IMG/VR virus record: IMGVR_UViG_3300028131_000823
Coordinates: 1 to 64,000 of that record
Length of the DNA stretch: 64,000 nucleotides
Reading direction: 5' to 3' (one strand)
The notes below the pieces were generated by a model. That model made no database searches. It was not told where the DNA came from and was given only the letters and a program-made list of their open reading frames with translations. The position numbers and the translations under genes were made by a program. This document shows, piece after piece, positions 1 to 64,000 of the stretch (the stretch's first letter is position 1; each line of letters starts with the position of its first letter).

Positions 1-1
1 A

Positions 2-103
2 ACCAATACTAATGTAGAAAACATTTCTGCAAAAATGACAAATGGTTTATTAATTATCGACTTTGGCGGCAAAACTGAATCTAAATCTATTACAATTAAG
101 TAA
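2..103 (+). CDS. Small heat-shock protein (Hsp20), 3' end only
   Basis: Frame 2 reads TNTNVENISAKMTNGLLIIDFGGKTESKSITIK*, matching the alpha-crystallin C-terminal A-x-x-x-NGLL-x-I...I-x-I pattern; truncated by the window edge. Confidence 0.7.
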   Translation, partial: TNTNVENISAKMTNGLLIIDFGGKTESKSITIK

Positions 104-104
104 A

Positions 105-193
105 TTGTTAATAACTTTTGAAAAAAAGCGGTCCAGGATTTTCACGGGTCGCTTTTTTTGTTTATATTAGTATTATAATTAAAACTTAAAAAA
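105..193 (+). promoter_or_regulatory. Conserved ~90 bp upstream element, copy 1 (putative early promoter)
   Basis: TGTTAATAACTTT...TTTTCACGGGTC-N11-TTATATTAGTATTATAATTAAAACTTAAA, also at 7224 and 62153, each directly before an ATG. Confidence 0.75.
121..159 (+). terminator. Intrinsic terminator-like hairpin after hsp20, overlapping the conserved element
   Basis: AAAAAAAGCGGTCC...GGGTCGCTTTTTTT inverted repeat with T7 tract. Confidence 0.55.
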
Positions 194-373
194 ATGACAA
201 TAGAAAAACAAGTACAAAAAAGCTGGAAAAACAAATCCGATTTAGATTGGGAATTATGTTGCACAATTAACTCAAAAAATCCATTAATTACATGGGGAGA
301 ATATTATGAACTAAATAAATTACATGTTGAATTTGAGATGGGTTGTGAGAATTTAGGTTATAAATTTGTATAA
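194..373 (+). CDS. Hypothetical protein (59 aa), below the ORF-track cutoff
   Basis: Translated by hand: MTIEKQVQKSWKNKSDLDWELCC...GYKFV*; directly follows the conserved element. Confidence 0.6.
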   Translation: MTIEKQVQKSWKNKSDLDWELCCTINSKNPLITWGEYYELNKLHVEFEMGCENLGYKFV

Positions 374-374
374 G

Positions 375-539
375 ATGACAAGATATACAGTACGCTTATT
401 TATAAATGGTGAGATTATAGACTATTTAAATACAGATAATTGGGATTTAGCCCATGCAATAGAAAGAGAGTTAACAAATAAACACGGCAAAGACAACGTT
501 TCATTATGCGATGCTGAAATAGAATGGATGGTAGGATAA
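375..539 (+). CDS. Hypothetical protein (54 aa), below the ORF-track cutoff
   Basis: Translated by hand: MTRYTVRLFINGEIIDYLNT...EWMVG*; fills the gap in a tightly packed gene row. Confidence 0.6.
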   Translation: MTRYTVRLFINGEIIDYLNTDNWDLAHAIERELTNKHGKDNVSLCDAEIEWMVG

Positions 540-549
540 TAAATAAAAT

Positions 550-783
550 ATGAGAATAGATTATAAAATATTAAAAAAGATAGAAAAAGAATACGGGTCT
601 GATGATTTTCAAGTAGGCCCATCTACTGAAGGAATGTTTGGTAGCATTACACTTAGATTTGGATATTGGGGAAGAGTTCCTTTAGATTCTTTACAAAAGG
701 CAATCGGAGACAGATATGTTGTTGAAGAAATAGAATATGATGATGAAGATACTGGTTGGCTATATCACTACATAATTAAATAG
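550..783 (+). CDS. Hypothetical protein
   Basis: 77 aa ORF, tight packing, A-rich upstream. Confidence 0.7.
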   Translation: MRIDYKILKKIEKEYGSDDFQVGPSTEGMFGSITLRFGYWGRVPLDSLQKAIGDRYVVEEIEYDDEDTGWLYHYIIK

Positions 784-797
784 ATAAATATAATATT

Positions 798-1151
798 ATG
801 AAAGATTATTTTGACAACGAGGATTATGATGATTTGTTTGATGATGAAAACAATAATCGTAGAGGAAGTGAATCATTTAATAGTTTAGATGATTTTAACG
901 AAGCTGATTTTAAAGATTTAATTGAAAAATTAAAAAGGGTTAGAGAAGAACAATTAATTATGGAAAACTATAACAACATTGTAAAACAAGGAGTAGACGT
1001 TGAAGGTATTGCCGAATATGGTGAAGATAATTTAAATAGACTAAAACAGACTCTTGATATTATGATTGAGTTTTTTGAAGATAGAGAAGATTATGAAAAA
1101 TGCCATGATGTTAAATTATTTTCAGATCAAATAAAAGAAATTGAATTTTGA
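798..1151 (+). CDS. Hypothetical protein with C-terminal UVR-like (EDYEKC) motif
   Basis: IEFFEDREDYEKCHDVKL; GATAAATA motif at 783. Confidence 0.7.
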   Translation: MKDYFDNEDYDDLFDDENNNRRGSESFNSLDDFNEADFKDLIEKLKRVREEQLIMENYNNIVKQGVDVEGIAEYGEDNLNRLKQTLDIMIEFFEDREDYEKCHDVKLFSDQIKEIEF

Positions 1152-1468
1152 AAACAATAAAAACATTTGAAAGTTTTATTTCTGAAAAGAAAAAGAATAA
1201 CACTACTACTAAAATAAAAGCTGTAACTAAAAAACAGAAAAAAGCAGTTAAAAAAGTTAAGAAGTTTTTAAAGAAAGATAAAAAAATAACCAGCGACGTT
1301 AAAGATGGTAAAGCAGATAGTTCTGATAAAATGAGAAGTATGTTATTTAAATTACAGGCTAAGGGCGCGAAGGTTGATGTGCAAAAGACTGATTTAAAAA
1401 AGAAAGAATTAGAAGTTAGATCTAAATTAGATACTATTAGAAAATCTAAAAAGAAAGAAGACGAATGA
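1148..1468 (+). CDS. Lys-rich basic protein with capsid-targeting-like N-terminus
   Basis: MKTIKTFESFISE followed by a very Lys-rich body; start overlaps the upstream stop. Confidence 0.65.
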   Translation: MKTIKTFESFISEKKKNNTTTKIKAVTKKQKKAVKKVKKFLKKDKKITSDVKDGKADSSDKMRSMLFKLQAKGAKVDVQKTDLKKKELEVRSKLDTIRKSKKKEDE

Positions 1469-1749
1469 AATATGTAAAAACATATAACGTGTTTGAACAT
1501 CAAGGAACTGGTGATTCTACAGGTGAAGATTCTAACTTATATAACATTAGGAATTTTAGAGGTACTATAAAGGACTTTGATGCATATTTTAAATCAAAGA
1601 TGGGTGAAACAAATCCATATAAAGATAATATAAAAGTAGAAGGGCCACAAATAGATAGTCCACATGAAGGAGAAAAGGATAATAGTTTGCCTTACCAAGA
1701 TTTTCAAAATGGAAAGTCAGACCTAGTAAAAAACAGATATGGAAAATAA
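1465..1749 (+). CDS. Hypothetical protein, weak CTS-like N-terminus
   Basis: MKYVKTYNVFE; ATGA overlap with the upstream gene. Confidence 0.65.
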   Translation: MKYVKTYNVFEHQGTGDSTGEDSNLYNIRNFRGTIKDFDAYFKSKMGETNPYKDNIKVEGPQIDSPHEGEKDNSLPYQDFQNGKSDLVKNRYGK

Positions 1750-1960
1750 TAGACTTACACAAGATCTTTTAAAACAATTAAAGAGAATTGCAGATGCTCT
1801 TGAAAAAGGGAACGTATTAACCGAAGCACAAAATAAAAAATCTGAAAAGTTTAATAAGGTGCAAGAAAAGAAGGCAACTTTAGAATTAAAAGATATTCAA
1901 GAAAAAAGAAAAGTAGGCCAAGTTACTGAGATTATTAATAAGAAACTTGATCAATCATAG
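1739..1960 (+). CDS. Hypothetical coiled-coil protein
   Basis: 73 aa ORF overlapping the upstream gene. Confidence 0.6.
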   Translation: MENNRLTQDLLKQLKRIADALEKGNVLTEAQNKKSEKFNKVQEKKATLELKDIQEKRKVGQVTEIINKKLDQS

Positions 1961-1963
1961 GAG

Positions 1964-2779
1964 ATGAACTACTACAACGTATTAGGCGTAGATAAAGGGG
2001 CATCTGATTCTGAAATAAAGAAAGCATATCGTAAAAAAGCAAAGGAGTATCATCCTGATAAAAACGGCGACTCAGAAAAGTTTAAGGAAGTTAGTGAAGC
2101 TTATGATGTTTTAGGAGATAAAACTAAGAAGCAAAACTATGATCAATTTGGAGATCCTAAGGGAAGTCCATTTAGTGGAAGGAATCCCTTTGGAGGTAAT
2201 GGTGGAAATCCCTTTGGTGGCAGTGGAGACTTTGCAGATATGTTTAATGACATATTTGGAAATAGAAGACAGGCTAAAGGCCAAGACTTTAGAGTTAATA
2301 TGACTATTAGTTTTAATGAAGCCTTTCATGGTTGTCGTAAAGAATTTTCAGTAAATGGACAAAGGCTTGCTATGAATTTTAAACCTGGTATGTTTACTGG
2401 TCAAACATTTAGAATTAATGACAAAGGAGGCACTAACCCCTATAACCCTGATGGTCCTAGAGGGGATGTTATCATAAATGTATCTGTTATACAAGATTCT
2501 AGATTTGTGTTACAAGGAAGTGATATCTGGACTGAATTAACTCTCAACTGGTGGGACATAATGTTAGGTTGTAAAAGAGAAGTTGAAACACCTGATGGCA
2601 AAGTCTTACTTAAAATTCCAGAAAACACATATCCTGGCAGGGTACTGAGGATAGTTGACAAAGGTTTCCCGATATATAATACAACAAACAGAGGAAGTTT
2701 GCTTTGTAGAATTAATGGTAAATGGCCAAAACTTACAGAGGAACAACTTGAACATGTTAAAAAAATAAAAGTAAAATGA
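1964..2779 (+). CDS. dnaJ: DnaJ/CbpA-type co-chaperone (J domain + G/F region + C-terminal domain, no Zn finger)
   Basis: NYYNVLGV...[17 protein letters not shown] (HPD motif), AYDVLGD, G/F-rich linker, GDVII, C-terminal beta domain. Confidence 0.95.
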
Positions 2780-3039
2780 TAGGCGAAAGTCCACTTGGTG
2801 AATTTAATGATTTTGAAATGTTTCTAAATATGTTAGTAACTAAACCAATTAATCCTGGTCACGTCTATGAAATGATTTATGATGCTTTAATAAAAGATAC
2901 TTCATATGCAATATATGGAGGTTATCCAAAGGATTTAAAATTAAAAGCCTTAGATTCTTTAATTAATTGGTTTGAATTAACTGAAGAATTTGAAAAGTGT
3001 AAAGAAGTAAAAACTATAAAAGACAAGATATGCTCATAG
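2776..3039 (+). CDS. Hypothetical protein with C-terminal UVR-like (EEFEKC) motif
   Basis: [24 protein letters not shown]. Confidence 0.7.
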
Positions 3040-3221
3040 TAAATGTAAAGAAAGATATAGAAAAGGCGTTAAAGCAATATAAAAGAAAAGTGTTTAAAAC
3101 TAAACAATCTAAGAAAGTTAGTGCAAGAAGACACCATACTAAAAAATCAGTACTCCGTAGAGAGGAAGTCAAACATGCCCAATACGTTGAAAGAATGTAT
3201 GGGAATAAAAATAATGACTAA
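3030..3221 (+). CDS. rpsU: Ribosomal protein bS21 (Bacteroidota-type)
   Basis: [21 protein letters not shown]...RRHHTKKSVLRR...AQY matches the bS21 pattern IE-x-AL-K-x-YKRK...R-x-x-x-x-KxS-x-x-RR; 63 aa, basic. Confidence 0.85.
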   Translation: MLIVNVKKDIEKALKQYKRKVFKTKQSKKVSARRHHTKKSVLRREEVKHAQYVERMYGNKNND

Positions 3222-3297
3222 TAATATAATCTATTTTTTTTATTAAACAAGGCTGCCAATAAAAGGTGGTTGGAATATATAAATAAAAGTAAGTAAA

Positions 3298-3564
3298 ATG
3301 GCGATGGAAGGATATTTATCCAGTGAGGATCACGACAAATTAATGGAAGAGTCATATGAACTGTTAAGTAAAAACCATACTAAATCAGTTAATAGATTCA
3401 TTGTATATAAAGAAGGAAGCCAGAGTGTTGAGGTACCACATGGTATTGGTCAACGTTCTAAATACATTGACTTGCTTATTAAACACTTTGAAGAAAAAGA
3501 GGAATATGAGAAGTGTACAAATCTACAAGAACTTAAAGAGCTTGTTATTATGGCAGGTGACTAA
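3298..3564 (+). CDS. Hypothetical protein with C-terminal UVR-like (EEYEKC) motif
   Basis: LLIKHFEEKEEYEKCTNLQELKELV. Confidence 0.7.
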   Translation: MAMEGYLSSEDHDKLMEESYELLSKNHTKSVNRFIVYKEGSQSVEVPHGIGQRSKYIDLLIKHFEEKEEYEKCTNLQELKELVIMAGD

Positions 3565-3579
3565 AAAATACCACAATAG

Positions 3580-4272
3580 ATGCAAAAAAGACAAAATGGA
3601 AACTCGTTAAAAAAACACATTCAAGAGTCGCTAAAGCGAGTACAGCTTAGACAATCACAACAAGAATATGTAAGAACAGTTAATGAAAATCAAATTATAT
3701 TTTGTCACGGCCCTGCCGGAACCTCAAAAACCTTTACAGCATGTTATATTGGACTTAAAATGTTTAGTGAAAAACAAATTAAGAGACTTGTACTTTGTAG
3801 ACCAATGGTTGAAAGTAGCGAGAAACTTGGATTCTTACCAGGTGTATTAGAAGAAAAGATCTCACCATATTTAAAATCTTATAAATCTAATATTGAAAAA
3901 ATCATAGGTTCTGAAATGACTGAACTTATGTTTGAAAAGAATTTTATTACATTTGAACCACTTGCATATATGAGAGGAGATACCTATGATGATGCATTAA
4001 TGATTCTTGATGAGGCGCAAAATGCTGAAATGAAAAGCTTAATGCTATTTATAACAAGAATGGGTAAATCTAGTAAATCAATTGTAGCTGGTGATATTAA
4101 CCAATATGACATTCAAAAAAATAAAGTTAGTATGCCAAAGTTTTATGAAATAATTAAAACTACTAAAGGTGTCAATGAACATGTCTTCACAGAAAAAGAT
4201 ATTGTTAGAGCCAAGATTCTTATTGATATTGTTAAGAAGTATGATGCATGGCGAGATAACGAAGGCAGATAA
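3580..4272 (+). CDS. phoH: PhoH-family ATPase
   Basis: GPAGTSKT P-loop, RPMVES..LGFLPG, PLAYMRGDTY, ILDEAQN, GDINQYD. Confidence 0.95.
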   Translation: MQKRQNGNSLKKHIQESLKRVQLRQSQQEYVRTVNENQIIFCHGPAGTSKTFTACYIGLKMFSEKQIKRLVLCRPMVESSEKLGFLPGVLEEKISPYLKSYKSNIEKIIGSEMTELMFEKNFITFEPLAYMRGDTYDDALMILDEAQNAEMKSLMLFITRMGKSSKSIVAGDINQYDIQKNKVSMPKFYEIIKTTKGVNEHVFTEKDIVRAKILIDIVKKYDAWRDNEGR

Positions 4273-4297
4273 ACATTTTTCATTTTCTTCATATAAT
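4271..4297 (+). promoter_or_regulatory. AAAC-N16-ATATAAT promoter-like motif (class 2)
   Basis: AAAC 4271-4274, ATATAAT 4291-4297; same spacing at 6014, 8892, 11414, 47813, 47966, 63843. Confidence 0.6.
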
Positions 4298-4302
4298 AAC
4301 AT

Positions 4303-4935
4303 ATGAATAAAGCAAAACACATTATTTTAAAATCTTACATGAACAAAGAACTTGTTGAGGTAGGATTAGATGAAGCGGGAAGAGGAGCATTGGCTGGACC
4401 AGTTGTGGTTGCAGGTGTTATAATGCCAAAAGGATTTACACATCCATTAATTAAAGATTCTAAATTATTAAACGAAGGTCAAAGACGAGAGGCAAGGGCA
4501 TTGGTGTTAGATAATGCAATTTCATATTCAATTAAAGCAGTTGATGTAGATTATATTGAAAAAACAAATATTTTAAAAGCTACATTATTTGGAATGAAAG
4601 AATGTTTAGATGGAATTAAAATAAAAGGAGATCAATTTGATTTTATTCTTGTAGATGGAGATCAATTTCATGGATGGAACGGGCTTCCATTCGAAACAGT
4701 AGTCGGCGGTGATAATAAATACACATCAATTGCTGCAGCTTCTATACTTGCAAAAACAAGTAGAGATTTAATTATGAAAAAATTAAACGAAGGCCATGAA
4801 CAATATGGTTGGAATTCCAATAAAGGTTATGGAACAAGTGCACATCGAAATGCAATTAAACAGGATGGAGCAACTGAACATCATAGAATGAGTTTTATAA
4901 GTCACATGCTAACCTCAACCTCGAGTTTGTTTTGA
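4303..4935 (+). CDS. rnhB: Ribonuclease HII (start may be ATG 4339)
   Basis: GLDEAGRGALAGPVVVAGV, IKDSKLL, LVDG, GGDNKYTSIAAASILAK, KGYGT, HR-x-SF. Confidence 0.95.
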   Translation: MNKAKHIILKSYMNKELVEVGLDEAGRGALAGPVVVAGVIMPKGFTHPLIKDSKLLNEGQRREARALVLDNAISYSIKAVDVDYIEKTNILKATLFGMKECLDGIKIKGDQFDFILVDGDQFHGWNGLPFETVVGGDNKYTSIAAASILAKTSRDLIMKKLNEGHEQYGWNSNKGYGTSAHRNAIKQDGATEHHRMSFISHMLTSTSSLF

Positions 4936-5276
4936 AAAACTTATTAATAGGCATAGGGCTTTATACTTTATCACAGTCACTTGTTTGGTTTCAATCAAAT
5001 GGTCAATTTATATGGCCATTCTTTAAGAAAAATACTTGGCTTATTGCCTTACTAGGAAGTGGTATTGCATATATGTTTATTAAAGGAACTGGTTATATAG
5101 CAGCACATTACGATGGGCAAATTTGGCCAGGAAGATTTATAGGATTTTCAATAGGTATGGTAACTTATTCAATATTTACATATTTTATCATGGGAGAAGG
5201 AATGAATTTAAAGACAACAATTTGTTTAATGTTAGCACTTTGTATATTATTAATACAATTATTTTGGAAAATATGA
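4932..5276 (+). CDS. Small multi-pass membrane protein (DMT/SMR-like)
   Basis: Four hydrophobic segments in 114 aa. Confidence 0.6.
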   Translation: MKNLLIGIGLYTLSQSLVWFQSNGQFIWPFFKKNTWLIALLGSGIAYMFIKGTGYIAAHYDGQIWPGRFIGFSIGMVTYSIFTYFIMGEGMNLKTTICLMLALCILLIQLFWKI

Positions 5277-5503
5277 GAGAAACAAAACCCGACGTCGTAG
5301 TCGTTTGGAGAAAAAGCGATAGATCAGCAAAAAGATATATGACAATTTTTAAAGACGTTAAAGTAGATGATGTCTTAGAAGAAAAAAGAAAACCTTTATT
5401 AGATAATAGCTATGTAATGGATGAGGTTGGAGTTGGCAGTTCATTTATAGATACTTGGCAACATAAATATAAAATTAATAAATATAATACAGTAAAAAAA
5501 TAA
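5273..5503 (+). CDS. Hypothetical protein (likely start ATG 5273, not 5123)
   Basis: MRETKPDVVVVWRK...; ATGA overlap with the upstream stop. Confidence 0.65.
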   Translation: MRETKPDVVVVWRKSDRSAKRYMTIFKDVKVDDVLEEKRKPLLDNSYVMDEVGVGSSFIDTWQHKYKINKYNTVKK

Positions 5504-5509
5504 ATTAAT

Positions 5510-5830
5510 ATGCATCCAATAGATTTAAATTACGTTAGTCATGAAACTAGACACATTGATGAAATGGAAATTAGAGTAAATGAACTAAAAGAAGATAAAA
5601 AGAAATATGTAAAGAATCTTGAAGTAAGATTTAGAAAAAACTGTTCTTTAGAAGAAGCACAACGTAGATTAAAAGATCATCTCGATAGAAATCCAAAGGG
5701 ATTGGAAATGAAAAAACTCAAATCAATGGATTCTACTTTACATCATGTTATTAAGCAATTAGATATTAGAAAAGAAAAACTGGAAAAATTCTGTAATGAG
5801 AGAACGATTGAAGGAGAAAGTAATTCTTAA
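5510..5830 (+). CDS. Hypothetical coiled-coil protein
   Basis: 106 aa ORF. Confidence 0.65.
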   Translation: MHPIDLNYVSHETRHIDEMEIRVNELKEDKKKYVKNLEVRFRKNCSLEEAQRRLKDHLDRNPKGLEMKKLKSMDSTLHHVIKQLDIRKEKLEKFCNERTIEGESNS

Positions 5831-6029
5831 TGACCTTTTAAATGAGTTACAGTTCGTAAGAAGAGTAATTCAAAGTTGTAAAACAGGGCACCAATTAGAA
5901 ATTGCGATTGATTGGATGAATCGCTGGAAACATAGTCGTAAAAAATGGATCGAATCTAAAAGGATGCCATATTTATTAAAAGAGTTTGAAAGTATTGAAT
6001 TCTTTAAAGAAATAAACAATTTGCAATAA
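5796..6029 (+). CDS. Hypothetical protein
   Basis: 77 aa ORF. Confidence 0.55.
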   Translation: MRERLKEKVILNDLLNELQFVRRVIQSCKTGHQLEIAIDWMNRWKHSRKKWIESKRMPYLLKEFESIEFFKEINNLQ

Positions 6030-6040
6030 TTTCATATAAA
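6014..6040 (+). promoter_or_regulatory. AAAC-N16-ATATAAA promoter-like motif (class 2)
   Basis: Same spacing as other class-2 sites; 5 nt before ATG 6046. Confidence 0.5.
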
Positions 6041-6045
6041 ATTAA

Positions 6046-6270
6046 ATGTTACAAGCAATCTCAATATATTTACTAATCGGAATCTTAATTAACTTATTAG
6101 TAGATTTAATGTATGATTGGATTGGTAGGAGTAACATTGACACTAAATTAATAGACACTAACATGAGTAATGAAAAATGGGATAACTTTACAAAGGTAGT
6201 AGTTACTTTATTATGGCCAATATGTATTGTTTATGTGATAATTCAAATTTTTAACGAATATACAAAATGA
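6046..6270 (+). CDS. Two-TM membrane protein
   Basis: Two hydrophobic helices (IYLLIGILINLLV; VVVTLLWPICIVYVII). Confidence 0.65.
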   Translation: MLQAISIYLLIGILINLLVDLMYDWIGRSNIDTKLIDTNMSNEKWDNFTKVVVTLLWPICIVYVIIQIFNEYTK

Positions 6271-7217
6271 CAAATTACGGATATTGTTGTATCAACAAAA
6301 CACTTGCCGAACAAGATATTAAAGTCGGCAGAAAAATGATTAAAAAAACCTTTACTGAAAGAGGTATTGAATATGCAGGTCAACTTGCACTCTTAAATGT
6401 AAGTGATATGTGTAAGATTATTAAATGGAATAATGAAAATGGCATTAAACTTTATCGTATGTCTTCAAGTATGTTTCCATGGTCCACTGAATATGATTTA
6501 AAAGATCTTCCTACATATAATAGAATTAAAGTATTATTACAAGGCGCAGGTCACATGGCTATTGAAGGTGGTCAAAGACTTACATTCCATCCTGGTCATT
6601 TTTGTGTATTGGCTAGCATGACTCCTAGGGTAGTATCTTCTGCGATACATGAATTAAATCAACATGGCGAAATCATGGACCTCATGGGTCTCCCAAGAAA
6701 TCCTAACGCACCTATCAATATACATGTCAATACAACAATGGGTGGCAAGAAAGAAAGTATGGAAAGGTTCTGTAAAATATTTAAAACACTAGATGAAAGC
6801 GTAAGATGTAGACTTGTTGTAGAAAATGATGACAAGAAAGCACAATACAGTGTAAAAGATTTGAAAGAAGGAATTTCAGATGTGATTGGATGTCCAGTTA
6901 TGTTTGATTATCACCATCATTGGTGTTATGAAGATCCAATGCCAGTCAAAGAAGCATTTGAACTTGCAAGATCAACATGGCCAGTAGGAACTAAACAATG
7001 TACACACTACAGTTCATGTAAACAAATACATGAAGATAGTTCAGTTATGAATAGAGCACATGCTGATTATATTTATGAAACTATTCCAACATTTGGTTAT
7101 GATGTAGACGTGGAATTAGAAGCTAAGGCTAAAGAACTTGCATTAATTAAATACTTAGAAGATTTAGCCCATAAAAAATTTTATGAGACTAATACTGGTC
7201 AAACCATGGTTGTTTAA
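6267..7217 (+). CDS. uvsE: UV-damage endonuclease UvsE/UVDE
   Basis: GYCCIN, KLYRMSSSMFPW, RLTFHPGHF-x-VLAS, INIHV, LVVENDDK, PVMFDYHHH, H-A-DYI, ELEAKAKELA. Confidence 0.93.
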   Translation: MTNYGYCCINKTLAEQDIKVGRKMIKKTFTERGIEYAGQLALLNVSDMCKIIKWNNENGIKLYRMSSSMFPWSTEYDLKDLPTYNRIKVLLQGAGHMAIEGGQRLTFHPGHFCVLASMTPRVVSSAIHELNQHGEIMDLMGLPRNPNAPINIHVNTTMGGKKESMERFCKIFKTLDESVRCRLVVENDDKKAQYSVKDLKEGISDVIGCPVMFDYHHHWCYEDPMPVKEAFELARSTWPVGTKQCTHYSSCKQIHEDSSVMNRAHADYIYETIPTFGYDVDVELEAKAKELALIKYLEDLAHKKFYETNTGQTMVV

Positions 7218-7223
7218 TTAAAA

Positions 7224-7314
7224 TTGTTAATAACTTTTGAAAAAAAGTGTTAAAAAGTTTTCACGGGTCAAAGATTATAGTTATATTAGTATTATAATTA
7301 AAACTTAAAAAAAC
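7224..7314 (+). promoter_or_regulatory. Conserved ~90 bp upstream element, copy 2 (putative early promoter)
   Basis: 52 bp (7258-7309) identical to 62188-62239. Confidence 0.8.
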
Positions 7315-7956
7315 ATGAAAAAAATAGCAATAACAATATTTACATTATTTACACTATCAACAACTGCACAGGATATTTGTAATGCACTAAACATAACTTA
7401 CACCCAATTTGGGACAAACTCTTTTAGATTATATTCAAATCTAGATAGTGTTAACATGTCGGGGGCTACTTCATTTAGATGGAAAGCATTTCCTGATAGT
7501 GTATTCGCACAATTAGATACTGCTAATTATAATTTTAAAACATGGTTAGATAGTACTAATATGAGCTGGGAGAGTGGGGATTCTGTGCCTTTTATACATT
7601 TTCTTTACCATAATACTAATCATAGAAAAAAATATGGAGTATTTTTATTTTCTTTTTTAAGAGATGGAGATACATGTGTTATTCCATTTACAATGAGTAG
7701 AACTAATAGTCCAATTACTTGGCATATGAATCAAATACCTTCATTTAATACTACAGTAGTTACTCCACCTAGTACTGGGAATCCAAATGGCAATACTACT
7801 GGAATTGAAGATTATACTAATACTAATAAAAAATTAGTTGCAGTGTATAATTTAATGGGACAAATTGTAAATCCTGATGAGGTTAACAATCAAGTTTTAA
7901 TATATCTATATGATGATAGAAGTATTGAAAAGAAGTACAAACAAACAATGTTCTAG
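7315..7956 (+). CDS. Secreted protein with signal peptide and T9SS-sorting-like C-terminal domain
   Basis: MKKIAITIFTLFTLSTTAQ signal peptide (AQ cleavage, Bacteroidota-style); S/T/P/G linker; TTGIED...KKLVAVYNLMGQ...LIYLYDDRSIEKKY tail. Confidence 0.7.
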   Translation: MKKIAITIFTLFTLSTTAQDICNALNITYTQFGTNSFRLYSNLDSVNMSGATSFRWKAFPDSVFAQLDTANYNFKTWLDSTNMSWESGDSVPFIHFLYHNTNHRKKYGVFLFSFLRDGDTCVIPFTMSRTNSPITWHMNQIPSFNTTVVTPPSTGNPNGNTTGIEDYTNTNKKLVAVYNLMGQIVNPDEVNNQVLIYLYDDRSIEKKYKQTMF

Positions 7957-7980
7957 ATATATTTAAATATTTAAACAAAA

Positions 7981-8004
7981 AAGGTGGCCTAGGCTGCCTT
8001 TTTT
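7981..8004 (+). terminator. Intrinsic terminator
   Basis: AAGGTGGC-CTAG-GCTGCCTT followed by TTTT, right after the 7956 stop. Confidence 0.7.
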
Positions 8005-8065
8005 ATTTTCAAAAATATTAATATATTATAATGATATATAACTAATAACAAAAAAATACTTTAAA

Positions 8066-8689
8066 ATGAATACTAATCAAATATTATCATTCGAAGAGTT
8101 TTCAACAAGAGGTACAGATACTGCCACTGCTGAAGCTCCAACAACAGATACTGCCACTGTAGATACTGATACTACTGTTACAGATACTGAAACAACAGAC
8201 ACTGACTCTGAAGAAACAACTGACTCTGAAGAAACAGAAGAAGAAACTACTGATACTGAAGAAACAGAAGAAGAGCCAGTTCACACACACACTCACTCAG
8301 CTGCTGAATCTGTTCAAGTAAATGAAGAAGAAGAAACACATACGACAACAGTTGCTGAAATGTACAAGAATATTAAAGAAGCTTGTAAAAATGAAGCAAT
8401 GGCATATGAAGCTGATGATTATGCAGAACATACAAAAGACACATACATGACTGAAATGGCTACACTTGCTGCTGAAACTGCATGTAATGTTATTCAAGAA
8501 ATGTATGAAAAAGAAGATTGTACAAAAGAACAATATGAAGCTGCATGTAATTCTATAAAAGAAGCTTATGCTAAAAAATGTAACGAAGCATGTGAAGCAT
8601 ATGGTACTTCTGAGAATGAAAGACCTGAATCTGAGAACGAACCAGTTCAAGGTCCAGAAAATTCAATCATTACTAAAACAGAAGCTTAA
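8066..8689 (+). CDS. Highly acidic (E/T/D-rich) protein with CTS-like N-terminus
   Basis: MNTNQILSFEEFS; low-complexity TDTE/EETT repeats; GATATATAA at 8033. Confidence 0.7.
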   Translation: MNTNQILSFEEFSTRGTDTATAEAPTTDTATVDTDTTVTDTETTDTDSEETTDSEETEEETTDTEETEEEPVHTHTHSAAESVQVNEEEETHTTTVAEMYKNIKEACKNEAMAYEADDYAEHTKDTYMTEMATLAAETACNVIQEMYEKEDCTKEQYEAACNSIKEAYAKKCNEACEAYGTSENERPESENEPVQGPENSIITKTEA

Positions 8690-8871
8690 TGAATAAGATA
8701 AAAGAAATCGTTAATGCGTCTTGGTTTAAAGCCGCAATTGCAGGAGGAATAGCAACCCTATTACTATTCCAAGGAGATAAATTCTACGCTGGCATTGCTT
8801 ACGGTATTGCCATTAGAGAATTCTTATTAGGACTTAAAGTTGAAGGCGGGACTCAACAACTTAATTCTTAA
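8689..8871 (+). CDS. Small two-TM membrane protein
   Basis: FKAAIAGGIATLLLF and FYAGIAYGIAIREFLLG hydrophobic segments. Confidence 0.6.
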   Translation: MNKIKEIVNASWFKAAIAGGIATLLLFQGDKFYAGIAYGIAIREFLLGLKVEGGTQQLNS

Positions 8872-8902
8872 TAAATTTATTAACAATTTAAAAACTTTAA
8901 TC

Positions 8903-8936
8903 AAGCCATCTATATAATAATAAAGATGGCTTTTTT
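8903..8936 (+). terminator. Intrinsic terminator whose loop holds a promoter -10-like box
   Basis: AAGCCATCT/AGATGGCTT perfect 9 bp stem plus T tract; ATATAAT (8912-8918) in the loop, AAAC at 8892. Confidence 0.65.
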
Positions 8937-8954
8937 AATACAAACTAAACAGAC

Positions 8955-9389
8955 ATGCCAAAGACACCAATAGAATATACATATATGCAAGTTGCTTATC
9001 AATTTGCTAAATTAAGCTATGCTGAAAGAAGGCAAGTTGGATGTATTCTCGTTAAGAATGAACAAGTAATAAGTTTTGGCTATAATGGAACGCCAAGAGG
9101 ATTTAATAACACTTGTGAATTAGATAACACTACTAAACCTGAAGTGTTACATGCAGAATCTAATGCTATTACTAAAGTTGCCCAATCTACGATGGGGAGT
9201 GGCGGGGCGGAACTCTACACTACAACAGCCCCCTGTTTTAGTTGTTCAAAAATAATTATTCAATCTGGTATATCAAGAGTATATTATTCAGAAACATATA
9301 GGGATATGTCAGGTATAGAACTATTAGAACAAGCCAATATAGAAGTAATAAGAATAGAACCAATACACATGAATGGATCAAGTAAATAA
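8955..9389 (+). CDS. dCMP deaminase (ComEB/T4 cd family)
   Basis: RRQVGCILVK, GYNGTP, HAESNAI, PCFSC zinc motifs. Confidence 0.92.
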   Translation: MPKTPIEYTYMQVAYQFAKLSYAERRQVGCILVKNEQVISFGYNGTPRGFNNTCELDNTTKPEVLHAESNAITKVAQSTMGSGGAELYTTTAPCFSCSKIIIQSGISRVYYSETYRDMSGIELLEQANIEVIRIEPIHMNGSSK

Positions 9390-11193
9390 GATTATAGAAC
9401 AAGCCTTACAAGAAAAAACTTTTGGTAAAGACTTTAAGTTTAGACAATATCAACGTGAAACAATCACAGCAATCGTTAATCAATATATAGAAGACCCTGA
9501 GTCTACAATTGTTATAGATGCTCCAACAGGTACTGGTAAATCAATTATTGCAATGTGGTCCTCATACATCCTTAAAGAACTTGGCAATCAAGGCTACATA
9601 GTAACATCGGATAAAACACTACAAGAACAATACGAATATGACTTCTCACAGTATAATACAGGATGGCCCTCAATTCAAGGCATTGACAACTACAACTGTG
9701 AAGTGAATGGCCTGCCGTTTAGCCTAGGTGAATGTAAGATGAGAGGCTACTCTTATGGCCAAGCCGAAAGACTACAATGCGCCAGAATGTGCGACTATTT
9801 AAACACTCGTAAAAAGGCGATCGATGCGCCAGTTACCCTTGTAAATTATAGTTTCTGGTTAATACAACAAAATTATGTTAATTATAGAATGGCTGTAAGA
9901 CAAATGGAGAAAGAAGGACATAATACCCTTATTAATGATATGTCCTCGGAACGATATGATGAAATACTAGAGTCATATGATAATTTTTTTCCTTTTAAGA
10001 AACGGGACTTTGTTTTCTTTGATGAGGCGCACAAGATAGATGAAATTGTTCAACAACATTTTTCTCCTTCTTTGAAAAAATTTTCCCTATTTAAAACGGG
10101 CGCTTTGATTGACTTCATGATGGCTGAAGGAGTTAGAGTCCCAGCAGTTTCTAAAAGTTTTATAGGAGATCTAATGGATGAAATTCTAATAGAAGAAAAT
10201 AAGGAAAAACTTCTCATTAAACTAGCAAAAGTAAAGGGGTTTTTATGGAGCATTTTAAAAGGTAGAGCAGAATTAAATCAGCGAGCAAAACAAAAGTTTG
10301 GAATTGATGTAAATTCAAGTCTTCCAAAGAAATGGCAACGGGCATTTTCACAGCTTGACGGGCTTAAAGATACTCATTGTAAAATTGAAGACTATTTAGA
10401 AATTATAGAAACTACAGGCATTGAGTCTATGGTTTTTAATCAAAACCTACATGATGGTGAAATTAAATTAATGTGTTTGAGTGAGGCACATCTAATTAAA
10501 AAGCATTTACACAAAAGAGCAGGCTTTAAAGTATTTATGTCAGCAACTATCGGAGAACCTAAAACTTATATGAAAGTAATGGGAATAGACAATGCTAAAT
10601 TTATCAGACTATCTAATGGATTTACATATGAGAAGTCTCCAATTGTATTTGTTGATAGATGGAAGATGTCAATGCAACATAAACATAAAAGTTTACCGGA
10701 AGCTATTAAGATGTTAGATCAAATTTTAGAGAAACATAAAGGGCACAGAGGACTTATTCACACAGGAAGTTATGAATTTAGTCAATATATTAAAGGACAC
10801 ACCTCGAACATTAGAAGGATTATTGAGTATAATAAGAGTAGCGAAAAGAAAGAAGCATTGGTTAAATTTAAGAATACAATGAATGGAGTTATTATGGGTC
10901 CATCAATTCTTGAAGGTTTAGATTTTAAAGATGACACTTGTAGGTTTCAAATATTTTTTAAAGTACCCTATCCTTCATTAGGAGATCCATTAACAAGTGC
11001 TAAAATAAAGAAATCACCAGGTTGGTATGATTGGAAAACTGGAATAACAATCCAACAAGGTGCAGGTAGAAGTATTAGAAACAAAGAAGATTGGGCAGTT
11101 ACATATATCTTAGATGCCTGCTTTGGAAATCTGATAAATAAACTAGAATACTTTCCAGATAATTTTAAACAAAGAATTAAGACAATAAAATGA
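9373..11193 (+). CDS. DinG/XPD-like SF2 helicase with putative Fe-S cysteines
   Basis: FRQYQ Q-motif, DAPTGTGKS, four Cys (CEV/CKM/CARMCDY), FDEAH, FMSAT, EGLDF, KVPYP, QGAGRSIR. Confidence 0.9.
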   Translation: MDQVNKIIEQALQEKTFGKDFKFRQYQRETITAIVNQYIEDPESTIVIDAPTGTGKSIIAMWSSYILKELGNQGYIVTSDKTLQEQYEYDFSQYNTGWPSIQGIDNYNCEVNGLPFSLGECKMRGYSYGQAERLQCARMCDYLNTRKKAIDAPVTLVNYSFWLIQQNYVNYRMAVRQMEKEGHNTLINDMSSERYDEILESYDNFFPFKKRDFVFFDEAHKIDEIVQQHFSPSLKKFSLFKTGALIDFMMAEGVRVPAVSKSFIGDLMDEILIEENKEKLLIKLAKVKGFLWSILKGRAELNQRAKQKFGIDVNSSLPKKWQRAFSQLDGLKDTHCKIEDYLEIIETTGIESMVFNQNLHDGEIKLMCLSEAHLIKKHLHKRAGFKVFMSATIGEPKTYMKVMGIDNAKFIRLSNGFTYEKSPIVFVDRWKMSMQHKHKSLPEAIKMLDQILEKHKGHRGLIHTGSYEFSQYIKGHTSNIRRIIEYNKSSEKKEALVKFKNTMNGVIMGPSILEGLDFKDDTCRFQIFFKVPYPSLGDPLTSAKIKKSPGWYDWKTGITIQQGAGRSIRNKEDWAVTYILDACFGNLINKLEYFPDNFKQRIKTIK

Positions 11194-11378
11194 CGTATAT
11201 AAGAACAATCCTACCAGAACCAGATGTATTAAGAAAAATGATAGCAGAACAAGGAGAAGTTACTATTTTTAAAAGATATAAAAAATATGACACTCTACAG
11301 GGTTCAGCTGAAAGTACTAAAATCATTAATGAAATACTATACAAACATTACAATAAAAAGAAACCTATAAAACAATAG
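11190..11378 (+). CDS. Hypothetical protein
   Basis: 62 aa ORF with ATGA overlap. Confidence 0.6.
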   Translation: MTYIRTILPEPDVLRKMIAEQGEVTIFKRYKKYDTLQGSAESTKIINEILYKHYNKKKPIKQ

Positions 11379-11413
11379 GTCGTTAAATTTAAACACACAT
11401 GTCGTTGTTACGT

Positions 11414-11440
11414 AAACTTTTTCGTAAAAGGGAGTATAAT
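11414..11440 (+). promoter_or_regulatory. AAAC-N16-GTATAAT promoter-like motif (class 2)
   Basis: Same spacing as other class-2 sites; implies the next gene starts at ATG 11456. Confidence 0.55.
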
Positions 11441-11455
11441 ATTAAAAATAAGAAT

Positions 11456-12022
11456 ATGTCAGAAGAAAAGACTGCCAATATTTATGTATGGCAAAAATCT
11501 GAAAGAATAGGTAAAATAGTAGTTGAGAAAGAAACTAAGGATGGATGGTTATACTTCACAGACGGAAGTAGAATTAATCCAAAATTAGTAGGTGAATTTT
11601 TAAGTCAAACAACGTCTATGGAAGATGCAGAAGGTATTGCAAAAATATTAAGTCCAGTTGCTGGAGTTGCACAAGCGGGTACAGAAAGAGGACCGGGTGT
11701 TATGGTGCATGAAAATAAACCTAAAAAACCAATAGAAATAATTACAGAAACTAAAAAGGTGGACAGTAATATTAAAGATCCAGAAGATAGTATAGTAGTT
11801 GGTATTTTAGAAAAACTTAGTAAAAAGAATAAAACTAATTTTGATATTAGTGTAGGTGTTAATATACCTGGAAAGACTATTTTTAAAGCTTTACAAATGG
11901 ACATGGAAGAAGAAGAATTAAAAGAAGGCCTAGTGGAGCTTGTAAAAAAACAGATAAATAATCTAGAACAACAATTAAACAAAGAAGTAGAAACTTTTAT
12001 TCAAAATCAATACTATGAATAG
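11456..12022 (+). CDS. Hypothetical protein (likely start 11456, MSEEK)
   Basis: ORF 11399-12022; a promoter motif lies inside its first 19 codons. Confidence 0.7.
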   Translation: MSEEKTANIYVWQKSERIGKIVVEKETKDGWLYFTDGSRINPKLVGEFLSQTTSMEDAEGIAKILSPVAGVAQAGTERGPGVMVHENKPKKPIEIITETKKVDSNIKDPEDSIVVGILEKLSKKNKTNFDISVGVNIPGKTIFKALQMDMEEEELKEGLVELVKKQINNLEQQLNKEVETFIQNQYYE

Positions 12023-12380
12023 GCAACAAAGAAGAAATGCATATAAGTCTATGGGAATTCTTAAAAACAAGAGCTCTAGACAATTTAATGATCCAGTAAG
12101 AAATCAAATTACAGAACAGCTTAGTAGAGAAGGTAAAGAAAAACATAGAGCAATGGTTGAAGCTAATGAAAGGCAATATCATGAGGATATGGAACATAAG
12201 CTTGCTGAATATAAAAAGACTCTCGAAGTTACGGGATGGGAAGGTAAAGAAATTGAAAAATTAGCAGAGGCTTGGATGCTTAAGGCAGTTAAAGATAAAG
12301 AGAATTATCAACAAGATAAAAAAGATGCTAAAAGATTAACTAAAGAAGCAGAAGCTTTAAAAGCTAAGAGAACTAAGTAA
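12015..12380 (+). CDS. Hypothetical coiled-coil protein
   Basis: 121 aa, charged, starts MNRQQRR. Confidence 0.7.
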   Translation: MNRQQRRNAYKSMGILKNKSSRQFNDPVRNQITEQLSREGKEKHRAMVEANERQYHEDMEHKLAEYKKTLEVTGWEGKEIEKLAEAWMLKAVKDKENYQQDKKDAKRLTKEAEALKAKRTK

Positions 12381-12718
12381 TGGTTACAGTAGTATTAGAC
12401 ATAGGAGACAATGGTGTAGTCAAAATTATAGAAGATGACAACTACAATGGAAATGGTGAAGTTAATGTCACTAAAACTCTTTATGTCTTTGATGGAGATC
12501 CTGATTATGAAAATAGAATTAAATTTTTAAAAGATCTTTGTTTAGATATTGGGTTAAGTATAGGTAATAAAGATGCTCAGAAAAGACTTAATATAAATCT
12601 TCACAAGAAGTCAAAAGACATGTCACTAATGACTAAAAAGGAATTAGAGACGAGTATTATGGCAGCAGGTAGACTTGTGGAGAAGTATAAAAAAGAACTT
12701 AAAAAATATGAATCTTAA
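12380..12718 (+). CDS. Hypothetical protein
   Basis: 112 aa, TAATG overlap. Confidence 0.7.
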   Translation: MVTVVLDIGDNGVVKIIEDDNYNGNGEVNVTKTLYVFDGDPDYENRIKFLKDLCLDIGLSIGNKDAQKRLNINLHKKSKDMSLMTKKELETSIMAAGRLVEKYKKELKKYES

Positions 12719-13157
12719 GGTAGAATGTATATGGTGTAAAACTAAAACTGATTTTAATAGATTTGCAAGAGAAACTAAAAAGTCAGAAGAATATGACAAG
12801 TTTAAAAACCAAATAATTTCTTATAATGAAATTGGAGATAGACTTTCTAAGAGTGATCCTTATGGAAATACTCCATCTGAAACTTTAGTTGCTTTACATA
12901 TACAAAAATTAATACGAAATCTTGTTAATAAAAATAGGAGAGTAGAAGAAGAAGTTGAAGAAGATCAAACTGCAAAGGTTACATATCTTCTTAAAAACTT
13001 AAATCAAGAAAATGTACTAAATTTTAAAAACTTTATTAATGAAATAGCTGATGGAGTAGAGTTTGAATTAGTAGTTATTAATAGAGAAGATAAATTAGAT
13101 CCTAAAGTATTGAGTAAATTCGATAACGTTAGAATTGTAGACAATGATAAGACATAA
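12708..13157 (+). CDS. Hypothetical protein (likely start ATG 12708)
   Basis: MNLKVECIWC...; overlaps the upstream stop. Confidence 0.65.
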   Translation: MNLKVECIWCKTKTDFNRFARETKKSEEYDKFKNQIISYNEIGDRLSKSDPYGNTPSETLVALHIQKLIRNLVNKNRRVEEEVEEDQTAKVTYLLKNLNQENVLNFKNFINEIADGVEFELVVINREDKLDPKVLSKFDNVRIVDNDKT

Positions 13158-13737
13158 GATATTTTCAAAAGGTGAAAGAATCCATGCTCTAATACATTCA
13201 ACAACAAATCCAAATATTTTATTTCCAGTTAGAGGCATGATTTACGATACTAAATTTGATGAGTACAATCCTCAATATCAAATTAAAGTAGATAAAATGT
13301 ATGATGATATTGCGTTCTTAAAGCGATATTTATTTAAAGGCCGAACTATCCGAAACTTTGATGGTAAAGATAGTAGATGGAAATTTACAAGAACAAGTTA
13401 TAAAACAACCGATGAGTTTGTACAAAAAGTTTTTAATGGTGATAATTGGGAAGGCTACTTAATTGTAGTTGATAGCGTTTATTGCTGTAGAACAAGAAAA
13501 GAACAGGTTGGCTTCTTTAATAAGATACAAACATTTATGATACAAAAGAATCTGAGAGAGCTATACGAGATGACTAGAAGGAAAGAATACAGATATGGTA
13601 GATTTTATTATCATACTAAAGATATGTTTAAGAGAGCACTTAAAAAGTTCTTTGGAGAACGATCACCTCAATCAGATAAATGGTGGAATGATTTTCTTGC
13701 ATCCACTGATATTAGAGATTTAGACAAACACGTCTAA
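13144..13737 (+). CDS. Hypothetical protein
   Basis: 197 aa ORF. Confidence 0.7.
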   Translation: MIRHKIFSKGERIHALIHSTTNPNILFPVRGMIYDTKFDEYNPQYQIKVDKMYDDIAFLKRYLFKGRTIRNFDGKDSRWKFTRTSYKTTDEFVQKVFNGDNWEGYLIVVDSVYCCRTRKEQVGFFNKIQTFMIQKNLRELYEMTRRKEYRYGRFYYHTKDMFKRALKKFFGERSPQSDKWWNDFLASTDIRDLDKHV

Positions 13738-13746
13738 ACTTTAAGT

Positions 13747-13758
13747 GATATATAAATA
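13747..13758 (+). promoter_or_regulatory. Late-promoter-like motif GATATATAAATA at the start of the structural block
   Basis: Contains the T4 late consensus TATAAATA; GATAWATA recurs before many structural genes. Confidence 0.65.
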
Positions 13759-13774
13759 AAAATAATACTTTTTA

Positions 13775-15505
13775 ATGAGCACATTTACCCATATTTTGGA
13801 AGAAGGCCTAAGCGCTGCAGATTTTGTATTCGATGAAATAACAGATGCTGGGGAAGTCATGTATACTAATCTTGTAGATGGCTTAACATCTAAGGCATAT
13901 AGTGGTATAATAGAAGGTGCTAAAAATAATCCAACTCCTGAAGAAGTACAAAAGGCATTATTTAAAGCTTCAAATCCAGATTTTGACCCCGCACTCGTTA
14001 AAGAGGAAGGACTTTATCCTAAATCAAACTTTAAACAGCCTACTACATATTCTGTTAAAAAAGGAGTAGAATCAGACGCAGAGTCAGATGCACCTACTAG
14101 TAGAGTTAATAATTGGACTTTATTAAAATATAAAGGGCAAGGAGAAAATCCAGATTATAATAAAGCAATGGTTGGATCAGGTGCAGGAGATTCTGGTTTA
14201 GCAATAAACCCTACTGCAAATAACATTATTCAAAGAACTTTTACTAAAGGATCTGCTAGTTTTAGATATTTTCAAAAAGACTTTATATTTTGTGAACATT
14301 ATGGTAAAGTTACAAATAATCATATGTTAACTTTAAGAAGGTTTCCATTCCCAGTTGAAGATAATATATTAGATCCTAAAAAATATAGCATGCAAGAAAA
14401 AAAGGTTGTTGATAATATTCAACCTGCTCTTGCACAGGCCGTAACGTGGATGAGTCCAACTATTGGAAATAGTTTAAATGAGATATTAAAATTTGGAGTT
14501 GGTTTTAAATGGAAAGAAACCGAAGCTGAGCTTCAAACTATTGAAAGTAAACCTAGAGATAGAGGCATGGTTGGAGGAATGATTGATAGTATTCCATATT
14601 CTCAAAATGCACAAGGTGGTTTAGCAGGAGAGAGTGCAGCAACTACTCATAGAAGAAAGCAACAAGGAGGTGGCTGGGATCCTTTAAAACAAACATATCC
14701 TAATCACACATTCGCTCCACTTAACGTTATAAAAAGTATGCAAGTTAGAGATAGTGGTTTAACCTTTGATCAAAGTTTTAGTTTGACATTTAATTATGAT
14801 TTAAAAGGAATTCCAAATACTTCTCCTAAAATGGCTTTTTTAGATGTTTTAGCTAATTTATTAGTATTGACATATAACAATGCTCCTTTTTGGGGAGGAG
14901 CAATTAGATACACAGGAGGTGGAGTTGTTGGTAATTCATTAGGTGATCTTGAAAAATTAAAAAAGGGAGATATTAAAGGTTTTATGGGAAGTGTAATGAA
15001 AGATATAGGAGGAACTATAAAAAATGTTGCAGAAGATCTTAAAGGTGCACTCAGTGGAGATAGTAAAATATTAAATAACGTAATCGGTGGAGGATTGATG
15101 GATTTATTTGGTGGACCACAAGGTGGACAAGTTGCAGCTGCATTCTTAACAGGAGAATCTACAGGTCAATGGCATTTAACGGTTGGAAATCCATTAAATC
15201 CAATTGCTGTAATTGGAAATTTAGGATGTAAGAAAGCTGATTTTCAATTTGATGGACCATTAGGTTATGAAGACTTTCCTACTAAACTAAAAGTTGTAAT
15301 TGAATTGCAACCTAATAGGCCAAGAGATAAAGCAGATATTGAATCAATGTTTAATGCTGGTAAAGGTAGATTATATTTACCAGAACAAGGAGTATTAGAC
15401 CCTAGTAATGATACATATGATGTTAGTGCTTATGGTAATAAAGAATTTAAAGGAAGAAGTAAAGAGGCATTTATTAAGAAGGCCGCAAAAACTGCAAACG
15501 GATAA
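13775..15505 (+). CDS. Probable baseplate/tail-tube-associated structural protein
   Basis: First gene of the late structural block, upstream of a gp53-like gene; no diagnostic motif recognised. Confidence 0.45.
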   Translation: MSTFTHILEEGLSAADFVFDEITDAGEVMYTNLVDGLTSKAYSGIIEGAKNNPTPEEVQKALFKASNPDFDPALVKEEGLYPKSNFKQPTTYSVKKGVESDAESDAPTSRVNNWTLLKYKGQGENPDYNKAMVGSGAGDSGLAINPTANNIIQRTFTKGSASFRYFQKDFIFCEHYGKVTNNHMLTLRRFPFPVEDNILDPKKYSMQEKKVVDNIQPALAQAVTWMSPTIGNSLNEILKFGVGFKWKETEAELQTIESKPRDRGMVGGMIDSIPYSQNAQGGLAGESAATTHRRKQQGGGWDPLKQTYPNHTFAPLNVIKSMQVRDSGLTFDQSFSLTFNYDLKGIPNTSPKMAFLDVLANLLVLTYNNAPFWGGAIRYTGGGVVGNSLGDLEKLKKGDIKGFMGSVMKDIGGTIKNVAEDLKGALSGDSKILNNVIGGGLMDLFGGPQGGQVAAAFLTGESTGQWHLTVGNPLNPIAVIGNLGCKKADFQFDGPLGYEDFPTKLKVVIELQPNRPRDKADIESMFNAGKGRLYLPEQGVLDPSNDTYDVSAYGNKEFKGRSKEAFIKKAAKTANG

Positions 15506-16425
15506 TGAATTTTAAAACAATATTAGATAAATTAATAGAGGGTGGAAAACTTATTTTAGCTCAACCTACATTTATATTTAAAGATGATGAGGTTCCATTT
15601 AGTGAATATGTTGTCAAAAATACAGATGCTGGTAGAATTGATTTAATAGCTGAGGAATATTATGGAAGTGCTGTTGATTTAGAAAGTATTTTAAAATTTA
15701 ATGGAATATCTGATCCGTTTTCAATTAACGAAGGTGATGTTTTAAAAATGCCAATAGATGATGCTGTTATTAAAAAATTAGAAAGGCCTAGCATTGCAAT
15801 AAGTAATATAGTTAGACAAGAATTTATAGATGGTAAGAAATTAACTAAAAAAGATAAAAGAAGAATTGATTTTCTTAAAAAGAAATATAATCTTAAAGAA
15901 GTACTCCCACCTAATATGTTAAAGTCTGGATTTAAAAACTTTGAATTAAGGAAAGAAGAAGGTGAAGATGTCATTAAGATGGGAATGGGTGTATCTACTC
16001 CAGAATCTTCATTTTCTGCACCTAAGAAGAAAGCCAAGAAAGTTTCAGTTAATGAGTCTGAAGCTGATTCAATTTCTAAAAAAATTAAAAGCGGTGCTAA
16101 TGAAGAATTAACAGATGCTGAAATTGCAAAATTAGAAAATAGTGGAATTAAATCTTCTAATATTTCTAAAAAGGCGTCTAAGTTAGCTACTACATTTGAT
16201 GGAAAAGAAATAGGAAACCGAGGAAATACTTCTTCTAATTTCACAGCCAATACGTCAGATGCATTAGACGATGACGGTAACAAGGTAGGAAACCAATCAG
16301 TAACTCAATCTGAACAAATTGAAGGTGATAAAGTTACAAAAACTGTCACAAAAACTATTGTAAAACCAGATGGCTCTTCTGAAACTACTCAAACTGTTAC
16401 TTTTTCTAAATACGAATCTAAATAA
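15505..16425 (+). CDS. gp53: Baseplate wedge gp53-like (LysM-like) protein
   Basis: GRIDLIAEEYYGS...ILKFNGISDPFSINEGDVLKMP, a LysM/gp53/tail-X pattern. Confidence 0.7.
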   Translation: MNFKTILDKLIEGGKLILAQPTFIFKDDEVPFSEYVVKNTDAGRIDLIAEEYYGSAVDLESILKFNGISDPFSINEGDVLKMPIDDAVIKKLERPSIAISNIVRQEFIDGKKLTKKDKRRIDFLKKKYNLKEVLPPNMLKSGFKNFELRKEEGEDVIKMGMGVSTPESSFSAPKKKAKKVSVNESEADSISKKIKSGANEELTDAEIAKLENSGIKSSNISKKASKLATTFDGKEIGNRGNTSSNFTANTSDALDDDGNKVGNQSVTQSEQIEGDKVTKTVTKTIVKPDGSSETTQTVTFSKYESK

Positions 16426-16442
16426 TTTAGATAAATAATATA

Positions 16443-17966
16443 ATGGAGTTAAATAATAATATACTATCACTAATAGAGCCTAAAATTAGACCAACTGATG
16501 TTGAGTTAAAGGGAGGAACTGAATCCGGCGAAGGTGATAAAACTTCTAAGTCATTTGGTACAGATTTACCTAGAATAACAATTAATAATTACTTATTTGA
16601 AGAAGGAGATTTAATATCTTTTAAACTTAATACTGGAATTACTAAAAAATATCCAACCGTTAATGTTACTGTTATTGATACAGGTGGAACATTTGACATT
16701 GATCAATTTCCTAGAGACGGAGATGTAATTACAGTTTATATTAATTCTAAAAACACAGATACTTTTAAAAGTATTCACATGGATTTTAATATTACATCAA
16801 TATCTTCACCTCCTAAAGGTTTACCAAATAGTCTTAAACAATATAGTTTTCAGGGCACATGTAAAGTACCAGGTTTATTTAGTGAAGATTGTGTTGCATA
16901 TACTGAAAACACAAGTTTAGGTCACTTAGAAGAAATTGCTACTAATTTAGAACTAGGTTTAGCATCAAACATTGACTCTACAGATGATACTCAAAATAGG
17001 CTACAGGCTTATACAACTACATTAGATTATATTAAAGAAACTGTTAATTCCTCTTATATAGATGAAGAAAGTTTTCAAACATTTTACATTGATCAATACT
17101 ACAATTTAAACTTTGTAGAGATGAATAGAATTTTTAATTCTGAAAATGTAAGTCTTGAGAGCATGCAAAGTAATTTTGCTTCTTTAGCAAAAAGTTTTAG
17201 TCAAGAGGCAGGAGTAGAAGATAATACAGACAATATAGAGAATAAATTAATGTTAACTAATAACACGCAATTTGATAAAAGCAATGTTAAAATATCTCAA
17301 TTTGCATTAAAAAATAATTCAAGTAAAATATCATTATTGAATGGTTATAGAAGAGTACTTCAAATGTGGGATGAATTAGAAGATAGTGAACCTACTGCAT
17401 GGGATACTGAGCGTTTAGTTGAGTTTGATGTTGAGGCGTATACTAGTAAAAATATTAGAGACGTTGAAGAACCTTTAAAAGGTAGGAGAGGTGAGACAGA
17501 ATATGATAATCATTCTAAATATAAATGGGTAGGTAGAATGCAAGATTATTCTTTAGAAGGAAATGTACACCTTAATCATAAGTATTCTATATTAAATAAT
17601 TGGCAAAATTTACAGGAACTTGAAAAAATAAAACTAGTCGTAGAATTAGATTCTTTTAACCCAAGCTTATATGTATGTCAAAAAATACCAGTAATGATGT
17701 ACACTTATGATGAGATACAATCTGCAGCTGCTACCAAAACCCAAACAGGTTTAAAAGATAAAGGTGTAAAAACAGATGATAAAGCTTTTCCTAGTAAAAC
17801 TGAAGAAGTTGAGGCTACAGAAGCTCCAGTAAGACAAGATGATTTTACATCTGGTCATTATGTTATCGGCGGAATAGAATATATATACTCAGACGGCGAT
17901 CAAGCCTTAACTCAGCGATTAACTCTTTTAAGGAGGGAATGGCCAACAAGAGCAAATAATTTATAA
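16443..17966 (+). CDS. Probable baseplate hub protein (gp27/VgrG-like)
   Basis: Lies between gp53-like and gp5-like genes; FQTFYIDQYYNLNF, C-terminal SGHYVIGGIEYIYS...QRLTLLRR typical of hub proteins. Confidence 0.5.
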   Translation: MELNNNILSLIEPKIRPTDVELKGGTESGEGDKTSKSFGTDLPRITINNYLFEEGDLISFKLNTGITKKYPTVNVTVIDTGGTFDIDQFPRDGDVITVYINSKNTDTFKSIHMDFNITSISSPPKGLPNSLKQYSFQGTCKVPGLFSEDCVAYTENTSLGHLEEIATNLELGLASNIDSTDDTQNRLQAYTTTLDYIKETVNSSYIDEESFQTFYIDQYYNLNFVEMNRIFNSENVSLESMQSNFASLAKSFSQEAGVEDNTDNIENKLMLTNNTQFDKSNVKISQFALKNNSSKISLLNGYRRVLQMWDELEDSEPTAWDTERLVEFDVEAYTSKNIRDVEEPLKGRRGETEYDNHSKYKWVGRMQDYSLEGNVHLNHKYSILNNWQNLQELEKIKLVVELDSFNPSLYVCQKIPVMMYTYDEIQSAAATKTQTGLKDKGVKTDDKAFPSKTEEVEATEAPVRQDDFTSGHYVIGGIEYIYSDGDQALTQRLTLLRREWPTRANNL

Positions 17967-17969
17967 GAA

Positions 17970-19352
17970 ATGGGTCTATTAGGAAATAAAAACAAATTTG
18001 CAAAAGCTAAAGGTAGAAGTGCTCATCCTTATGGTGATCCTACATTTCTTAGTTTCTTTTTAATGTTCGATTGGTATAGCCCAAAATCACCTTTGTTTAA
18101 TGGTGATGCAACTAATTTTTTAAGAAATGTTATAGGAGATAACAATAGAGCAGATCAACTTGAAAAATTTAAAAAGTATTTAAAGAGAATAAATCAAGAA
18201 ATGCCATGGTTTTGGCAATCAATTACTGGTTTAAATGCAGCATATGACTATGGTAAAATGGATGACGCTCTAGTATTTAAAGAAGGCGCAGAAATTGAAA
18301 TAGGTTGTTTAGAAACTTTAGACTTTACAATGGCTGGTATTTTTAATATGTATCAATCAATTGTATTAGACACTGAAAGGTATGTACAAGTTTTACCAGA
18401 TAATTTATGTTATTTTAATGTTTACGTACATGTGCAAGAAATAAGAAATTTTGTGCCATTTATTGGAAGTGGAAGTGCTGTAGAAAGAGCAATGGCAGGT
18501 ATTGAAAAGGCAAAAGGAGCTGCAAGTTCCTTAGCAGCGTTTAAAGCTGGAGACGCAGCAGACAGAAAAAAATTAATAGAAGATAACAAGGATGGTGTTT
18601 TAGGCAAAATACAAGACAGACTTAATTCTGACCAACTTGATTGGAAGTCAAAGGGATTAGGACCTAGATTTATAACTAAATTAGGAAAATGTAAGTTTAG
18701 TTATAATAATGGAATGGATATGTTTAGTGAGATAAGTAATGCTGAATTAGGAAGCCCTGTGCAACACAAATTAAAATTTAAATTTCATACAAGTAAAGTT
18801 CATGAATTTGAATATTTAACAGGTTTTAATCATGTAGATCCTGATCCTCTTAGTCCATTTAATAATGACATATTAAATGATTTAGCAAATGATGCTGTAA
18901 ATCAATTAGTTACTAAAGGAACTGCATTTGCTAAAGGAAAACTTGAAGACTTTAAAAATAAACTATTATTAGGAAACGTATACGGTGCTAATGCTCTTTC
19001 TAAAATACAAGATGTTTTTAATTCAGGTTCTATAAATGCTATAGTACCTTTAGTAAAAGGAGAAGATCCAAAAGGAGAGCCCGAAAACGTTGGAAGACCT
19101 ATAGGTGACAATGTTCACCCTGTACTTCCAGCTGACGAAGTTGCATTAGAATCTACTAAAATTTACGAAGATACTCCAGAAGAACAGCCATTAACAAGTA
19201 CTAATACAATGCCAATCGCAAGCCCGGAAGTGCCATTAGAATCTACTAGAATTTATGATGATGCTCCGGAAGAAGGCACATTGAATAGTACTAGAATTTA
19301 TGATGATGCTCCACCTGAAAGTCCATTAGAAAATAGCAATGTTTATGAGTAA
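17970..19352 (+). CDS. Probable baseplate/tail-tube-related protein with C-terminal 15-aa repeats
   Basis: Baseplate context; C-terminal repeats E-x-x-L-x-ST-x-IYDD-x-P. Confidence 0.45.
   Translation: MGLLGNKNKFAKAKGRSAHPYGDPTFLSFFLMFDWYSPKSPLFNGDATNFLRNVIGDNNRADQLEKFKKYLKRINQEMPWFWQSITGLNAAYDYGKMDDALVFKEGAEIEIGCLETLDFTMAGIFNMYQSIVLDTERYVQVLPDNLCYFNVYVHVQEIRNFVPFIGSGSAVERAMAGIEKAKGAASSLAAFKAGDAADRKKLIEDNKDGVLGKIQDRLNSDQLDWKSKGLGPRFITKLGKCKFSYNNGMDMFSEISNAELGSPVQHKLKFKFHTSKVHEFEYLTGFNHVDPDPLSPFNNDILNDLANDAVNQLVTKGTAFAKGKLEDFKNKLLLGNVYGANALSKIQDVFNSGSINAIVPLVKGEDPKGEPENVGRPIGDNVHPVLPADEVALESTKIYEDTPEEQPLTSTNTMPIASPEVPLESTRIYDDAPEEGTLNSTRIYDDAPPESPLENSNVYE
19137..19349 (+). repeat. Five degenerate 15-aa (45 bp) coding repeats
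   Basis: EVALESTKIYEDTPE / EQPLTSTNTMPIASP / EVPLESTRIYDDAPE / EGTLNSTRIYDDAPP / ESPLENSNVYE. Confidence 0.8.
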
Positions 19353-19500
19353 ACGTGGTAATAAAACTCAATTAAGAATTTTAGAATTTGCAAGAAACAT
19401 AGTGTGTGGAAAGGTAATGGATTCACCAGAAGATATTCAATTTTATTTAAACTATAGAGTAGAAATCGAAGAAACTCTAAGAAATTGGTCAGAAGATTAA
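19345..19500 (+). CDS. Hypothetical protein (51 aa), below the ORF-track cutoff
   Basis: Translated by hand: MSKRGNKTQLRILEFARNIVCGKVMDSPEDIQFYLNYRVEIEETLRNWSED*; overlaps the upstream stop and fills the gap. Confidence 0.6.
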   Translation: MSKRGNKTQLRILEFARNIVCGKVMDSPEDIQFYLNYRVEIEETLRNWSED

Positions 19501-19515
19501 CAGAATATATAATAT

Positions 19516-20238
19516 ATGAAGGCTGAAGAATTATATAAAGATAATTTAAGGGATACTCATTGGTTGGGAAAGGTTGTTGATACAGCTGATCCTTTAATTG
19601 AAGGTAGATGTCGAGTGATGGTATATGGTAAGTTTGATAAAATACCAACTGAATCAATTCCATGGGCAACATCTTCTAATAGTAATATGATAGGTAGTTA
19701 TTCTACTCCAAAATTAGGAGATATTGTTTCTGTTAACTTTGATAATGGAGATATTTACCATCCTGAATATACTTATACAATTAACAGCAAAGATAGAAAT
19801 ACATTTAAAACAGAAATATTAGAAGCGCTAGGAGCTGAGGAAGCTGTTAAAGCACAATCAATTGTATATGATGTTGATAATAAATTTAGAATCTATTATG
19901 AACCAAATGAAGGTTTAATAGTTTCAATGGGTGATGGAATTAAAACAGAGCCTTTTATAAATGTAAAACAAACGGGTGAAATACACATTCATACTGATCA
20001 AGAAGGTAAGGTTGAAGTGTTTACAGATGGAGACGTTGAGGTCAAAGGTAAAAAGGTACATGTTAATAGCCCAGCAGTTGAGCTTGGTGAACTTGCACTT
20101 GAACAAGTAATTAAAGGAAATACTTTTCAAGCTTTATTTAACACACATACTCACACTGGAAATTTAGGACTACCTACAACTCCTCCTATGGTACCATTAA
20201 CAGGAACAGAATTAAGTAAAATAACTAAAACGGAATAA
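19516..20238 (+). CDS. gp5: Baseplate central spike (gp5/gpV-like OB fold + beta-spike with HxH tip)
   Basis: WLGKVVDTADPLIEGRCRV, IPWA, P-x-LGD-x-V-x-V-x-F-x-NGD-x-YHP; C-terminal FNTHTHTGN metal-binding tip. Confidence 0.8.
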   Translation: MKAEELYKDNLRDTHWLGKVVDTADPLIEGRCRVMVYGKFDKIPTESIPWATSSNSNMIGSYSTPKLGDIVSVNFDNGDIYHPEYTYTINSKDRNTFKTEILEALGAEEAVKAQSIVYDVDNKFRIYYEPNEGLIVSMGDGIKTEPFINVKQTGEIHIHTDQEGKVEVFTDGDVEVKGKKVHVNSPAVELGELALEQVIKGNTFQALFNTHTHTGNLGLPTTPPMVPLTGTELSKITKTE

Positions 20239-20240
20239 AA

Positions 20241-20765
20241 ATGGCAAGTAAAGATACTTTAATATTTGAAGGTTTATTAAGAGCAGATGTAAAAGAACAA
20301 GAAGAAAACCTAAAACTAAGGTTAGAAGGAGGTGATTTAAATAATGTAAGACTTGATGATTTTTTAACATCTGATTATAAAGGTGAGGAATTAGTAACTC
20401 CTCCAGGTGGAATTTATAATGCTCAAAAGGAATTAGAAGAGTGGATGAATGCAAATAGACCTGCGCCCGGAGAAGACCAAGATAAAATTAAAAAGAAAAT
20501 GTGGAGACAGTTTTCAAAAGAAATGTCTAAAGAAATTTCAAAAAATATAGTAGATTGGTTAAACAAAGATGTAATTCCTAATTTAGCTGTTACTATTAAT
20601 AATCAAATTTTAGATTTAGAGTTTGATTTGACTATTCCTATAGGAGAAATAAATGTTGTAGGCACCGCAGCTGCTCAAAATAATACAACACCTATCACCT
20701 TAAGTGGAGTCCAAACTTCTGATCCTTTGACTACTACATTGGAGATTAAAACTGAAATAATTTAA
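20241..20765 (+). CDS. Hypothetical, probable spike/baseplate-associated protein
   Basis: Immediately follows the spike gene. Confidence 0.5.
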   Translation: MASKDTLIFEGLLRADVKEQEENLKLRLEGGDLNNVRLDDFLTSDYKGEELVTPPGGIYNAQKELEEWMNANRPAPGEDQDKIKKKMWRQFSKEMSKEISKNIVDWLNKDVIPNLAVTINNQILDLEFDLTIPIGEINVVGTAAAQNNTTPITLSGVQTSDPLTTTLEIKTEII

Positions 20766-20826
20766 TTTACGATATATTATAATAATATTATGATATATAA
20801 TTTACTAACACTTTAAAAAAATAAAA

Positions 20827-22026
20827 ATGATAGAAAAACAGAATGCTGACTTTTTTGATAAAGATGGCAATTTCGACTGGGATGGATATGAATCAACGTG
20901 TCCAAAAATTTTAAGAACCCCAAACCCACACATAAAAGTAGTAAACGATAAGCATAAAGTATATAGTAGAGAGCCATATGCTCAAGAAATGTATAATAAG
21001 CTTATAGGTCACATTGAAGAAAATGACATTATTACTCATATTAAATATGGATCTGCTTATAATGGTAAAGTTTTTGCAGTTACAGACATGACTGCAAGTA
21101 TTGACATTGGCTACAGACAGCTTGTTTATGTTAATTTAGAAAAAGAGGATGATGAATTCAAAGGCATGCAAACTGGAGATGAGGTTAGTGTTATTATTAC
21201 ATCATTGATGGAAGATGATAGACAACCTATAATGGGCAGTGTTAGTGAAGGAACTAAACAGGCTACTTTCCAAGAAATGTTAGGTGCTATTGAAGAACAA
21301 GATACTGCATGGGTCGGTACAGTTACTAGAATGCTATCTGCTGCTGGTTATATGGTTAATGTTAAGGGTATAGAGTGTTTTATGCCAGGTAGTCTTGCAG
21401 GCATTAATAAATTACATGATTTTGAAAGCATAGTAGGACAAGAAATCTATGTTGTACCTGTTAGTTTTTCTAAAGAAAGAAAAATAATGGTTGTATCTCA
21501 TAGAGCATATCTTAAAACATTAATTCCAGATGCTATTGAAAAATTAAAAGAAACGGCAGGTGAATATATTACTGGAAGTGTTACAGGTTCTGCTAAATAT
21601 GGAGTTTTCTGTGAATTCTCACAATGTTTAACTGGTATGATTCATGTTAATGATTTAGATGGAGATACATTGGCTAGACATAAAAATAGAGAAATAGAAC
21701 CGGGTGAAGAGATTAAGTTTAAAGTAAAAGATATTGTATCTGATACTAAAATAACCTTGACTCAAAGAGACGATGTCGAATTAAATCCATGGTTAGAAAT
21801 TAATAAGAAATTTAAAGTACCTTCTGAGGTTGAGGCTACTGTAAAAACTTGTAAAGATTATGGTTTATTCGTGGAGTTAGAAGAAGGCATTGTTGGACTA
21901 TTACATGTTAGTGAAATTGGAGAAGACAATATTAAAAAATACCGGCCAAAACAAACTATCAACGTTTTAATTACTAAAATAGAAGAAGATACTAAGAAGA
22001 TATTCTTAAAATTACCTAAGGAATAA
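20827..22026 (+). CDS. rpsA: Ribosomal protein bS1-like protein (about four S1 domains)
   Basis: Repeated S1/OB units: G-x-V...GIECFMPGS...VGQEI...VVSHRAYL; ITGSVTG...YGVFCEF...GMIHVND; EATVK...YGLFVELEEGIVGLLHVSEI. Confidence 0.8.
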   Translation: MIEKQNADFFDKDGNFDWDGYESTCPKILRTPNPHIKVVNDKHKVYSREPYAQEMYNKLIGHIEENDIITHIKYGSAYNGKVFAVTDMTASIDIGYRQLVYVNLEKEDDEFKGMQTGDEVSVIITSLMEDDRQPIMGSVSEGTKQATFQEMLGAIEEQDTAWVGTVTRMLSAAGYMVNVKGIECFMPGSLAGINKLHDFESIVGQEIYVVPVSFSKERKIMVVSHRAYLKTLIPDAIEKLKETAGEYITGSVTGSAKYGVFCEFSQCLTGMIHVNDLDGDTLARHKNREIEPGEEIKFKVKDIVSDTKITLTQRDDVELNPWLEINKKFKVPSEVEATVKTCKDYGLFVELEEGIVGLLHVSEIGEDNIKKYRPKQTINVLITKIEEDTKKIFLKLPKE

Positions 22027-22078
22027 TTTAGGTAATAAATAAATGTGATATATAAATAAATAATTTATTTTATATTGC

Positions 22079-23392
22079 ATGCTAACGTATCAAATTACAA
22101 AACATAAAAGTAAAGAATATATTTTACAAGATTCTCTTGTCGGAATAGAGTTTGAATTTTATTCCGATAAGAGTCTTGAAAATACTCAAAAGGAGCTTGC
22201 TCAATTATTAGGTAAAAAGATTAGACTAGAGGATAAAGCACATAGTGACTTTGTACCAACTGATAAAGAATTTAAAATTGAGCCAGATATGAGTGGAGGT
22301 AAAGGTCTAATGGAACTTGTTACAGGTCCAACCCCATATTCTGTTGCAAGAAATATAATACTTAAAACACTTGGCTGGATTCAAGAAAACGGCTACACTA
22401 CTGAAAAAAGTTCAATTCACCTAAATTTAAGCTTTGATCCTAAAAAAACTAATAAACCTAGTTTAATATCTAAAATGGACACTCTTAAATTTATTTTAGG
22501 ATTTAATGAAAATGAAGTTTACAAATTATTTCCAAATAGAAAAGATAGTGTATATGCTAAGTCTGTGAAATGGATAACTCCTAAAATTGATTATAATTAC
22601 TTTGAAGGACAAAACATTAATTCACATGTTTTTCATTTTGCAACTGAAAAATATTATGGAGTTAATTTTGAAAAATTACAACAAGGTTATTTAGAATTTA
22701 GATACATCGGTGGTAAAGATTATGAAAATAAAACTACTAATATTTTATACCTATTAGACCGGTTTTTACTGCAACTTTGGTCAATTGCTAATCAAACTAA
22801 ATATACTGATTTAAATTATATTGAACTTAAAAAAATTCTTAATAAAAACTATAAATTTACTGAGATATTAAAAGATTGGAGAAAGTTAAAAGATTATTAT
22901 CCTGATATTAATTTATACGTAGATTTAAAAGATAATGAAAAAATAATTGACATGTATTGGCCTAAGATATTGATGGAAGTTGTACAATTAATTAGCCATG
23001 GCGGATTAGAAAAAGGAGATATTAATTATGATAGTGATATTAGTAGAGTGCAAGTAAGTGGAGGTAAATTGCCATTTTGTTTTGATTTAAGTAATTATGA
23101 TTTTGTAGACTGTGAAATCGCGGGTTCTATAAGTTTTTGTGATATTTTTAGAAGTCAAATTAGTAATGCTACTCTATTAAGATGTAATTTATACCAAGGC
23201 ACGTCTGTTGAAGGTAGTAAAGTAGAATCATGTTATGTTAATCAAACATGTGAAGTTAAAAATAGTTATGTGTTTCAGTGGGATTCTGTATTTAAAGGTA
23301 AAATGATTGGTGGAATATTTAGACACGGTCAAATAGGTAAAGAAGCTGAATTTGACGGTACTGAAATAATAACTAGTAAAAAAATTAATTAA
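22079..23392 (+). CDS. Putative amidoligase (COOH-NH2 ligase, type 2) with C-terminal beta-helix-like region
   Basis: VGIEFEF, IEPDMS, MELVTGP, SIHLNLS, YYGVNF, YLEFRY motif series. Confidence 0.7.
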   Translation: MLTYQITKHKSKEYILQDSLVGIEFEFYSDKSLENTQKELAQLLGKKIRLEDKAHSDFVPTDKEFKIEPDMSGGKGLMELVTGPTPYSVARNIILKTLGWIQENGYTTEKSSIHLNLSFDPKKTNKPSLISKMDTLKFILGFNENEVYKLFPNRKDSVYAKSVKWITPKIDYNYFEGQNINSHVFHFATEKYYGVNFEKLQQGYLEFRYIGGKDYENKTTNILYLLDRFLLQLWSIANQTKYTDLNYIELKKILNKNYKFTEILKDWRKLKDYYPDINLYVDLKDNEKIIDMYWPKILMEVVQLISHGGLEKGDINYDSDISRVQVSGGKLPFCFDLSNYDFVDCEIAGSISFCDIFRSQISNATLLRCNLYQGTSVEGSKVESCYVNQTCEVKNSYVFQWDSVFKGKMIGGIFRHGQIGKEAEFDGTEIITSKKIN

Positions 23393-23394
23393 AA

Positions 23395-24240
23395 ATGAGT
23401 GATATTAGAAGCGGCGATAATATAGATTTAAGTCAAGGTAGAGATTATGGGACTGATTGTTTAACTGAATTCTTAAATGAAATTGGTTCAGAAATAACAG
23501 GAGCATGTATGGTACCTCTTAATTTGCCACAAGCTGAAATAATAAACATTATAAAAAGAGCAGTAAAATGGTTCCGGAAAAATTATGAATATAGTCTTAG
23601 AGAAAACTATTTTCATGTACCTAATGGAGTTTTTAGTAGTCAAAGTTTTAAGACAACTAGAACTTTAAACTTTCCAAAGGAAAATGCAACATCAGGTGCT
23701 GGTGAAGTCTTTTCAATATATGGAGTGTATGACCTTGCATCTGGTTGGAATACAGGTGGAAGTGGATTAGATTTAAGATTTGCAGGCGGTGCTGATTTTA
23801 ATATTGAAAAAATGTTTTTTAGTAATTCATTTGCAGGAACAGGAGCAGCTGAATCTGCAGAAGAACTTCAATATTATGTAATTAACCAAAGTTATTTTGA
23901 TATGGCTCGTCAAATCCTAGAAAACCCTTTGAGTTTTCACTATTCACAACTAACAGGTCAGCTTAAATTTATGGGAGATACTCCTAAAGGTGATGTAATA
24001 ATTGAGTGTTATGAAAGTATTGAAAACTGTGCATTATATAATGATGAAATATTTTTTAGATATGTTGCAGCTAAAGTAAAACAAGCCGTTGGTGCTAAAT
24101 TAGGAGTCTTTAAATTCTCTTTACCAGGTGGTGTTGAAATTGATTATGATGGCATTAAAGGCATGGGTGACGAAGAAATGGATAGAGTGCTTGAGGAAAT
24201 TAAAGGAGATGAAGGTGTTGACTGGATGTTTCACTCATAA
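23395..24240 (+). CDS. gp13: Neck protein gp13-like
   Basis: C-terminal LPGGVEIDYDGIK-x-x-GDEEM..LEEI resembles gp13 LPGGV-x-x-xG..A..EI; structural context. Confidence 0.7.
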   Translation: MSDIRSGDNIDLSQGRDYGTDCLTEFLNEIGSEITGACMVPLNLPQAEIINIIKRAVKWFRKNYEYSLRENYFHVPNGVFSSQSFKTTRTLNFPKENATSGAGEVFSIYGVYDLASGWNTGGSGLDLRFAGGADFNIEKMFFSNSFAGTGAAESAEELQYYVINQSYFDMARQILENPLSFHYSQLTGQLKFMGDTPKGDVIIECYESIENCALYNDEIFFRYVAAKVKQAVGAKLGVFKFSLPGGVEIDYDGIKGMGDEEMDRVLEEIKGDEGVDWMFHS

Positions 24241-24259
24241 AAAAACGGATAAATAATTA

Positions 24260-24616
24260 ATGGAACTGTATATCAAAACATTAGGCGACCCTAACTATGA
24301 TCCAAAAAGAGTAGATGTAGAGAATGAATTAAGTCAACTTTTAATTCAAATCGAAACACTTCTTTTTACAAGTAGTGGAGATGTATTAGGAAATACTAGA
24401 TTCGGTGTTGATTTAGAACAAATGATATATGATTTTCAATTTAATGAATTTGAAATAAAAAGAGTAATAGAAGATCAGATAGAGGAGTATTGTCCAAATT
24501 CTGGTAAATATAAGACTAAGGTAGATATTAATTTTACAAGAGGTGAAGTAAGAGATATTGCTCAAATAAATATAACAGTAGACTCTAAGTATTTGATTGG
24601 AGTTTATGTAAATTAA
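24260..24616 (+). CDS. gp25: Baseplate wedge gp25-like
   Basis: 118 aa; IETLLFTSSGDVLGNTRFGVDLEQMIY, the gp25 T-x-x-GE-R...FG pattern; precedes gp6. Confidence 0.75.
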   Translation: MELYIKTLGDPNYDPKRVDVENELSQLLIQIETLLFTSSGDVLGNTRFGVDLEQMIYDFQFNEFEIKRVIEDQIEEYCPNSGKYKTKVDINFTRGEVRDIAQINITVDSKYLIGVYVN

Positions 24617-24627
24617 AAGATTAAAGA

Positions 24628-26481
24628 ATGGCAGATTTTAAATTTTTAGATAAGGCTAGAGTAACTGCTGGAAACATAGTAGAAGACTCTAGATCATATT
24701 TAAGTAGAGTCTATAAAAAGGCTGGTAATTATTTTACAACAGCTTCACCGTTTTCTCAAATACTTGAGGTAATGGCTGAAATGAATGAGATGCTTATGTT
24801 CTATATAGAGGACTCTACTGTAGAGCAGAATATTTATACAGCTCAACAGCCTGAATCTATTCACGGACTTGCAAGACTTGCAGGGCATGATGCTACTAGA
24901 GGTTTCGCGGCAACTGGAGAAATAAGATTTAGATGGAAGCCTGGTGTAACAGAAGATGTTGCTGGAAGTAATTTAATAATTGAGCCAAATACTGAAATTC
25001 AATATGATAACAATGGTTTAATTTATTTTTTAAGAACTGATAAAGATGAGTTCTTATTACCAAAGAGTAGTAACGATTGGGTTAGAGCAAATATTATACA
25101 AGGTAAATTAGAGTCTCAAACCTTAACAAGTACAGGTGAAAGTATGCAAAGCTTTAATATTCAATCTAAAGGAACGACTGACCATGCTTTAGTAAAGGTA
25201 AGTGTTAATGGAGAACAATGGACAAAGTTTAATTCATTATACGAAATGTTAGCCACTGATAAAGGTTGTTTAGTAAAGACTGGAATTAGTGGAGGAATGG
25301 ATGTTTATTTCGGAACTGGTAACTTTGGTATAATTCCACCAAGTGGAGCTACTATCGAAATAGAATATATTAAATGTGATGGTGCAGCTGGAAATCTTAA
25401 CCAAGCAGGAGATCTTACATTTAAATGGTTAGGTGAAGGTAAGGACTCAACTGGAGATACACATGACCTAAACGAATTATTAGAAATGGAGACTTCAACT
25501 TCTCCTTTTATGGGAGCAGATCCTGAAAGTACTGAATTTACGAAGTTAATGGCACCACTTGCAAGCAAGAGTTTTGTACTTGCAAATCCAGATGCATATG
25601 AATATTTCTTAAGTAGATATGCGCAGTTTAGTTATTTAGATGCATATAATACTACGAACGATGGTTATTTAGATGATGACAATGTTATTTATATTTTTGC
25701 AATTCCAGATTTAGAGAAAAGATTATTAAAAGGGACAGATTATTTTTCAGTTGACGAAAGCGAGTTTTTCTTTGGAAAAGACGAAACCGATAGAATGCTT
25801 GGTGTAATTGAAGATAGTGGGCAGCAAATGGTTACAAGTGAAGCAATATTTGTAGAGCCGGAAGCTGTTAAATATAGAATGGATATTTCTATTAGATGGT
25901 TTGAAGGATTTAAGCAACAAGATATTTTCAATGACATTAGAGCGGCTATCTCAAATTATCTAATAAAAATTGTACGAAGAGATAAACTACCTAAGAGTGA
26001 TATTATTGCAATCATAGAAGGTATCGAAGGTGTAGATGCGGTAAATGTACAATTTGTATCAAGTATTGAGGAGCAAGCAAGAAAGGATGGATTTTATAAT
26101 TATACTGAAGTTACTGTAACGCCATCAACTCCTGAATTAGAAGGAGCAGATGGAGATCAAAAAAGACTTGTATTTTTTAAGAGAACTGAAGAAATTAAGA
26201 AGATAGTATTAGAAAATCCTGACTTATTAATACCAGTTACTGGAGATAAGCAAATAGAAGACTGGTATAATAAAATAGGACTTGACAGATATGGTGATAT
26301 TATTTTAGACAAGCAAGAAGTTGCAATATTTAGAGGAGGCTGGGAAGATAGAGATGGAGAACTAGTAAAAGATGAGCCATCAATTGGAGAAATGGCTTCA
26401 ATGTCTTTATACTTTGATAACCCACCTGTGCCAAGAACTATTTATAGTAGAGTACAGGCTGGAAATAGAAGCGCATTATAA
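24628..26481 (+). CDS. gp6: Baseplate wedge gp6/J-like
   Basis: ILEVMAE...YIEDSTVE..IYTAQ..SI..LA...G; Y-x-x-x-x-GAAGN; follows gp25. Confidence 0.8.
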   Translation: MADFKFLDKARVTAGNIVEDSRSYLSRVYKKAGNYFTTASPFSQILEVMAEMNEMLMFYIEDSTVEQNIYTAQQPESIHGLARLAGHDATRGFAATGEIRFRWKPGVTEDVAGSNLIIEPNTEIQYDNNGLIYFLRTDKDEFLLPKSSNDWVRANIIQGKLESQTLTSTGESMQSFNIQSKGTTDHALVKVSVNGEQWTKFNSLYEMLATDKGCLVKTGISGGMDVYFGTGNFGIIPPSGATIEIEYIKCDGAAGNLNQAGDLTFKWLGEGKDSTGDTHDLNELLEMETSTSPFMGADPESTEFTKLMAPLASKSFVLANPDAYEYFLSRYAQFSYLDAYNTTNDGYLDDDNVIYIFAIPDLEKRLLKGTDYFSVDESEFFFGKDETDRMLGVIEDSGQQMVTSEAIFVEPEAVKYRMDISIRWFEGFKQQDIFNDIRAAISNYLIKIVRRDKLPKSDIIAIIEGIEGVDAVNVQFVSSIEEQARKDGFYNYTEVTVTPSTPELEGADGDQKRLVFFKRTEEIKKIVLENPDLLIPVTGDKQIEDWYNKIGLDRYGDIILDKQEVAIFRGGWEDRDGELVKDEPSIGEMASMSLYFDNPPVPRTIYSRVQAGNRSAL

Positions 26482-26750
26482 TGGGACTATACGACGATTT
26501 ATACAGATATAAAAGAGAAAAGATTTATGACATTAAAAAGTCTGCCAAAGATAATAAAAAGTATTTAGGCTATGATTATAAAAATGACTTAATAACTAAT
26601 AGAGTTTCTAGGCACATTGTTAGAAATCAAACCATTCTTGATTTTTTACAATTCTGTACTGACTATTATTACAATACTATTAAACAAATTCGTGTAATGA
26701 AAAATTGGAAAAATTACACAGCAAACAAAGATGATAAAAATATAAGATAA
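26481..26750 (+). CDS. Hypothetical baseplate-region protein
   Basis: 89 aa, TAATG-coupled to both neighbours. Confidence 0.55.
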   Translation: MGLYDDLYRYKREKIYDIKKSAKDNKKYLGYDYKNDLITNRVSRHIVRNQTILDFLQFCTDYYYNTIKQIRVMKNWKNYTANKDDKNIR

Positions 26751-29497
26751 TGTCAAAGTATTCATATTTAAGATTTTTTAATGGAGTTGAGAATGAATTA
26801 AACCTTGACTATGATTCTACAAATGAAAAGTGGAGTGGTGTTGTATATTTACCTGAGGTTTCAGTAGGCCTTTATGAAACTTTAAACTTATTTATATTAG
26901 AAGAGCTTGTAGATGCTAATGGCCAAATAGTATATGGTAGACCTGTTTCTGTAGATAGTAATGGTAGTAATTTTAAATTTAGTTGGAAAGACGATAGGTA
27001 TATTAGTAAAGATATTTTTATATATGGTACAAGTTTAGAAAACAATGCTGTAAAAATACAAAACCTAGATGGACTAAATATTCAAGTATTAGATCATACG
27101 GATGTTGTTTCAGTAATTGCAGGTTTAAAAACTGTAAATAATTTTACAAATGATGCAATACAGGCTAACATTGCACTTTCATCTAAGGCTGAACAAAGAC
27201 ATCAAAGAACTTTATTAATTACAGATGATAGTGATGGACATGAAGTTGCTGAAATAATAATATATGGTGAAACTGTTGGAGAGGATGAAAGAATGCAGGA
27301 CCTATTACAAAACATGGGTGCTACTCTTGATGATGGTGATTTTATAATTTTTAAAGAGCATGATATTAATGAAATGGGAATCGACTGGAGACTCATGAAT
27401 CAAAAAAGAAGAGAGCTACTTTTAGAATTACACAATATTAAACCATTTATTGGAACTTATAAAGCTGTATTAAATGCAATTGATTTTTTCGGTTATAATA
27501 ATATTACACTTAAAGAATATTGGCTAAATATAAATCAAGATAGCGATAGCTTTGGAAAACTAAAAGCAGTTTCAGTTCCAGATAAAAATGCTGGATTTAG
27601 TTATAAGAAAAGAAAGCAATTTAATTTGCCTTCTACTACAATGAAAAAAACAAGCAGATTTTCATTGGTTTATAAATTAAACGAGCCTAATGGATCATTT
27701 GATTATTGGGACATTCCTAATGTCGATGAGGTATTTGATTTTACACCGGAAGAGATTTTAATAAAATTATACGGTCTTAAGAATAAACTACAAAAAGAAT
27801 ACCTTCCACTTCAAGCAAAGATTGTAGATATTGTAGGAGAAGGAAGTTATTTTGATCAAAAGAATTTAAACGTTTGGAATAATCAACAACCTATTGTTTC
27901 ATTCAATGAAGGTAAAGATGTTGAATTTAAGGTTTATCCAGAAGATAAACAACTTTACGTTGAAGATTATGCACTTGTTTCAAATAATGATATTTTAATA
28001 GACAATGTAAATTTTGAACCTATTTCACTAGATGGTTTTGGAAATCTTAACGAAACTGAATATGAAACTTTATTATCAGATTTTGAAACATTTTACAATA
28101 ACTACTATATAAATAAAAAGGAAACTTTTAACAATGACACAGATGGAGAGCACTCAATTCCTGTAGGCTGTCCAATAATTTTAGAATGTACTTCACTTCC
28201 ACAAGAATGGGAATTTGCAAACTTTACATGGTTTGATGCGTTAGATTCAACAGTTACTTGGGATAACTGGTGGAAGCAGCATGTTTATGAATTAGAATGG
28301 GTAGTTACTGGACCTAATAATTATTCGCAAAGTTTTAGAGGCAGTATTGGTTATTATGAAACAGATGGCACGTTTCATCCTGGATATTTAAGGTTTCCAA
28401 TAATTGTACCCTTTGAAGGAGACTACAGCGTAGAGCTAAGAATGTATGACCTTCAAGGAATTATGAGTTTTAGAAAAGAGTCAGACTTCTTTAACGTTAA
28501 GGTAAAGCCACTTGAAATATATGGAATTTATCAATGGAAAGAAGATAATAGATGGAAAGATTGGAAAACTGATTGGAATAAAACAGGAGGTTATTGGGAA
28601 TTGCCAACTGAAAATTTACAAAAGGTTGAAGATAGTTTCCAGTCTTTATACTTAACAATGGATAGGGCTAATTATGTACACAATGAAAGTCAAGGTAAAG
28701 TTTTTAGTACGGTTGAAAGATATGTAGATACAGATCCTGTTAATTTAACGGGTTATAGTGAAACTACTGGACCTTATGTTTGGAATGAAATGGATCCAGT
28801 CAGATGGGTAGATGGAAAATATAATTGGTGGGACGCTACTAGAATTGGTGCTGATTTGACGGCAAGTTTTAAAATAAATACAATTCAACAAGGCAGTGTT
28901 TTAACTATTACACATAAAAACCCTACCACACATTTAATTGAAACAGGAATTCACACACTAGTTACTACAACTCCTACTAATAACTCAGATCTTTCAGGTT
29001 GGCAAGCAATTGCTGATGAATTAAATGCATCTACAGATTCTATTATTAGTAAGTTTAATTATAACCCAGTATTTGAAGATACTGATAATGATGATACCAA
29101 TGACATATTTAAATTCTTAATATGTGTAGGAAAAGATTATTCTTTTAAATATGATTTTGAAGAGGTGACATTAACTAATGGAACAATTTATGGTAAAACA
29201 AAATATGTTAGGTACAATCCTACATTTGATACTGTAAGAATTATTAACGGAAGTGCAGAGGTGGAAAGATCAACCCATGTTACATTTGCTTTAGATAAAA
29301 CACAAATGCCTGGTATTAAAAAGCCAGTTTGGAGAATATATAAAGATAGTAGTCAAGAAGAACATGATATATATTATGATAATATGTGGATGACATATAT
29401 CTTTAAGGACGCTGGAAACTATAAAATTTCAGCTGAAATAGAAGATACAAATGGTAATAGAAATAAAACCATTAGAAACATGATAATAGTAAAATAA
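26750..29497 (+). CDS. Baseplate wedge gp7/I-like protein with C-terminal PKD-like domains
   Basis: Follows gp6; IKPFIGTYKAVLNAIDFFG resembles the GT-x-x-A..ffg of gpI/gp7; F-x-x-EGDYSVEL and F-x-x-AGNYKIS PKD-like motifs. Confidence 0.55.
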   Translation: MSKYSYLRFFNGVENELNLDYDSTNEKWSGVVYLPEVSVGLYETLNLFILEELVDANGQIVYGRPVSVDSNGSNFKFSWKDDRYISKDIFIYGTSLENNAVKIQNLDGLNIQVLDHTDVVSVIAGLKTVNNFTNDAIQANIALSSKAEQRHQRTLLITDDSDGHEVAEIIIYGETVGEDERMQDLLQNMGATLDDGDFIIFKEHDINEMGIDWRLMNQKRRELLLELHNIKPFIGTYKAVLNAIDFFGYNNITLKEYWLNINQDSDSFGKLKAVSVPDKNAGFSYKKRKQFNLPSTTMKKTSRFSLVYKLNEPNGSFDYWDIPNVDEVFDFTPEEILIKLYGLKNKLQKEYLPLQAKIVDIVGEGSYFDQKNLNVWNNQQPIVSFNEGKDVEFKVYPEDKQLYVEDYALVSNNDILIDNVNFEPISLDGFGNLNETEYETLLSDFETFYNNYYINKKETFNNDTDGEHSIPVGCPIILECTSLPQEWEFANFTWFDALDSTVTWDNWWKQHVYELEWVVTGPNNYSQSFRGSIGYYETDGTFHPGYLRFPIIVPFEGDYSVELRMYDLQGIMSFRKESDFFNVKVKPLEIYGIYQWKEDNRWKDWKTDWNKTGGYWELPTENLQKVEDSFQSLYLTMDRANYVHNESQGKVFSTVERYVDTDPVNLTGYSETTGPYVWNEMDPVRWVDGKYNWWDATRIGADLTASFKINTIQQGSVLTITHKNPTTHLIETGIHTLVTTTPTNNSDLSGWQAIADELNASTDSIISKFNYNPVFEDTDNDDTNDIFKFLICVGKDYSFKYDFEEVTLTNGTIYGKTKYVRYNPTFDTVRIINGSAEVERSTHVTFALDKTQMPGIKKPVWRIYKDSSQEEHDIYYDNMWMTYIFKDAGNYKISAEIEDTNGNRNKTIRNMIIVK

Positions 29498-29511
29498 AAA
29501 AATAAAATAAA

Positions 29512-30060
29512 ATGGCGGTTACAGAAATTTTAGGAACAGATTCGCTTTCATCATCGAGAATTACACTTAATGATAACTTTACTTCAATTGAAGATGAAAT
29601 AACAAGCTTAAAGGGATATTTAGATCCAACAGCTTTAACTCTTTCAGGGGTTACTATTTCGACTAGTCAAATTGCAATTGATGGAGGAACAGCAGTAAAT
29701 GCTAGTTCAGCTACCTTTGGAGTTGCTAGTACGTTTAATAATGAAATTAATATCGATGCAGGTATTACAAAGAGTAGTATTAGGAAAAGTTCTTCAGACG
29801 GGCTTACATCAATGCCTGTTAATCTTCAACATTCTAGTTATTTTGTAGATGTAGCGGATGGATCAATTCCACTAGCGTTACCAACAAGTACAATAGCAGG
29901 TAAAGAAATTACATTAATTGCAACATCAACTGGTGATATTGAAGCTACTAATGTTGCAGGTGCAGCAAGTATTGCAATAGTGCAAAATGGAACACTTACT
30001 TTAAGATCAGATGGTACTTCATGGTACGTTATTGGTTCTTTTGGTGCAACGATTGCGTAA
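29512..30060 (+). CDS. Short fibre/baseplate-anchored structural protein
   Basis: N-terminal DSLSSSRITLNDNF resembles the gp9/gp10-type IN-x-NF anchor; beta-rich C-terminus. Confidence 0.5.
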   Translation: MAVTEILGTDSLSSSRITLNDNFTSIEDEITSLKGYLDPTALTLSGVTISTSQIAIDGGTAVNASSATFGVASTFNNEINIDAGITKSSIRKSSSDGLTSMPVNLQHSSYFVDVADGSIPLALPTSTIAGKEITLIATSTGDIEATNVAGAASIAIVQNGTLTLRSDGTSWYVIGSFGATIA

Positions 30061-30077
30061 AAAAATTATAAGAATAA

Positions 30078-32006
30078 ATGGCTACATCATTAGTTAGAAT
30101 ACCTCAAATCCAAGGAGGAACAATGTACGCTTTTGCAAGTGGGACTAGAGATTTGACAAGAGCTTTTAATAACCCAGATATTAAATTTGAGTTTAGTAAA
30201 TATGCTCTTTTAGATATTCCTAATTTTGAAACTGCAGTTTCCGGTAAAAATACAATGGATTTTACGAATATGTTAGATTATTCTGGTCTATCATACGTTT
30301 TAAAAGGAGATGCAGGTCATGATTTTGCTAACACCTTTCAAAACTATGCACTTAACTTAGAAGAAGAGCTTTTACAAGATGATGATTTTGACAGTACTTT
30401 ATATGGTTCAGATGCAGAAAAAATATTTTTTAAATGGTTAAACACTATAGGTGCTATTAGATTTAGAACCGCTGATTCTAATGAGTCTGTAAATCCTGGC
30501 TTTTATACTGAAGAACAAAATGCGTCAGGCACTGGAACTGACTATGATAGAGTAGTTAAATATTTAGGCAGTATCGATGTAGGTAATGATATACAATATA
30601 AAGGTAATGCATACCACGAGGTATATATTAATGTTCCCTCAAGCGTAGGATATACTCCAGCAGTATTATTTAACAATTCTCTTTATAATGCCTCTGGTAA
30701 CAAGACTTACACAGAAGCTGAAATTAGCGGTAGAGCAAGTCAAACACACCCTGATCCTAATATGGATTTAGAAACTTTAGTGGATGTTGCAGGCGTAACT
30801 CCTTATTATGATGTTGATTCTAATACTACTTCTAATTTTGAAATTGATTGGAACATTGCTAATTATAATGCAGTTGCTAATAATTCAGACATAAATAGTT
30901 TACAAGATTATGCTAAGCAAGGAGGAGACTTTAGGTTTAACGCAGTTCTTGTTTATTATGATTTATATAGTGATTCAGTATCTGCAAATAGAGAAACTAA
31001 TCTCTATGGTGTATTAATATTGGATAATCCTCAAGATAATCCTGGTGCAGCAAACAGTTCTTATATTCCTGAACTTATTAAATATAAGCCAAATGAAATT
31101 ACTGGCTTAAATGGAAATGCATTCGGTCTTAAATTAAATATTAAATTTAATTCATCTCTTGATAATGTTGGTGTTGAAGTTAACATTAATGACTTTACAA
31201 CATTCTCAATGGATTTATTTATGGATACGACAAGTGCCCTAGAGAATGCTGCCAAATTATTATCAGATGCGAATGCAAGATATACTAGAATTAAAGGCAG
31301 AGTTGATGACTTAGAAAACTTAGTAATGTCGATGGACTCAAGTGCTGAAATGCTAAGCAGAATAAGTTCATTAGAAACAGATTTTCAAAATGCAAGTGCA
31401 AACCTTGCAGATAGCAACAGTTTATTAGAATTAATTACAAGTGCCAATGGAAGAATTAATCAACTTATTGATGGTACAATTCCATCTGAAGTACAATATA
31501 ATACTGATATTTTATTTAATGGTCCTGGCATATTAGTTGACAAAACAGTTCCTAATAAAATTAAAATTAAAAACGATTTAAAAACATATGTATTTGGAAA
31601 GCCATTCTTATGGAATGAAAATACATTAAGTGTTTATAATGAAATTAAAGATACTAATCAGTTTAACCCATCAAATGCAACAGGTTTTGGAATATGGGCT
31701 AGACTAAAAGAATTTTCAAATCAACTTAGGTTAGTTGGTAAAACAATGGATCAAGGCGCAGATAATAATATTAATATATACATAGATGACAAACTTATAA
31801 ATTGGAAAGATGGCCAAAGTTATAAGATTGTTTTTGAAAACTTAAATTTAAGCGGGAATAACATTAACGTTTATACTAATTGGAAAGCTGGATATGATAA
31901 ACTAATTGGAAGTATATCAAACACACAAGTTGGAAACAATCCATATTTCGAAATAGTTTGTATAAACGCTGCGATGTTTGAATTTGAAATAGATGTTATA
32001 AGATAA
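30078..32006 (+). CDS. Probable virion structural protein (642 aa)
   Basis: Structural block, N/D/S/T-rich, central coiled coil. Confidence 0.55.
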   Translation: MATSLVRIPQIQGGTMYAFASGTRDLTRAFNNPDIKFEFSKYALLDIPNFETAVSGKNTMDFTNMLDYSGLSYVLKGDAGHDFANTFQNYALNLEEELLQDDDFDSTLYGSDAEKIFFKWLNTIGAIRFRTADSNESVNPGFYTEEQNASGTGTDYDRVVKYLGSIDVGNDIQYKGNAYHEVYINVPSSVGYTPAVLFNNSLYNASGNKTYTEAEISGRASQTHPDPNMDLETLVDVAGVTPYYDVDSNTTSNFEIDWNIANYNAVANNSDINSLQDYAKQGGDFRFNAVLVYYDLYSDSVSANRETNLYGVLILDNPQDNPGAANSSYIPELIKYKPNEITGLNGNAFGLKLNIKFNSSLDNVGVEVNINDFTTFSMDLFMDTTSALENAAKLLSDANARYTRIKGRVDDLENLVMSMDSSAEMLSRISSLETDFQNASANLADSNSLLELITSANGRINQLIDGTIPSEVQYNTDILFNGPGILVDKTVPNKIKIKNDLKTYVFGKPFLWNENTLSVYNEIKDTNQFNPSNATGFGIWARLKEFSNQLRLVGKTMDQGADNNINIYIDDKLINWKDGQSYKIVFENLNLSGNNINVYTNWKAGYDKLIGSISNTQVGNNPYFEIVCINAAMFEFEIDVIR

Positions 32007-32009
32007 TAG

Positions 32010-35000
32010 ATGGACACACAAAACTCATTTTCAGGAATAATCAAGCAATTCACACAGATGAATGCCAATGCGTTAGAAACTTTTGAGCGTATTAATGAGG
32101 CAATGACTAGTGAAAAGGATGCTATTACAGTTTCAGTAGACTTATTCGGTACGCCAGATGATGACGGCGTAACTACAATTAAAACTTATCAAATACCTTC
32201 GTTTGGGTTTATTGATAGAGAAATAAAAAGATTAGAAAATAATATTAAAGCATTGAGTGGTGTTGGAACTGCAGATGCAACTGTACAGATGCCTGACGGT
32301 AGCTTTAAAAAGATTATTGCAAGAAAACTTAAAACTCCTGCAAGTGATTTAACTTCAATTGCATTACCTACACAATTCGTAACTACAGATAATGACTTTT
32401 TTGAAGATTATTTAAATCCATTATTAACTGTTAAATTTGATGTTAGTAATCAAATTGTAGTAGATACTGAAAGAGTTTTAGTAAAAAGATATATTTTTCA
32501 AGCAAACGATGAATTTGCTGCAGCTTATTTTGATGACACTTATAATAATGTTGATGAGATTAATTATCAAACATTTGTAGAAGACTTAATAAGTAGTGGG
32601 GCAAATGCAACTATTGATGAACAGGTTAGAGACCTTCCTTTTAAATCAACTCAATACTATGGTGATTTTGATGTATTAGCAGTTGAAAATGCAGAAAGAG
32701 AATTTGTAGTAGACGGAACTCCAGTTATAAAAACAGTTAAACTATATACTTTAAATAAATTAACTTATACTGATGGAGATAAATCTTTAAATGATACTGA
32801 ATTTTTATCAGTTGGTGATGAGCTACTTGTAAATAGCGGCAACAACAATACGAGGTATAGAATTGAAAATGTATATAACGGTACTAGTCAACTTGAACTA
32901 AGATTAATTGAAGGTTTTGACAGTATTAAAATTGGAACTAGTCAACTTAGAATTTATAAATCTTTAGAAAACAAAGTAGATCTAAGCATTAATGTGGGAT
33001 TTGATGAGAGACAAGTTGTATTCTTTAAAGCAATTGATCCTGATTCTAAAATCATTGCAGAAAACTGGTCACCCGGTGTTGGTTTTTATTCTAATGATTT
33101 AACAATTGAGAACGAAGCTGGAGGAACTCAAACATTATCTGCTTTCTATAGAGATAGCGTTTCTGACTTTGGTCAATTTATTAAAGCCTTAAAAGAAGAC
33201 TTTATTCCACCAGCAAATGTTGGTATTGTACCAGATCCAGTTGAATTAAATGTAGATAATTTTCAAGTTGTACAGATTAATACACACTTAACTGAAAATG
33301 ACGCATTAGATAATATTAAAAAATTAAACACTGATAAAATAACAGTTAGTGAAAATTTAAAGAAATTAGATGACACTATTTCTAGTAAGAGAAGTGAAAT
33401 TGCTACTAAGAAATATAGTTCACAAATACAAAAAAATAAAGATAAAAATACTCTAAACACTCTTATTGAAAAAAGAAGTAGTGAAGCTAAATTATATTCT
33501 TCAGTTGTTAATCAAATCCAAAGCATTAGCACAGATCAGAATGTAAAAGATATTAAGCCTAAATTTAGAGTTAGAGGTTTTTGGAAAGTGCCTGAAGCAA
33601 AAACAAATGCGGATACGCTTCCACAAGAAATTGTTAAATTTAGTATTCAATATAGATATGTTTCTGCAAGTGGTAAAACAAGTAACATTGAACAAATACC
33701 ATTTACACAAGATAATAAAACTACAACTGCAAGTTTTTCAAACTGGAATCAACTAGATACTCCAACTAGAAAGAGATTAAAGGATGTGACTACGGGTAAA
33801 TATATTTGGACAACTGAAAGTATAGAAGATGGACAAGAAGTTAATTTTAATCAACTAGATCTTCCTATTAATTTAGGTGAAAATATTGAAATTAGAATAA
33901 AGGCATATTCAGAAGCTGGTTTTCCATCAACTCCTGTAACTTCAGATTGGAGTGAACCTATATTAATAGAATTTCCACAAGGTATGTTAGATACTTCTGA
34001 TGTAATTAACCTTGTTGAGGAAAATAGCAAAGAAACTACTTATGTAAAACTTGTTGATGAATTAGATTCTAAAGGAGTTTACACACATATTGCTGATAGT
34101 TTTATTGCAAATGAAAAATATTTTACACATGGAGCCGGTAATATCGCTTCAGGTTTTTTATCTTCTGAACAAACTCCAATTAGTTTATTAGATAAATTAA
34201 TAGATCTTCAAAAGGAAATAGATAGTCTTAAGGAACAATTAGAAAATGCCGAAGGTGAGTTATTGGCAACTATAGTAGATGAGGAAGGTAGAACAACCCA
34301 GGTTGAGGCAAACACTACTACTAAATTATTTGCAGGATATTATGTAGATGAGGTAGCTGACTTAAATATTAAGAAAGGAACAATTGTAACTAAGACTTTT
34401 AAATTATTATTAGAAAATAGTAAAGCAACTGACTTAGAATTAACTGCAAGAATAATAGGAAATAGAAATGATGCAGTTTATCCATCTTCTTCTTCGGGAG
34501 ACGAAGTTACTTTTGAAATGGGTACGCATGATTATAGCACAGGTACACCTGCTCTTGCTTCAAGAATTGAAAACGATACATATTACACAGTTGAAGGAAA
34601 ATATGATTTAGTTCCTATTCAATATCAGAATATGACTACTATAGAAGCTAACGCTGAAATATTTAACAATAAAGCTGCTATGCAATCTGCGCAGCGTAAA
34701 GGTCAATTTATATATGGTAGATATATGGATGTTACTGGTGAAAATCCATTATATTCAACATTGCCTCTAGATTATTTAACAGGAGATGATACTAGTTTGA
34801 CAAACGGTACTAATAGATTTGAATATTTTGGAAAGGCTGCTACAGGTACTGACGGTACTTCAACAAATGACTTCATATGGAAAGGTGTAAACGCTGAGGT
34901 AATTCAATTATCAAGTTTAACAAGTGGAGATTATGATGACTCTATTTATGTACATGTTGATCACCCTACTGTATTTACAGGTACAACCTATCAGGCTACC

Positions 35001-35558
35001 TGGAACAACATCTCTCAATTTGCAACATTATCAACTGATGATAATTATTCTAATCTACAGACACCTTACAGGTACGATAACAGTCAATTTTATCAGAGAA
35101 CTATGAAAATGTCGTTTAGTGATAATGATCAATTTTTATTAGGAGGTAAATCTTGTGGAGCATATTTATTTATGTCACCTGCTAGAATCGGAAGTTTAGT
35201 AGTTGATGGAGATAATAAATTTGGAAAAAAGACAATAGGTAAAGTAGATAGTAAGCAGGTTAATTCCCAAGTTGCAAAATCCCCTAATATTACAGTTGAT
35301 CTTGTTTTCCAATATAGAATGACTGATTATTTTGGAGTTACTGCAAGTGGAGGAGTTGATACTTCAACTGGTAGGGTTGCAGGTAAGAATACAAATCCTG
35401 TTTCTAATTTAACATATTCTAAAACAATTGGTTTAGATATATTTGATTCTAATGAAAATCAATTTTCTTTTGATTTAGAAGTGTTTGCTAAATATAAGCC
35501 ACAAGGATATAACTTAAACAATACTAAAACAGTTACTCTTACTAAAGCAGTTAGTTAA
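32010..35558 (+). CDS. Probable large virion structural protein (1182 aa)
   Basis: Structural block, coiled-coil and beta-rich segments. Confidence 0.55.
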   Translation: MDTQNSFSGIIKQFTQMNANALETFERINEAMTSEKDAITVSVDLFGTPDDDGVTTIKTYQIPSFGFIDREIKRLENNIKALSGVGTADATVQMPDGSFKKIIARKLKTPASDLTSIALPTQFVTTDNDFFEDYLNPLLTVKFDVSNQIVVDTERVLVKRYIFQANDEFAAAYFDDTYNNVDEINYQTFVEDLISSGANATIDEQVRDLPFKSTQYYGDFDVLAVENAEREFVVDGTPVIKTVKLYTLNKLTYTDGDKSLNDTEFLSVGDELLVNSGNNNTRYRIENVYNGTSQLELRLIEGFDSIKIGTSQLRIYKSLENKVDLSINVGFDERQVVFFKAIDPDSKIIAENWSPGVGFYSNDLTIENEAGGTQTLSAFYRDSVSDFGQFIKALKEDFIPPANVGIVPDPVELNVDNFQVVQINTHLTENDALDNIKKLNTDKITVSENLKKLDDTISSKRSEIATKKYSSQIQKNKDKNTLNTLIEKRSSEAKLYSSVVNQIQSISTDQNVKDIKPKFRVRGFWKVPEAKTNADTLPQEIVKFSIQYRYVSASGKTSNIEQIPFTQDNKTTTASFSNWNQLDTPTRKRLKDVTTGKYIWTTESIEDGQEVNFNQLDLPINLGENIEIRIKAYSEAGFPSTPVTSDWSEPILIEFPQGMLDTSDVINLVEENSKETTYVKLVDELDSKGVYTHIADSFIANEKYFTHGAGNIASGFLSSEQTPISLLDKLIDLQKEIDSLKEQLENAEGELLATIVDEEGRTTQVEANTTTKLFAGYYVDEVADLNIKKGTIVTKTFKLLLENSKATDLELTARIIGNRNDAVYPSSSSGDEVTFEMGTHDYSTGTPALASRIENDTYYTVEGKYDLVPIQYQNMTTIEANAEIFNNKAAMQSAQRKGQFIYGRYMDVTGENPLYSTLPLDYLTGDDTSLTNGTNRFEYFGKAATGTDGTSTNDFIWKGVNAEVIQLSSLTSGDYDDSIYVHVDHPTVFTGTTYQATWNNISQFATLSTDDNYSNLQTPYRYDNSQFYQRTMKMSFSDNDQFLLGGKSCGAYLFMSPARIGSLVVDGDNKFGKKTIGKVDSKQVNSQVAKSPNITVDLVFQYRMTDYFGVTASGGVDTSTGRVAGKNTNPVSNLTYSKTIGLDIFDSNENQFSFDLEVFAKYKPQGYNLNNTKTVTLTKAVS

Positions 35559-35617
35559 TAAAACTAATAGAGATATATAATCTTAAGTAATATTAAACTA
35601 AAAATAAAAACACAAAT

Positions 35618-38600
35618 ATGTTTGAAGGTGGAGATGACCCAATATTAGGTGGAGATGACACTGACTCAGGTTCTGGAGACGGCCCAACTGATTTTAACGA
35701 CACTGATTCGGGTGCCGGTGGAACCCCAATAGGAGATGGTGGAGATAGCGGTGGAGACGCTGATGGGGATGGAGTAGCTGATAATAAAGATGCTTTTCCA
35801 AACGATCCAACTGAAACTGCTGATACAGATGGGGATGGTGTAGGTGATAACGCTGATGACTTTCCAACAGATCCTAACGAAGACACAGATTCAGATGAAG
35901 ATGGTGTAGGTGATAACGCCGATGACTTTCCAACAGATCCTAACGAAGATACTGATACTGATGGGGACGGTGTAGGTGATAACGCTGATGACTTTCCAAC
36001 AGATCCTAACGAAGATACTGATACTGACGGGGACGGTGTAGGAGATAACACCGATGCATTTCCAAATGATTCAACTGAAACTTTAGATTCTGATGGAGAT
36101 GGTGTAGGAGATAACACTGATTCATTTCCAACAGATCCTAACGAAGACACTGATTCAGATGGAGATGGTGTAGGAGATAACGCTGATGCATTTCCAAATA
36201 ATTCAACTGAAACTTTAGATTCAGATGGAGACGGTGTAGGAGATAACACTGATGCATTTCCAAATGATTCAACTGAAACTTTAGATTCTGATGGAGACGG
36301 CGTAGGTAATAACGCTGATGCATTTCCAAATGATTCAACTGAAACTTTAGATTCTGATGGAGATGGTGTAGGTGATAATGCAGATGATTTTCCAACAGAT
36401 CCTAATCAACAAGTAGCACAAATTAATCCTAATTTAATACAACAGGTAGCTGAATCTTTAGAAAACTTAAATGGAACGTCTGATGGAAGCGATCCTTATA
36501 GTAGTTTAACTCCTTTTAAAATTAGAACAGATATAGAAAATAATGGAAGATATGACAACATTTCAAAACCATTACTTAGAACAAATCCTAAAATAAGCAC
36601 TAATATAAAGTTAATAGTTGAAAATGATCAAATGTATTTAGAAAGTTTTAATGCGACTGATCAACTTGCTGCTTCTAATTATAAAAAATATTTAGTTAAA
36701 GAAACTGGATCATATTCATATGATGTTGCTAAATTTTGGAATAAAGATTCTACACCAAATGATTTAGTTTATAAAGTAAAAAGAGATAATTCAGATTTTT
36801 CAGTATTAGATAGTTATGAAAAACAATTAGAAGAAACTTATAATTATGGTACTTCTATAAATTATAATAAACTATATGATAGTGAATTTGCAATGTTAGC
36901 TCCAATTTGGCTAGATAAAAAAGTACCTTCTAAGTTTTTAATCTATAGGGTTAAAGATCCGATAAACACAAAGAATTATTCTAATTCTGAAAATTTAGAT
37001 AGAATTAATGAAATGCTTAAAAATGCAACATTAATAAAGACAATTGATCTTTCTAATGACTCTGCTATAGGTAAATATATTAGAAATTATGTAAATGATG
37101 ATAGTTTTCCAGACTCTCCATTAACTGTTTCATTTAATAAAGATGAACAAACTTTTTATAATGGTATAGATTTAGAAAAAGGTGGCTTCACTAGTAAAGG
37201 AGAATTTCACTATAAAGATACTATTAAAACAGATAAACCTATTATAGAATATAATGATTTTATAACTGAAGGTTTTTCTAGAAATAATTTAGCATGTGCA
37301 AACTTAGTTAATTTAGAATTTTTATTTGATGATGAAGAAGCTGAAGAGTTTTCTATAAATAGGTATTTTGGAATTTATGTAGATGAACATAAATTAGGAG
37401 GAGGATCCGTTGATAATATTAAAAACGATTTATTTACATTTAAAAAAGACACACTAATCAGTGAAATGGATTTAAGCGATGTTGGTTCCGGAACTTATAT
37501 GTTACCTCATAATGTGTTTTATCAAAATATGCCAATGTTAGGTTGGATTAAAAGTTTTTCAAATTATCATAATATTAAAAATGGAGTATATTGGAATCGT
37601 AAAAATTATGAATTAAGAGCAGATACTAATAATACTGATTATAGTTTATTTACAGGAATTAAAAAGACTAATAAAAACATAGAGATTATTGTTAATACAA
37701 GTGCAGCTTCTGATTTTATTAAAATTAAAATAATAGATAACCCATTAAATGGAGATGAGTTTAGACTTTTAAAATTAAAAAAACAAAGATTCACAATAAA
37801 GATTGTAGTTAATGAAAATACAGGGTCAGTAACATTAAATGATAATACTGGATTTGGTTATACAAGACCTTCAGGCGCAACTGAATATGACACTCTTCTA
37901 GATTTAGTAAACAATTGGCCTATCAGTGTAGGTAATACTTTTGAAAAGTATGAACCTTCTTTAATTCAACGTGGCAATAAATACTTTATAGAACTTGTAG
38001 AAAAGCAATATAATTTTGAAGAAAACCATAGTATTTTTTGTTTAAATAACAACTTAACAATATTAGATGTTAAAAAAACATACACTCATATTAATGTTGT
38101 AGAAAATACATTTATAGCCGATAACAACGTTGATAAAGGTAGATTTGAAAATAATAGATTCTCAAATCAAGGTACTTTAAAGAATGTTGCAGATTCAATA
38201 AGTTCACTAATTAATAATTATACTTTATTTAGTTCTATTGTTTTAGAAAATGAAATTATAATTTATTCAGACGTTGACGGTTATAATAGAGAATTAGGAA
38301 TTTTTGTTAAAAATTTATCTTCTTCTAATTTCATAGAAATAAATGAGGAATCCTCTAATAAAAACATAACTTCTAACTTTTTATTAAATAATGAAGTTTG
38401 GTATTTAAAAGGAGGAAGTAATGTAAATTCTTCAATTTATATTAATGAAGATGATGAAGATGAAATCAGTATAGGTGAATATTTATTAGATATTGAAAAT
38501 AGATTTAATGAGGTATTAGACATAGTAGATGATCCAAGAGAGATAAATTCTAATTTTAAAAGAGTAATTCTTAAAGATAAAAACAATGGTATAGAAAATA

Positions 38601-41320
38601 TTGTTAATGTTTATAAAGACTTTAAAATTGAATGGGGAATGTTTAGTGCATATGATATTCATGATATGGATTTTGATTTTTATGATGAATCTAATTCTGA
38701 TTTAAAAGAATTAGATTTAGAAGATGACATACTTTACCCATTTTCAAATGCAATTGATGAACCTACTGGGCCTAATGGAGAAATGCCTTTAGATGCATAT
38801 GCTGATGTTGAAAGGTTAAAGGAAGATTCTAATACTTATTTTTCTAATTTAATAAACATATTAGAAGATGAAAACAGTTTACCTGAAGGAAACACAATGA
38901 CTAGAATATCTAGTGAATTTGAAAGACTACAAGAAAATAATACAACGGAATTTGCTACAATCTCCAGAGTAGTTCCATATATTAATAAATGGTCTCTAAA
39001 GGATAGCTTAAACGTTAGAGAAAACCCATACTTTCTAAATTTAAATGAAGCATTTGGTGAAACTAATTTTGCTGCTTCTCTAGAAAGTTTAGATAGAGAC
39101 GAAACTAAAATGACACACGAATGGTTCTATATAGACGAATACCCTACATACTTAGAGTATTTTGATGTCGATAATACTTTTAGTTATTTAAAACCTTCAC
39201 CCAATATTGAATTTAGTTTAGATCATTTTAAAGATATAAATTTTGATTATTTTAAAACATATTTTGTAGGGACTGGGGCAATGGTTGGTTCTGATGAAAC
39301 ATTTGCTCAAACTTCATTTGGAAAATCTAGAACTTTTAAAAAGTATACAATAATAGAAGATGGAGGAGGTGAATCGTTTGCCTCAACAATATTTAAAGGT
39401 ATTAGATTTATACCTAAAACTAGAAAAAAAATTGAAAATAACATAACTAAAGAATTTATTAAAAATAGTGAATTTAATGGTTATAGATTTTCAACCGTTT
39501 TAAAAACATCCTTTGATGTAAATTCTCCAAATGAATTAAAACTTAGAATAATTCAAAATAAAAAATTTAAATTTGTTGTTTTAATTTTAGATTTAAATTT
39601 ATCAGATGATAACTTTAGATGTTTAAATAGAAAATTATTATATGAACTAGATCATAAGTTACAAGATCTTTATAACTATTCAAATAGCATAGTTTCGGGT
39701 GCATTAGATTTAAGTTCAGTTAATTTAAGTCAAGGTCAAAGCACTGTAATAGATGGAATTACTCACAACAGTAGTAGTGTTCCTTCATTTACTTCACAAA
39801 TACTTAAAGATCCTATAACTGGTTCTTATGGTATTTTAGAAGTTGAAGTTGCTGGAATAACATATGAACTAAACATAGACAATGTAATAAATGATAATAA
39901 AATTTCAGTTACTGGGGAAATGACAATAAATGGTGTTCCTCAACCTACTCAATTTTATACATTAAATCAATATAAGTCTGCAAGCTATTCATATAGAGGT
40001 GGAGGTATTTTTGCACATTCATCTTTATTAAATTTATTATCTGCTGGAAATGTTGCAAATGTTTTAAATACTACTAACAATGCTGAATATTTAACAGTTA
40101 ATGTTGATGGAAGTATTATTGAAAATACATTTTCTTTAGAAATGCAAGACGGTGTTGAAATAGTTAAAACTTCTAACTTATATCCTGAAATAGACATTAA
40201 TAAACCTAAAGCATTTGGATTAACAAATGAATCTATTGGATATAGTATAAAATCTAGAAACGAATATTTTGCTCTTTTAACTAGACAAAATGGAAAATAT
40301 ACCATAAATACTAAACCTATTATTACATTTAGTGAACCTTTTTCTATGCATAAAATTGAACCAGGTGACGGATATGATTGGAGCGATGTATATAGAACTC
40401 CAATTGGATATGTCTATAATTATAACATTGGTAATGCTGATGAAAATAAACTTGCAATAGAATTATATAAAAAACTAAATGGGTGTGGTGTATTATTTAA
40501 CATAGGTGAAGTTAAATCACCTTTACATGACAGCCAATGGGGAAGTATTAAAAATCATTTTTTCCATAAAGTAAACGACATAGATACTAGTGGAGTTATA
40601 AAACTTTCAGAATCAGATGATTTATTACCTAAATATAATTTAATAAATGAAATTGCTATTGAAAAGAAAAACAAAAATGTTTTCATGTCAAGATGGGAAG
40701 ATACTTACTACATTAGATCAACCAGTGGAGGAGGTATTCAATATATTCCAGGAACTAAAAATATAGTTGAAGAAAAAAGTTATATGAGTTCAAGCGCTAT
40801 AAAGTTAAATAAAGAATATGAAGTATTTAACTTTACACATGGAAGATATGAGGCTATTGAGGAGTTAAACAATATTAAATTATTAGGTGAATCTCAAAAT
40901 GATATTAATTATATAGAAACTGAAAGAGAAGTAATAATGGATTTTTATATGAGGGAGGCCGTTGTTAAAAAACTAAGCAGTTTAGGTTTAAGTTATACAA
41001 TGAACAGATTGGTAGAGGTTGAAAATAGTTTTGGTAGAATTGACACGTTAAGTGATGATATTAATGGATATGTTGCTGAAAATATAATACCTGCATTTTC
41101 AATAGATTCTATTAGATTAGCGGTATATGAAGGGAAAAAACAAATAACTACAATTGATATTATTTCTGATCCCTCTAATTTAAATGTAAATGGATATATC
41201 TCAGATGGTAATTTTACTTATAAATTAGACCCTGTAAACCCTCTCAATTTTAGATTAATATATAATAAAAGAATAGGCTACTCTTATAAGATTAGACCTT
41301 TAATAAAAATAAAGTCATAA
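35618..41320 (+). CDS. 1900 aa structural protein with N-terminal thrombospondin type-3-like Ca-binding repeats
   Basis: About 10 x DGDGVGDN-x-D-x-FP-x-D repeats, then a long N/I/F-rich body; GATATATAA at 35572. Confidence 0.7.
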   Translation: MFEGGDDPILGGDDTDSGSGDGPTDFNDTDSGAGGTPIGDGGDSGGDADGDGVADNKDAFPNDPTETADTDGDGVGDNADDFPTDPNEDTDSDEDGVGDNADDFPTDPNEDTDTDGDGVGDNADDFPTDPNEDTDTDGDGVGDNTDAFPNDSTETLDSDGDGVGDNTDSFPTDPNEDTDSDGDGVGDNADAFPNNSTETLDSDGDGVGDNTDAFPNDSTETLDSDGDGVGNNADAFPNDSTETLDSDGDGVGDNADDFPTDPNQQVAQINPNLIQQVAESLENLNGTSDGSDPYSSLTPFKIRTDIENNGRYDNISKPLLRTNPKISTNIKLIVENDQMYLESFNATDQLAASNYKKYLVKETGSYSYDVAKFWNKDSTPNDLVYKVKRDNSDFSVLDSYEKQLEETYNYGTSINYNKLYDSEFAMLAPIWLDKKVPSKFLIYRVKDPINTKNYSNSENLDRINEMLKNATLIKTIDLSNDSAIGKYIRNYVNDDSFPDSPLTVSFNKDEQTFYNGIDLEKGGFTSKGEFHYKDTIKTDKPIIEYNDFITEGFSRNNLACANLVNLEFLFDDEEAEEFSINRYFGIYVDEHKLGGGSVDNIKNDLFTFKKDTLISEMDLSDVGSGTYMLPHNVFYQNMPMLGWIKSFSNYHNIKNGVYWNRKNYELRADTNNTDYSLFTGIKKTNKNIEIIVNTSAASDFIKIKIIDNPLNGDEFRLLKLKKQRFTIKIVVNENTGSVTLNDNTGFGYTRPSGATEYDTLLDLVNNWPISVGNTFEKYEPSLIQRGNKYFIELVEKQYNFEENHSIFCLNNNLTILDVKKTYTHINVVENTFIADNNVDKGRFENNRFSNQGTLKNVADSISSLINNYTLFSSIVLENEIIIYSDVDGYNRELGIFVKNLSSSNFIEINEESSNKNITSNFLLNNEVWYLKGGSNVNSSIYINEDDEDEISIGEYLLDIENRFNEVLDIVDDPREINSNFKRVILKDKNNGIENIVNVYKDFKIEWGMFSAYDIHDMDFDFYDESNSDLKELDLEDDILYPFSNAIDEPTGPNGEMPLDAYADVERLKEDSNTYFSNLINILEDENSLPEGNTMTRISSEFERLQENNTTEFATISRVVPYINKWSLKDSLNVRENPYFLNLNEAFGETNFAASLESLDRDETKMTHEWFYIDEYPTYLEYFDVDNTFSYLKPSPNIEFSLDHFKDINFDYFKTYFVGTGAMVGSDETFAQTSFGKSRTFKKYTIIEDGGGESFASTIFKGIRFIPKTRKKIENNITKEFIKNSEFNGYRFSTVLKTSFDVNSPNELKLRIIQNKKFKFVVLILDLNLSDDNFRCLNRKLLYELDHKLQDLYNYSNSIVSGALDLSSVNLSQGQSTVIDGITHNSSSVPSFTSQILKDPITGSYGILEVEVAGITYELNIDNVINDNKISVTGEMTINGVPQPTQFYTLNQYKSASYSYRGGGIFAHSSLLNLLSAGNVANVLNTTNNAEYLTVNVDGSIIENTFSLEMQDGVEIVKTSNLYPEIDINKPKAFGLTNESIGYSIKSRNEYFALLTRQNGKYTINTKPIITFSEPFSMHKIEPGDGYDWSDVYRTPIGYVYNYNIGNADENKLAIELYKKLNGCGVLFNIGEVKSPLHDSQWGSIKNHFFHKVNDIDTSGVIKLSESDDLLPKYNLINEIAIEKKNKNVFMSRWEDTYYIRSTSGGGIQYIPGTKNIVEEKSYMSSSAIKLNKEYEVFNFTHGRYEAIEELNNIKLLGESQNDINYIETEREVIMDFYMREAVVKKLSSLGLSYTMNRLVEVENSFGRIDTLSDDINGYVAENIIPAFSIDSIRLAVYEGKKQITTIDIISDPSNLNVNGYISDGNFTYKLDPVNPLNFRLIYNKRIGYSYKIRPLIKIKS
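35762..36406 (+). repeat. About 10 tandem 66 bp (22 aa) TSP3-like repeats
   Basis: DGDGVGDNADDFPTDPNEDTDT and DGDGVGDNTDAFPNDSTETLDS variants. Confidence 0.95.
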
Positions 41321-41321
41321 A

Positions 41322-43313
41322 ATGGCAATAAATATAAAAGAATTATTCGATGCTGACTCAGATAATATCAAGGTTGAAAAGACAAATTACAACTTTGATC
41401 AAGTTTTAGCAAATGGTGGAGGGCCAATTGGTCCTAAAGGAGTTCAAGGAACTACCGGAAACGTAGGACAAAAAGGAGACGGAGGTGATAAAGGTGATAA
41501 AGGTGACGGTGGACAAAAAGGAGAACAAGGTGTTTCTTTAAATATATGGGACAGTGATGTTAATTCATCCGTAGCTCCATTGTTTAATATACTAAGACCT
41601 TTTAATCAGTCTGGAACTATACCTAATCAAGCATTAACTTCTAGAATTATATTAGGAGACGACACAAGTGTCTCTACTGCTCCTTCATATTCTCCAACCG
41701 CATTATTAAGTATGTTGTTAAAGGCAGATGATGCTCCAAACCATATTGAGCTAAAGGTAGATAATAGCAATGCTGCAATTTACAATATTAGAAGTGAATA
41801 TTCTAACGGTAATGGTACTACTTTAAAAATAGTAGGAAGCGCTGCTGCTGTTCAAGGGGAAACTGTTAATATGACAATAAACCCTGGAAATAATATTACA
41901 TTATTAGGTTCTACTTTAAATTTTGAAGGAAGTGGACTTATTGAAATATTGTCTAATGGATCTGCAATACAGATAGAAGGAAATCAAGGAGTGACGATCG
42001 ATGGTCAGGATGGAGACATATTAATTGACAACACGTCAGGAGACAGCAACATTGATATAAATTCTAATGAGGATTTAAACTTAGATGCTTCTGCGGTTAA
42101 TATAATAGCAAATGGAGGTGGAGACAATTTAGATATTGCTATTACAGCAAATGATGGAGAAGTTAATATTAAGGCTTTAAATGATAATGATGTTTTAATT
42201 GGAAATGCTGCCGGTACGGATTCTATTTATTTGGCGGCGAAAAGCTTAATAAGATTAAATACTCCTATTTTTCGAATAAATGCGACAACTAATGTTGATA
42301 TTAATTCACCTGTATTAGATATTGATGTTTCAAATGCGACTAATATTACAACTGCGAATACTAACGTAATTAACGTATCTAGTGCTTCTGGTTTTAATGA
42401 TCTACAAGTAGAATCTGCATCTAAACTTAAAATAGAAAAGGAATTAATTACAGCTGACAAATCATTATTTTTTAGTGATAGTGATGGAGACCATGATGGC
42501 GATACTGATGGGGCTATTGATCCTACTGAAGTAAGTTCAGGTGATGGTATTAGATTTAAAGGAGGTGCAGCAGCAACCGGTGGGCCTGCTATAGGCTCTA
42601 CAACTGCAGGCTTTTATCCTGCTCCGAATAATGGATCAACTGACGATAAAAGAACTCTTAGCGATTATTTCTTTGAAGATAATTTAGTAGATCCTATTAC
42701 TGCAAATAAAAGATCAGATGCAGCAAGTGGAACTCTAAGCAGTGAACCCACTGGTAGCACATTTGACTCATTGCCTACAGGTTCTGGTGGAAGTAGTAGC
42801 GTTGTATCGTATGTAAAAATTGGAAATTCAATTAGTGTAAATGGAAGGTTTACGTGTAGATCTCATACCTTATGGTCACTATATGATATTGATGGTAGCT
42901 TTAATAATAATTATTTTGTATTAAGATTTGATGAGACTTTTCCATATTTAAATAGTGGAACTTCTCCTGTATATGCAAATATTGCTATCTCTACACAATT
43001 CGGTAGTGATCTAAACCTAGCGATAGGCCCAGGTACATCTGTTGATGTTTATTTTGGATTTGTAGGAGTAATTTATCCTAATTCTAATACTATTCATTTT
43101 TATAAAAATGGTGTAAGAACAGTAAATGGTCAAAATCCTATAACTCCTATACCATTGTCTCCTAAAGATTTAAGTAGAAATGCTTCAACGACATCGGATC
43201 AAAGTATTGACATTTCATTTTCATTTACCATGCCTACTATTTGGAATTCATACAATAGAGAATATACAAGCGGTACTAGTATCAATGATGGTGATGGTAA
43301 ATTAGGTGGTTAA
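41322..43313 (+). CDS. Tail fibre-like protein with collagen-like segment
   Basis: N-terminal TNYNF anchor-like motif, GPIGPKGVQGTTGNVGQKGDGGDKGDKG G-X-Y repeats, beta-helix-like I/N-rich middle. Confidence 0.7.
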   Translation: MAINIKELFDADSDNIKVEKTNYNFDQVLANGGGPIGPKGVQGTTGNVGQKGDGGDKGDKGDGGQKGEQGVSLNIWDSDVNSSVAPLFNILRPFNQSGTIPNQALTSRIILGDDTSVSTAPSYSPTALLSMLLKADDAPNHIELKVDNSNAAIYNIRSEYSNGNGTTLKIVGSAAAVQGETVNMTINPGNNITLLGSTLNFEGSGLIEILSNGSAIQIEGNQGVTIDGQDGDILIDNTSGDSNIDINSNEDLNLDASAVNIIANGGGDNLDIAITANDGEVNIKALNDNDVLIGNAAGTDSIYLAAKSLIRLNTPIFRINATTNVDINSPVLDIDVSNATNITTANTNVINVSSASGFNDLQVESASKLKIEKELITADKSLFFSDSDGDHDGDTDGAIDPTEVSSGDGIRFKGGAAATGGPAIGSTTAGFYPAPNNGSTDDKRTLSDYFFEDNLVDPITANKRSDAASGTLSSEPTGSTFDSLPTGSGGSSSVVSYVKIGNSISVNGRFTCRSHTLWSLYDIDGSFNNNYFVLRFDETFPYLNSGTSPVYANIAISTQFGSDLNLAIGPGTSVDVYFGFVGVIYPNSNTIHFYKNGVRTVNGQNPITPIPLSPKDLSRNASTTSDQSIDISFSFTMPTIWNSYNREYTSGTSINDGDGKLGG

Positions 43314-43329
43314 TAAAATAAAAAAATAA

Positions 43330-44127
43330 ATGTTTAAAAGTTTAGAAATAAAGCCAATTCATTTTATAGCAACTATTTTATTGCTTATTATTTTACTAAT
43401 GCATCAATGTAATAGGACTTCTAAAATAAAGGCTATTAATAAAGGCTTAGAGGTTAAAGTAGAAAGAGCGGGTCAAAATATTATCGCTAGTCAAGATAGT
43501 ATAAAATATTATAAAAATGAAAATGACTTCTTAGTTAGCGAAATTACAGCATATGAGTTTACTGCAGAAGAATTAACAAATGACGCGAATGACTTATATG
43601 CAAAATACGAAAATGCACTAGGAGATATTAAAAAACTTAAAAAGGTAAATCAATTGTTAAGTGCAGAAATTAATATTAAAGAAGTTGATACAGTTTACGC
43701 TTTTATAGAAAGTGATTCAGTTTTATATTTTAATGATTCTACAGTTTATGGAGATGGCAATTGGAGAAAATGGAATAGTAAGATTAGTCTGTTCGAAAAA
43801 GATAATAAATTAACAGGTGCATTGAATAGTTTTAGTTATGAACAAGGAATTAAACTATACTCAAGTGTTGAGGAAATTGATGGCATTAAAAAAATTAATA
43901 TTGCTACAAAATATCCGGGCTTAACATTTAATAGTATTGAAGGAATTAGTCTCATTGAAGATGAGATAAATAAAGCAAAGGAAGAATATAAAAGTAGAGT
44001 TAAATTAGGTCTAGGAGTTGGCTATGGCTTAACTTTTACAAAAGACAATAGAGTTTATCATGGACCTCAACTTGGTTTATTTTTAACATATACTCCAAAG
44101 TTGTTCAATTTTAAAAGAGATAAATAA
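43330..44127 (+). CDS. Membrane-anchored coiled-coil protein, possible spanin
   Basis: N-terminal TM (FIATILLLIILLM), coiled coil, C-terminal alternating beta strands (LGLGVGYGL...GPQLGLFLTY). Confidence 0.45.
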   Translation: MFKSLEIKPIHFIATILLLIILLMHQCNRTSKIKAINKGLEVKVERAGQNIIASQDSIKYYKNENDFLVSEITAYEFTAEELTNDANDLYAKYENALGDIKKLKKVNQLLSAEINIKEVDTVYAFIESDSVLYFNDSTVYGDGNWRKWNSKISLFEKDNKLTGALNSFSYEQGIKLYSSVEEIDGIKKINIATKYPGLTFNSIEGISLIEDEINKAKEEYKSRVKLGLGVGYGLTFTKDNRVYHGPQLGLFLTYTPKLFNFKRDK

Positions 44128-44130
44128 ATT

Positions 44131-46131
44131 ATGGCAGAAAGTTCAAGATATTACAAAATAGATAATGATATACTTTTAGAGTTTATCTATCACGATCAAG
44201 CAGATACCACTCCTTATGAGATAGACGTTGATGATAATGGTAGTGAGATGAAAATACTAAGTACCGATGAATCAAATCCTGCATTAACTAGACATCTTAT
44301 AAATGAACTAGGCAGCGATGTTGTGAATTTCGATGTTACTGAAGATGGAGCTTATATATCAATTGAAGGATTTGCTGCAAGAACTCTGTTATTAGAAGTT
44401 GGAAAAACATATAAGTTTAATTTAAGTGCTCTTACTATTGCTGCTAACTTTGCAATTACTGGAACGAATAATGCTAGTGGATTAAGTGGAAACATATTCA
44501 CATACATTCCAGCAAATACAGGAAATTTTGAATATTCTTTAACTAATTTCATAGGTGGCAAAGTTACAGTTGGAAATGTTGCAAACCCATTATTTGCTAC
44601 ACCGGATGAAGAAACTGGTAATAGTATCATAACTGGCTCGGGAAGTATCGAAAGATACCATGCTGTAAATGTTAATGAAAATAAATATGCTCTTTTAGAT
44701 AGTACTGAAGGATTTATAGATAGTGTAGAATGGACCGGTACTGATTCTACTGAATTATTAGCAAGTCAAACAAACGCTACAAATAATATTACTAAAATAA
44801 AATATGATAAAGTTAGACTTCATTTAAGAAGTGGTTTTAGTTTTGCAGCAAGAGGTTATGAGGGTTTTTTATTCGAAGTAAAAACTAATAGAACATCAGG
44901 AGTTCAAAACTTTTTAACTCAAATAGTTTATTTAAATACTTCAAGTTTTGAAATTAAAAATCCAAGACCCTTTATATTAAGTGAAACTCTTTATAGTAAT
45001 TTTATAGAAGTTAAACTACCAACATTAAAAGATCAGTTTGTAGATTTTAACAATTTATTTTATGACAATGGTTCTGGCTCTAGTGACTTAGACCCTACTT
45101 CAAATTATGAAGTTTCTTTAAAATTAGTTGATGTTTTAGAAGATACTAATGGGACTGACTACATTTACACAGGAGACGAAACTAATTTCACAATTGCTAA
45201 AGAAGATGAATTCCAAGATTTTACAGTAGTTGTAGAAGAGGCAACTGATGGAGACTACTTTAAAATATATGGAGAGAAAGATAATAGTGCAGCAGACTTT
45301 GAGTCCTATATAATAAATAGAATATCGACAAGCTCAGATGACATTAGCGTTATTTATGATATTATAGTAAATGAACAAATAGGCACAAGTTATATTGAAA
45401 CATATTCAACTTCAATTACGCAAACTCAAGATTTTGAAGAGCCAATTCAATTTAGACCAATTATACAAAATGCAAATAACGCTGCAAGTTTTATGATTGA
45501 TGTGACTATGAGAATTTACAATCAAACAGACAATACTCAAATTGTAAAGAGAGGAAGTTTAATCGGTAACAACGCGCCTAAATATGGTAAGAGAATGATG
45601 CAAGTAAATATAGCATCAAGTGCTAACTTAACTAGAGTATATAATACTCTTCCGGATTTACAAGCTTCAAGGAATGTTGCACAGGTGATTAATTCTAGTT
45701 TACCTAAAGCTCAAGTAAAGTATGCACCTGCATTTATTGAGAGATTAAATGTTGTAGTTAATGTAGGAAATGTAACAATAGATGATGGTCAAATTACTTC
45801 TATTAATAATCAAAGTGGTTTAGAAATATCACCATTTGATATGTATGTTAAATTTAGTATTTCTAAAATCGACAATGGTGAAAGAAAGGCAATATCTTTT
45901 ACTAATTTAAAAAATATAAAACTTAATTTTTCAGATGGCATTTATTTTAACAATGTTACAAGTTTTAAAGATGTTGATTTAAGCAATGGAGAAGTCCTAT
46001 TTAAGATAGATAAAGCAAATGCTAGTAAATTACAAGGTAAAGGTGGTCTAAAAGATAAAAAATATTATATTTCAATCGATAACGGAAGTACTGAAACTAT
46101 GGTGTTTAAAGGTAAATATACAATAGTATGA
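44131..46131 (+). CDS. Probable structural protein (666 aa)
   Basis: GATAAATA at 44119; LLLEVGKTYKFNLS beta-sandwich-like segment. Confidence 0.5.
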   Translation: MAESSRYYKIDNDILLEFIYHDQADTTPYEIDVDDNGSEMKILSTDESNPALTRHLINELGSDVVNFDVTEDGAYISIEGFAARTLLLEVGKTYKFNLSALTIAANFAITGTNNASGLSGNIFTYIPANTGNFEYSLTNFIGGKVTVGNVANPLFATPDEETGNSIITGSGSIERYHAVNVNENKYALLDSTEGFIDSVEWTGTDSTELLASQTNATNNITKIKYDKVRLHLRSGFSFAARGYEGFLFEVKTNRTSGVQNFLTQIVYLNTSSFEIKNPRPFILSETLYSNFIEVKLPTLKDQFVDFNNLFYDNGSGSSDLDPTSNYEVSLKLVDVLEDTNGTDYIYTGDETNFTIAKEDEFQDFTVVVEEATDGDYFKIYGEKDNSAADFESYIINRISTSSDDISVIYDIIVNEQIGTSYIETYSTSITQTQDFEEPIQFRPIIQNANNAASFMIDVTMRIYNQTDNTQIVKRGSLIGNNAPKYGKRMMQVNIASSANLTRVYNTLPDLQASRNVAQVINSSLPKAQVKYAPAFIERLNVVVNVGNVTIDDGQITSINNQSGLEISPFDMYVKFSISKIDNGERKAISFTNLKNIKLNFSDGIYFNNVTSFKDVDLSNGEVLFKIDKANASKLQGKGGLKDKKYYISIDNGSTETMVFKGKYTIV

Positions 46132-46679
46132 TTTTAAATAGTAGAAATAATTTATTTGATTTTAGATTTAATAAGAATTTTATACCTAAAGAAATCGTAA
46201 AAAAGTATAAACCTTATTTAAATAAAATACCTGGAAATCTTTTTGAAGAGCCTATTGATTTTATTAATTATGGTATTCAAGGTATTAATTTACCAGGAGT
46301 TACCTTCGACCCTGTAAGCCAATCAGATAATGATGGAACTACTCGTTATTTTAGAGGTAAAATTCCAACACAAAATACTATTACTAGACAATTTACAGTT
46401 ACAATGCAGCTAATGGATGGTTATATTAACTACTGGATGATGAATGACATTTTATTACATTATTATGCACCTACGACTAAACAAAAACATTTAGATGATT
46501 TAAAACTTAGAGTCTTAGATGCAGAAGGATTAGGAATAGCAAGTATTACATTTGAACAACCTATATTAAATCAAATAAGTGAGTTAACATTAAACATGGC
46601 TGAAAACGTTTCAGAATTTAATACATTTGATTTAAACTTTTATTATAATAAGTTTGAAATTAAAATGGACATAGATTAA
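46128..46679 (+). CDS. Tail-tube-fold protein (gp3/gp19/gp54-like)
   Basis: IQGINLPGVT, FTVTMQL, L-x-VLD, ITFEQP, ISELTLN, FDLNFYY pattern of T4 tube-fold proteins. Confidence 0.55.
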   Translation: MILNSRNNLFDFRFNKNFIPKEIVKKYKPYLNKIPGNLFEEPIDFINYGIQGINLPGVTFDPVSQSDNDGTTRYFRGKIPTQNTITRQFTVTMQLMDGYINYWMMNDILLHYYAPTTKQKHLDDLKLRVLDAEGLGIASITFEQPILNQISELTLNMAENVSEFNTFDLNFYYNKFEIKMDID

Positions 46680-46693
46680 AAGATATATAACTT

Positions 46694-47062
46694 ATGAAAA
46701 CATTTATAGAATATTTAGAAGAAAACAGAGTTACTGAAAAGGAAATGCAACTTTTAACAGAAGGACTTCAACAAGAATGGACTCCTGAACTAGAAGAAAA
46801 AGTAGATAAAGCAGTTGATGAATTTTTAAACGAATACAGAGATAAAAATGGAGACTTAGATGTTGATAGATTTAATAATGAAATGACTAATGAAGGTCTT
46901 TTAGGTTCCATTGTAGGTGGTCTTGCTGGATTTGCTTTAGGAAAATCTATTGGAAAAATGGTAGCTAAAGTATTAGGTGTACAAAAAGGTATTCTATATG
47001 ATTTATTAACTTCACGACTCGTTGGAACTGCAATCGGAGCTTCAATCGGTAAAAGGTTTTAA
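46694..47062 (+). CDS. CTS-bearing protein with C-terminal glycine-zipper membrane segment
   Basis: MKTFIEYLEE; GLLGSIVGGLAGFALG...LVGTAIGASIG; GATATATAA at 46682. Confidence 0.7.
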   Translation: MKTFIEYLEENRVTEKEMQLLTEGLQQEWTPELEEKVDKAVDEFLNEYRDKNGDLDVDRFNNEMTNEGLLGSIVGGLAGFALGKSIGKMVAKVLGVQKGILYDLLTSRLVGTAIGASIGKRF

Positions 47063-47063
47063 T

Positions 47064-47720
47064 ATGAATTTTATTACAATTGATTTTTCTTTAAACTCTC
47101 CTGGTATTTGTTTATTTAATGACAATACTAATCAATATCATTTTATTTCTTATTTAAAAAGATCAGGTACAAAAAAGGCTATTAAGACACAGGAAGACTT
47201 AGCTTTAATGGAGGGTGTTACTCTTGTTTTTCAGCCGGATTGGGAAACTCATGTTGATTATTCTAGTATTGAACTTGCTAAGATTAAACGTTATGATATT
47301 ATGTCAAATAATATTATCGAACTAATTACAAAACATATAGATAAAGAAGACTCATTTAAGATAGCATTTGAAGGGGTATCTTATGGTAGTTCTGCTGGGA
47401 CTAATAATATTATTGATATGGCAGCGGCTGCATCTATTCTTAAGATTAAACTTCTCAAATACTTTAAGCCTGAAGATATTTTAACAATAGCTCCTTCAAC
47501 AATTAAAAAACATGCAGGTAAAGGTAATATGAATAAGCTAGCTTTATGGGAAGTTTTTATAAATAATTCTACTGGTGAAAAATTTCTCGAGGAGACAAAA
47601 TTCTGGAAGTTCGCTAAAACCGTTGAATTCGGTAAATCTATCCCAAAGCCCTTTGATGACCTTGTAGACGCTTTCTACTTAAACTCCTTAATGAGAACCT
47701 TAGAACCTAATCTTCCCTGA
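47064..47720 (+). CDS. RuvC-like Holliday junction resolvase (likely start ATG 47064)
   Basis: ITIDFSLNSPG (D), IAFEG-x-SYGS (E), AP-x-TIKK-x-AGKGN-x-NK, DDLVDAF (DxxD). Confidence 0.8.
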   Translation: MNFITIDFSLNSPGICLFNDNTNQYHFISYLKRSGTKKAIKTQEDLALMEGVTLVFQPDWETHVDYSSIELAKIKRYDIMSNNIIELITKHIDKEDSFKIAFEGVSYGSSAGTNNIIDMAAAASILKIKLLKYFKPEDILTIAPSTIKKHAGKGNMNKLALWEVFINNSTGEKFLEETKFWKFAKTVEFGKSIPKPFDDLVDAFYLNSLMRTLEPNLP

Positions 47721-47812
47721 GGCTTAAATACTTAAGTTATATAGCCCGTTCTCTCTTTTGTTTCAGAAAATATAAAAAAAAATTAAAAAAAGTTTTTAGG
47801 CTAATTTAGTTG

Positions 47813-47839
47813 AAACTATTCTAAATAGAGATATATAAT
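47813..47839 (+). promoter_or_regulatory. Class-2 promoter-like motif TGAAAC-N16-ATATAAT (overlaps a GATATATAA)
   Basis: TGAAACTATT repeated at 47964; identical spacing. Confidence 0.65.
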
Positions 47840-47846
47840 ATTGTAT

Positions 47847-47921
47847 ATGGAAAACGATAAACTAAGTTCATATTTGAACACTAATTATCGGACCCTGTCT
47901 GAAGCAAACGAGGTGCAATAG
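47847..47921 (+). other. 24-codon sORF embedded in a candidate structured RNA
   Basis: MENDKLSSYLNTNYRTLSEANEVQ*; region shows several complementary stems. Confidence 0.3.
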
Positions 47922-47965
47922 CACAAACTAAGTCGGTTAGACGCGCAAACAAGGTTCATATTATG

Positions 47966-47992
47966 AAACTATTTTAAAGTTGACTATATAAT
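47966..47992 (+). promoter_or_regulatory. Class-2 promoter-like motif upstream of gp32
   Basis: AAAC 47966-47969, ATATAAT 47986-47992. Confidence 0.65.
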
Positions 47993-48000
47993 ATTATAAG

Positions 48001-48057
48001 TTTAAAGTATAAACGGTAAATTAAAGTAAAATTAAAGATTAAAAGTAAATTAAAGTT
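48001..48057 (+). promoter_or_regulatory. AU-rich TTAAA-repeat leader, putative gp32 translational operator
   Basis: TTAAA(A)G at 48002, 48021, 48032, 48039, 48050 directly before the gp32 ATG. Confidence 0.55.
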
Positions 48058-48984
48058 ATGGAAGATTTTAACATTTTTAGCATTGGTGTCGAAGACATCA
48101 ACACACATGAACAAGAGGTAAATACAACTGGAAACATGATGTATAAGCCTTCTGCCGATGATGGCAAAGACGGAACGTATAAAGCATTAATTAGATTCGT
48201 TCCTAATATTGAAAACCCAAGAAATTCATTAATTAAAAAATACGTAAACTGGCTAACAGGTCCAAACGGCGATTCTAAGTTGATTGATTCTCCAACTACA
48301 ATTGGTGAACACTGTCCAGTTTCTGATGCATTTTTTAGATTAAGAAAATCAGAAAGCGCAGTTGATAGAAAGGCGTCTGATAAATTAAAAAGAAGAGAAT
48401 CTTATGTAGCTCTTGTAAAAATTATCAAAGACCCTCAACAACCTGAATTAGAAGGTACTTATAAAATATTTAAATTCGGTTACAAAATCAAAGAAAAAAT
48501 CGATGCGGAATTAAAGCCTAATTTTGGTGAGCCAACTCAAGTATTTGATTTATTTGAAGGTAAAAACTTTGAATTAGTAATTACAAGACAAAACGATTAT
48601 AATAACTACGACACTTCTAAATTCTCATCTTCAACATCTGCGGTCACTGTTAAAGGTAAAGCAGCAGAAAGAACTAAAGAAGATATGGATGCTATTAAAA
48701 CTGAATTAGAAGGAGCCCCTTCAATGAAGCAGTTTGAATACAGACCATGGGATGAAGACACAAGAAATTTCGTAAATAGCGTTCTTAAAATGTATTTAAA
48801 CCCTGGTGAAGCAATAGATGCTGTAACTAATCAGTTTGAAACAAGCACTCCGGTACCTAAAGCTGAAAAGGCTACTTCAACTCCTAAAGCTGAAAAGGCT
48901 ACTTCAACTCCTAAAGCTGAAAAGGAAGCAACACCAGCAGGTGGCGATGATTTAGAATCTTTTCTGAATGATCTCGAACTCTAA
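48058..48984 (+). CDS. gp32: Single-stranded DNA-binding protein, T4 gp32-like
   Basis: YKP...GTYKALIRF-x-P, CPV, KRRESY...IIKDP, IFKFG-x-KI-x-EKI, FDLFEG-x-NF-x-L, NY-DTSKF; acidic tail DDLESFLNDLEL. Confidence 0.9.
   Translation: MEDFNIFSIGVEDINTHEQEVNTTGNMMYKPSADDGKDGTYKALIRFVPNIENPRNSLIKKYVNWLTGPNGDSKLIDSPTTIGEHCPVSDAFFRLRKSESAVDRKASDKLKRRESYVALVKIIKDPQQPELEGTYKIFKFGYKIKEKIDAELKPNFGEPTQVFDLFEGKNFELVITRQNDYNNYDTSKFSSSTSAVTVKGKAAERTKEDMDAIKTELEGAPSMKQFEYRPWDEDTRNFVNSVLKMYLNPGEAIDAVTNQFETSTPVPKAEKATSTPKAEKATSTPKAEKEATPAGGDDLESFLNDLEL
48856..48925 (+). repeat. 27 bp tandem repeat x2.6 (PKAEKATST) in the gp32 linker
   Basis: CCTAAAGCTGAAAAGGCTACTTCAACT exact copies at 48856 and 48883, partial copy at 48910. 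Confidence 0.95.
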
Positions 48985-50050
48985 TATAGAATTAACATTA
49001 GAACTAAGAGAGAAGGTAAAAACACTAGTCAAAGAAGTAGTTGTAAAAACCCACTCTAATCGCAATAAGCAAATGATAAAGGACATGTCAGGTAGATTAA
49101 ACCTGGCATGTCCCTATTGCGGTGATTCTCACAAAGATGAAAATGCTAAAAGAGGCAACGTCTTTTGGAATAACTTAGGTTATTATTGTTTTAACTGTGA
49201 CTACCACACTAACTTTTATTCTTTCTTAAAAGATTTCGGTATTCAACTGCCAGATAAAATGGACGCTATTACTCTAATAGATTATATTAAGACAAATACA
49301 CAGGTTAAAGACACTTCTGAAAAATTTACACCATTTGTATATGAAAAAATATTAGAGCTTTCAATTGAAATAGAAGACTTTTCAAAAGCAACTGGAGCAA
49401 AGCCTATTCAAATCGGGGATTGGATATGGTTTAAATTAAAGGAAAGGCTCTTACACAAAAAACTAGATAGCTTTTTATTTAATCCAAGAGATCAAAGACT
49501 TTGGATTTTAAATAAATCCAATAATAATAAAATTATAGGTGCACAGTGTAGAAGAATGAAAGGGCATGGATCTAGATACTTAACATATGATCTAAGTAAA
49601 ATACATGAAGCCATACTCAATAAACCTATTGAAATGGACGAGATGACTCGCCAACAATTTAATAACGTGTCTACATTGTTTGGAGCATTAAAGGTTAATT
49701 TCCAAAATCCAGTTACAATATTCGAAGGCCCATTAGATGCAATGTTTATGAGAAACTCAATTGCATTATGTACAGTTGGAAGAGATACTACTAAATTAGA
49801 CTATATTGATAGTAGTCGATATATGTTAGATAATGATGAAGCCGGCCTCAAAAAATCCATTGAAAAACTTAAATCAGGTAAAAAGGTATTTATGTGGACT
49901 AAATATCTAAAGGATAAAAAAATGGATAAATATACTATAAAAGATTTAAACGACCTTGTAAAGGTTTGTTATAATGAAAAAATAAAGTTATCTCTGTCAG
50001 AGTTAGATGATTATTTTACTAACGATAAACTTGATATGAGATATGTTTGA
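48968..50050 (+). CDS. gp61: DNA primase, T4 gp61-like
   Basis: Zn ribbon CPYCGDS...YCFNC; TOPRIM IFEGPLDAMF, LDNDEAG, KDLND. Confidence 0.88.
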   Translation: MISNSNIELTLELREKVKTLVKEVVVKTHSNRNKQMIKDMSGRLNLACPYCGDSHKDENAKRGNVFWNNLGYYCFNCDYHTNFYSFLKDFGIQLPDKMDAITLIDYIKTNTQVKDTSEKFTPFVYEKILELSIEIEDFSKATGAKPIQIGDWIWFKLKERLLHKKLDSFLFNPRDQRLWILNKSNNNKIIGAQCRRMKGHGSRYLTYDLSKIHEAILNKPIEMDEMTRQQFNNVSTLFGALKVNFQNPVTIFEGPLDAMFMRNSIALCTVGRDTTKLDYIDSSRYMLDNDEAGLKKSIEKLKSGKKVFMWTKYLKDKKMDKYTIKDLNDLVKVCYNEKIKLSLSELDDYFTNDKLDMRYV

Positions 50051-50249
50051 TATAGATATGGATGAGGAATTAGACAAGTTTTATAGAGATAAAAACAGGT
50101 TTAAAAATTTAAAGAAAATGTTAGATTTTAAATTTAACAAAGAAGATTTTGAAGGTAAAGGTATTAAGATGAGTCAACCTAAATTTAAAAAGAAATTGAC
50201 TACATCGACGTTTATAAAAAGTAAAAGTAATAAGAAAGGACTATTTTAA
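50043..50249 (+). CDS. Small basic protein ending in GLF
   Basis: 68 aa, coupled between primase and uvsY. Confidence 0.6.
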   Translation: MFDIDMDEELDKFYRDKNRFKNLKKMLDFKFNKEDFEGKGIKMSQPKFKKKLTTSTFIKSKSNKKGLF

Positions 50250-50692
50250 TGGAACAACAAAAAGACACAAAGGCAAGTAAGATATTAAAGTTAGATGAAA
50301 AGTTAGGAGTACAGAGAGAAAGATGGACTAAAAAGATAACTGCACTTGCACATGGTATTAAGACATTAAGTGGAATGGAAATTGTTATCGGTGATATTTT
50401 ACATACAAGACAATTAATGGTAGAACAGTTAATGTATGTACAGCTTAAAACAAAAGAGCAGAAAAAACAAGTCGACATTAAATGGAAAGAGGCTTGGATA
50501 AGATATTACAACTATGATTATAAATTAACTGATAAAATAAAAGCACAATTTTTAGAAGCTGAATTAGCAGATGATAAAATGATTTTATCTCAGTTAGAAA
50601 ATCAAGTTGAATTTTATAGAGAATCAATAAAGACTCTCGATAATATGGGATTTGCAGTACGTAATAGACTTGCAATTAAAGATCTCGTTTAA
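50249..50692 (+). CDS. uvsY: Recombination mediator UvsY-like
   Basis: Helical 147 aa; C-terminal VEFYRESIKTLDNMGFAVRN resembles UvsY; adjacent to uvsW as in T4. Confidence 0.6.
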   Translation: MEQQKDTKASKILKLDEKLGVQRERWTKKITALAHGIKTLSGMEIVIGDILHTRQLMVEQLMYVQLKTKEQKKQVDIKWKEAWIRYYNYDYKLTDKIKAQFLEAELADDKMILSQLENQVEFYRESIKTLDNMGFAVRNRLAIKDLV

Positions 50693-50708
50693 AAATTATG
50701 TTGAATGA

Positions 50709-52208
50709 ATGGAGCTTACTCTCACAGAGAATAAACAATATTTAAGAGTTGATGAAGCATCTGAGCTTGAACTTGAACAACTAAACATATCACTAACTAA
50801 AAGAATCGACAGCTGGAGATTTAATCCTCTAGTAAAAAAAGGAATATGGGATGGGTACATTTCATATTTTAAAGATAATAAGTGGATTCCGGCAGGTTTA
50901 TGGAGATATGTTTATAATGTTTGTAAAGAATATAGATTTGAACTTAATATTAATGGCGTTAAAGAGCTGTTTGATAAGAATGTTACAGCATCTTATTTTG
51001 AGAAGTGGGCTTTGGCCTTCTTTGAAGGTTCAGAGATAACTCCTAGGGACTATCAAATAGAAGCTGCGTATAATATCCTTAAGTTTAGAAAGTGTCTTAG
51101 TGAACTTGCTACGTCTGCAGGAAAGACATTAATTAGTTTCCTTACAGTTGCTTATTTATTAGAACAAGAAAAGGCAAAGAAGATTTTATTCATTGTACCT
51201 AATGTTTCATTGGTTGTTCAAGCAACTGAAGATTTTTCAGACTATAATTATGCAAATAGGGTTAATATAAAAATTCAACAAATATTTAGTGGTAAAAAGA
51301 TTAGAGATGGTAGAAATGTAGTGATAGGTACATATCAATCTCTCGTTAAAAAGAAGCAAGAATATTTTGATCAGTTTGATGCTGTTATAATTGATGAGTG
51401 TCACAAAATGAAAAGCCAATCTATTAAAACAATCTTACAGAAATGTGTAAACGCAGAATATAGATATGGTCTTTCAGGTACAATTCCTAAAGACGGCACA
51501 TTAGATCGTTTAACATTGATGGCTTATACAGGTCCACTAATCAGTGAGGTGAGTGCTAGTTTCTTACAACAAGAGGGGTATATAGCAAATTGTAAGGTTA
51601 AAGTAATTGAAATGGATTATGCACCTGAAAGTGCTAAGAATGCCTTTACAGAAATGGCTCAAAACAGATATGAAAACAAGGACTTATTTCAATTAGAACA
51701 AAACTACATAATTAATTCAGAACCAAGATTAAATTTTATATGTAAGGTTATTGGTAAAATACCAAGAAATAGTCTTGTACTTTTTCATAGGATTGAACAT
51801 GGAAAAAAGGTTTATGAAAAACTTAGACAAGAAAGTAATAAAGCGGTCTATTATGTAGATGGCGGCACAGACAAGGATATTAGAGAAGAGTATAAGAAAA
51901 AGATGGAAGCTGGAGATGAGGTTGCAATCGTTGCAAGTTATGGTACATTCTCTACAGGTATATCAATTAAAAAAATTCACAATATCTTTTTTACAGAAAG
52001 TTTTAAGTCTGAGGTTATTATTAGACAATCAATTGGTAGAGGATTAAGACAACATCACTCTAAAAGTAGTGTTCTTATTATAGACTTTGTAGATGATTTG
52101 GCCACTACAGAATGGAGTAATTATTTAATGAAACACTCTAAAGCAAGACAATCAATATACAAAGAACAACAGTTTGAGTACAGTGTAAAGAAATTTCAAT
52201 TTGAGTGA
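50709..52208 (+). CDS. uvsW: UvsW-like SF2 DNA helicase
   Basis: PRDYQIEA, LATSAGKTLI, IVPNVSLVVQ, IIDECH, GLSGT, ASYGTFSTGISIK, QSIGRGLR. Confidence 0.92.
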   Translation: MELTLTENKQYLRVDEASELELEQLNISLTKRIDSWRFNPLVKKGIWDGYISYFKDNKWIPAGLWRYVYNVCKEYRFELNINGVKELFDKNVTASYFEKWALAFFEGSEITPRDYQIEAAYNILKFRKCLSELATSAGKTLISFLTVAYLLEQEKAKKILFIVPNVSLVVQATEDFSDYNYANRVNIKIQQIFSGKKIRDGRNVVIGTYQSLVKKKQEYFDQFDAVIIDECHKMKSQSIKTILQKCVNAEYRYGLSGTIPKDGTLDRLTLMAYTGPLISEVSASFLQQEGYIANCKVKVIEMDYAPESAKNAFTEMAQNRYENKDLFQLEQNYIINSEPRLNFICKVIGKIPRNSLVLFHRIEHGKKVYEKLRQESNKAVYYVDGGTDKDIREEYKKKMEAGDEVAIVASYGTFSTGISIKKIHNIFFTESFKSEVIIRQSIGRGLRQHHSKSSVLIIDFVDDLATTEWSNYLMKHSKARQSIYKEQQFEYSVKKFQFE

Positions 52209-52259
52209 TATTTAAGGTGATATATAATTATAATATAGTAATAAAAAAACATAATAAAA

Positions 52260-52994
52260 ATGGAAACACAAATTCAATCATTTGCTACATTTTCTGAAAC
52301 TAGAAAAGCAGCAATAGACACTAAGATAAAAGAAGAAGCGTCTACAAAGAGAACAACTGAAGCTCAAAGATTTGCTGACTTATTAGCTGAGTATGAAGTA
52401 ACCACTGTTGCTGAAATAGCTGAAGAACAAAGAACTGAATTTTTTGCTAAATTAGTTGGAGAAACTGATGAGGTAGAAACTGAAGGTAATGCATTTGGAG
52501 CAGCTGTTAAAAAAGCAAAAGAAGAAGATAAAGAAGAATTTAAAGTAGGCGGAGAAACTTACAAAGTAGAAGAATCAACAGTTACCGAAGCTAGAGCTAA
52601 ATATGTAAATACACAAAAAACAGTAGATGGTAATCCATTAATATCTTTTAATAGCTCCACTACTAGAGCTAAATGGATTGATGAAAATAAATCAAATGTT
52701 ATATCTGTACCTGATTCAACGGTTATTAATTCCGATCAAGGTAGAGTAGTAGGTTCTAGTAGAGGTCCTTATTACTTAATCGTAAAGGCAGATGTACTAG
52801 AAGAATCTAAAGTTGAAGAAGCTGAAGTTAAGTCTGATGAAGATTTTATGGAGATGGCTATGACAATGTATAAAGAAGCATTCGGTGATGATTTTGACGA
52901 GGCTAAAGCTAAAGAAGCTGCTGAAGGAATGTTAAAGAAAGCTGATGGAGACTATGGAGCTGCTGTAGGAATGTTACAATCATCTTTAGGATAA
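52260..52994 (+). CDS. Acidic internal-head/core-like protein with CTS-like N-terminus
   Basis: METQIQSFATFSE; several x-x-E^A/G sites (ETE^G, VTE^A, VEE^A); GATATATAA at 52219. Confidence 0.6.
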   Translation: METQIQSFATFSETRKAAIDTKIKEEASTKRTTEAQRFADLLAEYEVTTVAEIAEEQRTEFFAKLVGETDEVETEGNAFGAAVKKAKEEDKEEFKVGGETYKVEESTVTEARAKYVNTQKTVDGNPLISFNSSTTRAKWIDENKSNVISVPDSTVINSDQGRVVGSSRGPYYLIVKADVLEESKVEEAEVKSDEDFMEMAMTMYKEAFGDDFDEAKAKEAAEGMLKKADGDYGAAVGMLQSSLG

Positions 52995-53009
52995 AAATAA
53001 AATATAGAC

Positions 53010-54275
53010 ATGTTATTAACTTACGAACAATTTCTAGTCGAAAAGGCTCAGATAGTAGAGGGTAATTTGATTTTAGAAGGAGGAGCTGCAGGCCACATGC
53101 CTCATCCCTTTGACTATAATGATTTAACTTTCCAAGATTTTAAAACCATTGTTACAAATTCATTACAAGGTGAAATACATTTTGAAGAAGGACCTACTGA
53201 AAAAACAGATGGTCAAAACTTCTTTGTTACAGTAAAGGATGGTCAAGTTCTTTTCTCAAGAAACAAAGGGCAACTAATGGCACCTGTATCTTTAGATGGA
53301 GTTATTAAAATGTTCACGGGCCATGCATCAAAACTAGTAGAAGATACTTTTATCTATGCTGCAACAGATTTAGAAGCTGCATTATTAAGTTTAAGCGATC
53401 ACCAAGAATTTAACAATGGACAAAACTTTCTTAATATGGAGTTAATTTATTCTAAGAACCCTAATGTGATTAATTATGACAGAGATGTTATTCAATTTCA
53501 CGGCATGGCAGAAACTGATGGCAAAGGTAATATAGTTAACATGTCACAGCAAACAGGTGCAAAACTTGCAAGACTTCTTAAAGGTATAGAGGCAGATGTA
53601 CAAAAGACATTTACAATTATTCCTCCACAAATACTTAAACTTCAGAAAAACATAGATTTTGAAAAGAGACAAAGTTATTATCACAGTAAATTAAATGACT
53701 TAAGAGATGAGTTTAATTTATCAGACGGTGACGAAGTTAAAATGTATCATGAAGCATGGTGGAGAAGAGAAATTGAAAAAGATTTTGCAGATATTTCAAG
53801 TGATTTAAAAGAAGGTTTATTTTTAAGATGGGCATACAATGACAAGCAAACTATGAATATGGTTGCTATGAAAAAGATTGCTACTCCCGAACAAATGAAA
53901 AAAATCAAAGAGTTTGATAAGATAAAAGGTAAAAAGTATAAGCAGAATATTTTACCATTTGAAAACTTATTTTTAGAGTTAGGAAAAGATGTATTATTAA
54001 ATGCAAGTAATTTTGTTGCTGCAAATCCTGATTTAGAAAAGAAAAACTTACATGCTAAAATTAGAAAGGCAGCAGCTGACGTTAAACTTAACGGTGACTT
54101 AAAGCAAGTTGCTAAAATCGAAGCTGAATTAGAAAGATTAGAAAGTATTGGAGGTATCGAAGGTATTGTACCAACTGAGGGAATAGTCTTTAAATATAAA
54201 GGTAAGATTATGAAACTTACCGGCACATTTGCTGCAATTAATCAGCTTATGGGCATCATAAAATACGGAAGATAA
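53010..54275 (+). CDS. Ligase-superfamily nucleotidyltransferase-like protein with CTS-like N-terminus
   Basis: MLLTYEQFLVE, ILE^GGAAGH; motif I TEKTDG, SRNK, motif III LNMEL, motif IV EGIVF, motif V KIMKLTG. Confidence 0.6.
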   Translation: MLLTYEQFLVEKAQIVEGNLILEGGAAGHMPHPFDYNDLTFQDFKTIVTNSLQGEIHFEEGPTEKTDGQNFFVTVKDGQVLFSRNKGQLMAPVSLDGVIKMFTGHASKLVEDTFIYAATDLEAALLSLSDHQEFNNGQNFLNMELIYSKNPNVINYDRDVIQFHGMAETDGKGNIVNMSQQTGAKLARLLKGIEADVQKTFTIIPPQILKLQKNIDFEKRQSYYHSKLNDLRDEFNLSDGDEVKMYHEAWWRREIEKDFADISSDLKEGLFLRWAYNDKQTMNMVAMKKIATPEQMKKIKEFDKIKGKKYKQNILPFENLFLELGKDVLLNASNFVAANPDLEKKNLHAKIRKAAADVKLNGDLKQVAKIEAELERLESIGGIEGIVPTEGIVFKYKGKIMKLTGTFAAINQLMGIIKYGR

Positions 54276-54282
54276 ATATACT

Positions 54283-56241
54283 ATGATAATTAATTATAAT
54301 CAATTTATTTTAGAAAACGAAGATAAGGAATATGAGAAGTTAGATGCGAAAGCAGGTGACATGTCAAAAAAGTTAACCGATAAGGAGAGAGCACGTTATA
54401 AAGAATTAAGTAAAAAACATTTCCCAATAGTTATTAAAAAATTACCTGGAGATGTTTATGAAATTAAGACAGTAGGTTTAGGATATACAGGCCCACAAGG
54501 AGATGTGTTAGCAGAATATTATAGAGAAGAAATTTTAGCAAAGGTAAAAAATCCAAAAGGTATTCACATGGATATTAGAAGAAATGATGGAGGACAACAG
54601 GCTCCAGCTAAGGCAATATTGGATTTTTTTGTAGATACACCTAAAGACGAAGATGGAAATAGAAAAATTCCATTAGAACAACAAAGTAATTATTGGCCAA
54701 CTGATGAATGGACAGATGAAGATAGAGAAAGAGGTTATCAATCGAAGACTAATTATTTAGAAAGTAAAATAGAAGATAAGAATAAATTTACAAATATACC
54801 TACAGTGGTTTCCACAAGTGATTGGACATTTTCAGGAGGTGAATTCTTAACTGACACTATAAAAAACTTTGGCAAAGACAACATTACACACGTTGGCTCT
54901 AATTCAGGAGGAGGAGCAAATAGAACGTCACATACTGCCGACGACATGGCATCAACTTGGCCAGATGAAGATCCAAATGCTGAAGGATTATCAGTTGATG
55001 AAAAGTTAGAAAGATCAATGAAAGTATTTGAAAAGTTTTATGTAGATAAAGAAAAAGCCAAAGAATGTAGAGAAGCAGTTATGAAAGATCCTAGTAAATA
55101 TATTAAGGATGGAAAAATAAACGATAAAACAGTTCAAGACAAAATGCGTGAAATTACAAAAGATTTTCATGTAGCATATTTTACAAGAGAAGATGGAAAA
55201 ATTGAAGTAGCGACGCCTTATGGAAAATCTGATAGGATAGTAACTGATAAAGATGGTAAGCCATTTGGACCTCCTTATGAATTTAAAGGAAATTGGGAAG
55301 GAACAGGAACAGGAAATGCAGTACCAGGAATAGGAATTACAGAAACAGATCCAGATACTGCTAAAAACAGCGCATTAGAATTACTATATACAAAGACTGG
55401 TCAGAAAGATCAGCTTGAAAAAATGAAATCAAATCCAAAAGAATTTGGTCTTACTAAAGACGGCAAAGATGATTGGTATAAAAGAGGTACACTTGCAGAT
55501 AGAGAAGCAGGTAGAGAACATAATTACCCAGGATATGCAGCTGAAGGAAAACACCCTGAAATGTGGAAAGCTAGCCAAAAGGCAGCAAGTAAAAATATGA
55601 AAAACTGGAAAAGCATTCTTAAAAAAGCAGAGTCTAATAAAAATATAGATGATAAATCTAAACCAGAGCCTGAAAATTGGTGGGAAGAATACAGTGATGA
55701 AGCAAAGGCCAAATATATTAAAAAACACGGAGAGGCTCCAGACGTCGGTAATAAAGTAAAACCAACTAATGAAAATAAAAGAAATATTATGAAAAAGGTT
55801 AAACTATTTGAAGAATTCTTAAATGAATCAACAATGAATAATTTTAAACCCGAGGTATTGTCTAATAGAGATAAAGTAGATATGAAGCTTTTTAAAAGTT
55901 TAATGCCTAGAACTGCTAAAACGGTTAAAGACGCTGATCGTAGAATTCAAACATGGAAGGGTAATAAAATGTTTGTACATTATCAAGCATTTACAGTTCA
56001 ACCAAATGGTAATAAACCAGATTTACCAACATATAAGTTCCATAATTCACAATATTGGTTAAACGATACTCAATTAGGTTGGGCAGGTAGAGCAGGTGAA
56101 AAGGTAAACATCACTTTATTAACAATAACTGATGTAACTGATCCTGATAATGAAAAAATGTTAGGAGAACTTTATGTTAATACCGATACATATTTACAAG
56201 AACACAATATAGTATTTAACGAGTTAAAGAAAATATCATAA
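54283..56241 (+). CDS. CTS-bearing polyprotein-like ORF with S41 (tail-specific/C-terminal) peptidase domain
   Basis: MIINYNQFILE; HMDIRRNDGG resembles DLRxNxGG; VVSTSDWTFSGGE resembles TxSAAE; HVGSNSGGG resembles VGExTxG; NWEGTG; second CTS MKKVKLFEEFLNE at 55789. Confidence 0.65.
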   Translation: MIINYNQFILENEDKEYEKLDAKAGDMSKKLTDKERARYKELSKKHFPIVIKKLPGDVYEIKTVGLGYTGPQGDVLAEYYREEILAKVKNPKGIHMDIRRNDGGQQAPAKAILDFFVDTPKDEDGNRKIPLEQQSNYWPTDEWTDEDRERGYQSKTNYLESKIEDKNKFTNIPTVVSTSDWTFSGGEFLTDTIKNFGKDNITHVGSNSGGGANRTSHTADDMASTWPDEDPNAEGLSVDEKLERSMKVFEKFYVDKEKAKECREAVMKDPSKYIKDGKINDKTVQDKMREITKDFHVAYFTREDGKIEVATPYGKSDRIVTDKDGKPFGPPYEFKGNWEGTGTGNAVPGIGITETDPDTAKNSALELLYTKTGQKDQLEKMKSNPKEFGLTKDGKDDWYKRGTLADREAGREHNYPGYAAEGKHPEMWKASQKAASKNMKNWKSILKKAESNKNIDDKSKPEPENWWEEYSDEAKAKYIKKHGEAPDVGNKVKPTNENKRNIMKKVKLFEEFLNESTMNNFKPEVLSNRDKVDMKLFKSLMPRTAKTVKDADRRIQTWKGNKMFVHYQAFTVQPNGNKPDLPTYKFHNSQYWLNDTQLGWAGRAGEKVNITLLTITDVTDPDNEKMLGELYVNTDTYLQEHNIVFNELKKIS

Positions 56242-56252
56242 AATTATAAGAA

Positions 56253-58091
56253 ATGGCATTACAGGATTTAAGAACATATTATGAGTCAGTTGAAAAAGAG
56301 GATTTTAATAATCTCTTAGCACAGAAATGTTTAGTTACTGAAAAGATTCAAGCAAGTAGTCTTCATGTAAGAAGAGAAGATAGACTCTTAGAATTTTATA
56401 AATCAGGTAATAAGCAGGCTCTTAATAAAATAGATAGAACAATTGTTTCTTACTATGAAAAAGGTATAGGCCATTTTAAAGCATTATTAGACGAGACTAT
56501 TCAACAGATGCCAAGTGATTGGAAATTTGGATTTGATTATATGGTTAGTGAAAAGACAGTAGACATTGAATATGATACACTTCCAAAAAATAGTCTTATA
56601 TTAACACATATTCAAGTATTAAATGAAGACAGAACCCAGATTAAAAAAGTAATTAGAGATCCTAAGATTTTAGAAAAATGGGCTAATCTTTTAGAAGTTC
56701 AATCGCCTGAGGTTGTTTATGAAGGCATCCTTTCAGATCACCAAAAGGAAAAGTTAGTTAATATACTGAGCTTACAAGGAGAGCAAGCAAAAATAGAATT
56801 ACAAGATTTTGGTTTTTCTTATAGAGCATTTACAACATTTAACGAGTCAATTCATAAGTCAATGTTAAACAATGATATTCATAAAGACATTGATGGATTA
56901 GTTGTAAGTTTTGTAGAGGGCAAATCATTAAAGAACTTTAAACTACAGAGTCCATTAAAAGAAATTAAAGAACAAGAAGAAAGAAAGAGTTCGGATGCGT
57001 ATCAAATTACCGTAGTAAAACTTATTGAATATTTTAATGCGTTTGATTTTAGTGAAATACAACTTGAAAGTAAAGAAGTTGATGAGAGATATTTAGAATT
57101 AATGACAGCAGGTTTTAATTCATTTATAAAAGATAATGGAGCAAGCTTTATTGGCATGAATTTTGATAGCGCAGAGTTTGCAAACAATGAAGCATTTGAT
57201 TTAAATCCAAAAATGATAACAAATCAAGAAACTATTAGGCTTGTTAATGAATCAAGAGAAGTCGCAGAATTATTAAAAATAACATTAGGTACTTTTAGAA
57301 AGAAGAGACAGAAAGAAAATGGAGTTTTAGCAGGAGATGCATTTAATAGTTTAAACGGTATTATAGAAAAGATTGAAGCAAGAATTTACGAAAAAGTAGA
57401 GGAAGATAGTGTAATGGATTTTAAAACATTTAAAATTAACGATACACTTAAGGGACAAACAAATCCAATTAACGAAGGTTTAAAAGTAAACCATCCTGAA
57501 AGAGGAGCTAAAGAAGTTAATATGTTTGTTGGTAGGTTTCAGCCATTCACATTAGGACATGTTAAAGTCGTTGAACATTTGCATAAACAAAATGGACTTC
57601 CAACTGTTATATTTTTAGTTAAAGCTAAAAAGAAAAAGAAAGAAGACAGTTTTAAAAGACCATTTGATGAAACAATGCAGGTAAATATGATAAAACAGGT
57701 GATGAAGGAATATCCTATTGAGACAGTGTATGTTATAGATACCGCAGCAATTGACAAAATGTTTAATGCTATGAGACCTAAGTATGAACCTGTATTATGG
57801 GGAACAGGTAGTGATAGAATGAAAACATATGGCTATCAAGTTAATAACCCAAAATATAGAGGAGAATTAGGAGTTGAAGATAGCTTCAGATTAGAAGAAA
57901 TTCCAAGGACAGACGATAACATTAGTGCAACAAAGGTAAGAAACGCTTTATTAGATGGAGACGAAAAGACATATAAGTCCATGACTCCAAAATCTATGCA
58001 CAAAATGTATAAATTATTAAAACAAACAATGGAAGAAAGTGTTGAACTACAAGAACAAGTTTTAACATTTTCAGAATTTAAAAGCAAATAA
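56253..58091 (+). CDS. Fusion: RNA-ligase-like domain + TxGH nucleotidyltransferase (NMNAT/PPAT/cytidylyltransferase family)
   Basis: VTEKIQAS (degenerate motif I), DIDGLVVSF, NFKL; VGRFQPFTLGH, GTGSDR, ISATKVR; C-terminal VLTFSEFK. Confidence 0.75.
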   Translation: MALQDLRTYYESVEKEDFNNLLAQKCLVTEKIQASSLHVRREDRLLEFYKSGNKQALNKIDRTIVSYYEKGIGHFKALLDETIQQMPSDWKFGFDYMVSEKTVDIEYDTLPKNSLILTHIQVLNEDRTQIKKVIRDPKILEKWANLLEVQSPEVVYEGILSDHQKEKLVNILSLQGEQAKIELQDFGFSYRAFTTFNESIHKSMLNNDIHKDIDGLVVSFVEGKSLKNFKLQSPLKEIKEQEERKSSDAYQITVVKLIEYFNAFDFSEIQLESKEVDERYLELMTAGFNSFIKDNGASFIGMNFDSAEFANNEAFDLNPKMITNQETIRLVNESREVAELLKITLGTFRKKRQKENGVLAGDAFNSLNGIIEKIEARIYEKVEEDSVMDFKTFKINDTLKGQTNPINEGLKVNHPERGAKEVNMFVGRFQPFTLGHVKVVEHLHKQNGLPTVIFLVKAKKKKKEDSFKRPFDETMQVNMIKQVMKEYPIETVYVIDTAAIDKMFNAMRPKYEPVLWGTGSDRMKTYGYQVNNPKYRGELGVEDSFRLEEIPRTDDNISATKVRNALLDGDEKTYKSMTPKSMHKMYKLLKQTMEESVELQEQVLTFSEFKSK

Positions 58092-58092
58092 G

Positions 58093-59103
58093 ATGAGTAT
58101 AAGAACAGATTTTCAAATATTATTAAATAAAGCTATTAAAAGAGAAGATCTTTTAGTAGAAGGAAATATAGGTAAGTATCAATCACTAGGAAGTTTAAAT
58201 AATTTAAAGGCAAAGCAACAAATGTTTGACCTTATTAACAAAGATTATTTTAAAGGAAAATCTCCTTTTTCAAAGAGATTAACTTTAACAGAAATAGATG
58301 ATTCTACAATGCAAGAAGTTTTTACATTAATGAGTGAAGATATTGATGCAGCAAATACAATATTTAATTTAAAAAGAACAGGTATTGGTTCAGGTGAAAT
58401 ATTAATGGCATACCTTGTTGAAAACTTAGTAATAGGAGGAGGTAGTGCAGATGTAGACTTAAACTTATTCGATCCAAAGTCGGGTAAATTTTTAAGTGCT
58501 GGAATAGCAGAATTAAAAGAGGTTACAAGAACAAATGATGGTTTTTTAAAAGGTTGGAGAACAGGCGCAAGGCACGCTGCAATTAGAGCACAGGCTATTG
58601 CGGATATTAGAAATTTATATTTAGCAGTTAGGGATTCTATTACTGAATTAGACCCTACTACAAAGGCTGGTCAAGCTGCAGCAATAAGTGCAGCAAAAGG
58701 AGAATATTCAGCACTACTTAAATATTTTGAAGACCTAGATGCAATACCAGCAGCAGCTGATAGAGATTTTAAACTTAAACAAGGTACAAAAGGTGAAATA
58801 ATCGTAAAGTTTCAAGGGAATGTAATAGGTAATATTGGTGACGCAAAAACAATTTCAGAAATTAATAAGATTTTAAGTCAAGATGTTAATACGAATGTAA
58901 AAACTTATAGGCAAATCGAAGAAGAAGTGGCAAAAGGGTTTGGAGATATAGATGAAAAGTTTGTATTTATTAGAACTACAGGAAAATCTGAAAAGAAAAA
59001 GATACAAGGTATTTATTATAAGGAAAAATTACCTGATAATGCTAAAGAATTAAAAATATCAGAAGTCACTCAAAATACGATTAAAGTTAAAGTAAAAATT
59101 TGA
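58093..59103 (+). CDS. Putative PD-(D/E)xK nuclease-like protein
   Basis: GIGSGEILM...DVD...AELKEV pattern; N-terminal LLVE^G site. Confidence 0.4.
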   Translation: MSIRTDFQILLNKAIKREDLLVEGNIGKYQSLGSLNNLKAKQQMFDLINKDYFKGKSPFSKRLTLTEIDDSTMQEVFTLMSEDIDAANTIFNLKRTGIGSGEILMAYLVENLVIGGGSADVDLNLFDPKSGKFLSAGIAELKEVTRTNDGFLKGWRTGARHAAIRAQAIADIRNLYLAVRDSITELDPTTKAGQAAAISAAKGEYSALLKYFEDLDAIPAAADRDFKLKQGTKGEIIVKFQGNVIGNIGDAKTISEINKILSQDVNTNVKTYRQIEEEVAKGFGDIDEKFVFIRTTGKSEKKKIQGIYYKEKLPDNAKELKISEVTQNTIKVKVKI

Positions 59104-59138
59104 TATATAATAGATAGGACAAAAAATAAAGAAAAAAA

Positions 59139-61592
59139 ATGGCAACATTCGAAGAATTTTTAAACGAAAGAAATATAACTCTTAAAAGAAGATATACTGA
59201 ATCACACCCTTCCCAAACTGTAGGCAATTCAGCTAGAGTTAGAAATGCAATTATCGAAGCATTAAAGGATGGCAAAATAACAGTTGAAGAATTTAATAAT
59301 ATAGTTAGTCAACACTCTTCTGCTCCATCAAAATGGACAAGAGGTAATAAAAGATTTTTCAAAATAGAAGAAGATGGCGTAAGTCTTTCTAAATATGGAA
59401 CAAAAATATTAAATAGCTTAGTTACTGAATCTATAGATGAAGGTTTAAATAAGTCAGATGTTACATATCAATTAGCAATAGATTATACAGGTAGAACTAA
59501 GCCGAAAATTACTAAACTTAATAAGAAAAGACTTGAAATTAAGTACGGTTATAAAATTAGCCCAGAAACGGTAATTGATTCTATCAAGAAGGTTCATCCA
59601 GAAGTAGAACTTAAACATGTTGAATGGTCAGATAAAATGTCAGGTGGAGGTTTTCACATATTTGATATTTTAGAATCTGCAGTTACTGAAGGAACATATG
59701 ACTCAAAAGATCATATAGGATCTACATCAGATGGACAAGGTTCTAATGCTGAGATTTATAAAAAAGGTAGAGGATATTATGTAGTTGTTAGTGGAGAGTA
59801 TGATTATGACTTCGAGGCTAAGAATGACAAAGAACTAATAAATAAGTTAGAAGAATATGAATTTGATTCTTCTGATATTTTAGAATCAGCGATTAATAAT
59901 ATAGAAGAAAATATGATACATAATAATTTTAATGAATTCATTAATAAATCAATTAATGAAAATAACGTACAGGATTTAGATATGGAAGATATGAATCCTA
60001 AAATGGCTAAGCAGCTATTAAACATGGCTAGTAAACAATATAAAAACGAATTTCAAGGATCTTATACTGTAGATAAAGGAAATAAAAAAATGAGGTTTGA
60101 TACTTATAGTGCTTTATTAGCTATGGTAAAGCAAAAAGATTCTGGACCTTATGGTCCTTCATATGGTATTAATATTGGAGGAAATAATGAATTAGAAGAT
60201 TTTGAAGGTAATGTTTTAGGTAAGCTAAATGATAAATCATTATCAAGTGCAATTAGTAGTGTTGCAGCTGCTATGAAAATGGCAGCTAAAAACAGTAATG
60301 AATCAGTAGTTACTGAAGCCAGAGTAAGTGCAAAAAAGTTATTAAAATCAGTTGTAAATGGAGAAAGTAACTCAGTTGAAGGTATTAAACTTTCTAAAGA
60401 AATGGCCCAATCATTTTTAGAGTGGCTAGATCAATCAAGTTATGGTAGAAAATTTAGCGATCTTCCATTTGATAAATTATTTAGTGCAGCATTTAATTGG
60501 GGTATTGAAAGATATGCTAAAGACAATAAACTGAAAAATGAATTAAAAGATTTAAAAACAAAGGCAAAAACAATGAAAGAATCAAAAATATACGAAAGTT
60601 TCAGTGAATTTGTTAATGAATCTTTAGAACTTAATGAAGCATTAAAGAGTTCTAAACTTAGAGGACTTCTTACTATGAAAAGAGGTAGTAAGGCAATTTT
60701 AAAAGCAATTTATGGCTTTAGTAAAATAGAATTAGACAAAATAACAGATGATCAAATAATAGATATTGATCCTAAATTAGGTAAAAAAGCAGAAGGTTTA
60801 GTTGTTTATTATACAACTCAAGAAAAAGACAACCCTTATGCTGATACTTCAAAATCTACATATAATTCTGCTGGTAAAATTCCAGCAAATACAATACTTG
60901 CATTAGGTATGGGAAAAGACGTTGCATATGTTAAAAGAGATTATATTAAGAGAAAAATGACAATGTCTTTAACTACAGATCCTAGAAAATCATCTTATGA
61001 TATTGGAATTAATAAAGAGTATAGAGGCTGGGACGCATCCGGTATTTATAATGTAAAAAGAGTAATTGATGTTGCAGACGCTGCATTTGTAATTAATACT
61101 AACGCTCTTCCAAATACTAAAGGAAAAATTGAAGACAGAGTAAAAGCTAAAGAAGGTGCATTAGCATTTAAATCTGATAAGGAATTTAAAGATGCAAACA
61201 TAGCAAGATATAGAGAAATTCTACAAAAGAGAGCAAGTGAATTACCAATAGATAAATTAGTAGAAGATGCAATTGATGATGCAACTAAGGTTATGAAAGA
61301 TGGTTTAAAAAATCAAGAAAAAAATAAGTACGGAGAACTTATTGCAGGTGTAGGAAAGGACGGTAGAGCTTATAAATTAAATGACATTAGTAATTTTATA
61401 AATGGTTTAATTTCAGACTATGAAAGATGGTCAGGTTATATGGCAACAATTGAAGAGGCTGAAGCTAAATATGGTAAAGATTCTAGAGAATTTGAATGGG
61501 AAGCTAGATATTCTCAAAAAGAATCTGAGGAATACGCAAAGAGAATTAAAGATAAATTAGCTAAACTTAAGAAAAGAAACTTAGCTTGGTAA
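59139..61592 (+). CDS. 817 aa CTS-bearing polyprotein-like internal protein
   Basis: MATFEEFLNE; internal HNNFNEFINK and ESFSEFVNE; repeated IDE^G, VTE^G, VTE^A, LNE^A sites; GATATATAA at 59102. Confidence 0.65.
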   Translation: MATFEEFLNERNITLKRRYTESHPSQTVGNSARVRNAIIEALKDGKITVEEFNNIVSQHSSAPSKWTRGNKRFFKIEEDGVSLSKYGTKILNSLVTESIDEGLNKSDVTYQLAIDYTGRTKPKITKLNKKRLEIKYGYKISPETVIDSIKKVHPEVELKHVEWSDKMSGGGFHIFDILESAVTEGTYDSKDHIGSTSDGQGSNAEIYKKGRGYYVVVSGEYDYDFEAKNDKELINKLEEYEFDSSDILESAINNIEENMIHNNFNEFINKSINENNVQDLDMEDMNPKMAKQLLNMASKQYKNEFQGSYTVDKGNKKMRFDTYSALLAMVKQKDSGPYGPSYGINIGGNNELEDFEGNVLGKLNDKSLSSAISSVAAAMKMAAKNSNESVVTEARVSAKKLLKSVVNGESNSVEGIKLSKEMAQSFLEWLDQSSYGRKFSDLPFDKLFSAAFNWGIERYAKDNKLKNELKDLKTKAKTMKESKIYESFSEFVNESLELNEALKSSKLRGLLTMKRGSKAILKAIYGFSKIELDKITDDQIIDIDPKLGKKAEGLVVYYTTQEKDNPYADTSKSTYNSAGKIPANTILALGMGKDVAYVKRDYIKRKMTMSLTTDPRKSSYDIGINKEYRGWDASGIYNVKRVIDVADAAFVINTNALPNTKGKIEDRVKAKEGALAFKSDKEFKDANIARYREILQKRASELPIDKLVEDAIDDATKVMKDGLKNQEKNKYGELIAGVGKDGRAYKLNDISNFINGLISDYERWSGYMATIEEAEAKYGKDSREFEWEARYSQKESEEYAKRIKDKLAKLKKRNLAW

Positions 61593-62098
61593 TGAACGAA
61601 AACGTTACACCAGCAAATATTGGAGGTATGGGAAATCCTGCCTTTCCACAAGGTGGAGAAGTAGGAAGTGGAGATGTGCCAGCTGGTAAAGGAGATGCTA
61701 AGAAAGAGCAAAAGAAAAAGAAGAAAGAAAGAGAAGAATATCTTAAAAATAGAAAAGAAGAAATGGTACATACTACATTTAGTGGATTTATAAATGAAGC
61801 TAAAATTAAAGATGCTAGAAAAGATTTAGGCTATATTGCATTTCTTGAAGAAATGGCAGAAATTAATAATAGAGACATTCAAAACGCATATGATGTTGCA
61901 CTAAAAGTTTTACAAGATAAAGGTATGAGTGAAAAGGAAGCAATTGGATTTTTAAACTCACCACATGGAAAGTATATGGCAGAATATTTAATTCCAGGTC
62001 AAGATTATAGTCATGAAGCATTCTTAGACAAATTAGATGAATACTATAACGAAAGAATGTTGAAACAATATGCAAAGGATTTTAAAAACCTAGCATAA
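61592..62098 (+). CDS. Hypothetical protein with internal CTS-like motif (likely start ATG 61592)
   Basis: TAATG overlap; MNENVTPANIGGMG...VGSGD; internal MVHTTFSGFINE^A at 61763. Confidence 0.6.
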   Translation: MNENVTPANIGGMGNPAFPQGGEVGSGDVPAGKGDAKKEQKKKKKEREEYLKNRKEEMVHTTFSGFINEAKIKDARKDLGYIAFLEEMAEINNRDIQNAYDVALKVLQDKGMSEKEAIGFLNSPHGKYMAEYLIPGQDYSHEAFLDKLDEYYNERMLKQYAKDFKNLA

Positions 62099-62120
62099 GA
62101 ATAAGTTAGTATTTATAATT

Positions 62121-62154
62121 AAAACCCAAGTTCTCGCAGATCTTGGGTTTTTTT
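62121..62154 (+). terminator. Intrinsic terminator
   Basis: AAAACCCAAG/CTTGGGTTTT 10 bp stem plus T tract. Confidence 0.8.
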
Positions 62155-62243
62155 GTTAATAACTTTAGTAAAAAAGTTGCCTCAAAATTTTCACGGGTCA
62201 AAGATTATAGTTATATTAGTATTATAATTAAAACTTAAACTAG
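62153..62243 (+). promoter_or_regulatory. Conserved ~90 bp upstream element, copy 3 (putative early promoter)
   Basis: 52 bp identical to copy 2. Confidence 0.8.
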
Positions 62244-62519
62244 ATGAGCTATACAAATTTTAACAGACATGAATCAATGAATTCAGAAACTAGAAAAGAA
62301 ATCATGAACTTAATTAATGATTTAATAAATTACGATGAACAAATAGATAAAAAATTAAGAAGATCTATTGAAAACAAATTATATGGTTTATTTGATGGTT
62401 ATTTATATGATAAACTTCAATTGAATGCATTAGAATGTCCAAGTGATTTAGCAAGTAGAATTATGAAAATATATCATAAATGTGCAATGTACCCAAAGTC
62501 AAAAACAATTATATTTTAA
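62244..62519 (+). CDS. Hypothetical protein (putative early gene)
   Basis: 91 aa directly behind conserved element copy 3. Confidence 0.7.
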   Translation: MSYTNFNRHESMNSETRKEIMNLINDLINYDEQIDKKLRRSIENKLYGLFDGYLYDKLQLNALECPSDLASRIMKIYHKCAMYPKSKTIIF

Positions 62520-62557
62520 TCTGATATATAATATAATATTAAAAATAAAATAACAAG

Positions 62558-62980
62558 ATGAACAATATTAAGAATTTTAACGACTTTATTAATGAGTCTC
62601 AAGAAATAAACGAAGGTACTCGTTCTCAATTTGGAAAAATTGATAAAAAAGGAAATATAACTTCAGTTTATATGCATTATGATGGTTATCCAGAAAACGT
62701 ATTACCTATTTTAAGAAAAGGTTATAAAGGTGGAAAAAATGTAGATTATGTACTTTCACAAGGAAGTGGTTCAGGTCTTGAAGTAAATCCTAAGAAAATT
62801 AACTTTTATAAAGATGATAGAGATTCTCAATCAACTGGTAATGTTGCAACAATTGCAAATTATTTATCAGATGTAGAAGATGATGGTGGAGCAGAATACG
62901 TTTATTTATGGGATGAAAGATCAAAGCAATGGATGATGGCATCTTATGGTGAAAGAGACTTAAAGGTTGCAGAAGTTTAA
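62558..62980 (+). CDS. CTS-bearing hypothetical protein (YxHYDGYP family)
   Basis: MNNIKNFNDFINE, INE^G, VYMHYDGYP, AEYVYLW; GATATATAA at 62523. Confidence 0.7.
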   Translation: MNNIKNFNDFINESQEINEGTRSQFGKIDKKGNITSVYMHYDGYPENVLPILRKGYKGGKNVDYVLSQGSGSGLEVNPKKINFYKDDRDSQSTGNVATIANYLSDVEDDGGAEYVYLWDERSKQWMMASYGERDLKVAEV

Positions 62981-62996
62981 AAAAATTAAAGTAACA

Positions 62997-63308
62997 ATGA
63001 AAAACGTAAAATTATTCGAAGAATTTATAAACGAAGATATTGACTCAAATAAAATATTTGAATTAACTGAACTAGAAAAAAAAATTAATGGCTTTACAGG
63101 CCAAGCACAGGTAAAAGCTAAAGTTGGAGTAACGACATTTTCTGTTTCAAAATACATGATAGTGTTTGATTATGACGAAGCTAATAAAGATTTACCATTT
63201 GTATTTAGACCAGATATGAAATCTGCAAAAGTAGCAAAGGATAAATTAGAAAAAACTGACATGTTTACTCCTGAAATGAACTTAAGAATTGAAGAAATTA
63301 AATATTAA
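62997..63308 (+). CDS. CTS-bearing hypothetical protein (likely start ATG 62997)
   Basis: MKNVKLFEEFINE. Confidence 0.7.
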   Translation: MKNVKLFEEFINEDIDSNKIFELTELEKKINGFTGQAQVKAKVGVTTFSVSKYMIVFDYDEANKDLPFVFRPDMKSAKVAKDKLEKTDMFTPEMNLRIEEIKY

Positions 63309-63326
63309 AATTAAAAAAACAAAGTT

Positions 63327-63782
63327 ATGAAAAATATAAAATTATTCGAAGAGTTTATCAATGAAAACGATATGATGGCTACAACGCCAGCAGAACTTAA
63401 AAAAATGGCTAAAAAATTTAAACAAATCCATTATGACATGGCCTCCGGTGATTTTGAAGAGGAAGATATAGATGCAAACTTTAAATTTATAACAGACTTT
63501 CTTGGAACAGACCAAATAGTTGAAATAGTTGGAGGAGACCATTGGGCTAATCATTCTTCTGGAAAAGAATTAACAGACATTTATAATGATTTAATCACTA
63601 AGATTAAAAACAAGAAAGACCATGAATTAGATTCAGGAGCAGACTATGTTACAGGTACATTAAATGGAGCAAAGGTAGTTTGTCAATACGATGGTTACAG
63701 TACCCCTACTCATTTATCAATTATGATAAACGTTAATGACATTAAAAAGTTTGACATTAAAACAACACCTTTTGTAGTTTAA
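63327..63782 (+). CDS. CTS-bearing hypothetical protein
   Basis: MKNIKLFEEFINE. Confidence 0.7.
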   Translation: MKNIKLFEEFINENDMMATTPAELKKMAKKFKQIHYDMASGDFEEEDIDANFKFITDFLGTDQIVEIVGGDHWANHSSGKELTDIYNDLITKIKNKKDHELDSGADYVTGTLNGAKVVCQYDGYSTPTHLSIMINVNDIKKFDIKTTPFVV

Positions 63783-63827
63783 TATTAGGAAGGTATCATT
63801 AAAAAGTTAATAACTAATTAGTAATTT

Positions 63828-63859
63828 AAAGGAGATTGTATGAAACAATCTCCTTTTTT
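63828..63859 (+). terminator. Intrinsic terminator overlapping a class-2 promoter
   Basis: AAAGGAGATTGT/ACAATCTCCTTT perfect 12 bp stem plus T tract; AAAC 63843 + N16 + ATATAAG 63863. Confidence 0.75.
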
Positions 63860-63884
63860 AGTATATAAGTTTTAAAATAACTAT

Positions 63885-64000
63885 ATGAAAAGTATACTAG
63901 AAGAAGCAGATCAAATTATCAATCACAGAAGCGAAGAAAAAGAAAGACAATATGGCCCTTTCAGCGAGGGTATGGATAGAGCAGCATCTATTTTCAATGG
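63885..64000 (+). CDS. Hypothetical protein, 5' end (DUF6378-like)
   Basis: MKSILEEADQIINHRSEEKERQYGPFSEGMDRAASIFN resembles the IL-x-EA-x-x-I..R...YG phage family; truncated. Confidence 0.55.
   Translation, partial: MKSILEEADQIINHRSEEKERQYGPFSEGMDRAASIFN

Follow-up and report, generated by a model that had tools for sequence, protein, structure and literature searches.

Known S41 peptidases and capsid cargo

The classical tail-specific peptidases of family S41 (Prc, CtpA and CtpB) have a Ser/Lys dyad and a PDZ domain, are exported to the periplasm and recognise the C-termini of their substrates. Other members are of the His type, i.e., NSR of Streptococcus agalactiae (PDB 4Y68, Ser236/His98 dyad), which is a membrane-anchored bacterial resistance enzyme, CPAF of Chlamydia and tricorn. 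CPAF is a delivered effector protease, and IRBP, a close structural relative of the protein described below, is not a peptidase. The triad of CPAF is Ser-His-Glu (His105/Ser499/Glu558; PMC8787135).

Internal proteins of the T4 type are known to act against restriction. In T4, the internal proteins and Alt carry an N-terminal tag of about 10 aa, the capsid-targeting sequence (CTS); its key positions are 4, 7, 8 and 10, the prohead protease gp21 cleaves after L/I-X-E, and Alt is processed at both ends (PMC9026906). The CTS and the L/I-X-E cleavage are also documented in PMC3012670 and PMC7697877.

The locus considered here comes from an uncultured marine jumbo phage and was analysed within a window of 64,000 nt. 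Its ORF resembles T4 cargo in that the same four key positions are found in an N-terminal tag; both phages encode a gp21-family protease and shuffle a diverse set of dispensable cargo genes. By contrast, T4 has no S41 protease among its cargo, and here two tagged modules lie in one stop-less ORF. The favoured reading, with a probability of roughly 0.55, is that the ORF product is capsid cargo in two parts, i.e., a tagged His-type S41 peptidase and a tagged 150-aa module, which would be cut apart and injected.

Segments of the open reading frame

The segments are collected in Table 1. An earlier reading, made from the sequence only, had described a single S41 protein at 54283-55500. Its start holds; its end does not, since the ORF runs on to 56241 and 55500 cuts it. 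The S41 part of that single-protein view is retained, and the second tagged module of 150 aa, downstream, had been missed. The identical 652-aa protein is present on 43 independent contigs, which confirms the fusion. The charged linker matched no S41 segment when compared with the S41 segments of relatives.

Table 1. Features of the ORF and their positions in the 64,000-nt window
Feature	Residues	Position (nt)	Strand	Basis
Whole ORF: tag 1, S41-like module, tag 2, module 2	652 aa + stop	54283..56241	+	ORF list, translation
N-terminal tag MIINYNQFILE, CTS-like	1-11	54283..54315	+	enriched N-terminal pattern, family conservation
Stop-less cassette (tag 1 + S41 body), 1,506 nt	502 codons	54283..55788	+	blastn vs L006
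S41 catalytic core, first part	~45-213	54415..54921	+	hhalign, Pfam S41 match at residues 84-211
Content of first part: strands, DIRRNDGG, nucleophile motif TFSGGE, GSNSGGGAN		54415..54921	+	column mapping
DIRRNDGG	97-104	54571-54594	+	
VVSTSDWTFSGGE	175-187	54805-54843	+	
HVGSNSGGG	203-211	54889-54915	+	
Relocated helical bundle, ending in D294-F-H296	214-312	54922..55218	+	hhalign to PF11918-type N-domain
S41 core, last part, plus helices after GNWEGTG	~313-400	55219..55482	+	hhalign, structural alignments
KSDR	315-318	within 55219..55482	+	
GNWEGTG, including E339	336-342	within 55219..55482	+	
WEGTG	338-342	55294-55308	+	
Charged low-confidence linker	~401-502	55483..55788	+	AF2 pLDDT mostly <50 past residue 408
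Internal in-frame tag MKKVKLFEEFLNE	503-515	55789..55827	+	tag pattern; start of stand-alone homologs
Module 2, compact alpha+beta domain	516-652	55828..56238	+	homolog clusters, AF2 model

S41 fold and motifs

The four S41 motifs named by the sequence-only reading are indeed found in the order given there, in one frame and on the + strand, and the motif residues are invariant in a family diverged to ~31 % identity. The protein itself (P0001) matches PF03572 at E 8.6e-5 with 22.6 bits, i.e., 1.4 short of the cut-off of 24 bits. Its homologs P0005, P0006 and P0007 score 41.3, 35.3 and 34.4 bits, respectively, with E-values of 1e-61 to 1e-38 against P0001, and for the homologs scoring 34-41 bits these E-values run from 1e-61 to 1e-35; the cut-off is thus passed at the family level and narrowly missed by P0001 alone. 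Because of these homolog scores and of the motif invariance across the diverged family, the four motifs are, on sequence grounds, more than chance.

The PDB search with the single sequence found nothing. The AF2 model (pTM 0.75) superposes on S41 chains, in agreement with the fold claimed earlier: the best 50 Foldseek matches are all S41 chains (probability 1.0), and VIA-align against 48,161 chains gives S41 members at ranks 1-15 (Z 14.9-8.8), i.e., IRBP 14.9, NSR (4y68) 14.9, CtpA 14.3, CtpB 13.8, CPAF 10.6 and tricorn 8.8. The first class outside S41 is that of the crotonases (Z <= 8.6). The alignments to S41 chains extend to model residues 369-378. According to the model, residues ~45-400 form an S41-fold domain.

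Catalytic residues and position within family S41

The Ser proposed as nucleophile (S184 in TFSGGE) is kept in all family members covering it, as are D97, R99, N101, G103 and G104 in all covering members; S184 and these five residues align with the same residues in 45 sampled relatives. The assignment of HVGSNSGGG to the VGExTxG motif is half right: the segment aligns with VGExTxGKG, and a Gly that is invariant in the family (G211) stands in place of the catalytic Lys. This position is Gly, Ser or Ala in 45/45 sampled relatives, never Lys. In CtpA the Lys follows the Ser by 25 residues (S300/K325, 9ku3 title), and counting off this distance in the relatives leads to a Gly. As another candidate for the general base, K315 was dropped, since it is Arg in P0012.

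The label of tail-specific or C-terminal processing protease, i.e., a Prc/CtpA enzyme with a Ser/Lys dyad recognising substrate C-termini, has almost no chance of being correct. The phage protein shares with Prc, CtpA and CtpB the Pfam family, the fold and the nucleophile motif, and all three are among its structural matches. However, the Ser/Lys dyad, the PDZ domain and the periplasmic export of these enzymes are all missing: (i) where TxGKG has its Lys, the family has an invariant Gly; (ii) no PDZ family is found by the Pfam search at E <= 1, nor any PDZ-like insert when the AF2 model is aligned to Ctp chains; (iii) the N-terminus MIINYNQFILENEDKEYEK is charged and without a hydrophobic core, so that the absence of a signal peptide pointed out earlier, here judged by inspection, is maintained. 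Moreover, the nearest sequence relatives are IRBP-like. Membership of the Prc/CtpA group is refuted because Lys and PDZ are missing, and the closest relatives are instead of the IRBP/NSR-like His type.

The family profile has IRBP, 8vcb and 4l8k as its best PDB matches. The nearest cellular relatives, bacterial IRBP-like S41 proteins and eukaryotic IRBP/RBP3 modules, described as proteins of 300-470 aa, carry PF11918 and PF03572, and their profile matches IRBP at E 1e-67. They share with the phage protein the motifs DxH, DLRxNGGG, TFSaGE, GETTGGGA and NWEGTGV; GSNSGGGA (205-212) and GNWEGTG (336-342) align with their consensus. NSR, the joint best structural match (Z 14.9), likewise has a helical bundle ending in a His at the catalytic position, a T-x-S-x-x-E motif, no catalytic Lys and no PDZ domain, and a Thr/Ser in the loop after the nucleophile motif, which orients the His. 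It differs by the place of the bundle, N-terminal in NSR and inserted after the GGG motif in the phage protein, and by its membrane anchor, whereas the phage protein is tagged and has no anchor (~15 % identity). CPAF and tricorn have the same fold and are also His-type S41, but are much larger, non-viral, with other accessory domains and the normal domain order. By its alignments, the phage protein belongs to the His-type, IRBP/NSR-like branch of S41.

It could be argued that the protein is a non-catalytic S41 homolog like IRBP, binding a ligand, a peptide or DNA in the head or in the host. IRBP modules are its best matches in both sequence and structure, the rearranged topology described below could have broken the active site, and the active-site loops are poorly modelled (208-212 and 330-350, pLDDT < 50 in the AF2 model). 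However, S184, H296, E339, S/T208 and the DxRxNxGG loop are retained by every covering family member, down to ~31 % identity, and the single IRBP module aligned to the family profile has a residue other than Ser at the position of S184. A loss of catalysis is therefore unlikely, and the invariance of S184, H296 and E339 makes catalytic activity likely.

Relocation of the His-bearing bundle

The S41 domain recognised in the sequence-only reading is organised in an unexpected way, which that reading had not seen: the bundle bearing the His lies inside the protease domain. With hhalign, residues 214-312 match the N-domain (PF11918, Peptidase_S41_N) of ordinary relatives with 97.9 % (E 3.9e-13), the first part of the core matches their core with 99.5 % (E 2e-22), and residues ~313-400 match their tail with 79 % (E 1.5e-5), NWEGTG being aligned to NWEGTGV. 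In the 3x3 matrix of core, bundle and tail, these three values (97.9 %, 99.5 % and 79 %) lie on a permuted diagonal, and the off-diagonal values are <= 1 %. The N-domain precedes the core in 102/102 cellular relatives (N-domain, core, tail); in the phage protein the order is core, bundle, tail, the bundle being placed between the GGG and NWEGTG motifs.

The invariant D294 and H296 correspond to the D-x-H of the relatives in 45/45 pieces (A3, A4) and in 65/65 pieces (A5). It must be noticed that A3, A4 and A5 are alignments of the query with relatives cut into pieces and were used solely for columns with cleanly aligned motifs, because MAFFT put the tail pieces on wrong query residues and, in A5, also the Ser/GGG part. 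PF11918 is undetected in P0001 by the Pfam search itself. A remnant of the N-domain was sought in the N- and C-terminal extensions of the family and none was found. The profile alignments thus indicate that the His-bearing bundle has been moved inside the protease domain, i.e., a rare, non-cyclic domain rearrangement. If confirmed, the displacement of the His-supplying bundle into a core loop, with Ser, His and Glu nevertheless kept, is a natural experiment on the assembly of the His-type S41 active site.

Cassette boundaries and module 2

A close relative, L006, lacks the cassette (residues 1-502): by blastn, its positions 1-765 correspond to window positions 53525-54289 (93.9 %) and its positions 754-1129 to 55784-56159 (90.7 %), i.e., 91-94 % identity on both sides. 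Conversely, the part in common with the window is limited to 54301-55775 in L003 and to 54316-55830 in L002, each in another neighbourhood. The breakpoints of the cassette fall exactly at the tags. This presence/absence character of the S41 domain, which itself had been correctly recognised, was not noted before.

L006 and the 156-aa forms begin at the internal tag (55789), where the module-2 gene has its native start codon. The natural 156-aa and 658-aa forms have a common leader, MEDKYIM, and forms consisting of the 156 aa only are common. Internal initiation at M503 may occur, because its A-rich leader resembles the leaders of other genes. Module 2 has 46 homolog clusters, mostly of 150-160 aa and stand-alone; most stand-alone homologs start with this tag or one almost identical to it, and 34/46 show the tag pattern. 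Its AF2 model is of good quality (pLDDT 88.4, pTM 0.82), and no significant match was obtained in PDB, AFDB clusters, ESM Atlas (features, shape), Pfam or PHROGs. The S41 body is, to judge from these homologs, joined in frame, at the second tag, to a normally stand-alone phage protein of 150 aa.

These observations also bear on the suggestion that the enzyme matures the head by trimming other cargo within the prohead. It would be co-packaged with many tagged proteins, which is in its favour. Nevertheless, the S41 cassette is dispensable, because a near-identical phage (91-94 %) is without it and the 156-aa-only forms are common. The phage also encodes a dedicated T4-type S77 prohead protease, and the S41 family is found in few lineages. 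The absence of the cassette from a near-identical phage and the presence of the S77 protease make a role in the maturation of head cargo, raised in the sequence-only reading, very improbable.

Tags and prohead protease

The likeness of the N-terminus to a CTS was rightly pointed out: Y5, F8, I9 and E11 fit positions 4, 7, 8 and 10 of the T4 CTS, with an offset of one residue. The pattern [FY]xx[FY][ILVM]xE within the first 20 aa is found in 13/243 ORFs, against ~0.9 expected, i.e., an enrichment of ~15-fold in the genome. In the S41 family, the N-terminal tag is kept in 9/11 full-length members although the downstream sequence varies, and it recurs within 10-20 residues of the C-terminus in six members. 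A prohead protease of the gp21 type (S77) is encoded in the genome (G000 85723-86073, within the gene at 85645-87543; PF03420 with 44.8 bits for a cut-off of 27; phrog_207, E 1.9e-38), and a small tagged ORF lies directly upstream of it. The predicted cut sites follow E11 (ILE11) and E515 (LNE515). The proposed role of the tag in capsid targeting rests on its likeness to T4, which is a distant relative: the helicase has < 60 % identity to any phage record, which places this phage far from T4.

Another explanation is that the protein is an intracellular enzyme, never packaged, and that the N-terminal motif is a translation or regulatory leader or a recombination scar. The exact coincidence of tags and cassette breakpoints, the identity of 60-75 % between the tag-coding DNA of different genes and the vicinity of replication genes are compatible with it. 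However, the motif is conserved as protein while its codons vary, and it agrees with T4 both at the four CTS positions mapped by function and in the L/I-X-E cleavage rule (PMC9026906). Furthermore, the matching protease is encoded, with the tagged ORF directly upstream, and the repeat of the tag near the C-terminus in six family members recalls Alt of T4, likewise cut at both ends. This explanation is rather unlikely, though not as much as a loss of catalysis. Delivery as capsid cargo is preferred, i.e., the protease probably travels in the phage head and enters the host by injection.

Occurrence in phages

The statement that an S41 domain is unusual for a phage is borne out: tblastn with the protein found no match among 50,697 GenBank records of phages, and PHROGs has no such family. 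PHROGs and NCBIfam gave no meaningful match for either module. S41 folds in BFVD belong to giant eukaryotic viruses only. The family described here is known from a handful of lineages only. A literature search on phage-encoded S41 enzymes found nothing relevant; an S41 peptidase as capsid cargo of a tailed phage is thus undescribed in the literature found, as it is absent from PHROGs and from the 50,697 records.

Proposed mechanism

The two-part cargo would function as follows: (i) the polyprotein would be made late and drawn to the prohead core via its tag or tags; (ii) the gp21-type prohead protease would cut it after ILE11 and LNE515, giving part 1 (residues 12-515), a putative S41-fold serine peptidase of the IRBP-like/NSR/CPAF/tricorn branch, and part 2 (residues 516-652); (iii) the two mature proteins would leave the head with the DNA; (iv) the S41 enzyme would cleave a protein of the host, belonging either to its defences or to the envelope/periplasm. 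In its active site, S184 would be the nucleophile and H296 the general base, with S208 and E339 orienting the His, the DIRRNDGG loop and a Gly in place of the Lys of Ctp. The tag-bounded, stop-less S41 cassette would be shuffled among related phages. If confirmed, an injected protease would be a new class of first-strike effector, and no S41 effector injected by a phage would have preceded it.

A broader and more tentative proposal is that the tag serves as a universal joint: stop-less cargo cassettes would recombine at the tags and be separated by the prohead protease, one of these cargoes being the rearranged, active and injected S41 enzyme. Examples of such in-frame polyproteins may be S41 with module 2, S41 with a zeta-toxin-like kinase, and a neighbour of 817 aa with two modules. 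With breakpoints placed exactly at the tags and in-frame fusions that recur, the exchange and co-delivery of capsid cargo may, if this is confirmed, follow a simple modular grammar.

Concerning the surroundings of the gene, the locus of the S41 ORF adjoins replication genes. The GATATATAA motif is enriched upstream of genes generally, and the region upstream of the S41 ORF has a variant of it only.

S41 fold and motifs

The sequence-only reading had placed a tagged S41 protease at 54283-55500. One plus-strand ORF, 54283-56241 (652 aa), is found there, and the span covers its first two thirds. The window makes up the leading 64 kb of an IMG/VR virus record of 204,977 bp, with ~30% G+C and almost every gene on the plus strand. 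The four S41 motifs then listed are all present, in the same order (see the table). Residues 84-211 match Pfam PF03572 at 22.6 bits (cut-off 24) and three distant family members clear this threshold (34-41 bits). The phage family is very small: 5 full-length members and 2 fragments were found by profile search among 1.84 billion representatives, and a word-indexed search added 6 sequences (31-85% identity).

An AlphaFold2 model of residues 1-500, built from a 13-row family alignment, has a pTM of 0.75 and a core pLDDT of 85-95; two active-site loops are poorly modelled. Against 48,161 PDB representatives, S41 chains fill ranks 1-15 (Z: IRBP 14.9, NSR 14.9, CtpA 14.3, BACUNI_00178 13.8, CtpB 13.8, CPAF 10.6, tricorn 8.8) while crotonase-fold neighbours begin at Z 8.6. 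Every one of the 50 best Foldseek matches is an S41 chain. On the PF03572 scores, the structural ranks and the Foldseek matches, the fold is S41; the model does superpose on S41 peptidases, a point on which the earlier reading had staked its assignment.

Features of the S41 locus and of associated tagged ORFs (window positions unless indicated)
Feature	Position	Remarks
421-aa ORF, tagged	53010-54275	MLLTYEQFLVE; directly upstream of the S41 ORF; 94% DNA identity in the close relative L006; no family match; fixed left flank of the cassette site
DIRRNDGG	residues 97-104	plus-strand ORF 54283-56241
VVSTSDWTFSGGE	residues 175-187	plus-strand ORF 54283-56241
HVGSNSGGG	residues 203-211	plus-strand ORF 54283-56241
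WEGTG	residues 338-342	plus-strand ORF 54283-56241
Second in-frame tag	residues 503-515	Met-preceded, MKKVKLFEEFLNE
Module 2	55828-56238	137 aa, alpha+beta; model pLDDT 88.4
612-aa ORF	56253-58091	C-terminal NMN adenylyltransferase / cytidylyltransferase-like domain (PF01467, phrog_3041); 400-aa N-terminal part uncharacterised; the ORF ends in a partial tag-like LTFSEFKSK
817-aa ORF	59139-61592	N-terminal tag MATFEEFLNE; second in-frame tag near residue 488, YESFSEFVNE; no Pfam or NCBIfam match
N-terminally tagged ORFs of the cluster	starts 46694, 53010, 54283, 59139, 62558, 62997, 63327	
Prohead protease ORF, 632 aa	1423-3318 of stretch L001 (85645-87543 of the whole record), outside the window	PF03420, phrog_207

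Position within the S41 family

The proposed identity as a tail-specific Prc/CtpA protease is not retained: enzymes of that group have a catalytic Lys, a PDZ domain and an export signal, and the phage protein has none of the three. HVGSNSGGG aligns with VGExTxGKG, but the Lys position (in Ctp enzymes, Ser + 25 residues; cf. H. pylori CtpA S300/K325, 9ku3 title) is G211, invariant in the phage family; none of the 45 sampled relatives has Lys there, the residue being Gly, Ser or Ala. No PDZ domain is detected with Pfam, nor any signal peptide or export signal, the absence of a signal peptide having been correctly read at first. In PDB, the family profile matches best, by sequence, IRBP and two Bacteroidales S41 proteins, 8vcb and 4l8k, which read TGGGS at the Lys site. 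About 290 more distant deep-search matches are 300-500-aa proteins; the five checked all have PF11918 (Peptidase_S41_N of IRBP) followed by PF03572. A profile from 40 distant relatives matches IRBP modules at E 1e-67. The phage protein is likened to the His-type S41 enzymes (NSR, CPAF, IRBP-like), though it differs from the IRBP-like group in domain order.

Relocated helical bundle and predicted catalytic residues

His-type S41 enzymes use as general base a His located where a helical bundle lying ahead of the core ends. In NSR this residue is His98, the last part of the N-terminal bundle, paired with Ser236 in the motif TASSAEM; activity drops to ~14% in both H98A and S236A, the His being oriented by Thr263 and Asn265 (PMC4698656). 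The catalytic residues of CPAF are His105, Ser499 and Glu558 (PMC8787135). Among cellular relatives, the D-x-H of the N-domain and the Ser of TFSaGE are invariant; GETTGGGA is also present, and NWEGxG is nearly invariant. The phage family shares these elements; its D-F-H296 helical segment, however, sits between the GGG motif and NWEGTG.

The relocation of the bundle is established by three results: (i) when the family profile is aligned with ordinary relatives, the match breaks into three stretches, of which the one after the Ser motif corresponds to their N-termini; (ii) the N-domain precedes the core in 102/102 relatives in which it is detectable and follows it in none; (iii) profile-profile comparison of cut sub-alignments (3 on-diagonal and 6 off-diagonal pairs) gives a permuted diagonal, i.e., residues 214-312 vs. 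the relatives' N-domain, 97.9% (E 3.9e-13), core vs. core, 99.5% (E 2e-22), and tail (the NWEGTG part) vs. tail, 79% (E 1.5e-5), all six off-diagonal pairs being ≤ 1%. No remnant S41 segment is found in the N- or C-terminal extensions of the family. A simple circular permutation of bundle-core-tail is rejected, the observed order being core, bundle, tail. In effect, the bundle has been moved into one of the core's loops.

Down to ~31% identity, no family member that covers S184, H296, E339, S/T208 or the DxRxNxGG loop has lost them. This is the conservation pattern expected of an active enzyme rather than of an IRBP-like pseudo-enzyme, and by homology a Ser-His pair of the usual geometry would be formed.

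Tag and prohead protease

The CTS-like N-terminus noted earlier is borne out. MIINYNQFILE fits [FY]xx[FY][ILVM]xE, a pattern found in the first 20 residues of 13/243 ORFs of the genome vs. ~0.9 expected from its internal frequency (15 matches in 57,946 residues). The T4 CTS is the first 10 residues of IPIII, residues 4 and 7 serving targeting and 8 and 10 processing, and T4 gp21 cleaves after L/I-X-E (PMC9026906); the four conserved positions of the tag are exactly these. The genome encodes a gp21-family protease (PF03420, 44.8 bits; phrog_207, E 2e-38), just upstream of which lies a small tagged ORF. In the protease ORF, residues ~218-368, after the protease domain, contain five spaced tag-like [FY]xx[FY][ILV]AE motifs; this ORF resembles a fusion between a protease and a scaffold-like region in which cleavage or targeting sites recur. 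A strict N-terminal tag is present in 9/11 full-length S41-family members, the next 40-130 residues being highly variable. By analogy with T4, the 652-aa protein would be packaged and cleaved.

Cassette and fusion

For residues 503-652 there are 46 homolog clusters, from marine metagenomes; most are stand-alone proteins of 150-160 aa, and 34 of the 46 have the tag pattern near the N-terminus. Module 2 itself, though modelled with confidence, has no match in PDB, AFDB clusters, Atlas, Pfam or PHROGs. The module-2 gene of L006 comes directly after the homolog of 53010-54275, the upstream gene. L006 1-765 aligns with window 53525-54289 (93.9%) and L006 754-1129 with window 55784-56159 (90.7%); the window therefore contains a stop-less insertion of 1,506 nt (502 codons), which begins at its ATG (54283) and ends immediately ahead of the internal ATG (55789).

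Two further neighbourhoods have the same S41 body. The L003 copy runs into a degenerate tag and then a stop; the L002 copy (7001-9757, homolog P0004) is linked, by way of the same internal tag, to a Zeta_toxin/AAA_33 kinase-like module. The L002 contig also encodes glycosyltransferases and methyltransferases. Natural populations contain 156-aa (module 2 alone) and 658-aa (S41 plus module 2) forms with a common leader, MEDKYIM. With both forms, and the exact 652-aa protein on 43 contigs, an assembly artefact is rejected as the source of the fusion. Six more distant family members have a strict tag within 10-20 residues of the C-terminus, which recalls T4 Alt, known to be processed at both ends.

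Proposed function

Fold, branch, rearrangement and cassette are solid sequence-level findings, beside which a plausible functional story may be set for activity, packaging and target. Most of its steps are inferred: the tag(s) would recruit the polyprotein to the prohead core, the gp21-type protease would cut after ILE11 and LNE515, and a ~57-kDa S41 enzyme and a 137-aa protein would both be ejected with the DNA. As putative cargo, the protein resembles the T4 internal proteins and Alt. Of the roles first suggested, head maturation is disfavoured: the cassette is present or absent between near-identical phages, which marks it as having an accessory, arms-race-type function. One relative may point to the cell envelope as the site of action: there, a 340-aa PF00144 (beta-lactamase/PBP family) gene directly precedes a distant S41-family gene (P0005).

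An S41 domain had been called unusual for a phage, and none is known among tailed-phage proteins: PHROGs has no family, even for ordinary S41 relatives, tblastn against 50,697 phage records gave no match and no literature on phage-encoded S41 enzymes was found. In BFVD, the named S41-type matches come from giant eukaryotic viruses (2 of the top 6 are unnamed) and phage entries are ClpP/SppA.

Putative cargo island and genome context

It must be added that 7 of the 13 tagged ORFs lie within 46.7-63.8 kb (46694-63782). This cluster, which adjoins replication genes (SSB 48058, primase 48968, UvsW-like helicase 50709), is a putative cargo island. Its 817-aa ORF appears to be another two-module cargo fusion. 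The UvsW-like helicase has 56% identity to that of the uncultured 462-kb 'huge phage' LR756500 and 34-38% to those of other megaphages, the T4-like marine phage Melnitz and Tenacibaculum phage PTm1.

Gene starts in this genome have A-rich leaders without Shine-Dalgarno sequences. The motif (T)GATATATAA lies ≤ 60 nt upstream of 46/232 plus-strand genes of the whole record, head genes included (7.6-fold over background), and is probably a late-promoter element of this phage lineage.

What the first reader, a model, noticed from the sequence alone, without database searches (positions are those of the whole stretch)
54283..62098. Polyprotein-like ORFs with internal copies of the targeting tag and protease sites
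Seen: the tag recurs inside long ORFs, in frame and starting at a Met with an A-rich upstream like an independent gene start. Cases are MKKVKLFEEFLNE at 55789, MIHNNFNEFINK at 59913, MKESKIYESFSEFVNE at 60573 and MVHTTFSGFINE at 61763, plus a C-terminal VLTFSEFK in 56253-58091. Domains are separated by short linkers with IDE^G, VTE^G, INE^G, VTE^A and LNE^A. Inference: formerly separate tagged genes fused by stop loss into polyproteins that the prohead protease cuts into several effectors, and/or internal starts make nested products. This would be a modular way to add cargo.
Basis: partly seen in the sequence, partly recalled or inferred. Interest (0 to 1): 0.8.

Follow-up and report, generated by a model that had tools for sequence, protein, structure and literature searches.

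The report
Tagged, cleavable phage cargo polyproteins
A marine T4-related phage joins small protein modules into long genes, each module preceded by a T4-like head-targeting or protease-cut signal, and relatives carry the same modules as separate genes or in other combinations, so this looks like a mix-and-match way to load proteins into the virus head.

Summary
All four in-frame internal tags and the C-terminal tag-like motif lie at the stated coordinates. The tag motif occurs 16 times against 3.3 expected, and 7 times at N-termini against 0.13 expected.

The tag (aromatic-x-x-aromatic-[I/L]-x-E) has its conserved residues at the positions that mutagenesis showed matter in the T4 capsid targeting sequence MKTYQEFIAE. 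The T4 gp23 maturation site (FGSFLTE|A) fits the same pattern. The same genome, about 25 kb downstream, encodes a T4-type portal, a gp21-family (S77) prohead protease and a gp23-type capsid protein beginning MANLINE|AEI.

ORF 59139-61592 consists of six modules. In 150 divergent relatives these modules occur alone, or at other positions in other proteins. In 199 of 200 cases an h-x-E|[A/G/S] site lies just before the module.

Syntenic relatives carry split versions: a stand-alone D3 gene, and a two-gene form that differs from the fused form by one reading frame. A1 and A2 are stand-alone genes elsewhere. Close relatives differ by clean in-frame module insertions or deletions flanked by linker repeats.

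Packaging and cleavage are inferred, not shown. ORF 56253-58091 is a stable, conserved two-domain enzyme, not a recent fusion. I rate this a new variant of the T4 internal-protein system.

The parts
52219..52227 (+). Late-promoter-like motif GATATATAA, 41 nt upstream of the tagged gene 52260
   Evidence: 12 copies in the window against 2.8 expected. 11 are on the + strand; 10 of these lie 12-46 nt before an ATG, of baseplate/tail genes and of tagged operons.
52260..52994 (+). Acidic tagged gene (METQIQSFATFSE). It holds a 77-aa module flanked by 39-nt imperfect direct repeats at 52567-52605 and 52798-52836.
   Evidence: Relatives have 0, 1 (either one) or 2 modules at the same ES|..E[AG] junction (D7, 69). 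The window's module also occurs inside the ORF-D homologue of L008 at 86% identity.
53010..54275 (+). Conserved tagged gene (MLLTYEQFLVE|KAQIVE|G), DUF6267-like. Left anchor of the variable slot.
   Evidence: 97-99% identical in L005-L010. Its predicted structure resembles the N-terminal domain of the ORF 56253 family.
54283..55788 (+). Module A1 of ORF 54283-56241: own tag MIINYNQFILE, weak S41-peptidase-like region
   Evidence: Pfam PF03572, E = 8.6e-5, below the curated cut-off. A stand-alone 522-aa gene at 86% identity (P0152) sits in another context and has a C-terminal tag remnant.
55789..56241 (+). Module A2, starting with the internal tag MKKVKLFEEFLNE (55789-55827)
   Evidence: A stand-alone gene in the same slot in L005 (94% identity) and L008 (90%). 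The tag plus 12 nt upstream resembles the real gene starts at 62985 and 63315 (D1).
56253..58091 (+). Conserved two-domain enzyme: RNA-ligase-like N-terminal domain and NMNAT/cytidylyltransferase-like C-terminal domain. Inter-domain tag and cut-like site at 57414-57488; C-terminal tag-like VLTFSEFKSK at 58059-58088.
   Evidence: Pfam PF01467 and PDB NMNAT hits; Atlas RNA_ligase neighbours. 565 homologues; the 120 listed are nearly all 609-619 aa. VM[ND]F..[FY]...SPI.E|[AG] and [LM]TF..F[IK]K are conserved at 51% identity.
58093..59103 (+). ORF C with a variant tag MSIRTDFQILLNK..LLVE|G
   Evidence: L008 and L010 have a different 532-aa body behind the same first ~12 residues. L007 has an extra ~620-aa gene inserted before it, flanked by a ~60-nt direct repeat that spans ..FSEFKSK*-MSIRT.
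59102..59110 (+). Late-promoter-like motif GATATATAA, 37 nt upstream of ORF D
59139..59444 (+). ORF D: N-terminal tag MATFEEFLNE, module M1 (aa 11-94) and linker VTE|S-IDE|G (aa 95-102)
   Evidence: M1 was found in 67 representatives at positions 4 to 986, in 66 of them with h-x-E just upstream. It also occurs in short proteins P0082, P0084 and P0114.
59445..59693 (+). ORF D module M2 (aa 103-176) and linker ILE|S-AVTE|G
   Evidence: 13 representatives, all preceded by ..E|[GAK]. Short tagged proteins P0139 and P0149.
59694..59912 (+). ORF D module M3 (aa 186-246) followed by ILE|S
   Evidence: 19 representatives, all preceded by h-T/N-E|[GA] and followed by ILE|... P0123 and P0136 have it directly after an N-terminal tag.
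59913..60320 (+). Internal tag MIHNNFNEFINK-SINE|N (59913-59963), module M4 and linker NE|S-VVTE|A
   Evidence: Stand-alone tagged homologues P0085 and P0119. This block is absent from the ORF-D homologue of L005.
60321..60572 (+). ORF D module M5 (aa 395-478)
   Evidence: 30 representatives, all preceded by h-x-E|[AGR]; many sit directly after an N-terminal tag (P0098, P0103, P0110, P0117).
60573..61592 (+). Internal tag MKESKIYESFSEFVNE|SLELNE|A (60573-60638) and module D3 (aa 501-817, ending LAW)
   Evidence: D3 always lies at the C-terminal end of proteins up to about 1,100 aa, or stands alone at ~330-345 aa. 69 of 69 copies are preceded by h-x-E|. A stand-alone gene in syntenic L028, L030 and L031. 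AF2 pLDDT 82, no PDB fold match.
61592..62098 (+). ORF E: E1 (aa 1-57, resembles a segment near the capsid-protein N-terminus, then a K-rich stretch), internal tag MVHTTFSGFINE|A (61763-61798) and module E2
   Evidence: L005, L006 and L010 have an extra ~80-aa module between F[IL]NE| and AKIKD. L005, L007 and L010 have an extra C-terminal module after h-x-EG. E1 is 44% identical to capsid-protein residues 52-87.
62523..63782 (+). Promoter-like motif (62523-62531) and three stand-alone tagged cargo genes: 62558-62980, 62997-63308, 63327-63782
   Evidence: In L005 the 62558 homologue carries ~157 extra aa inserted between INES and QEINE|G.

Best explanation
Region 52260-63782 is the hyperplastic internal-protein (capsid cargo) locus of an uncultured marine phage of the T4 superfamily; its nearest GenBank relatives are huge phages and Lak megaphages.

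The tag has two halves. An aromatic pair three residues apart corresponds to T4 CTS residues 4 and 7, which direct targeting to the prohead core. The following [I/L/V]-x-E corresponds to residues 8 and 10, which direct cutting by the gp21-type prohead protease.

Cargo is built as beads on a string. The N-terminal tag takes the whole chain into the prohead. Each module is preceded by h-x-E|[A/G/S], often doubled as ..E|S-h-x-E|G, and the protease would cut there and release several small proteins inside the head.

New combinations arise in two ways: recombination at the short, repeated tag- and linker-coding sequences, which inserts, deletes or swaps modules in frame; and loss of the stop or frame between adjacent tagged genes.

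Shown: the motif, the modularity, the split and fused states, the linker repeats, the T4-type head genes in the same genome, and the shared promoter-like motif. Inferred: targeting, cleavage, retention in the head or injection, and what the modules do.
For: 1. Match to T4. The T4 CTS is MKTYQEFIAE. Targeting maps to residues 4 and 7, processing to residues 8 and 10. Window tags such as MATFEEFLNE (59139) and MKTFIEYLEE (46694) conserve those positions. T4 gp23 residues 59-66 read FGSFLTE|A, at the end of the 65-residue propeptide.

2. T4-type head genes in the same genome. L018 is 100% identical to L015 over 11.7 kb, and L015 is 100% identical to the window over 3.8 kb. L018 carries Portal_T4, a 632-aa Peptidase_S77 protein and Gp23. 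The protease aligns to T4 gp21 (E = 1e-11) and to PDB 5JBL, with GELDHP and ISSRAAG matching GELNHP and VSSRGLG. The capsid protein starts MANLINE|AEI..IIE|S..INE|A, and a 114-aa tagged acidic protein sits where T4 has gp67/68.

3. Junctions. 199 of 200 module starts, and 130 of 131 internal ones, in 150 representatives from clusters at 50% identity have h-x-E just upstream. P3 is L/V/I in 95%, P2 is N in 60%, and P1' is A/G/S in 79%. Six unrelated modules share this.

4. Split and fused states.

5. Module indels between relatives whose flanking genes are 97-99% identical, bounded by linker repeats.

6. Tag-coding DNA differs at synonymous sites (TTT/TTC, AAT/AAC, GAA/GAG, ATA/ATC), so selection acts on the peptide.

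7. The GATATATAA motif precedes both tail/baseplate genes and tagged operons.
Against: There is no protein-level evidence. No virion proteome, cleavage assay or expression data exist for this uncultured phage.

Almost all modules have no recognisable function: Pfam, PHROGs and NCBIfam gave nothing for most, and D3 has no PDB fold match. 'Effector' is therefore an assumption.

Some tagged proteins are very acidic (8066: net -44; 52260: net -20) and look more like scaffold or core material than delivered enzymes.

Many N-terminal tags have R, K, N or D after the Glu rather than a small residue.

The h-x-E motif could be carried along simply because every cassette descends from a tagged gene.

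The promoter-like motif was not shown to be a late promoter.

ORF 56253-58091 has no clean N-terminal tag, yet it carries conserved internal and C-terminal tag-like motifs that this model explains only loosely.
Confidence: 0.65

Rival explanations
1. The internal tags act as internal translation starts. The long ORFs give nested products, each with its own N-terminal tag, and proteolysis of a polyprotein is not needed.
For: All four internal tags in the window begin with ATG. They have A-rich leaders (A fraction 0.66) like real starts (0.57) and unlike other internal ATGs (0.43). The region around 55777-55827 resembles real gene starts, including 12 nt upstream of the ATG (D1). No Shine-Dalgarno-like sequence is evident before the gene starts I inspected. 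T4 itself has annotated in-frame internal starts, gp21' and gp26'.
Against: Only 33 of 131 internal junctions in relatives have an aromatic-pair tag nearby, and only 19 of those keep a Met. Close relatives have tags without a Met, for example L006 SVVTVYTNFQQFVNE and L010/P0003 EENTIHASFQQFVNE. Three of the five boundaries in ORF D have no Met at all. The Met and the A-rich leader are also what a recent fusion of two genes would leave behind with no function.
Confidence: 0.2
2. These are uncleaved multidomain ('polyvalent') proteins. The tags and E-rich linkers are only flexible spacers and recombination junctions, kept because they allow in-frame domain shuffling at the DNA level.
For: Direct repeats of linker- or tag-coding DNA flank modules that are present or absent in relatives. 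C-terminal tag remnants are found in P0152, P0153, the L007 insert and the L028 299-aa gene, as expected from recombination inside tags. Phage polyvalent proteins are an established class (PMC5512222).
Against: Conservation is at the peptide level with synonymous variation. The invariant residue is Glu, with a hydrophobic residue two positions before and a small residue after, which matches T4 gp21-type cut sites. The same motif ends the capsid-protein propeptide. A spacer does not need an invariant Glu directly abutting six unrelated folds.
Confidence: 0.15
3. The tagged proteins are prohead core or scaffold material, like T4 gp22, gp67 and gp68. They are cut into pieces and mostly expelled during maturation, so they are not cargo delivered to the host.
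For: Several are very acidic and of low complexity (8066 net -44; 52260 net -20; the L018 114-aa protein). T4 gp22, gp67 and gp68 are rich in h-x-E sites and are degraded by gp21. The scaffold-like tail of the 632-aa protease carries six tag-like Y..[YH][IVL]AE repeats.
Against: Modules of 64-480 aa with confident predicted folds (D3 pLDDT 82), enzyme-like domains (S41-like, NMNAT-like, RNA-ligase-like) and basic mature modules (pI 9-10) look like retained proteins rather than disposable scaffold. The hypervariability between near-identical phages fits accessory functions better than an essential scaffold.
Confidence: 0.2
4. The tags are chance matches, or a composition effect of an AT-rich genome.
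For: The genome is about 30% G+C, and K, N, E, F and I are common.
Against: Residue shuffles give 3.3 matches against 16 observed, and 0.13 against 7 at N-termini. Few matches occur in the minus-strand frames. The motif recurs at the N-termini of nearly all 150 divergent homologues.
Confidence: 0.01

Closest known systems
T4 internal proteins IPI, IPII, IPIII and Alt, with the capsid targeting sequence (Mullaney and Black 1996; reviewed in PMC9026906, PMC3012670, PMC9958956)
   Same: A ~10-residue N-terminal tag with an aromatic pair, a hydrophobic residue and a terminal Glu. A gp21-family protease and a gp23-type capsid protein are in the same genome. Diverse, non-conserved cargo bodies sit behind a conserved tag. 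The locus is variable between close relatives.
   Different: In T4 each cargo protein is one gene with one tag and one cut. Here up to six modules are strung together in one ORF, each with its own cut-like site. Many junctions keep only the processing half of the tag. Modules move in frame between genes. Tag-like motifs also occur internally and at C-termini.
T4 prohead core proteins gp22, gp67 and gp68 (gp21 substrates cut at many sites)
   Same: Multiple h-x-E sites in one chain, acidic composition of some members, and a tagged 114-aa acidic gene between the portal and protease genes.
   Different: T4 core proteins are degraded to small peptides. Here the pieces between sites are conserved, independently occurring, folded modules of 64-480 aa.
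Inner-body and ejection proteins of phiKZ, 201phi2-1 and SPN3US (PMC5694885, PMC9026906)
   Same: Many head-internal proteins are processed after Glu by a gp21-related protease. Redundant cut sites occur, and paralogues share conserved N-termini.
   Different: Those phages use S/A-x-E or A-x-E motifs and mostly long (>100 aa) propeptides. The motif here is L/I/V-x-E with short T4-like tags. The papers I read describe no comparable shuffling of modules between such proteins.
Polyvalent proteins of phages and conjugative elements (Iyer, Burroughs, Anand, de Souza, Aravind 2017; PMC5512222)
   Same: Several unrelated domains in one phage polypeptide, predicted to be packaged and delivered with the DNA and possibly released by proteolysis. 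Solo versions of the domains exist.
   Different: In the passages I read, processing is attributed to peptidase domains built into the protein (zincin-like MPTase) and no shared linker signal is described. Here every junction carries a site matching the phage's own prohead protease, together with a T4-type targeting tag, and Pfam found no metallopeptidase domain.
Modular shuffling in T4-type hyperplastic regions through conserved flanking sequences (Repoila et al. 1994; Arbiol et al. 2010; both recalled from memory, not read here)
   Same: Short conserved sequences flanking accessory genes act as recombination points that swap cassettes between related phages.
   Different: In those cases the junctions are non-coding regulatory cassettes or the CTS at a gene start. 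Here the junctions are coding linkers inside ORFs, so shuffling happens at the domain level and in frame.

Membership tests
T4-type CTS-targeted capsid internal proteins | N-terminal ~10-residue targeting sequence with the functionally mapped residues: positions 4 and 7 aromatic (targeting), position 8 hydrophobic and position 10 Glu (processing) | tested here: met
   MATFEEFLNE, MKTFIEYLEE and M..KLFEEFINE compared with T4 MKTYQEFIAE. Enrichment statistics.
T4-type CTS-targeted capsid internal proteins | The same genome encodes a gp21-family (Peptidase_S77) prohead protease | tested here: met
   L018:15901-17799 hits PF03420. BLASTP to T4 gp21 gives E = 1e-11 with the GELDHP and ISSRAAG motifs. 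It also hits PDB 5JBL. L018 is 100% identical to the window's contig across the overlaps.
T4-type CTS-targeted capsid internal proteins | A gp23-type major capsid protein matured at the same kind of site | tested here: met
   PF07068 capsid protein with N-terminus MANLINE|AEI..IIE|S..INE|A. T4 gp23 has FGSFLTE65|A66. Cleavage itself was not observed.
T4-type CTS-targeted capsid internal proteins | The protein is physically present in the head and its tag is removed | not testable with these tools
   Needs virion proteomics or N-terminal sequencing.
T4-type CTS-targeted capsid internal proteins | Expressed late, together with head genes | tested here: inconclusive
   The GATATATAA motif is shared by tail/baseplate genes, the tagged core gene and the tagged operons. 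Promoter activity and timing are unknown.
Polyvalent proteins (Iyer et al. 2017) | Two or more unrelated domains in one phage-encoded polypeptide, with solo versions elsewhere | tested here: met
   Six modules in ORF D and two in ORF A, each found alone or in other combinations.
Polyvalent proteins (Iyer et al. 2017) | Typical domain content (MPTase or other built-in peptidase, ART, methylase, ParB-like domains and so on) | tested here: not met
   Pfam, PHROGs and PDB sequence searches found only a weak S41-like hit in A1 and nothing in ORF D.
phiKZ-like inner-body / ejection proteins | S/A-x-E cut motif and mostly long (>100 aa) propeptides | tested here: not met
   P3 is L/V/I in 95% of 199 junctions, and tags are 10-20 aa long.
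gp21-family prohead protease (for the 632-aa protein) | Conserved His and Ser motifs of T4 gp21 | tested here: met
   GELDHP and ISSRAAG align with T4 GELNHP and VSSRGLG. These are the two positions that read Ala in the 5JBL chain. That they are catalytic is my inference.

The most novel reading that the evidence does not exclude
A whole clade of uncultured marine T4-superfamily phages uses a portable two-part peptide code: an aromatic pair for head targeting, and h-x-E|small for release by the prohead protease. With it they assemble, shuffle and deliver combinatorial polyprotein cargo. The phmmer search with ORF D found 538 protein clusters. Recombination at the linker-coding repeats makes new cargo sets between phages that are otherwise nearly identical. 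This would be a natural plug-and-play packaging system acting at the domain level.
Probability: 0.5. Interest if true: 0.8.

Novelty: new variant of a known kind. Interest (0 to 1): 0.7.

Why it matters
T4's capsid targeting sequence is the textbook route for putting proteins into a phage head, and it is already used to package foreign proteins. If this reading is right, nature has extended that route into a modular polyprotein format: one targeting tag, many cleavable beads, and in-frame shuffling at the linkers.

It would explain how large phages diversify their injected protein set quickly. It would give function-agnostic sequence rules for predicting virion cargo in metagenomic phages. It would mark out hundreds of uncharacterised small modules as candidate early-acting, host-directed proteins. 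It would also supply natural cleavable linkers and tags for phage-based delivery.

The claim can be tested directly with virion proteomics or a simple protease assay.

Tried and rejected
- GenBank phages. Megablast of the region and tblastn of ORF D found nothing. Only the baseplate wedge and capsid protein placed the phage, nearest to LR756500 and the Lak megaphages.
- Family libraries. Pfam, PHROGs and NCBIfam gave no family for most modules.
- PDB sequence searches of 53010 and ORF A found nothing.
- D3. The AF2 model is good (pLDDT 82) but Foldseek against the PDB found no match, so its function stays unknown.
- A1 in IMG/VR matched only identical contigs. The wider protein search was needed to find P0152.
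- P0010 looked like a stand-alone D3 gene, but its contig has a run of N exactly at the junction, so I discarded it as evidence.
- Whole-ORF-D structure prediction was dropped, because MAFFT misplaced the module fragments (alignment A2, about 15% identity for three modules).
- Head genes inside the window. ORF 16443 turned out to be a baseplate hub, so I walked the contig instead.
- LR756500, 41 kb around its capsid gene. The same capsid-protein N-terminus and protease-scaffold fusion are present, but there is no clear run of tagged genes.
- Literature string searches for the tag peptides found nothing.
- The idea that mature modules are uniformly basic, like the T4 internal proteins, was rejected. 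M1, M2, M5 and D3 are basic, but M3, E2 and several whole proteins are acidic.
Full report
**What the window is**

The window is bases 1-64000 of IMG/VR contig IMGVR_UViG_3300028131_000823 (205 kb). Locus L004 places ORF 59139 at contig position 59139. The genome is about 30% G+C and nearly all genes are on the + strand. It has no near match among GenBank phages. Its baseplate wedge and major capsid protein are closest to the uncultured huge phage LR756500 (41% and 50% identity) and to the Prevotella Lak megaphages (31-37%).

**Checking the observation**

- The strict motif [FYW]..[FYW][ILVM].E occurs 16 times in the 66 window proteins, against 3.3 +/- 1.8 in residue shuffles.
- Within the first 15 residues it occurs 7 times against 0.13.
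- Few matches occur in the minus-strand frames.
- Tagged N-termini are at 1148 (TTG start), 8066, 46694, 52260, 53010, 54283, 59139, 62558, 62997 and 63327.
- The leaders of the internal tag ATGs are as A-rich as real gene starts.

**What the tag resembles**

The T4 capsid targeting sequence is MKTYQEFIAE. Mutagenesis reviewed in PMC9026906 maps targeting to residues 4 and 7, and processing to residues 8 and 10; Asp at position 10 blocks cutting but not targeting. The window tags conserve those positions, for example MATFEEFLNE. The T4 gp23 propeptide of 65 residues ends in FGSFLTE65|A66, which is the same pattern. Tag-coding DNA is only 71-85% identical between copies and differs at synonymous sites, so selection acts on the peptide.

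**Does the phage have the matching machinery?**

I walked downstream with exact-protein look-ups. L015 is 100% identical to the window over 3.8 kb. L018 and L019 are 100% identical to L015 over 11.7 kb. This is therefore the same genome, about 25 kb past the window end. It carries:

- T4-like replication genes: a PolB encoded in two separate genes, RecA/UvsX-like, DnaB/gp41-like, and gp46/47-like;
- a gp15-like and a gp2-like gene;
- a Portal_T4 gene;
- a 114-aa acidic gene beginning MKIKTFNQFITE|A, in the place where T4 has gp67/68;
- a 632-aa Peptidase_S77 protein;
- a Gp23-type capsid protein.

BLASTP confirms portal to gp20 (E = 2e-30), protease to gp21 (E = 1e-11, with GELDHP and ISSRAAG aligned to T4 GELNHP and VSSRGLG) and capsid protein to gp23 (E = 4e-12). 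The protease also matches PDB 5JBL. The capsid protein begins MANLINE|AEI..IIE|S..INE|A. The long tail of the protease carries six tag-like Y..[YH][IVL]AE repeats, like the h-x-E-rich T4 scaffold gp22.

**Modularity**

A full phmmer search of ORF 59139-61592 against 1.84 billion representatives gave 538 hits. Alignment starts and ends cluster at five points and define six modules: M1 to M5 and D3. Each module occurs in dozens of proteins, at different positions and with different neighbours, and also in short proteins directly after an N-terminal tag. Nearly all 150 listed representatives begin with a tag-like N-terminus.

Of 200 module starts, 199 have h-x-E immediately upstream, and 130 of 131 internal ones do. 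P3 is L/V/I in 95%, P2 is N in 60%, and P1' is A/G/S in 79%. Only 33 of the internal junctions also have an aromatic pair nearby, and 19 of those keep a Met. So most internal junctions retain only the processing half of the tag.

In the window, the doublet E[ST]..h-x-E[AG] is 29-fold denser in tagged proteins than in the rest. In ORF D, 10 of its 12 h-x-E[AGS] sites sit at the five boundaries.

**Split against fused**

- A2 is a stand-alone gene in the same slot in L005 and L008.
- A1 is a stand-alone 522-aa gene (P0152, 86% identity) in another context.
- In the syntenic locus L028 the ORF-D position holds two genes: a 299-aa gene that contains M1 and ends in a tag remnant, then 22 nt, then a stand-alone tagged D3 gene.
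- In L030 a 249-aa gene (tag, one module, M1) overlaps a stand-alone D3 gene by 8 nt in another frame. The two-gene and fused forms therefore differ by one reading frame.
- Linkers upstream of internal full tags are rich in N, K, E and T, as expected from reading through an A-rich intergenic spacer.

**Shuffling between close relatives**

The flanking genes are 97-99% identical, yet:

- ORF 52260 has 0, 1 (either one) or 2 modules at one ES|..E[AG] junction, and the window's module is flanked by a 39-nt imperfect direct repeat;
- the 62558 homologue in L005 has gained ~157 aa between INES and QEINE|G;
- ORF E gains a module between F[IL]NE| and AKIKD, and another at its C-terminus;
- L007 has an extra ~620-aa gene flanked by a ~60-nt repeat spanning ..FSEFKSK*-MSIRT;
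- ORF C is replaced in L008 and L010 by a different body behind the same first 12 residues.

**An exception: ORF 56253-58091**

This ORF is not a recent fusion. It has 565 homologues, and the 120 listed are nearly all 609-619 aa. It combines an RNA-ligase-like domain with an NMNAT-like nucleotidyltransferase. Its inter-domain VM[ND]F..[FY]...SPI.E|[AG] and its C-terminal [LM]TF..F[IK]K are conserved at 51% identity. The C-terminal motif is therefore a family feature. It may be a targeting motif without a cut site, but that is speculation.

**Expression context**

GATATATAA occurs 12 times against 2.8 expected. Eleven copies are on the + strand, and 10 of these lie 12-46 nt upstream of an ATG. 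These ATGs include baseplate/tail genes (13775, 20827, 22079, 35618), the tagged operons (8066, 46694, 52260, 59139, 62558) and, in L018, the gp15-like gene and the tagged core gene. This fits co-expression with virion genes but does not prove it.

**Conclusion**

The best reading is a T4-type internal-protein system extended to modular, cleavable polyproteins, with recombination at tag and linker sequences generating cargo diversity. The genomic parts are shown. Targeting, cleavage and delivery are inferred by analogy with T4 and the phiKZ-like phages. The closest published concepts are the T4 CTS and internal proteins, and the polyvalent proteins of Iyer et al. 2017. The papers I read describe neither a shared per-junction protease-site code nor in-frame module shuffling of this kind. 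The literature searches were limited to the open-access library.

Noticed in passing
window 2671, 8033, 13747, 20792, 22047, 35572, 46682, 47830, 52219, 59102, 62523 (+ strand); L018 9989, 10766, 15497: The motif (T)GATATATAA(T) lies 12-46 nt upstream of many start codons, of both structural genes and tagged genes. There are 12 copies against 2.8 expected, 11 of them on the + strand. It is a likely phage late-type promoter; compare T4 TATAAATA (from memory).
   Followed up: partly
window 61592-61699 (ORF E aa 1-36) versus L018:17881-19287 (capsid protein aa 52-87): The first ~36 residues of ORF E (NIGGMGNPAFP..GSGD) are 44% identical to a segment near the N-terminus of the gp23-type capsid protein (pairwise E = 7e-7). 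The E-like gene in distant L028 has the same segment. This could be a second, capsid-protein-mimicking way of attaching to the shell.
   Followed up: partly
L018:15901-17799: The prohead protease is 632 aa, against 212 aa in T4. Its long C-terminal extension is scaffold-like, with six Y..[YH][IVL]AE repeats, so it looks like a gp21-gp22 fusion. LR756500 has a 632-aa counterpart (L026:18055-19953).
   Followed up: partly
L004:21072-22292 (contig about 70.2-71.4 kb): A 406-aa tagged protein (MILQYNEFLTE.., FPQFLNE.., LINE|G) with a hydrophobic, probably membrane-spanning C-terminal region lies between nrdA and the second PolB gene. Tagged genes are therefore not confined to the flagged locus.
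   Followed up: no
L015:5518-6918 and L015:12028-13236: The family-B DNA polymerase is encoded in two genes (exonuclease/N-terminal part and polymerase C-terminal part). They are separated by the nrdB and nrdA genes and two further genes.
   Followed up: no
window 35618-41320 (aa 545) and 12708-13157 (aa 106): Tag-like motifs (IIEYNDFITE|G and LNFKNFINE|I) occur inside a 1,900-aa tail-region protein and inside a small upstream protein. I did not examine whether these are chance matches or cut sites.
   Followed up: no
window 1148-1468: A small ORF with a probable TTG start encodes a tagged N-terminus (M)KTIKTFESFISE|K. An ATG-only gene call would start it far downstream.
   Followed up: no
window 8066-8689: A tagged, extremely acidic 207-aa protein (net charge -44) sits behind a GATATATAA motif. 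It could be a prohead core or scaffold component far from the head gene cluster.
   Followed up: no
L018:12785-13258: A TnsA-like endonuclease domain gene (PF08722) sits among the neck and head genes. It may be a mobile or homing-type endonuclease.
   Followed up: no
L024 (T4 123065-123450): The T4 record annotates alt.-1 and alt.-2 as an old duplication of the first part of gene alt, with a new stop and start. This is a small T4 precedent for duplicating and splitting the tagged 5' end of a cargo gene.
   Followed up: no
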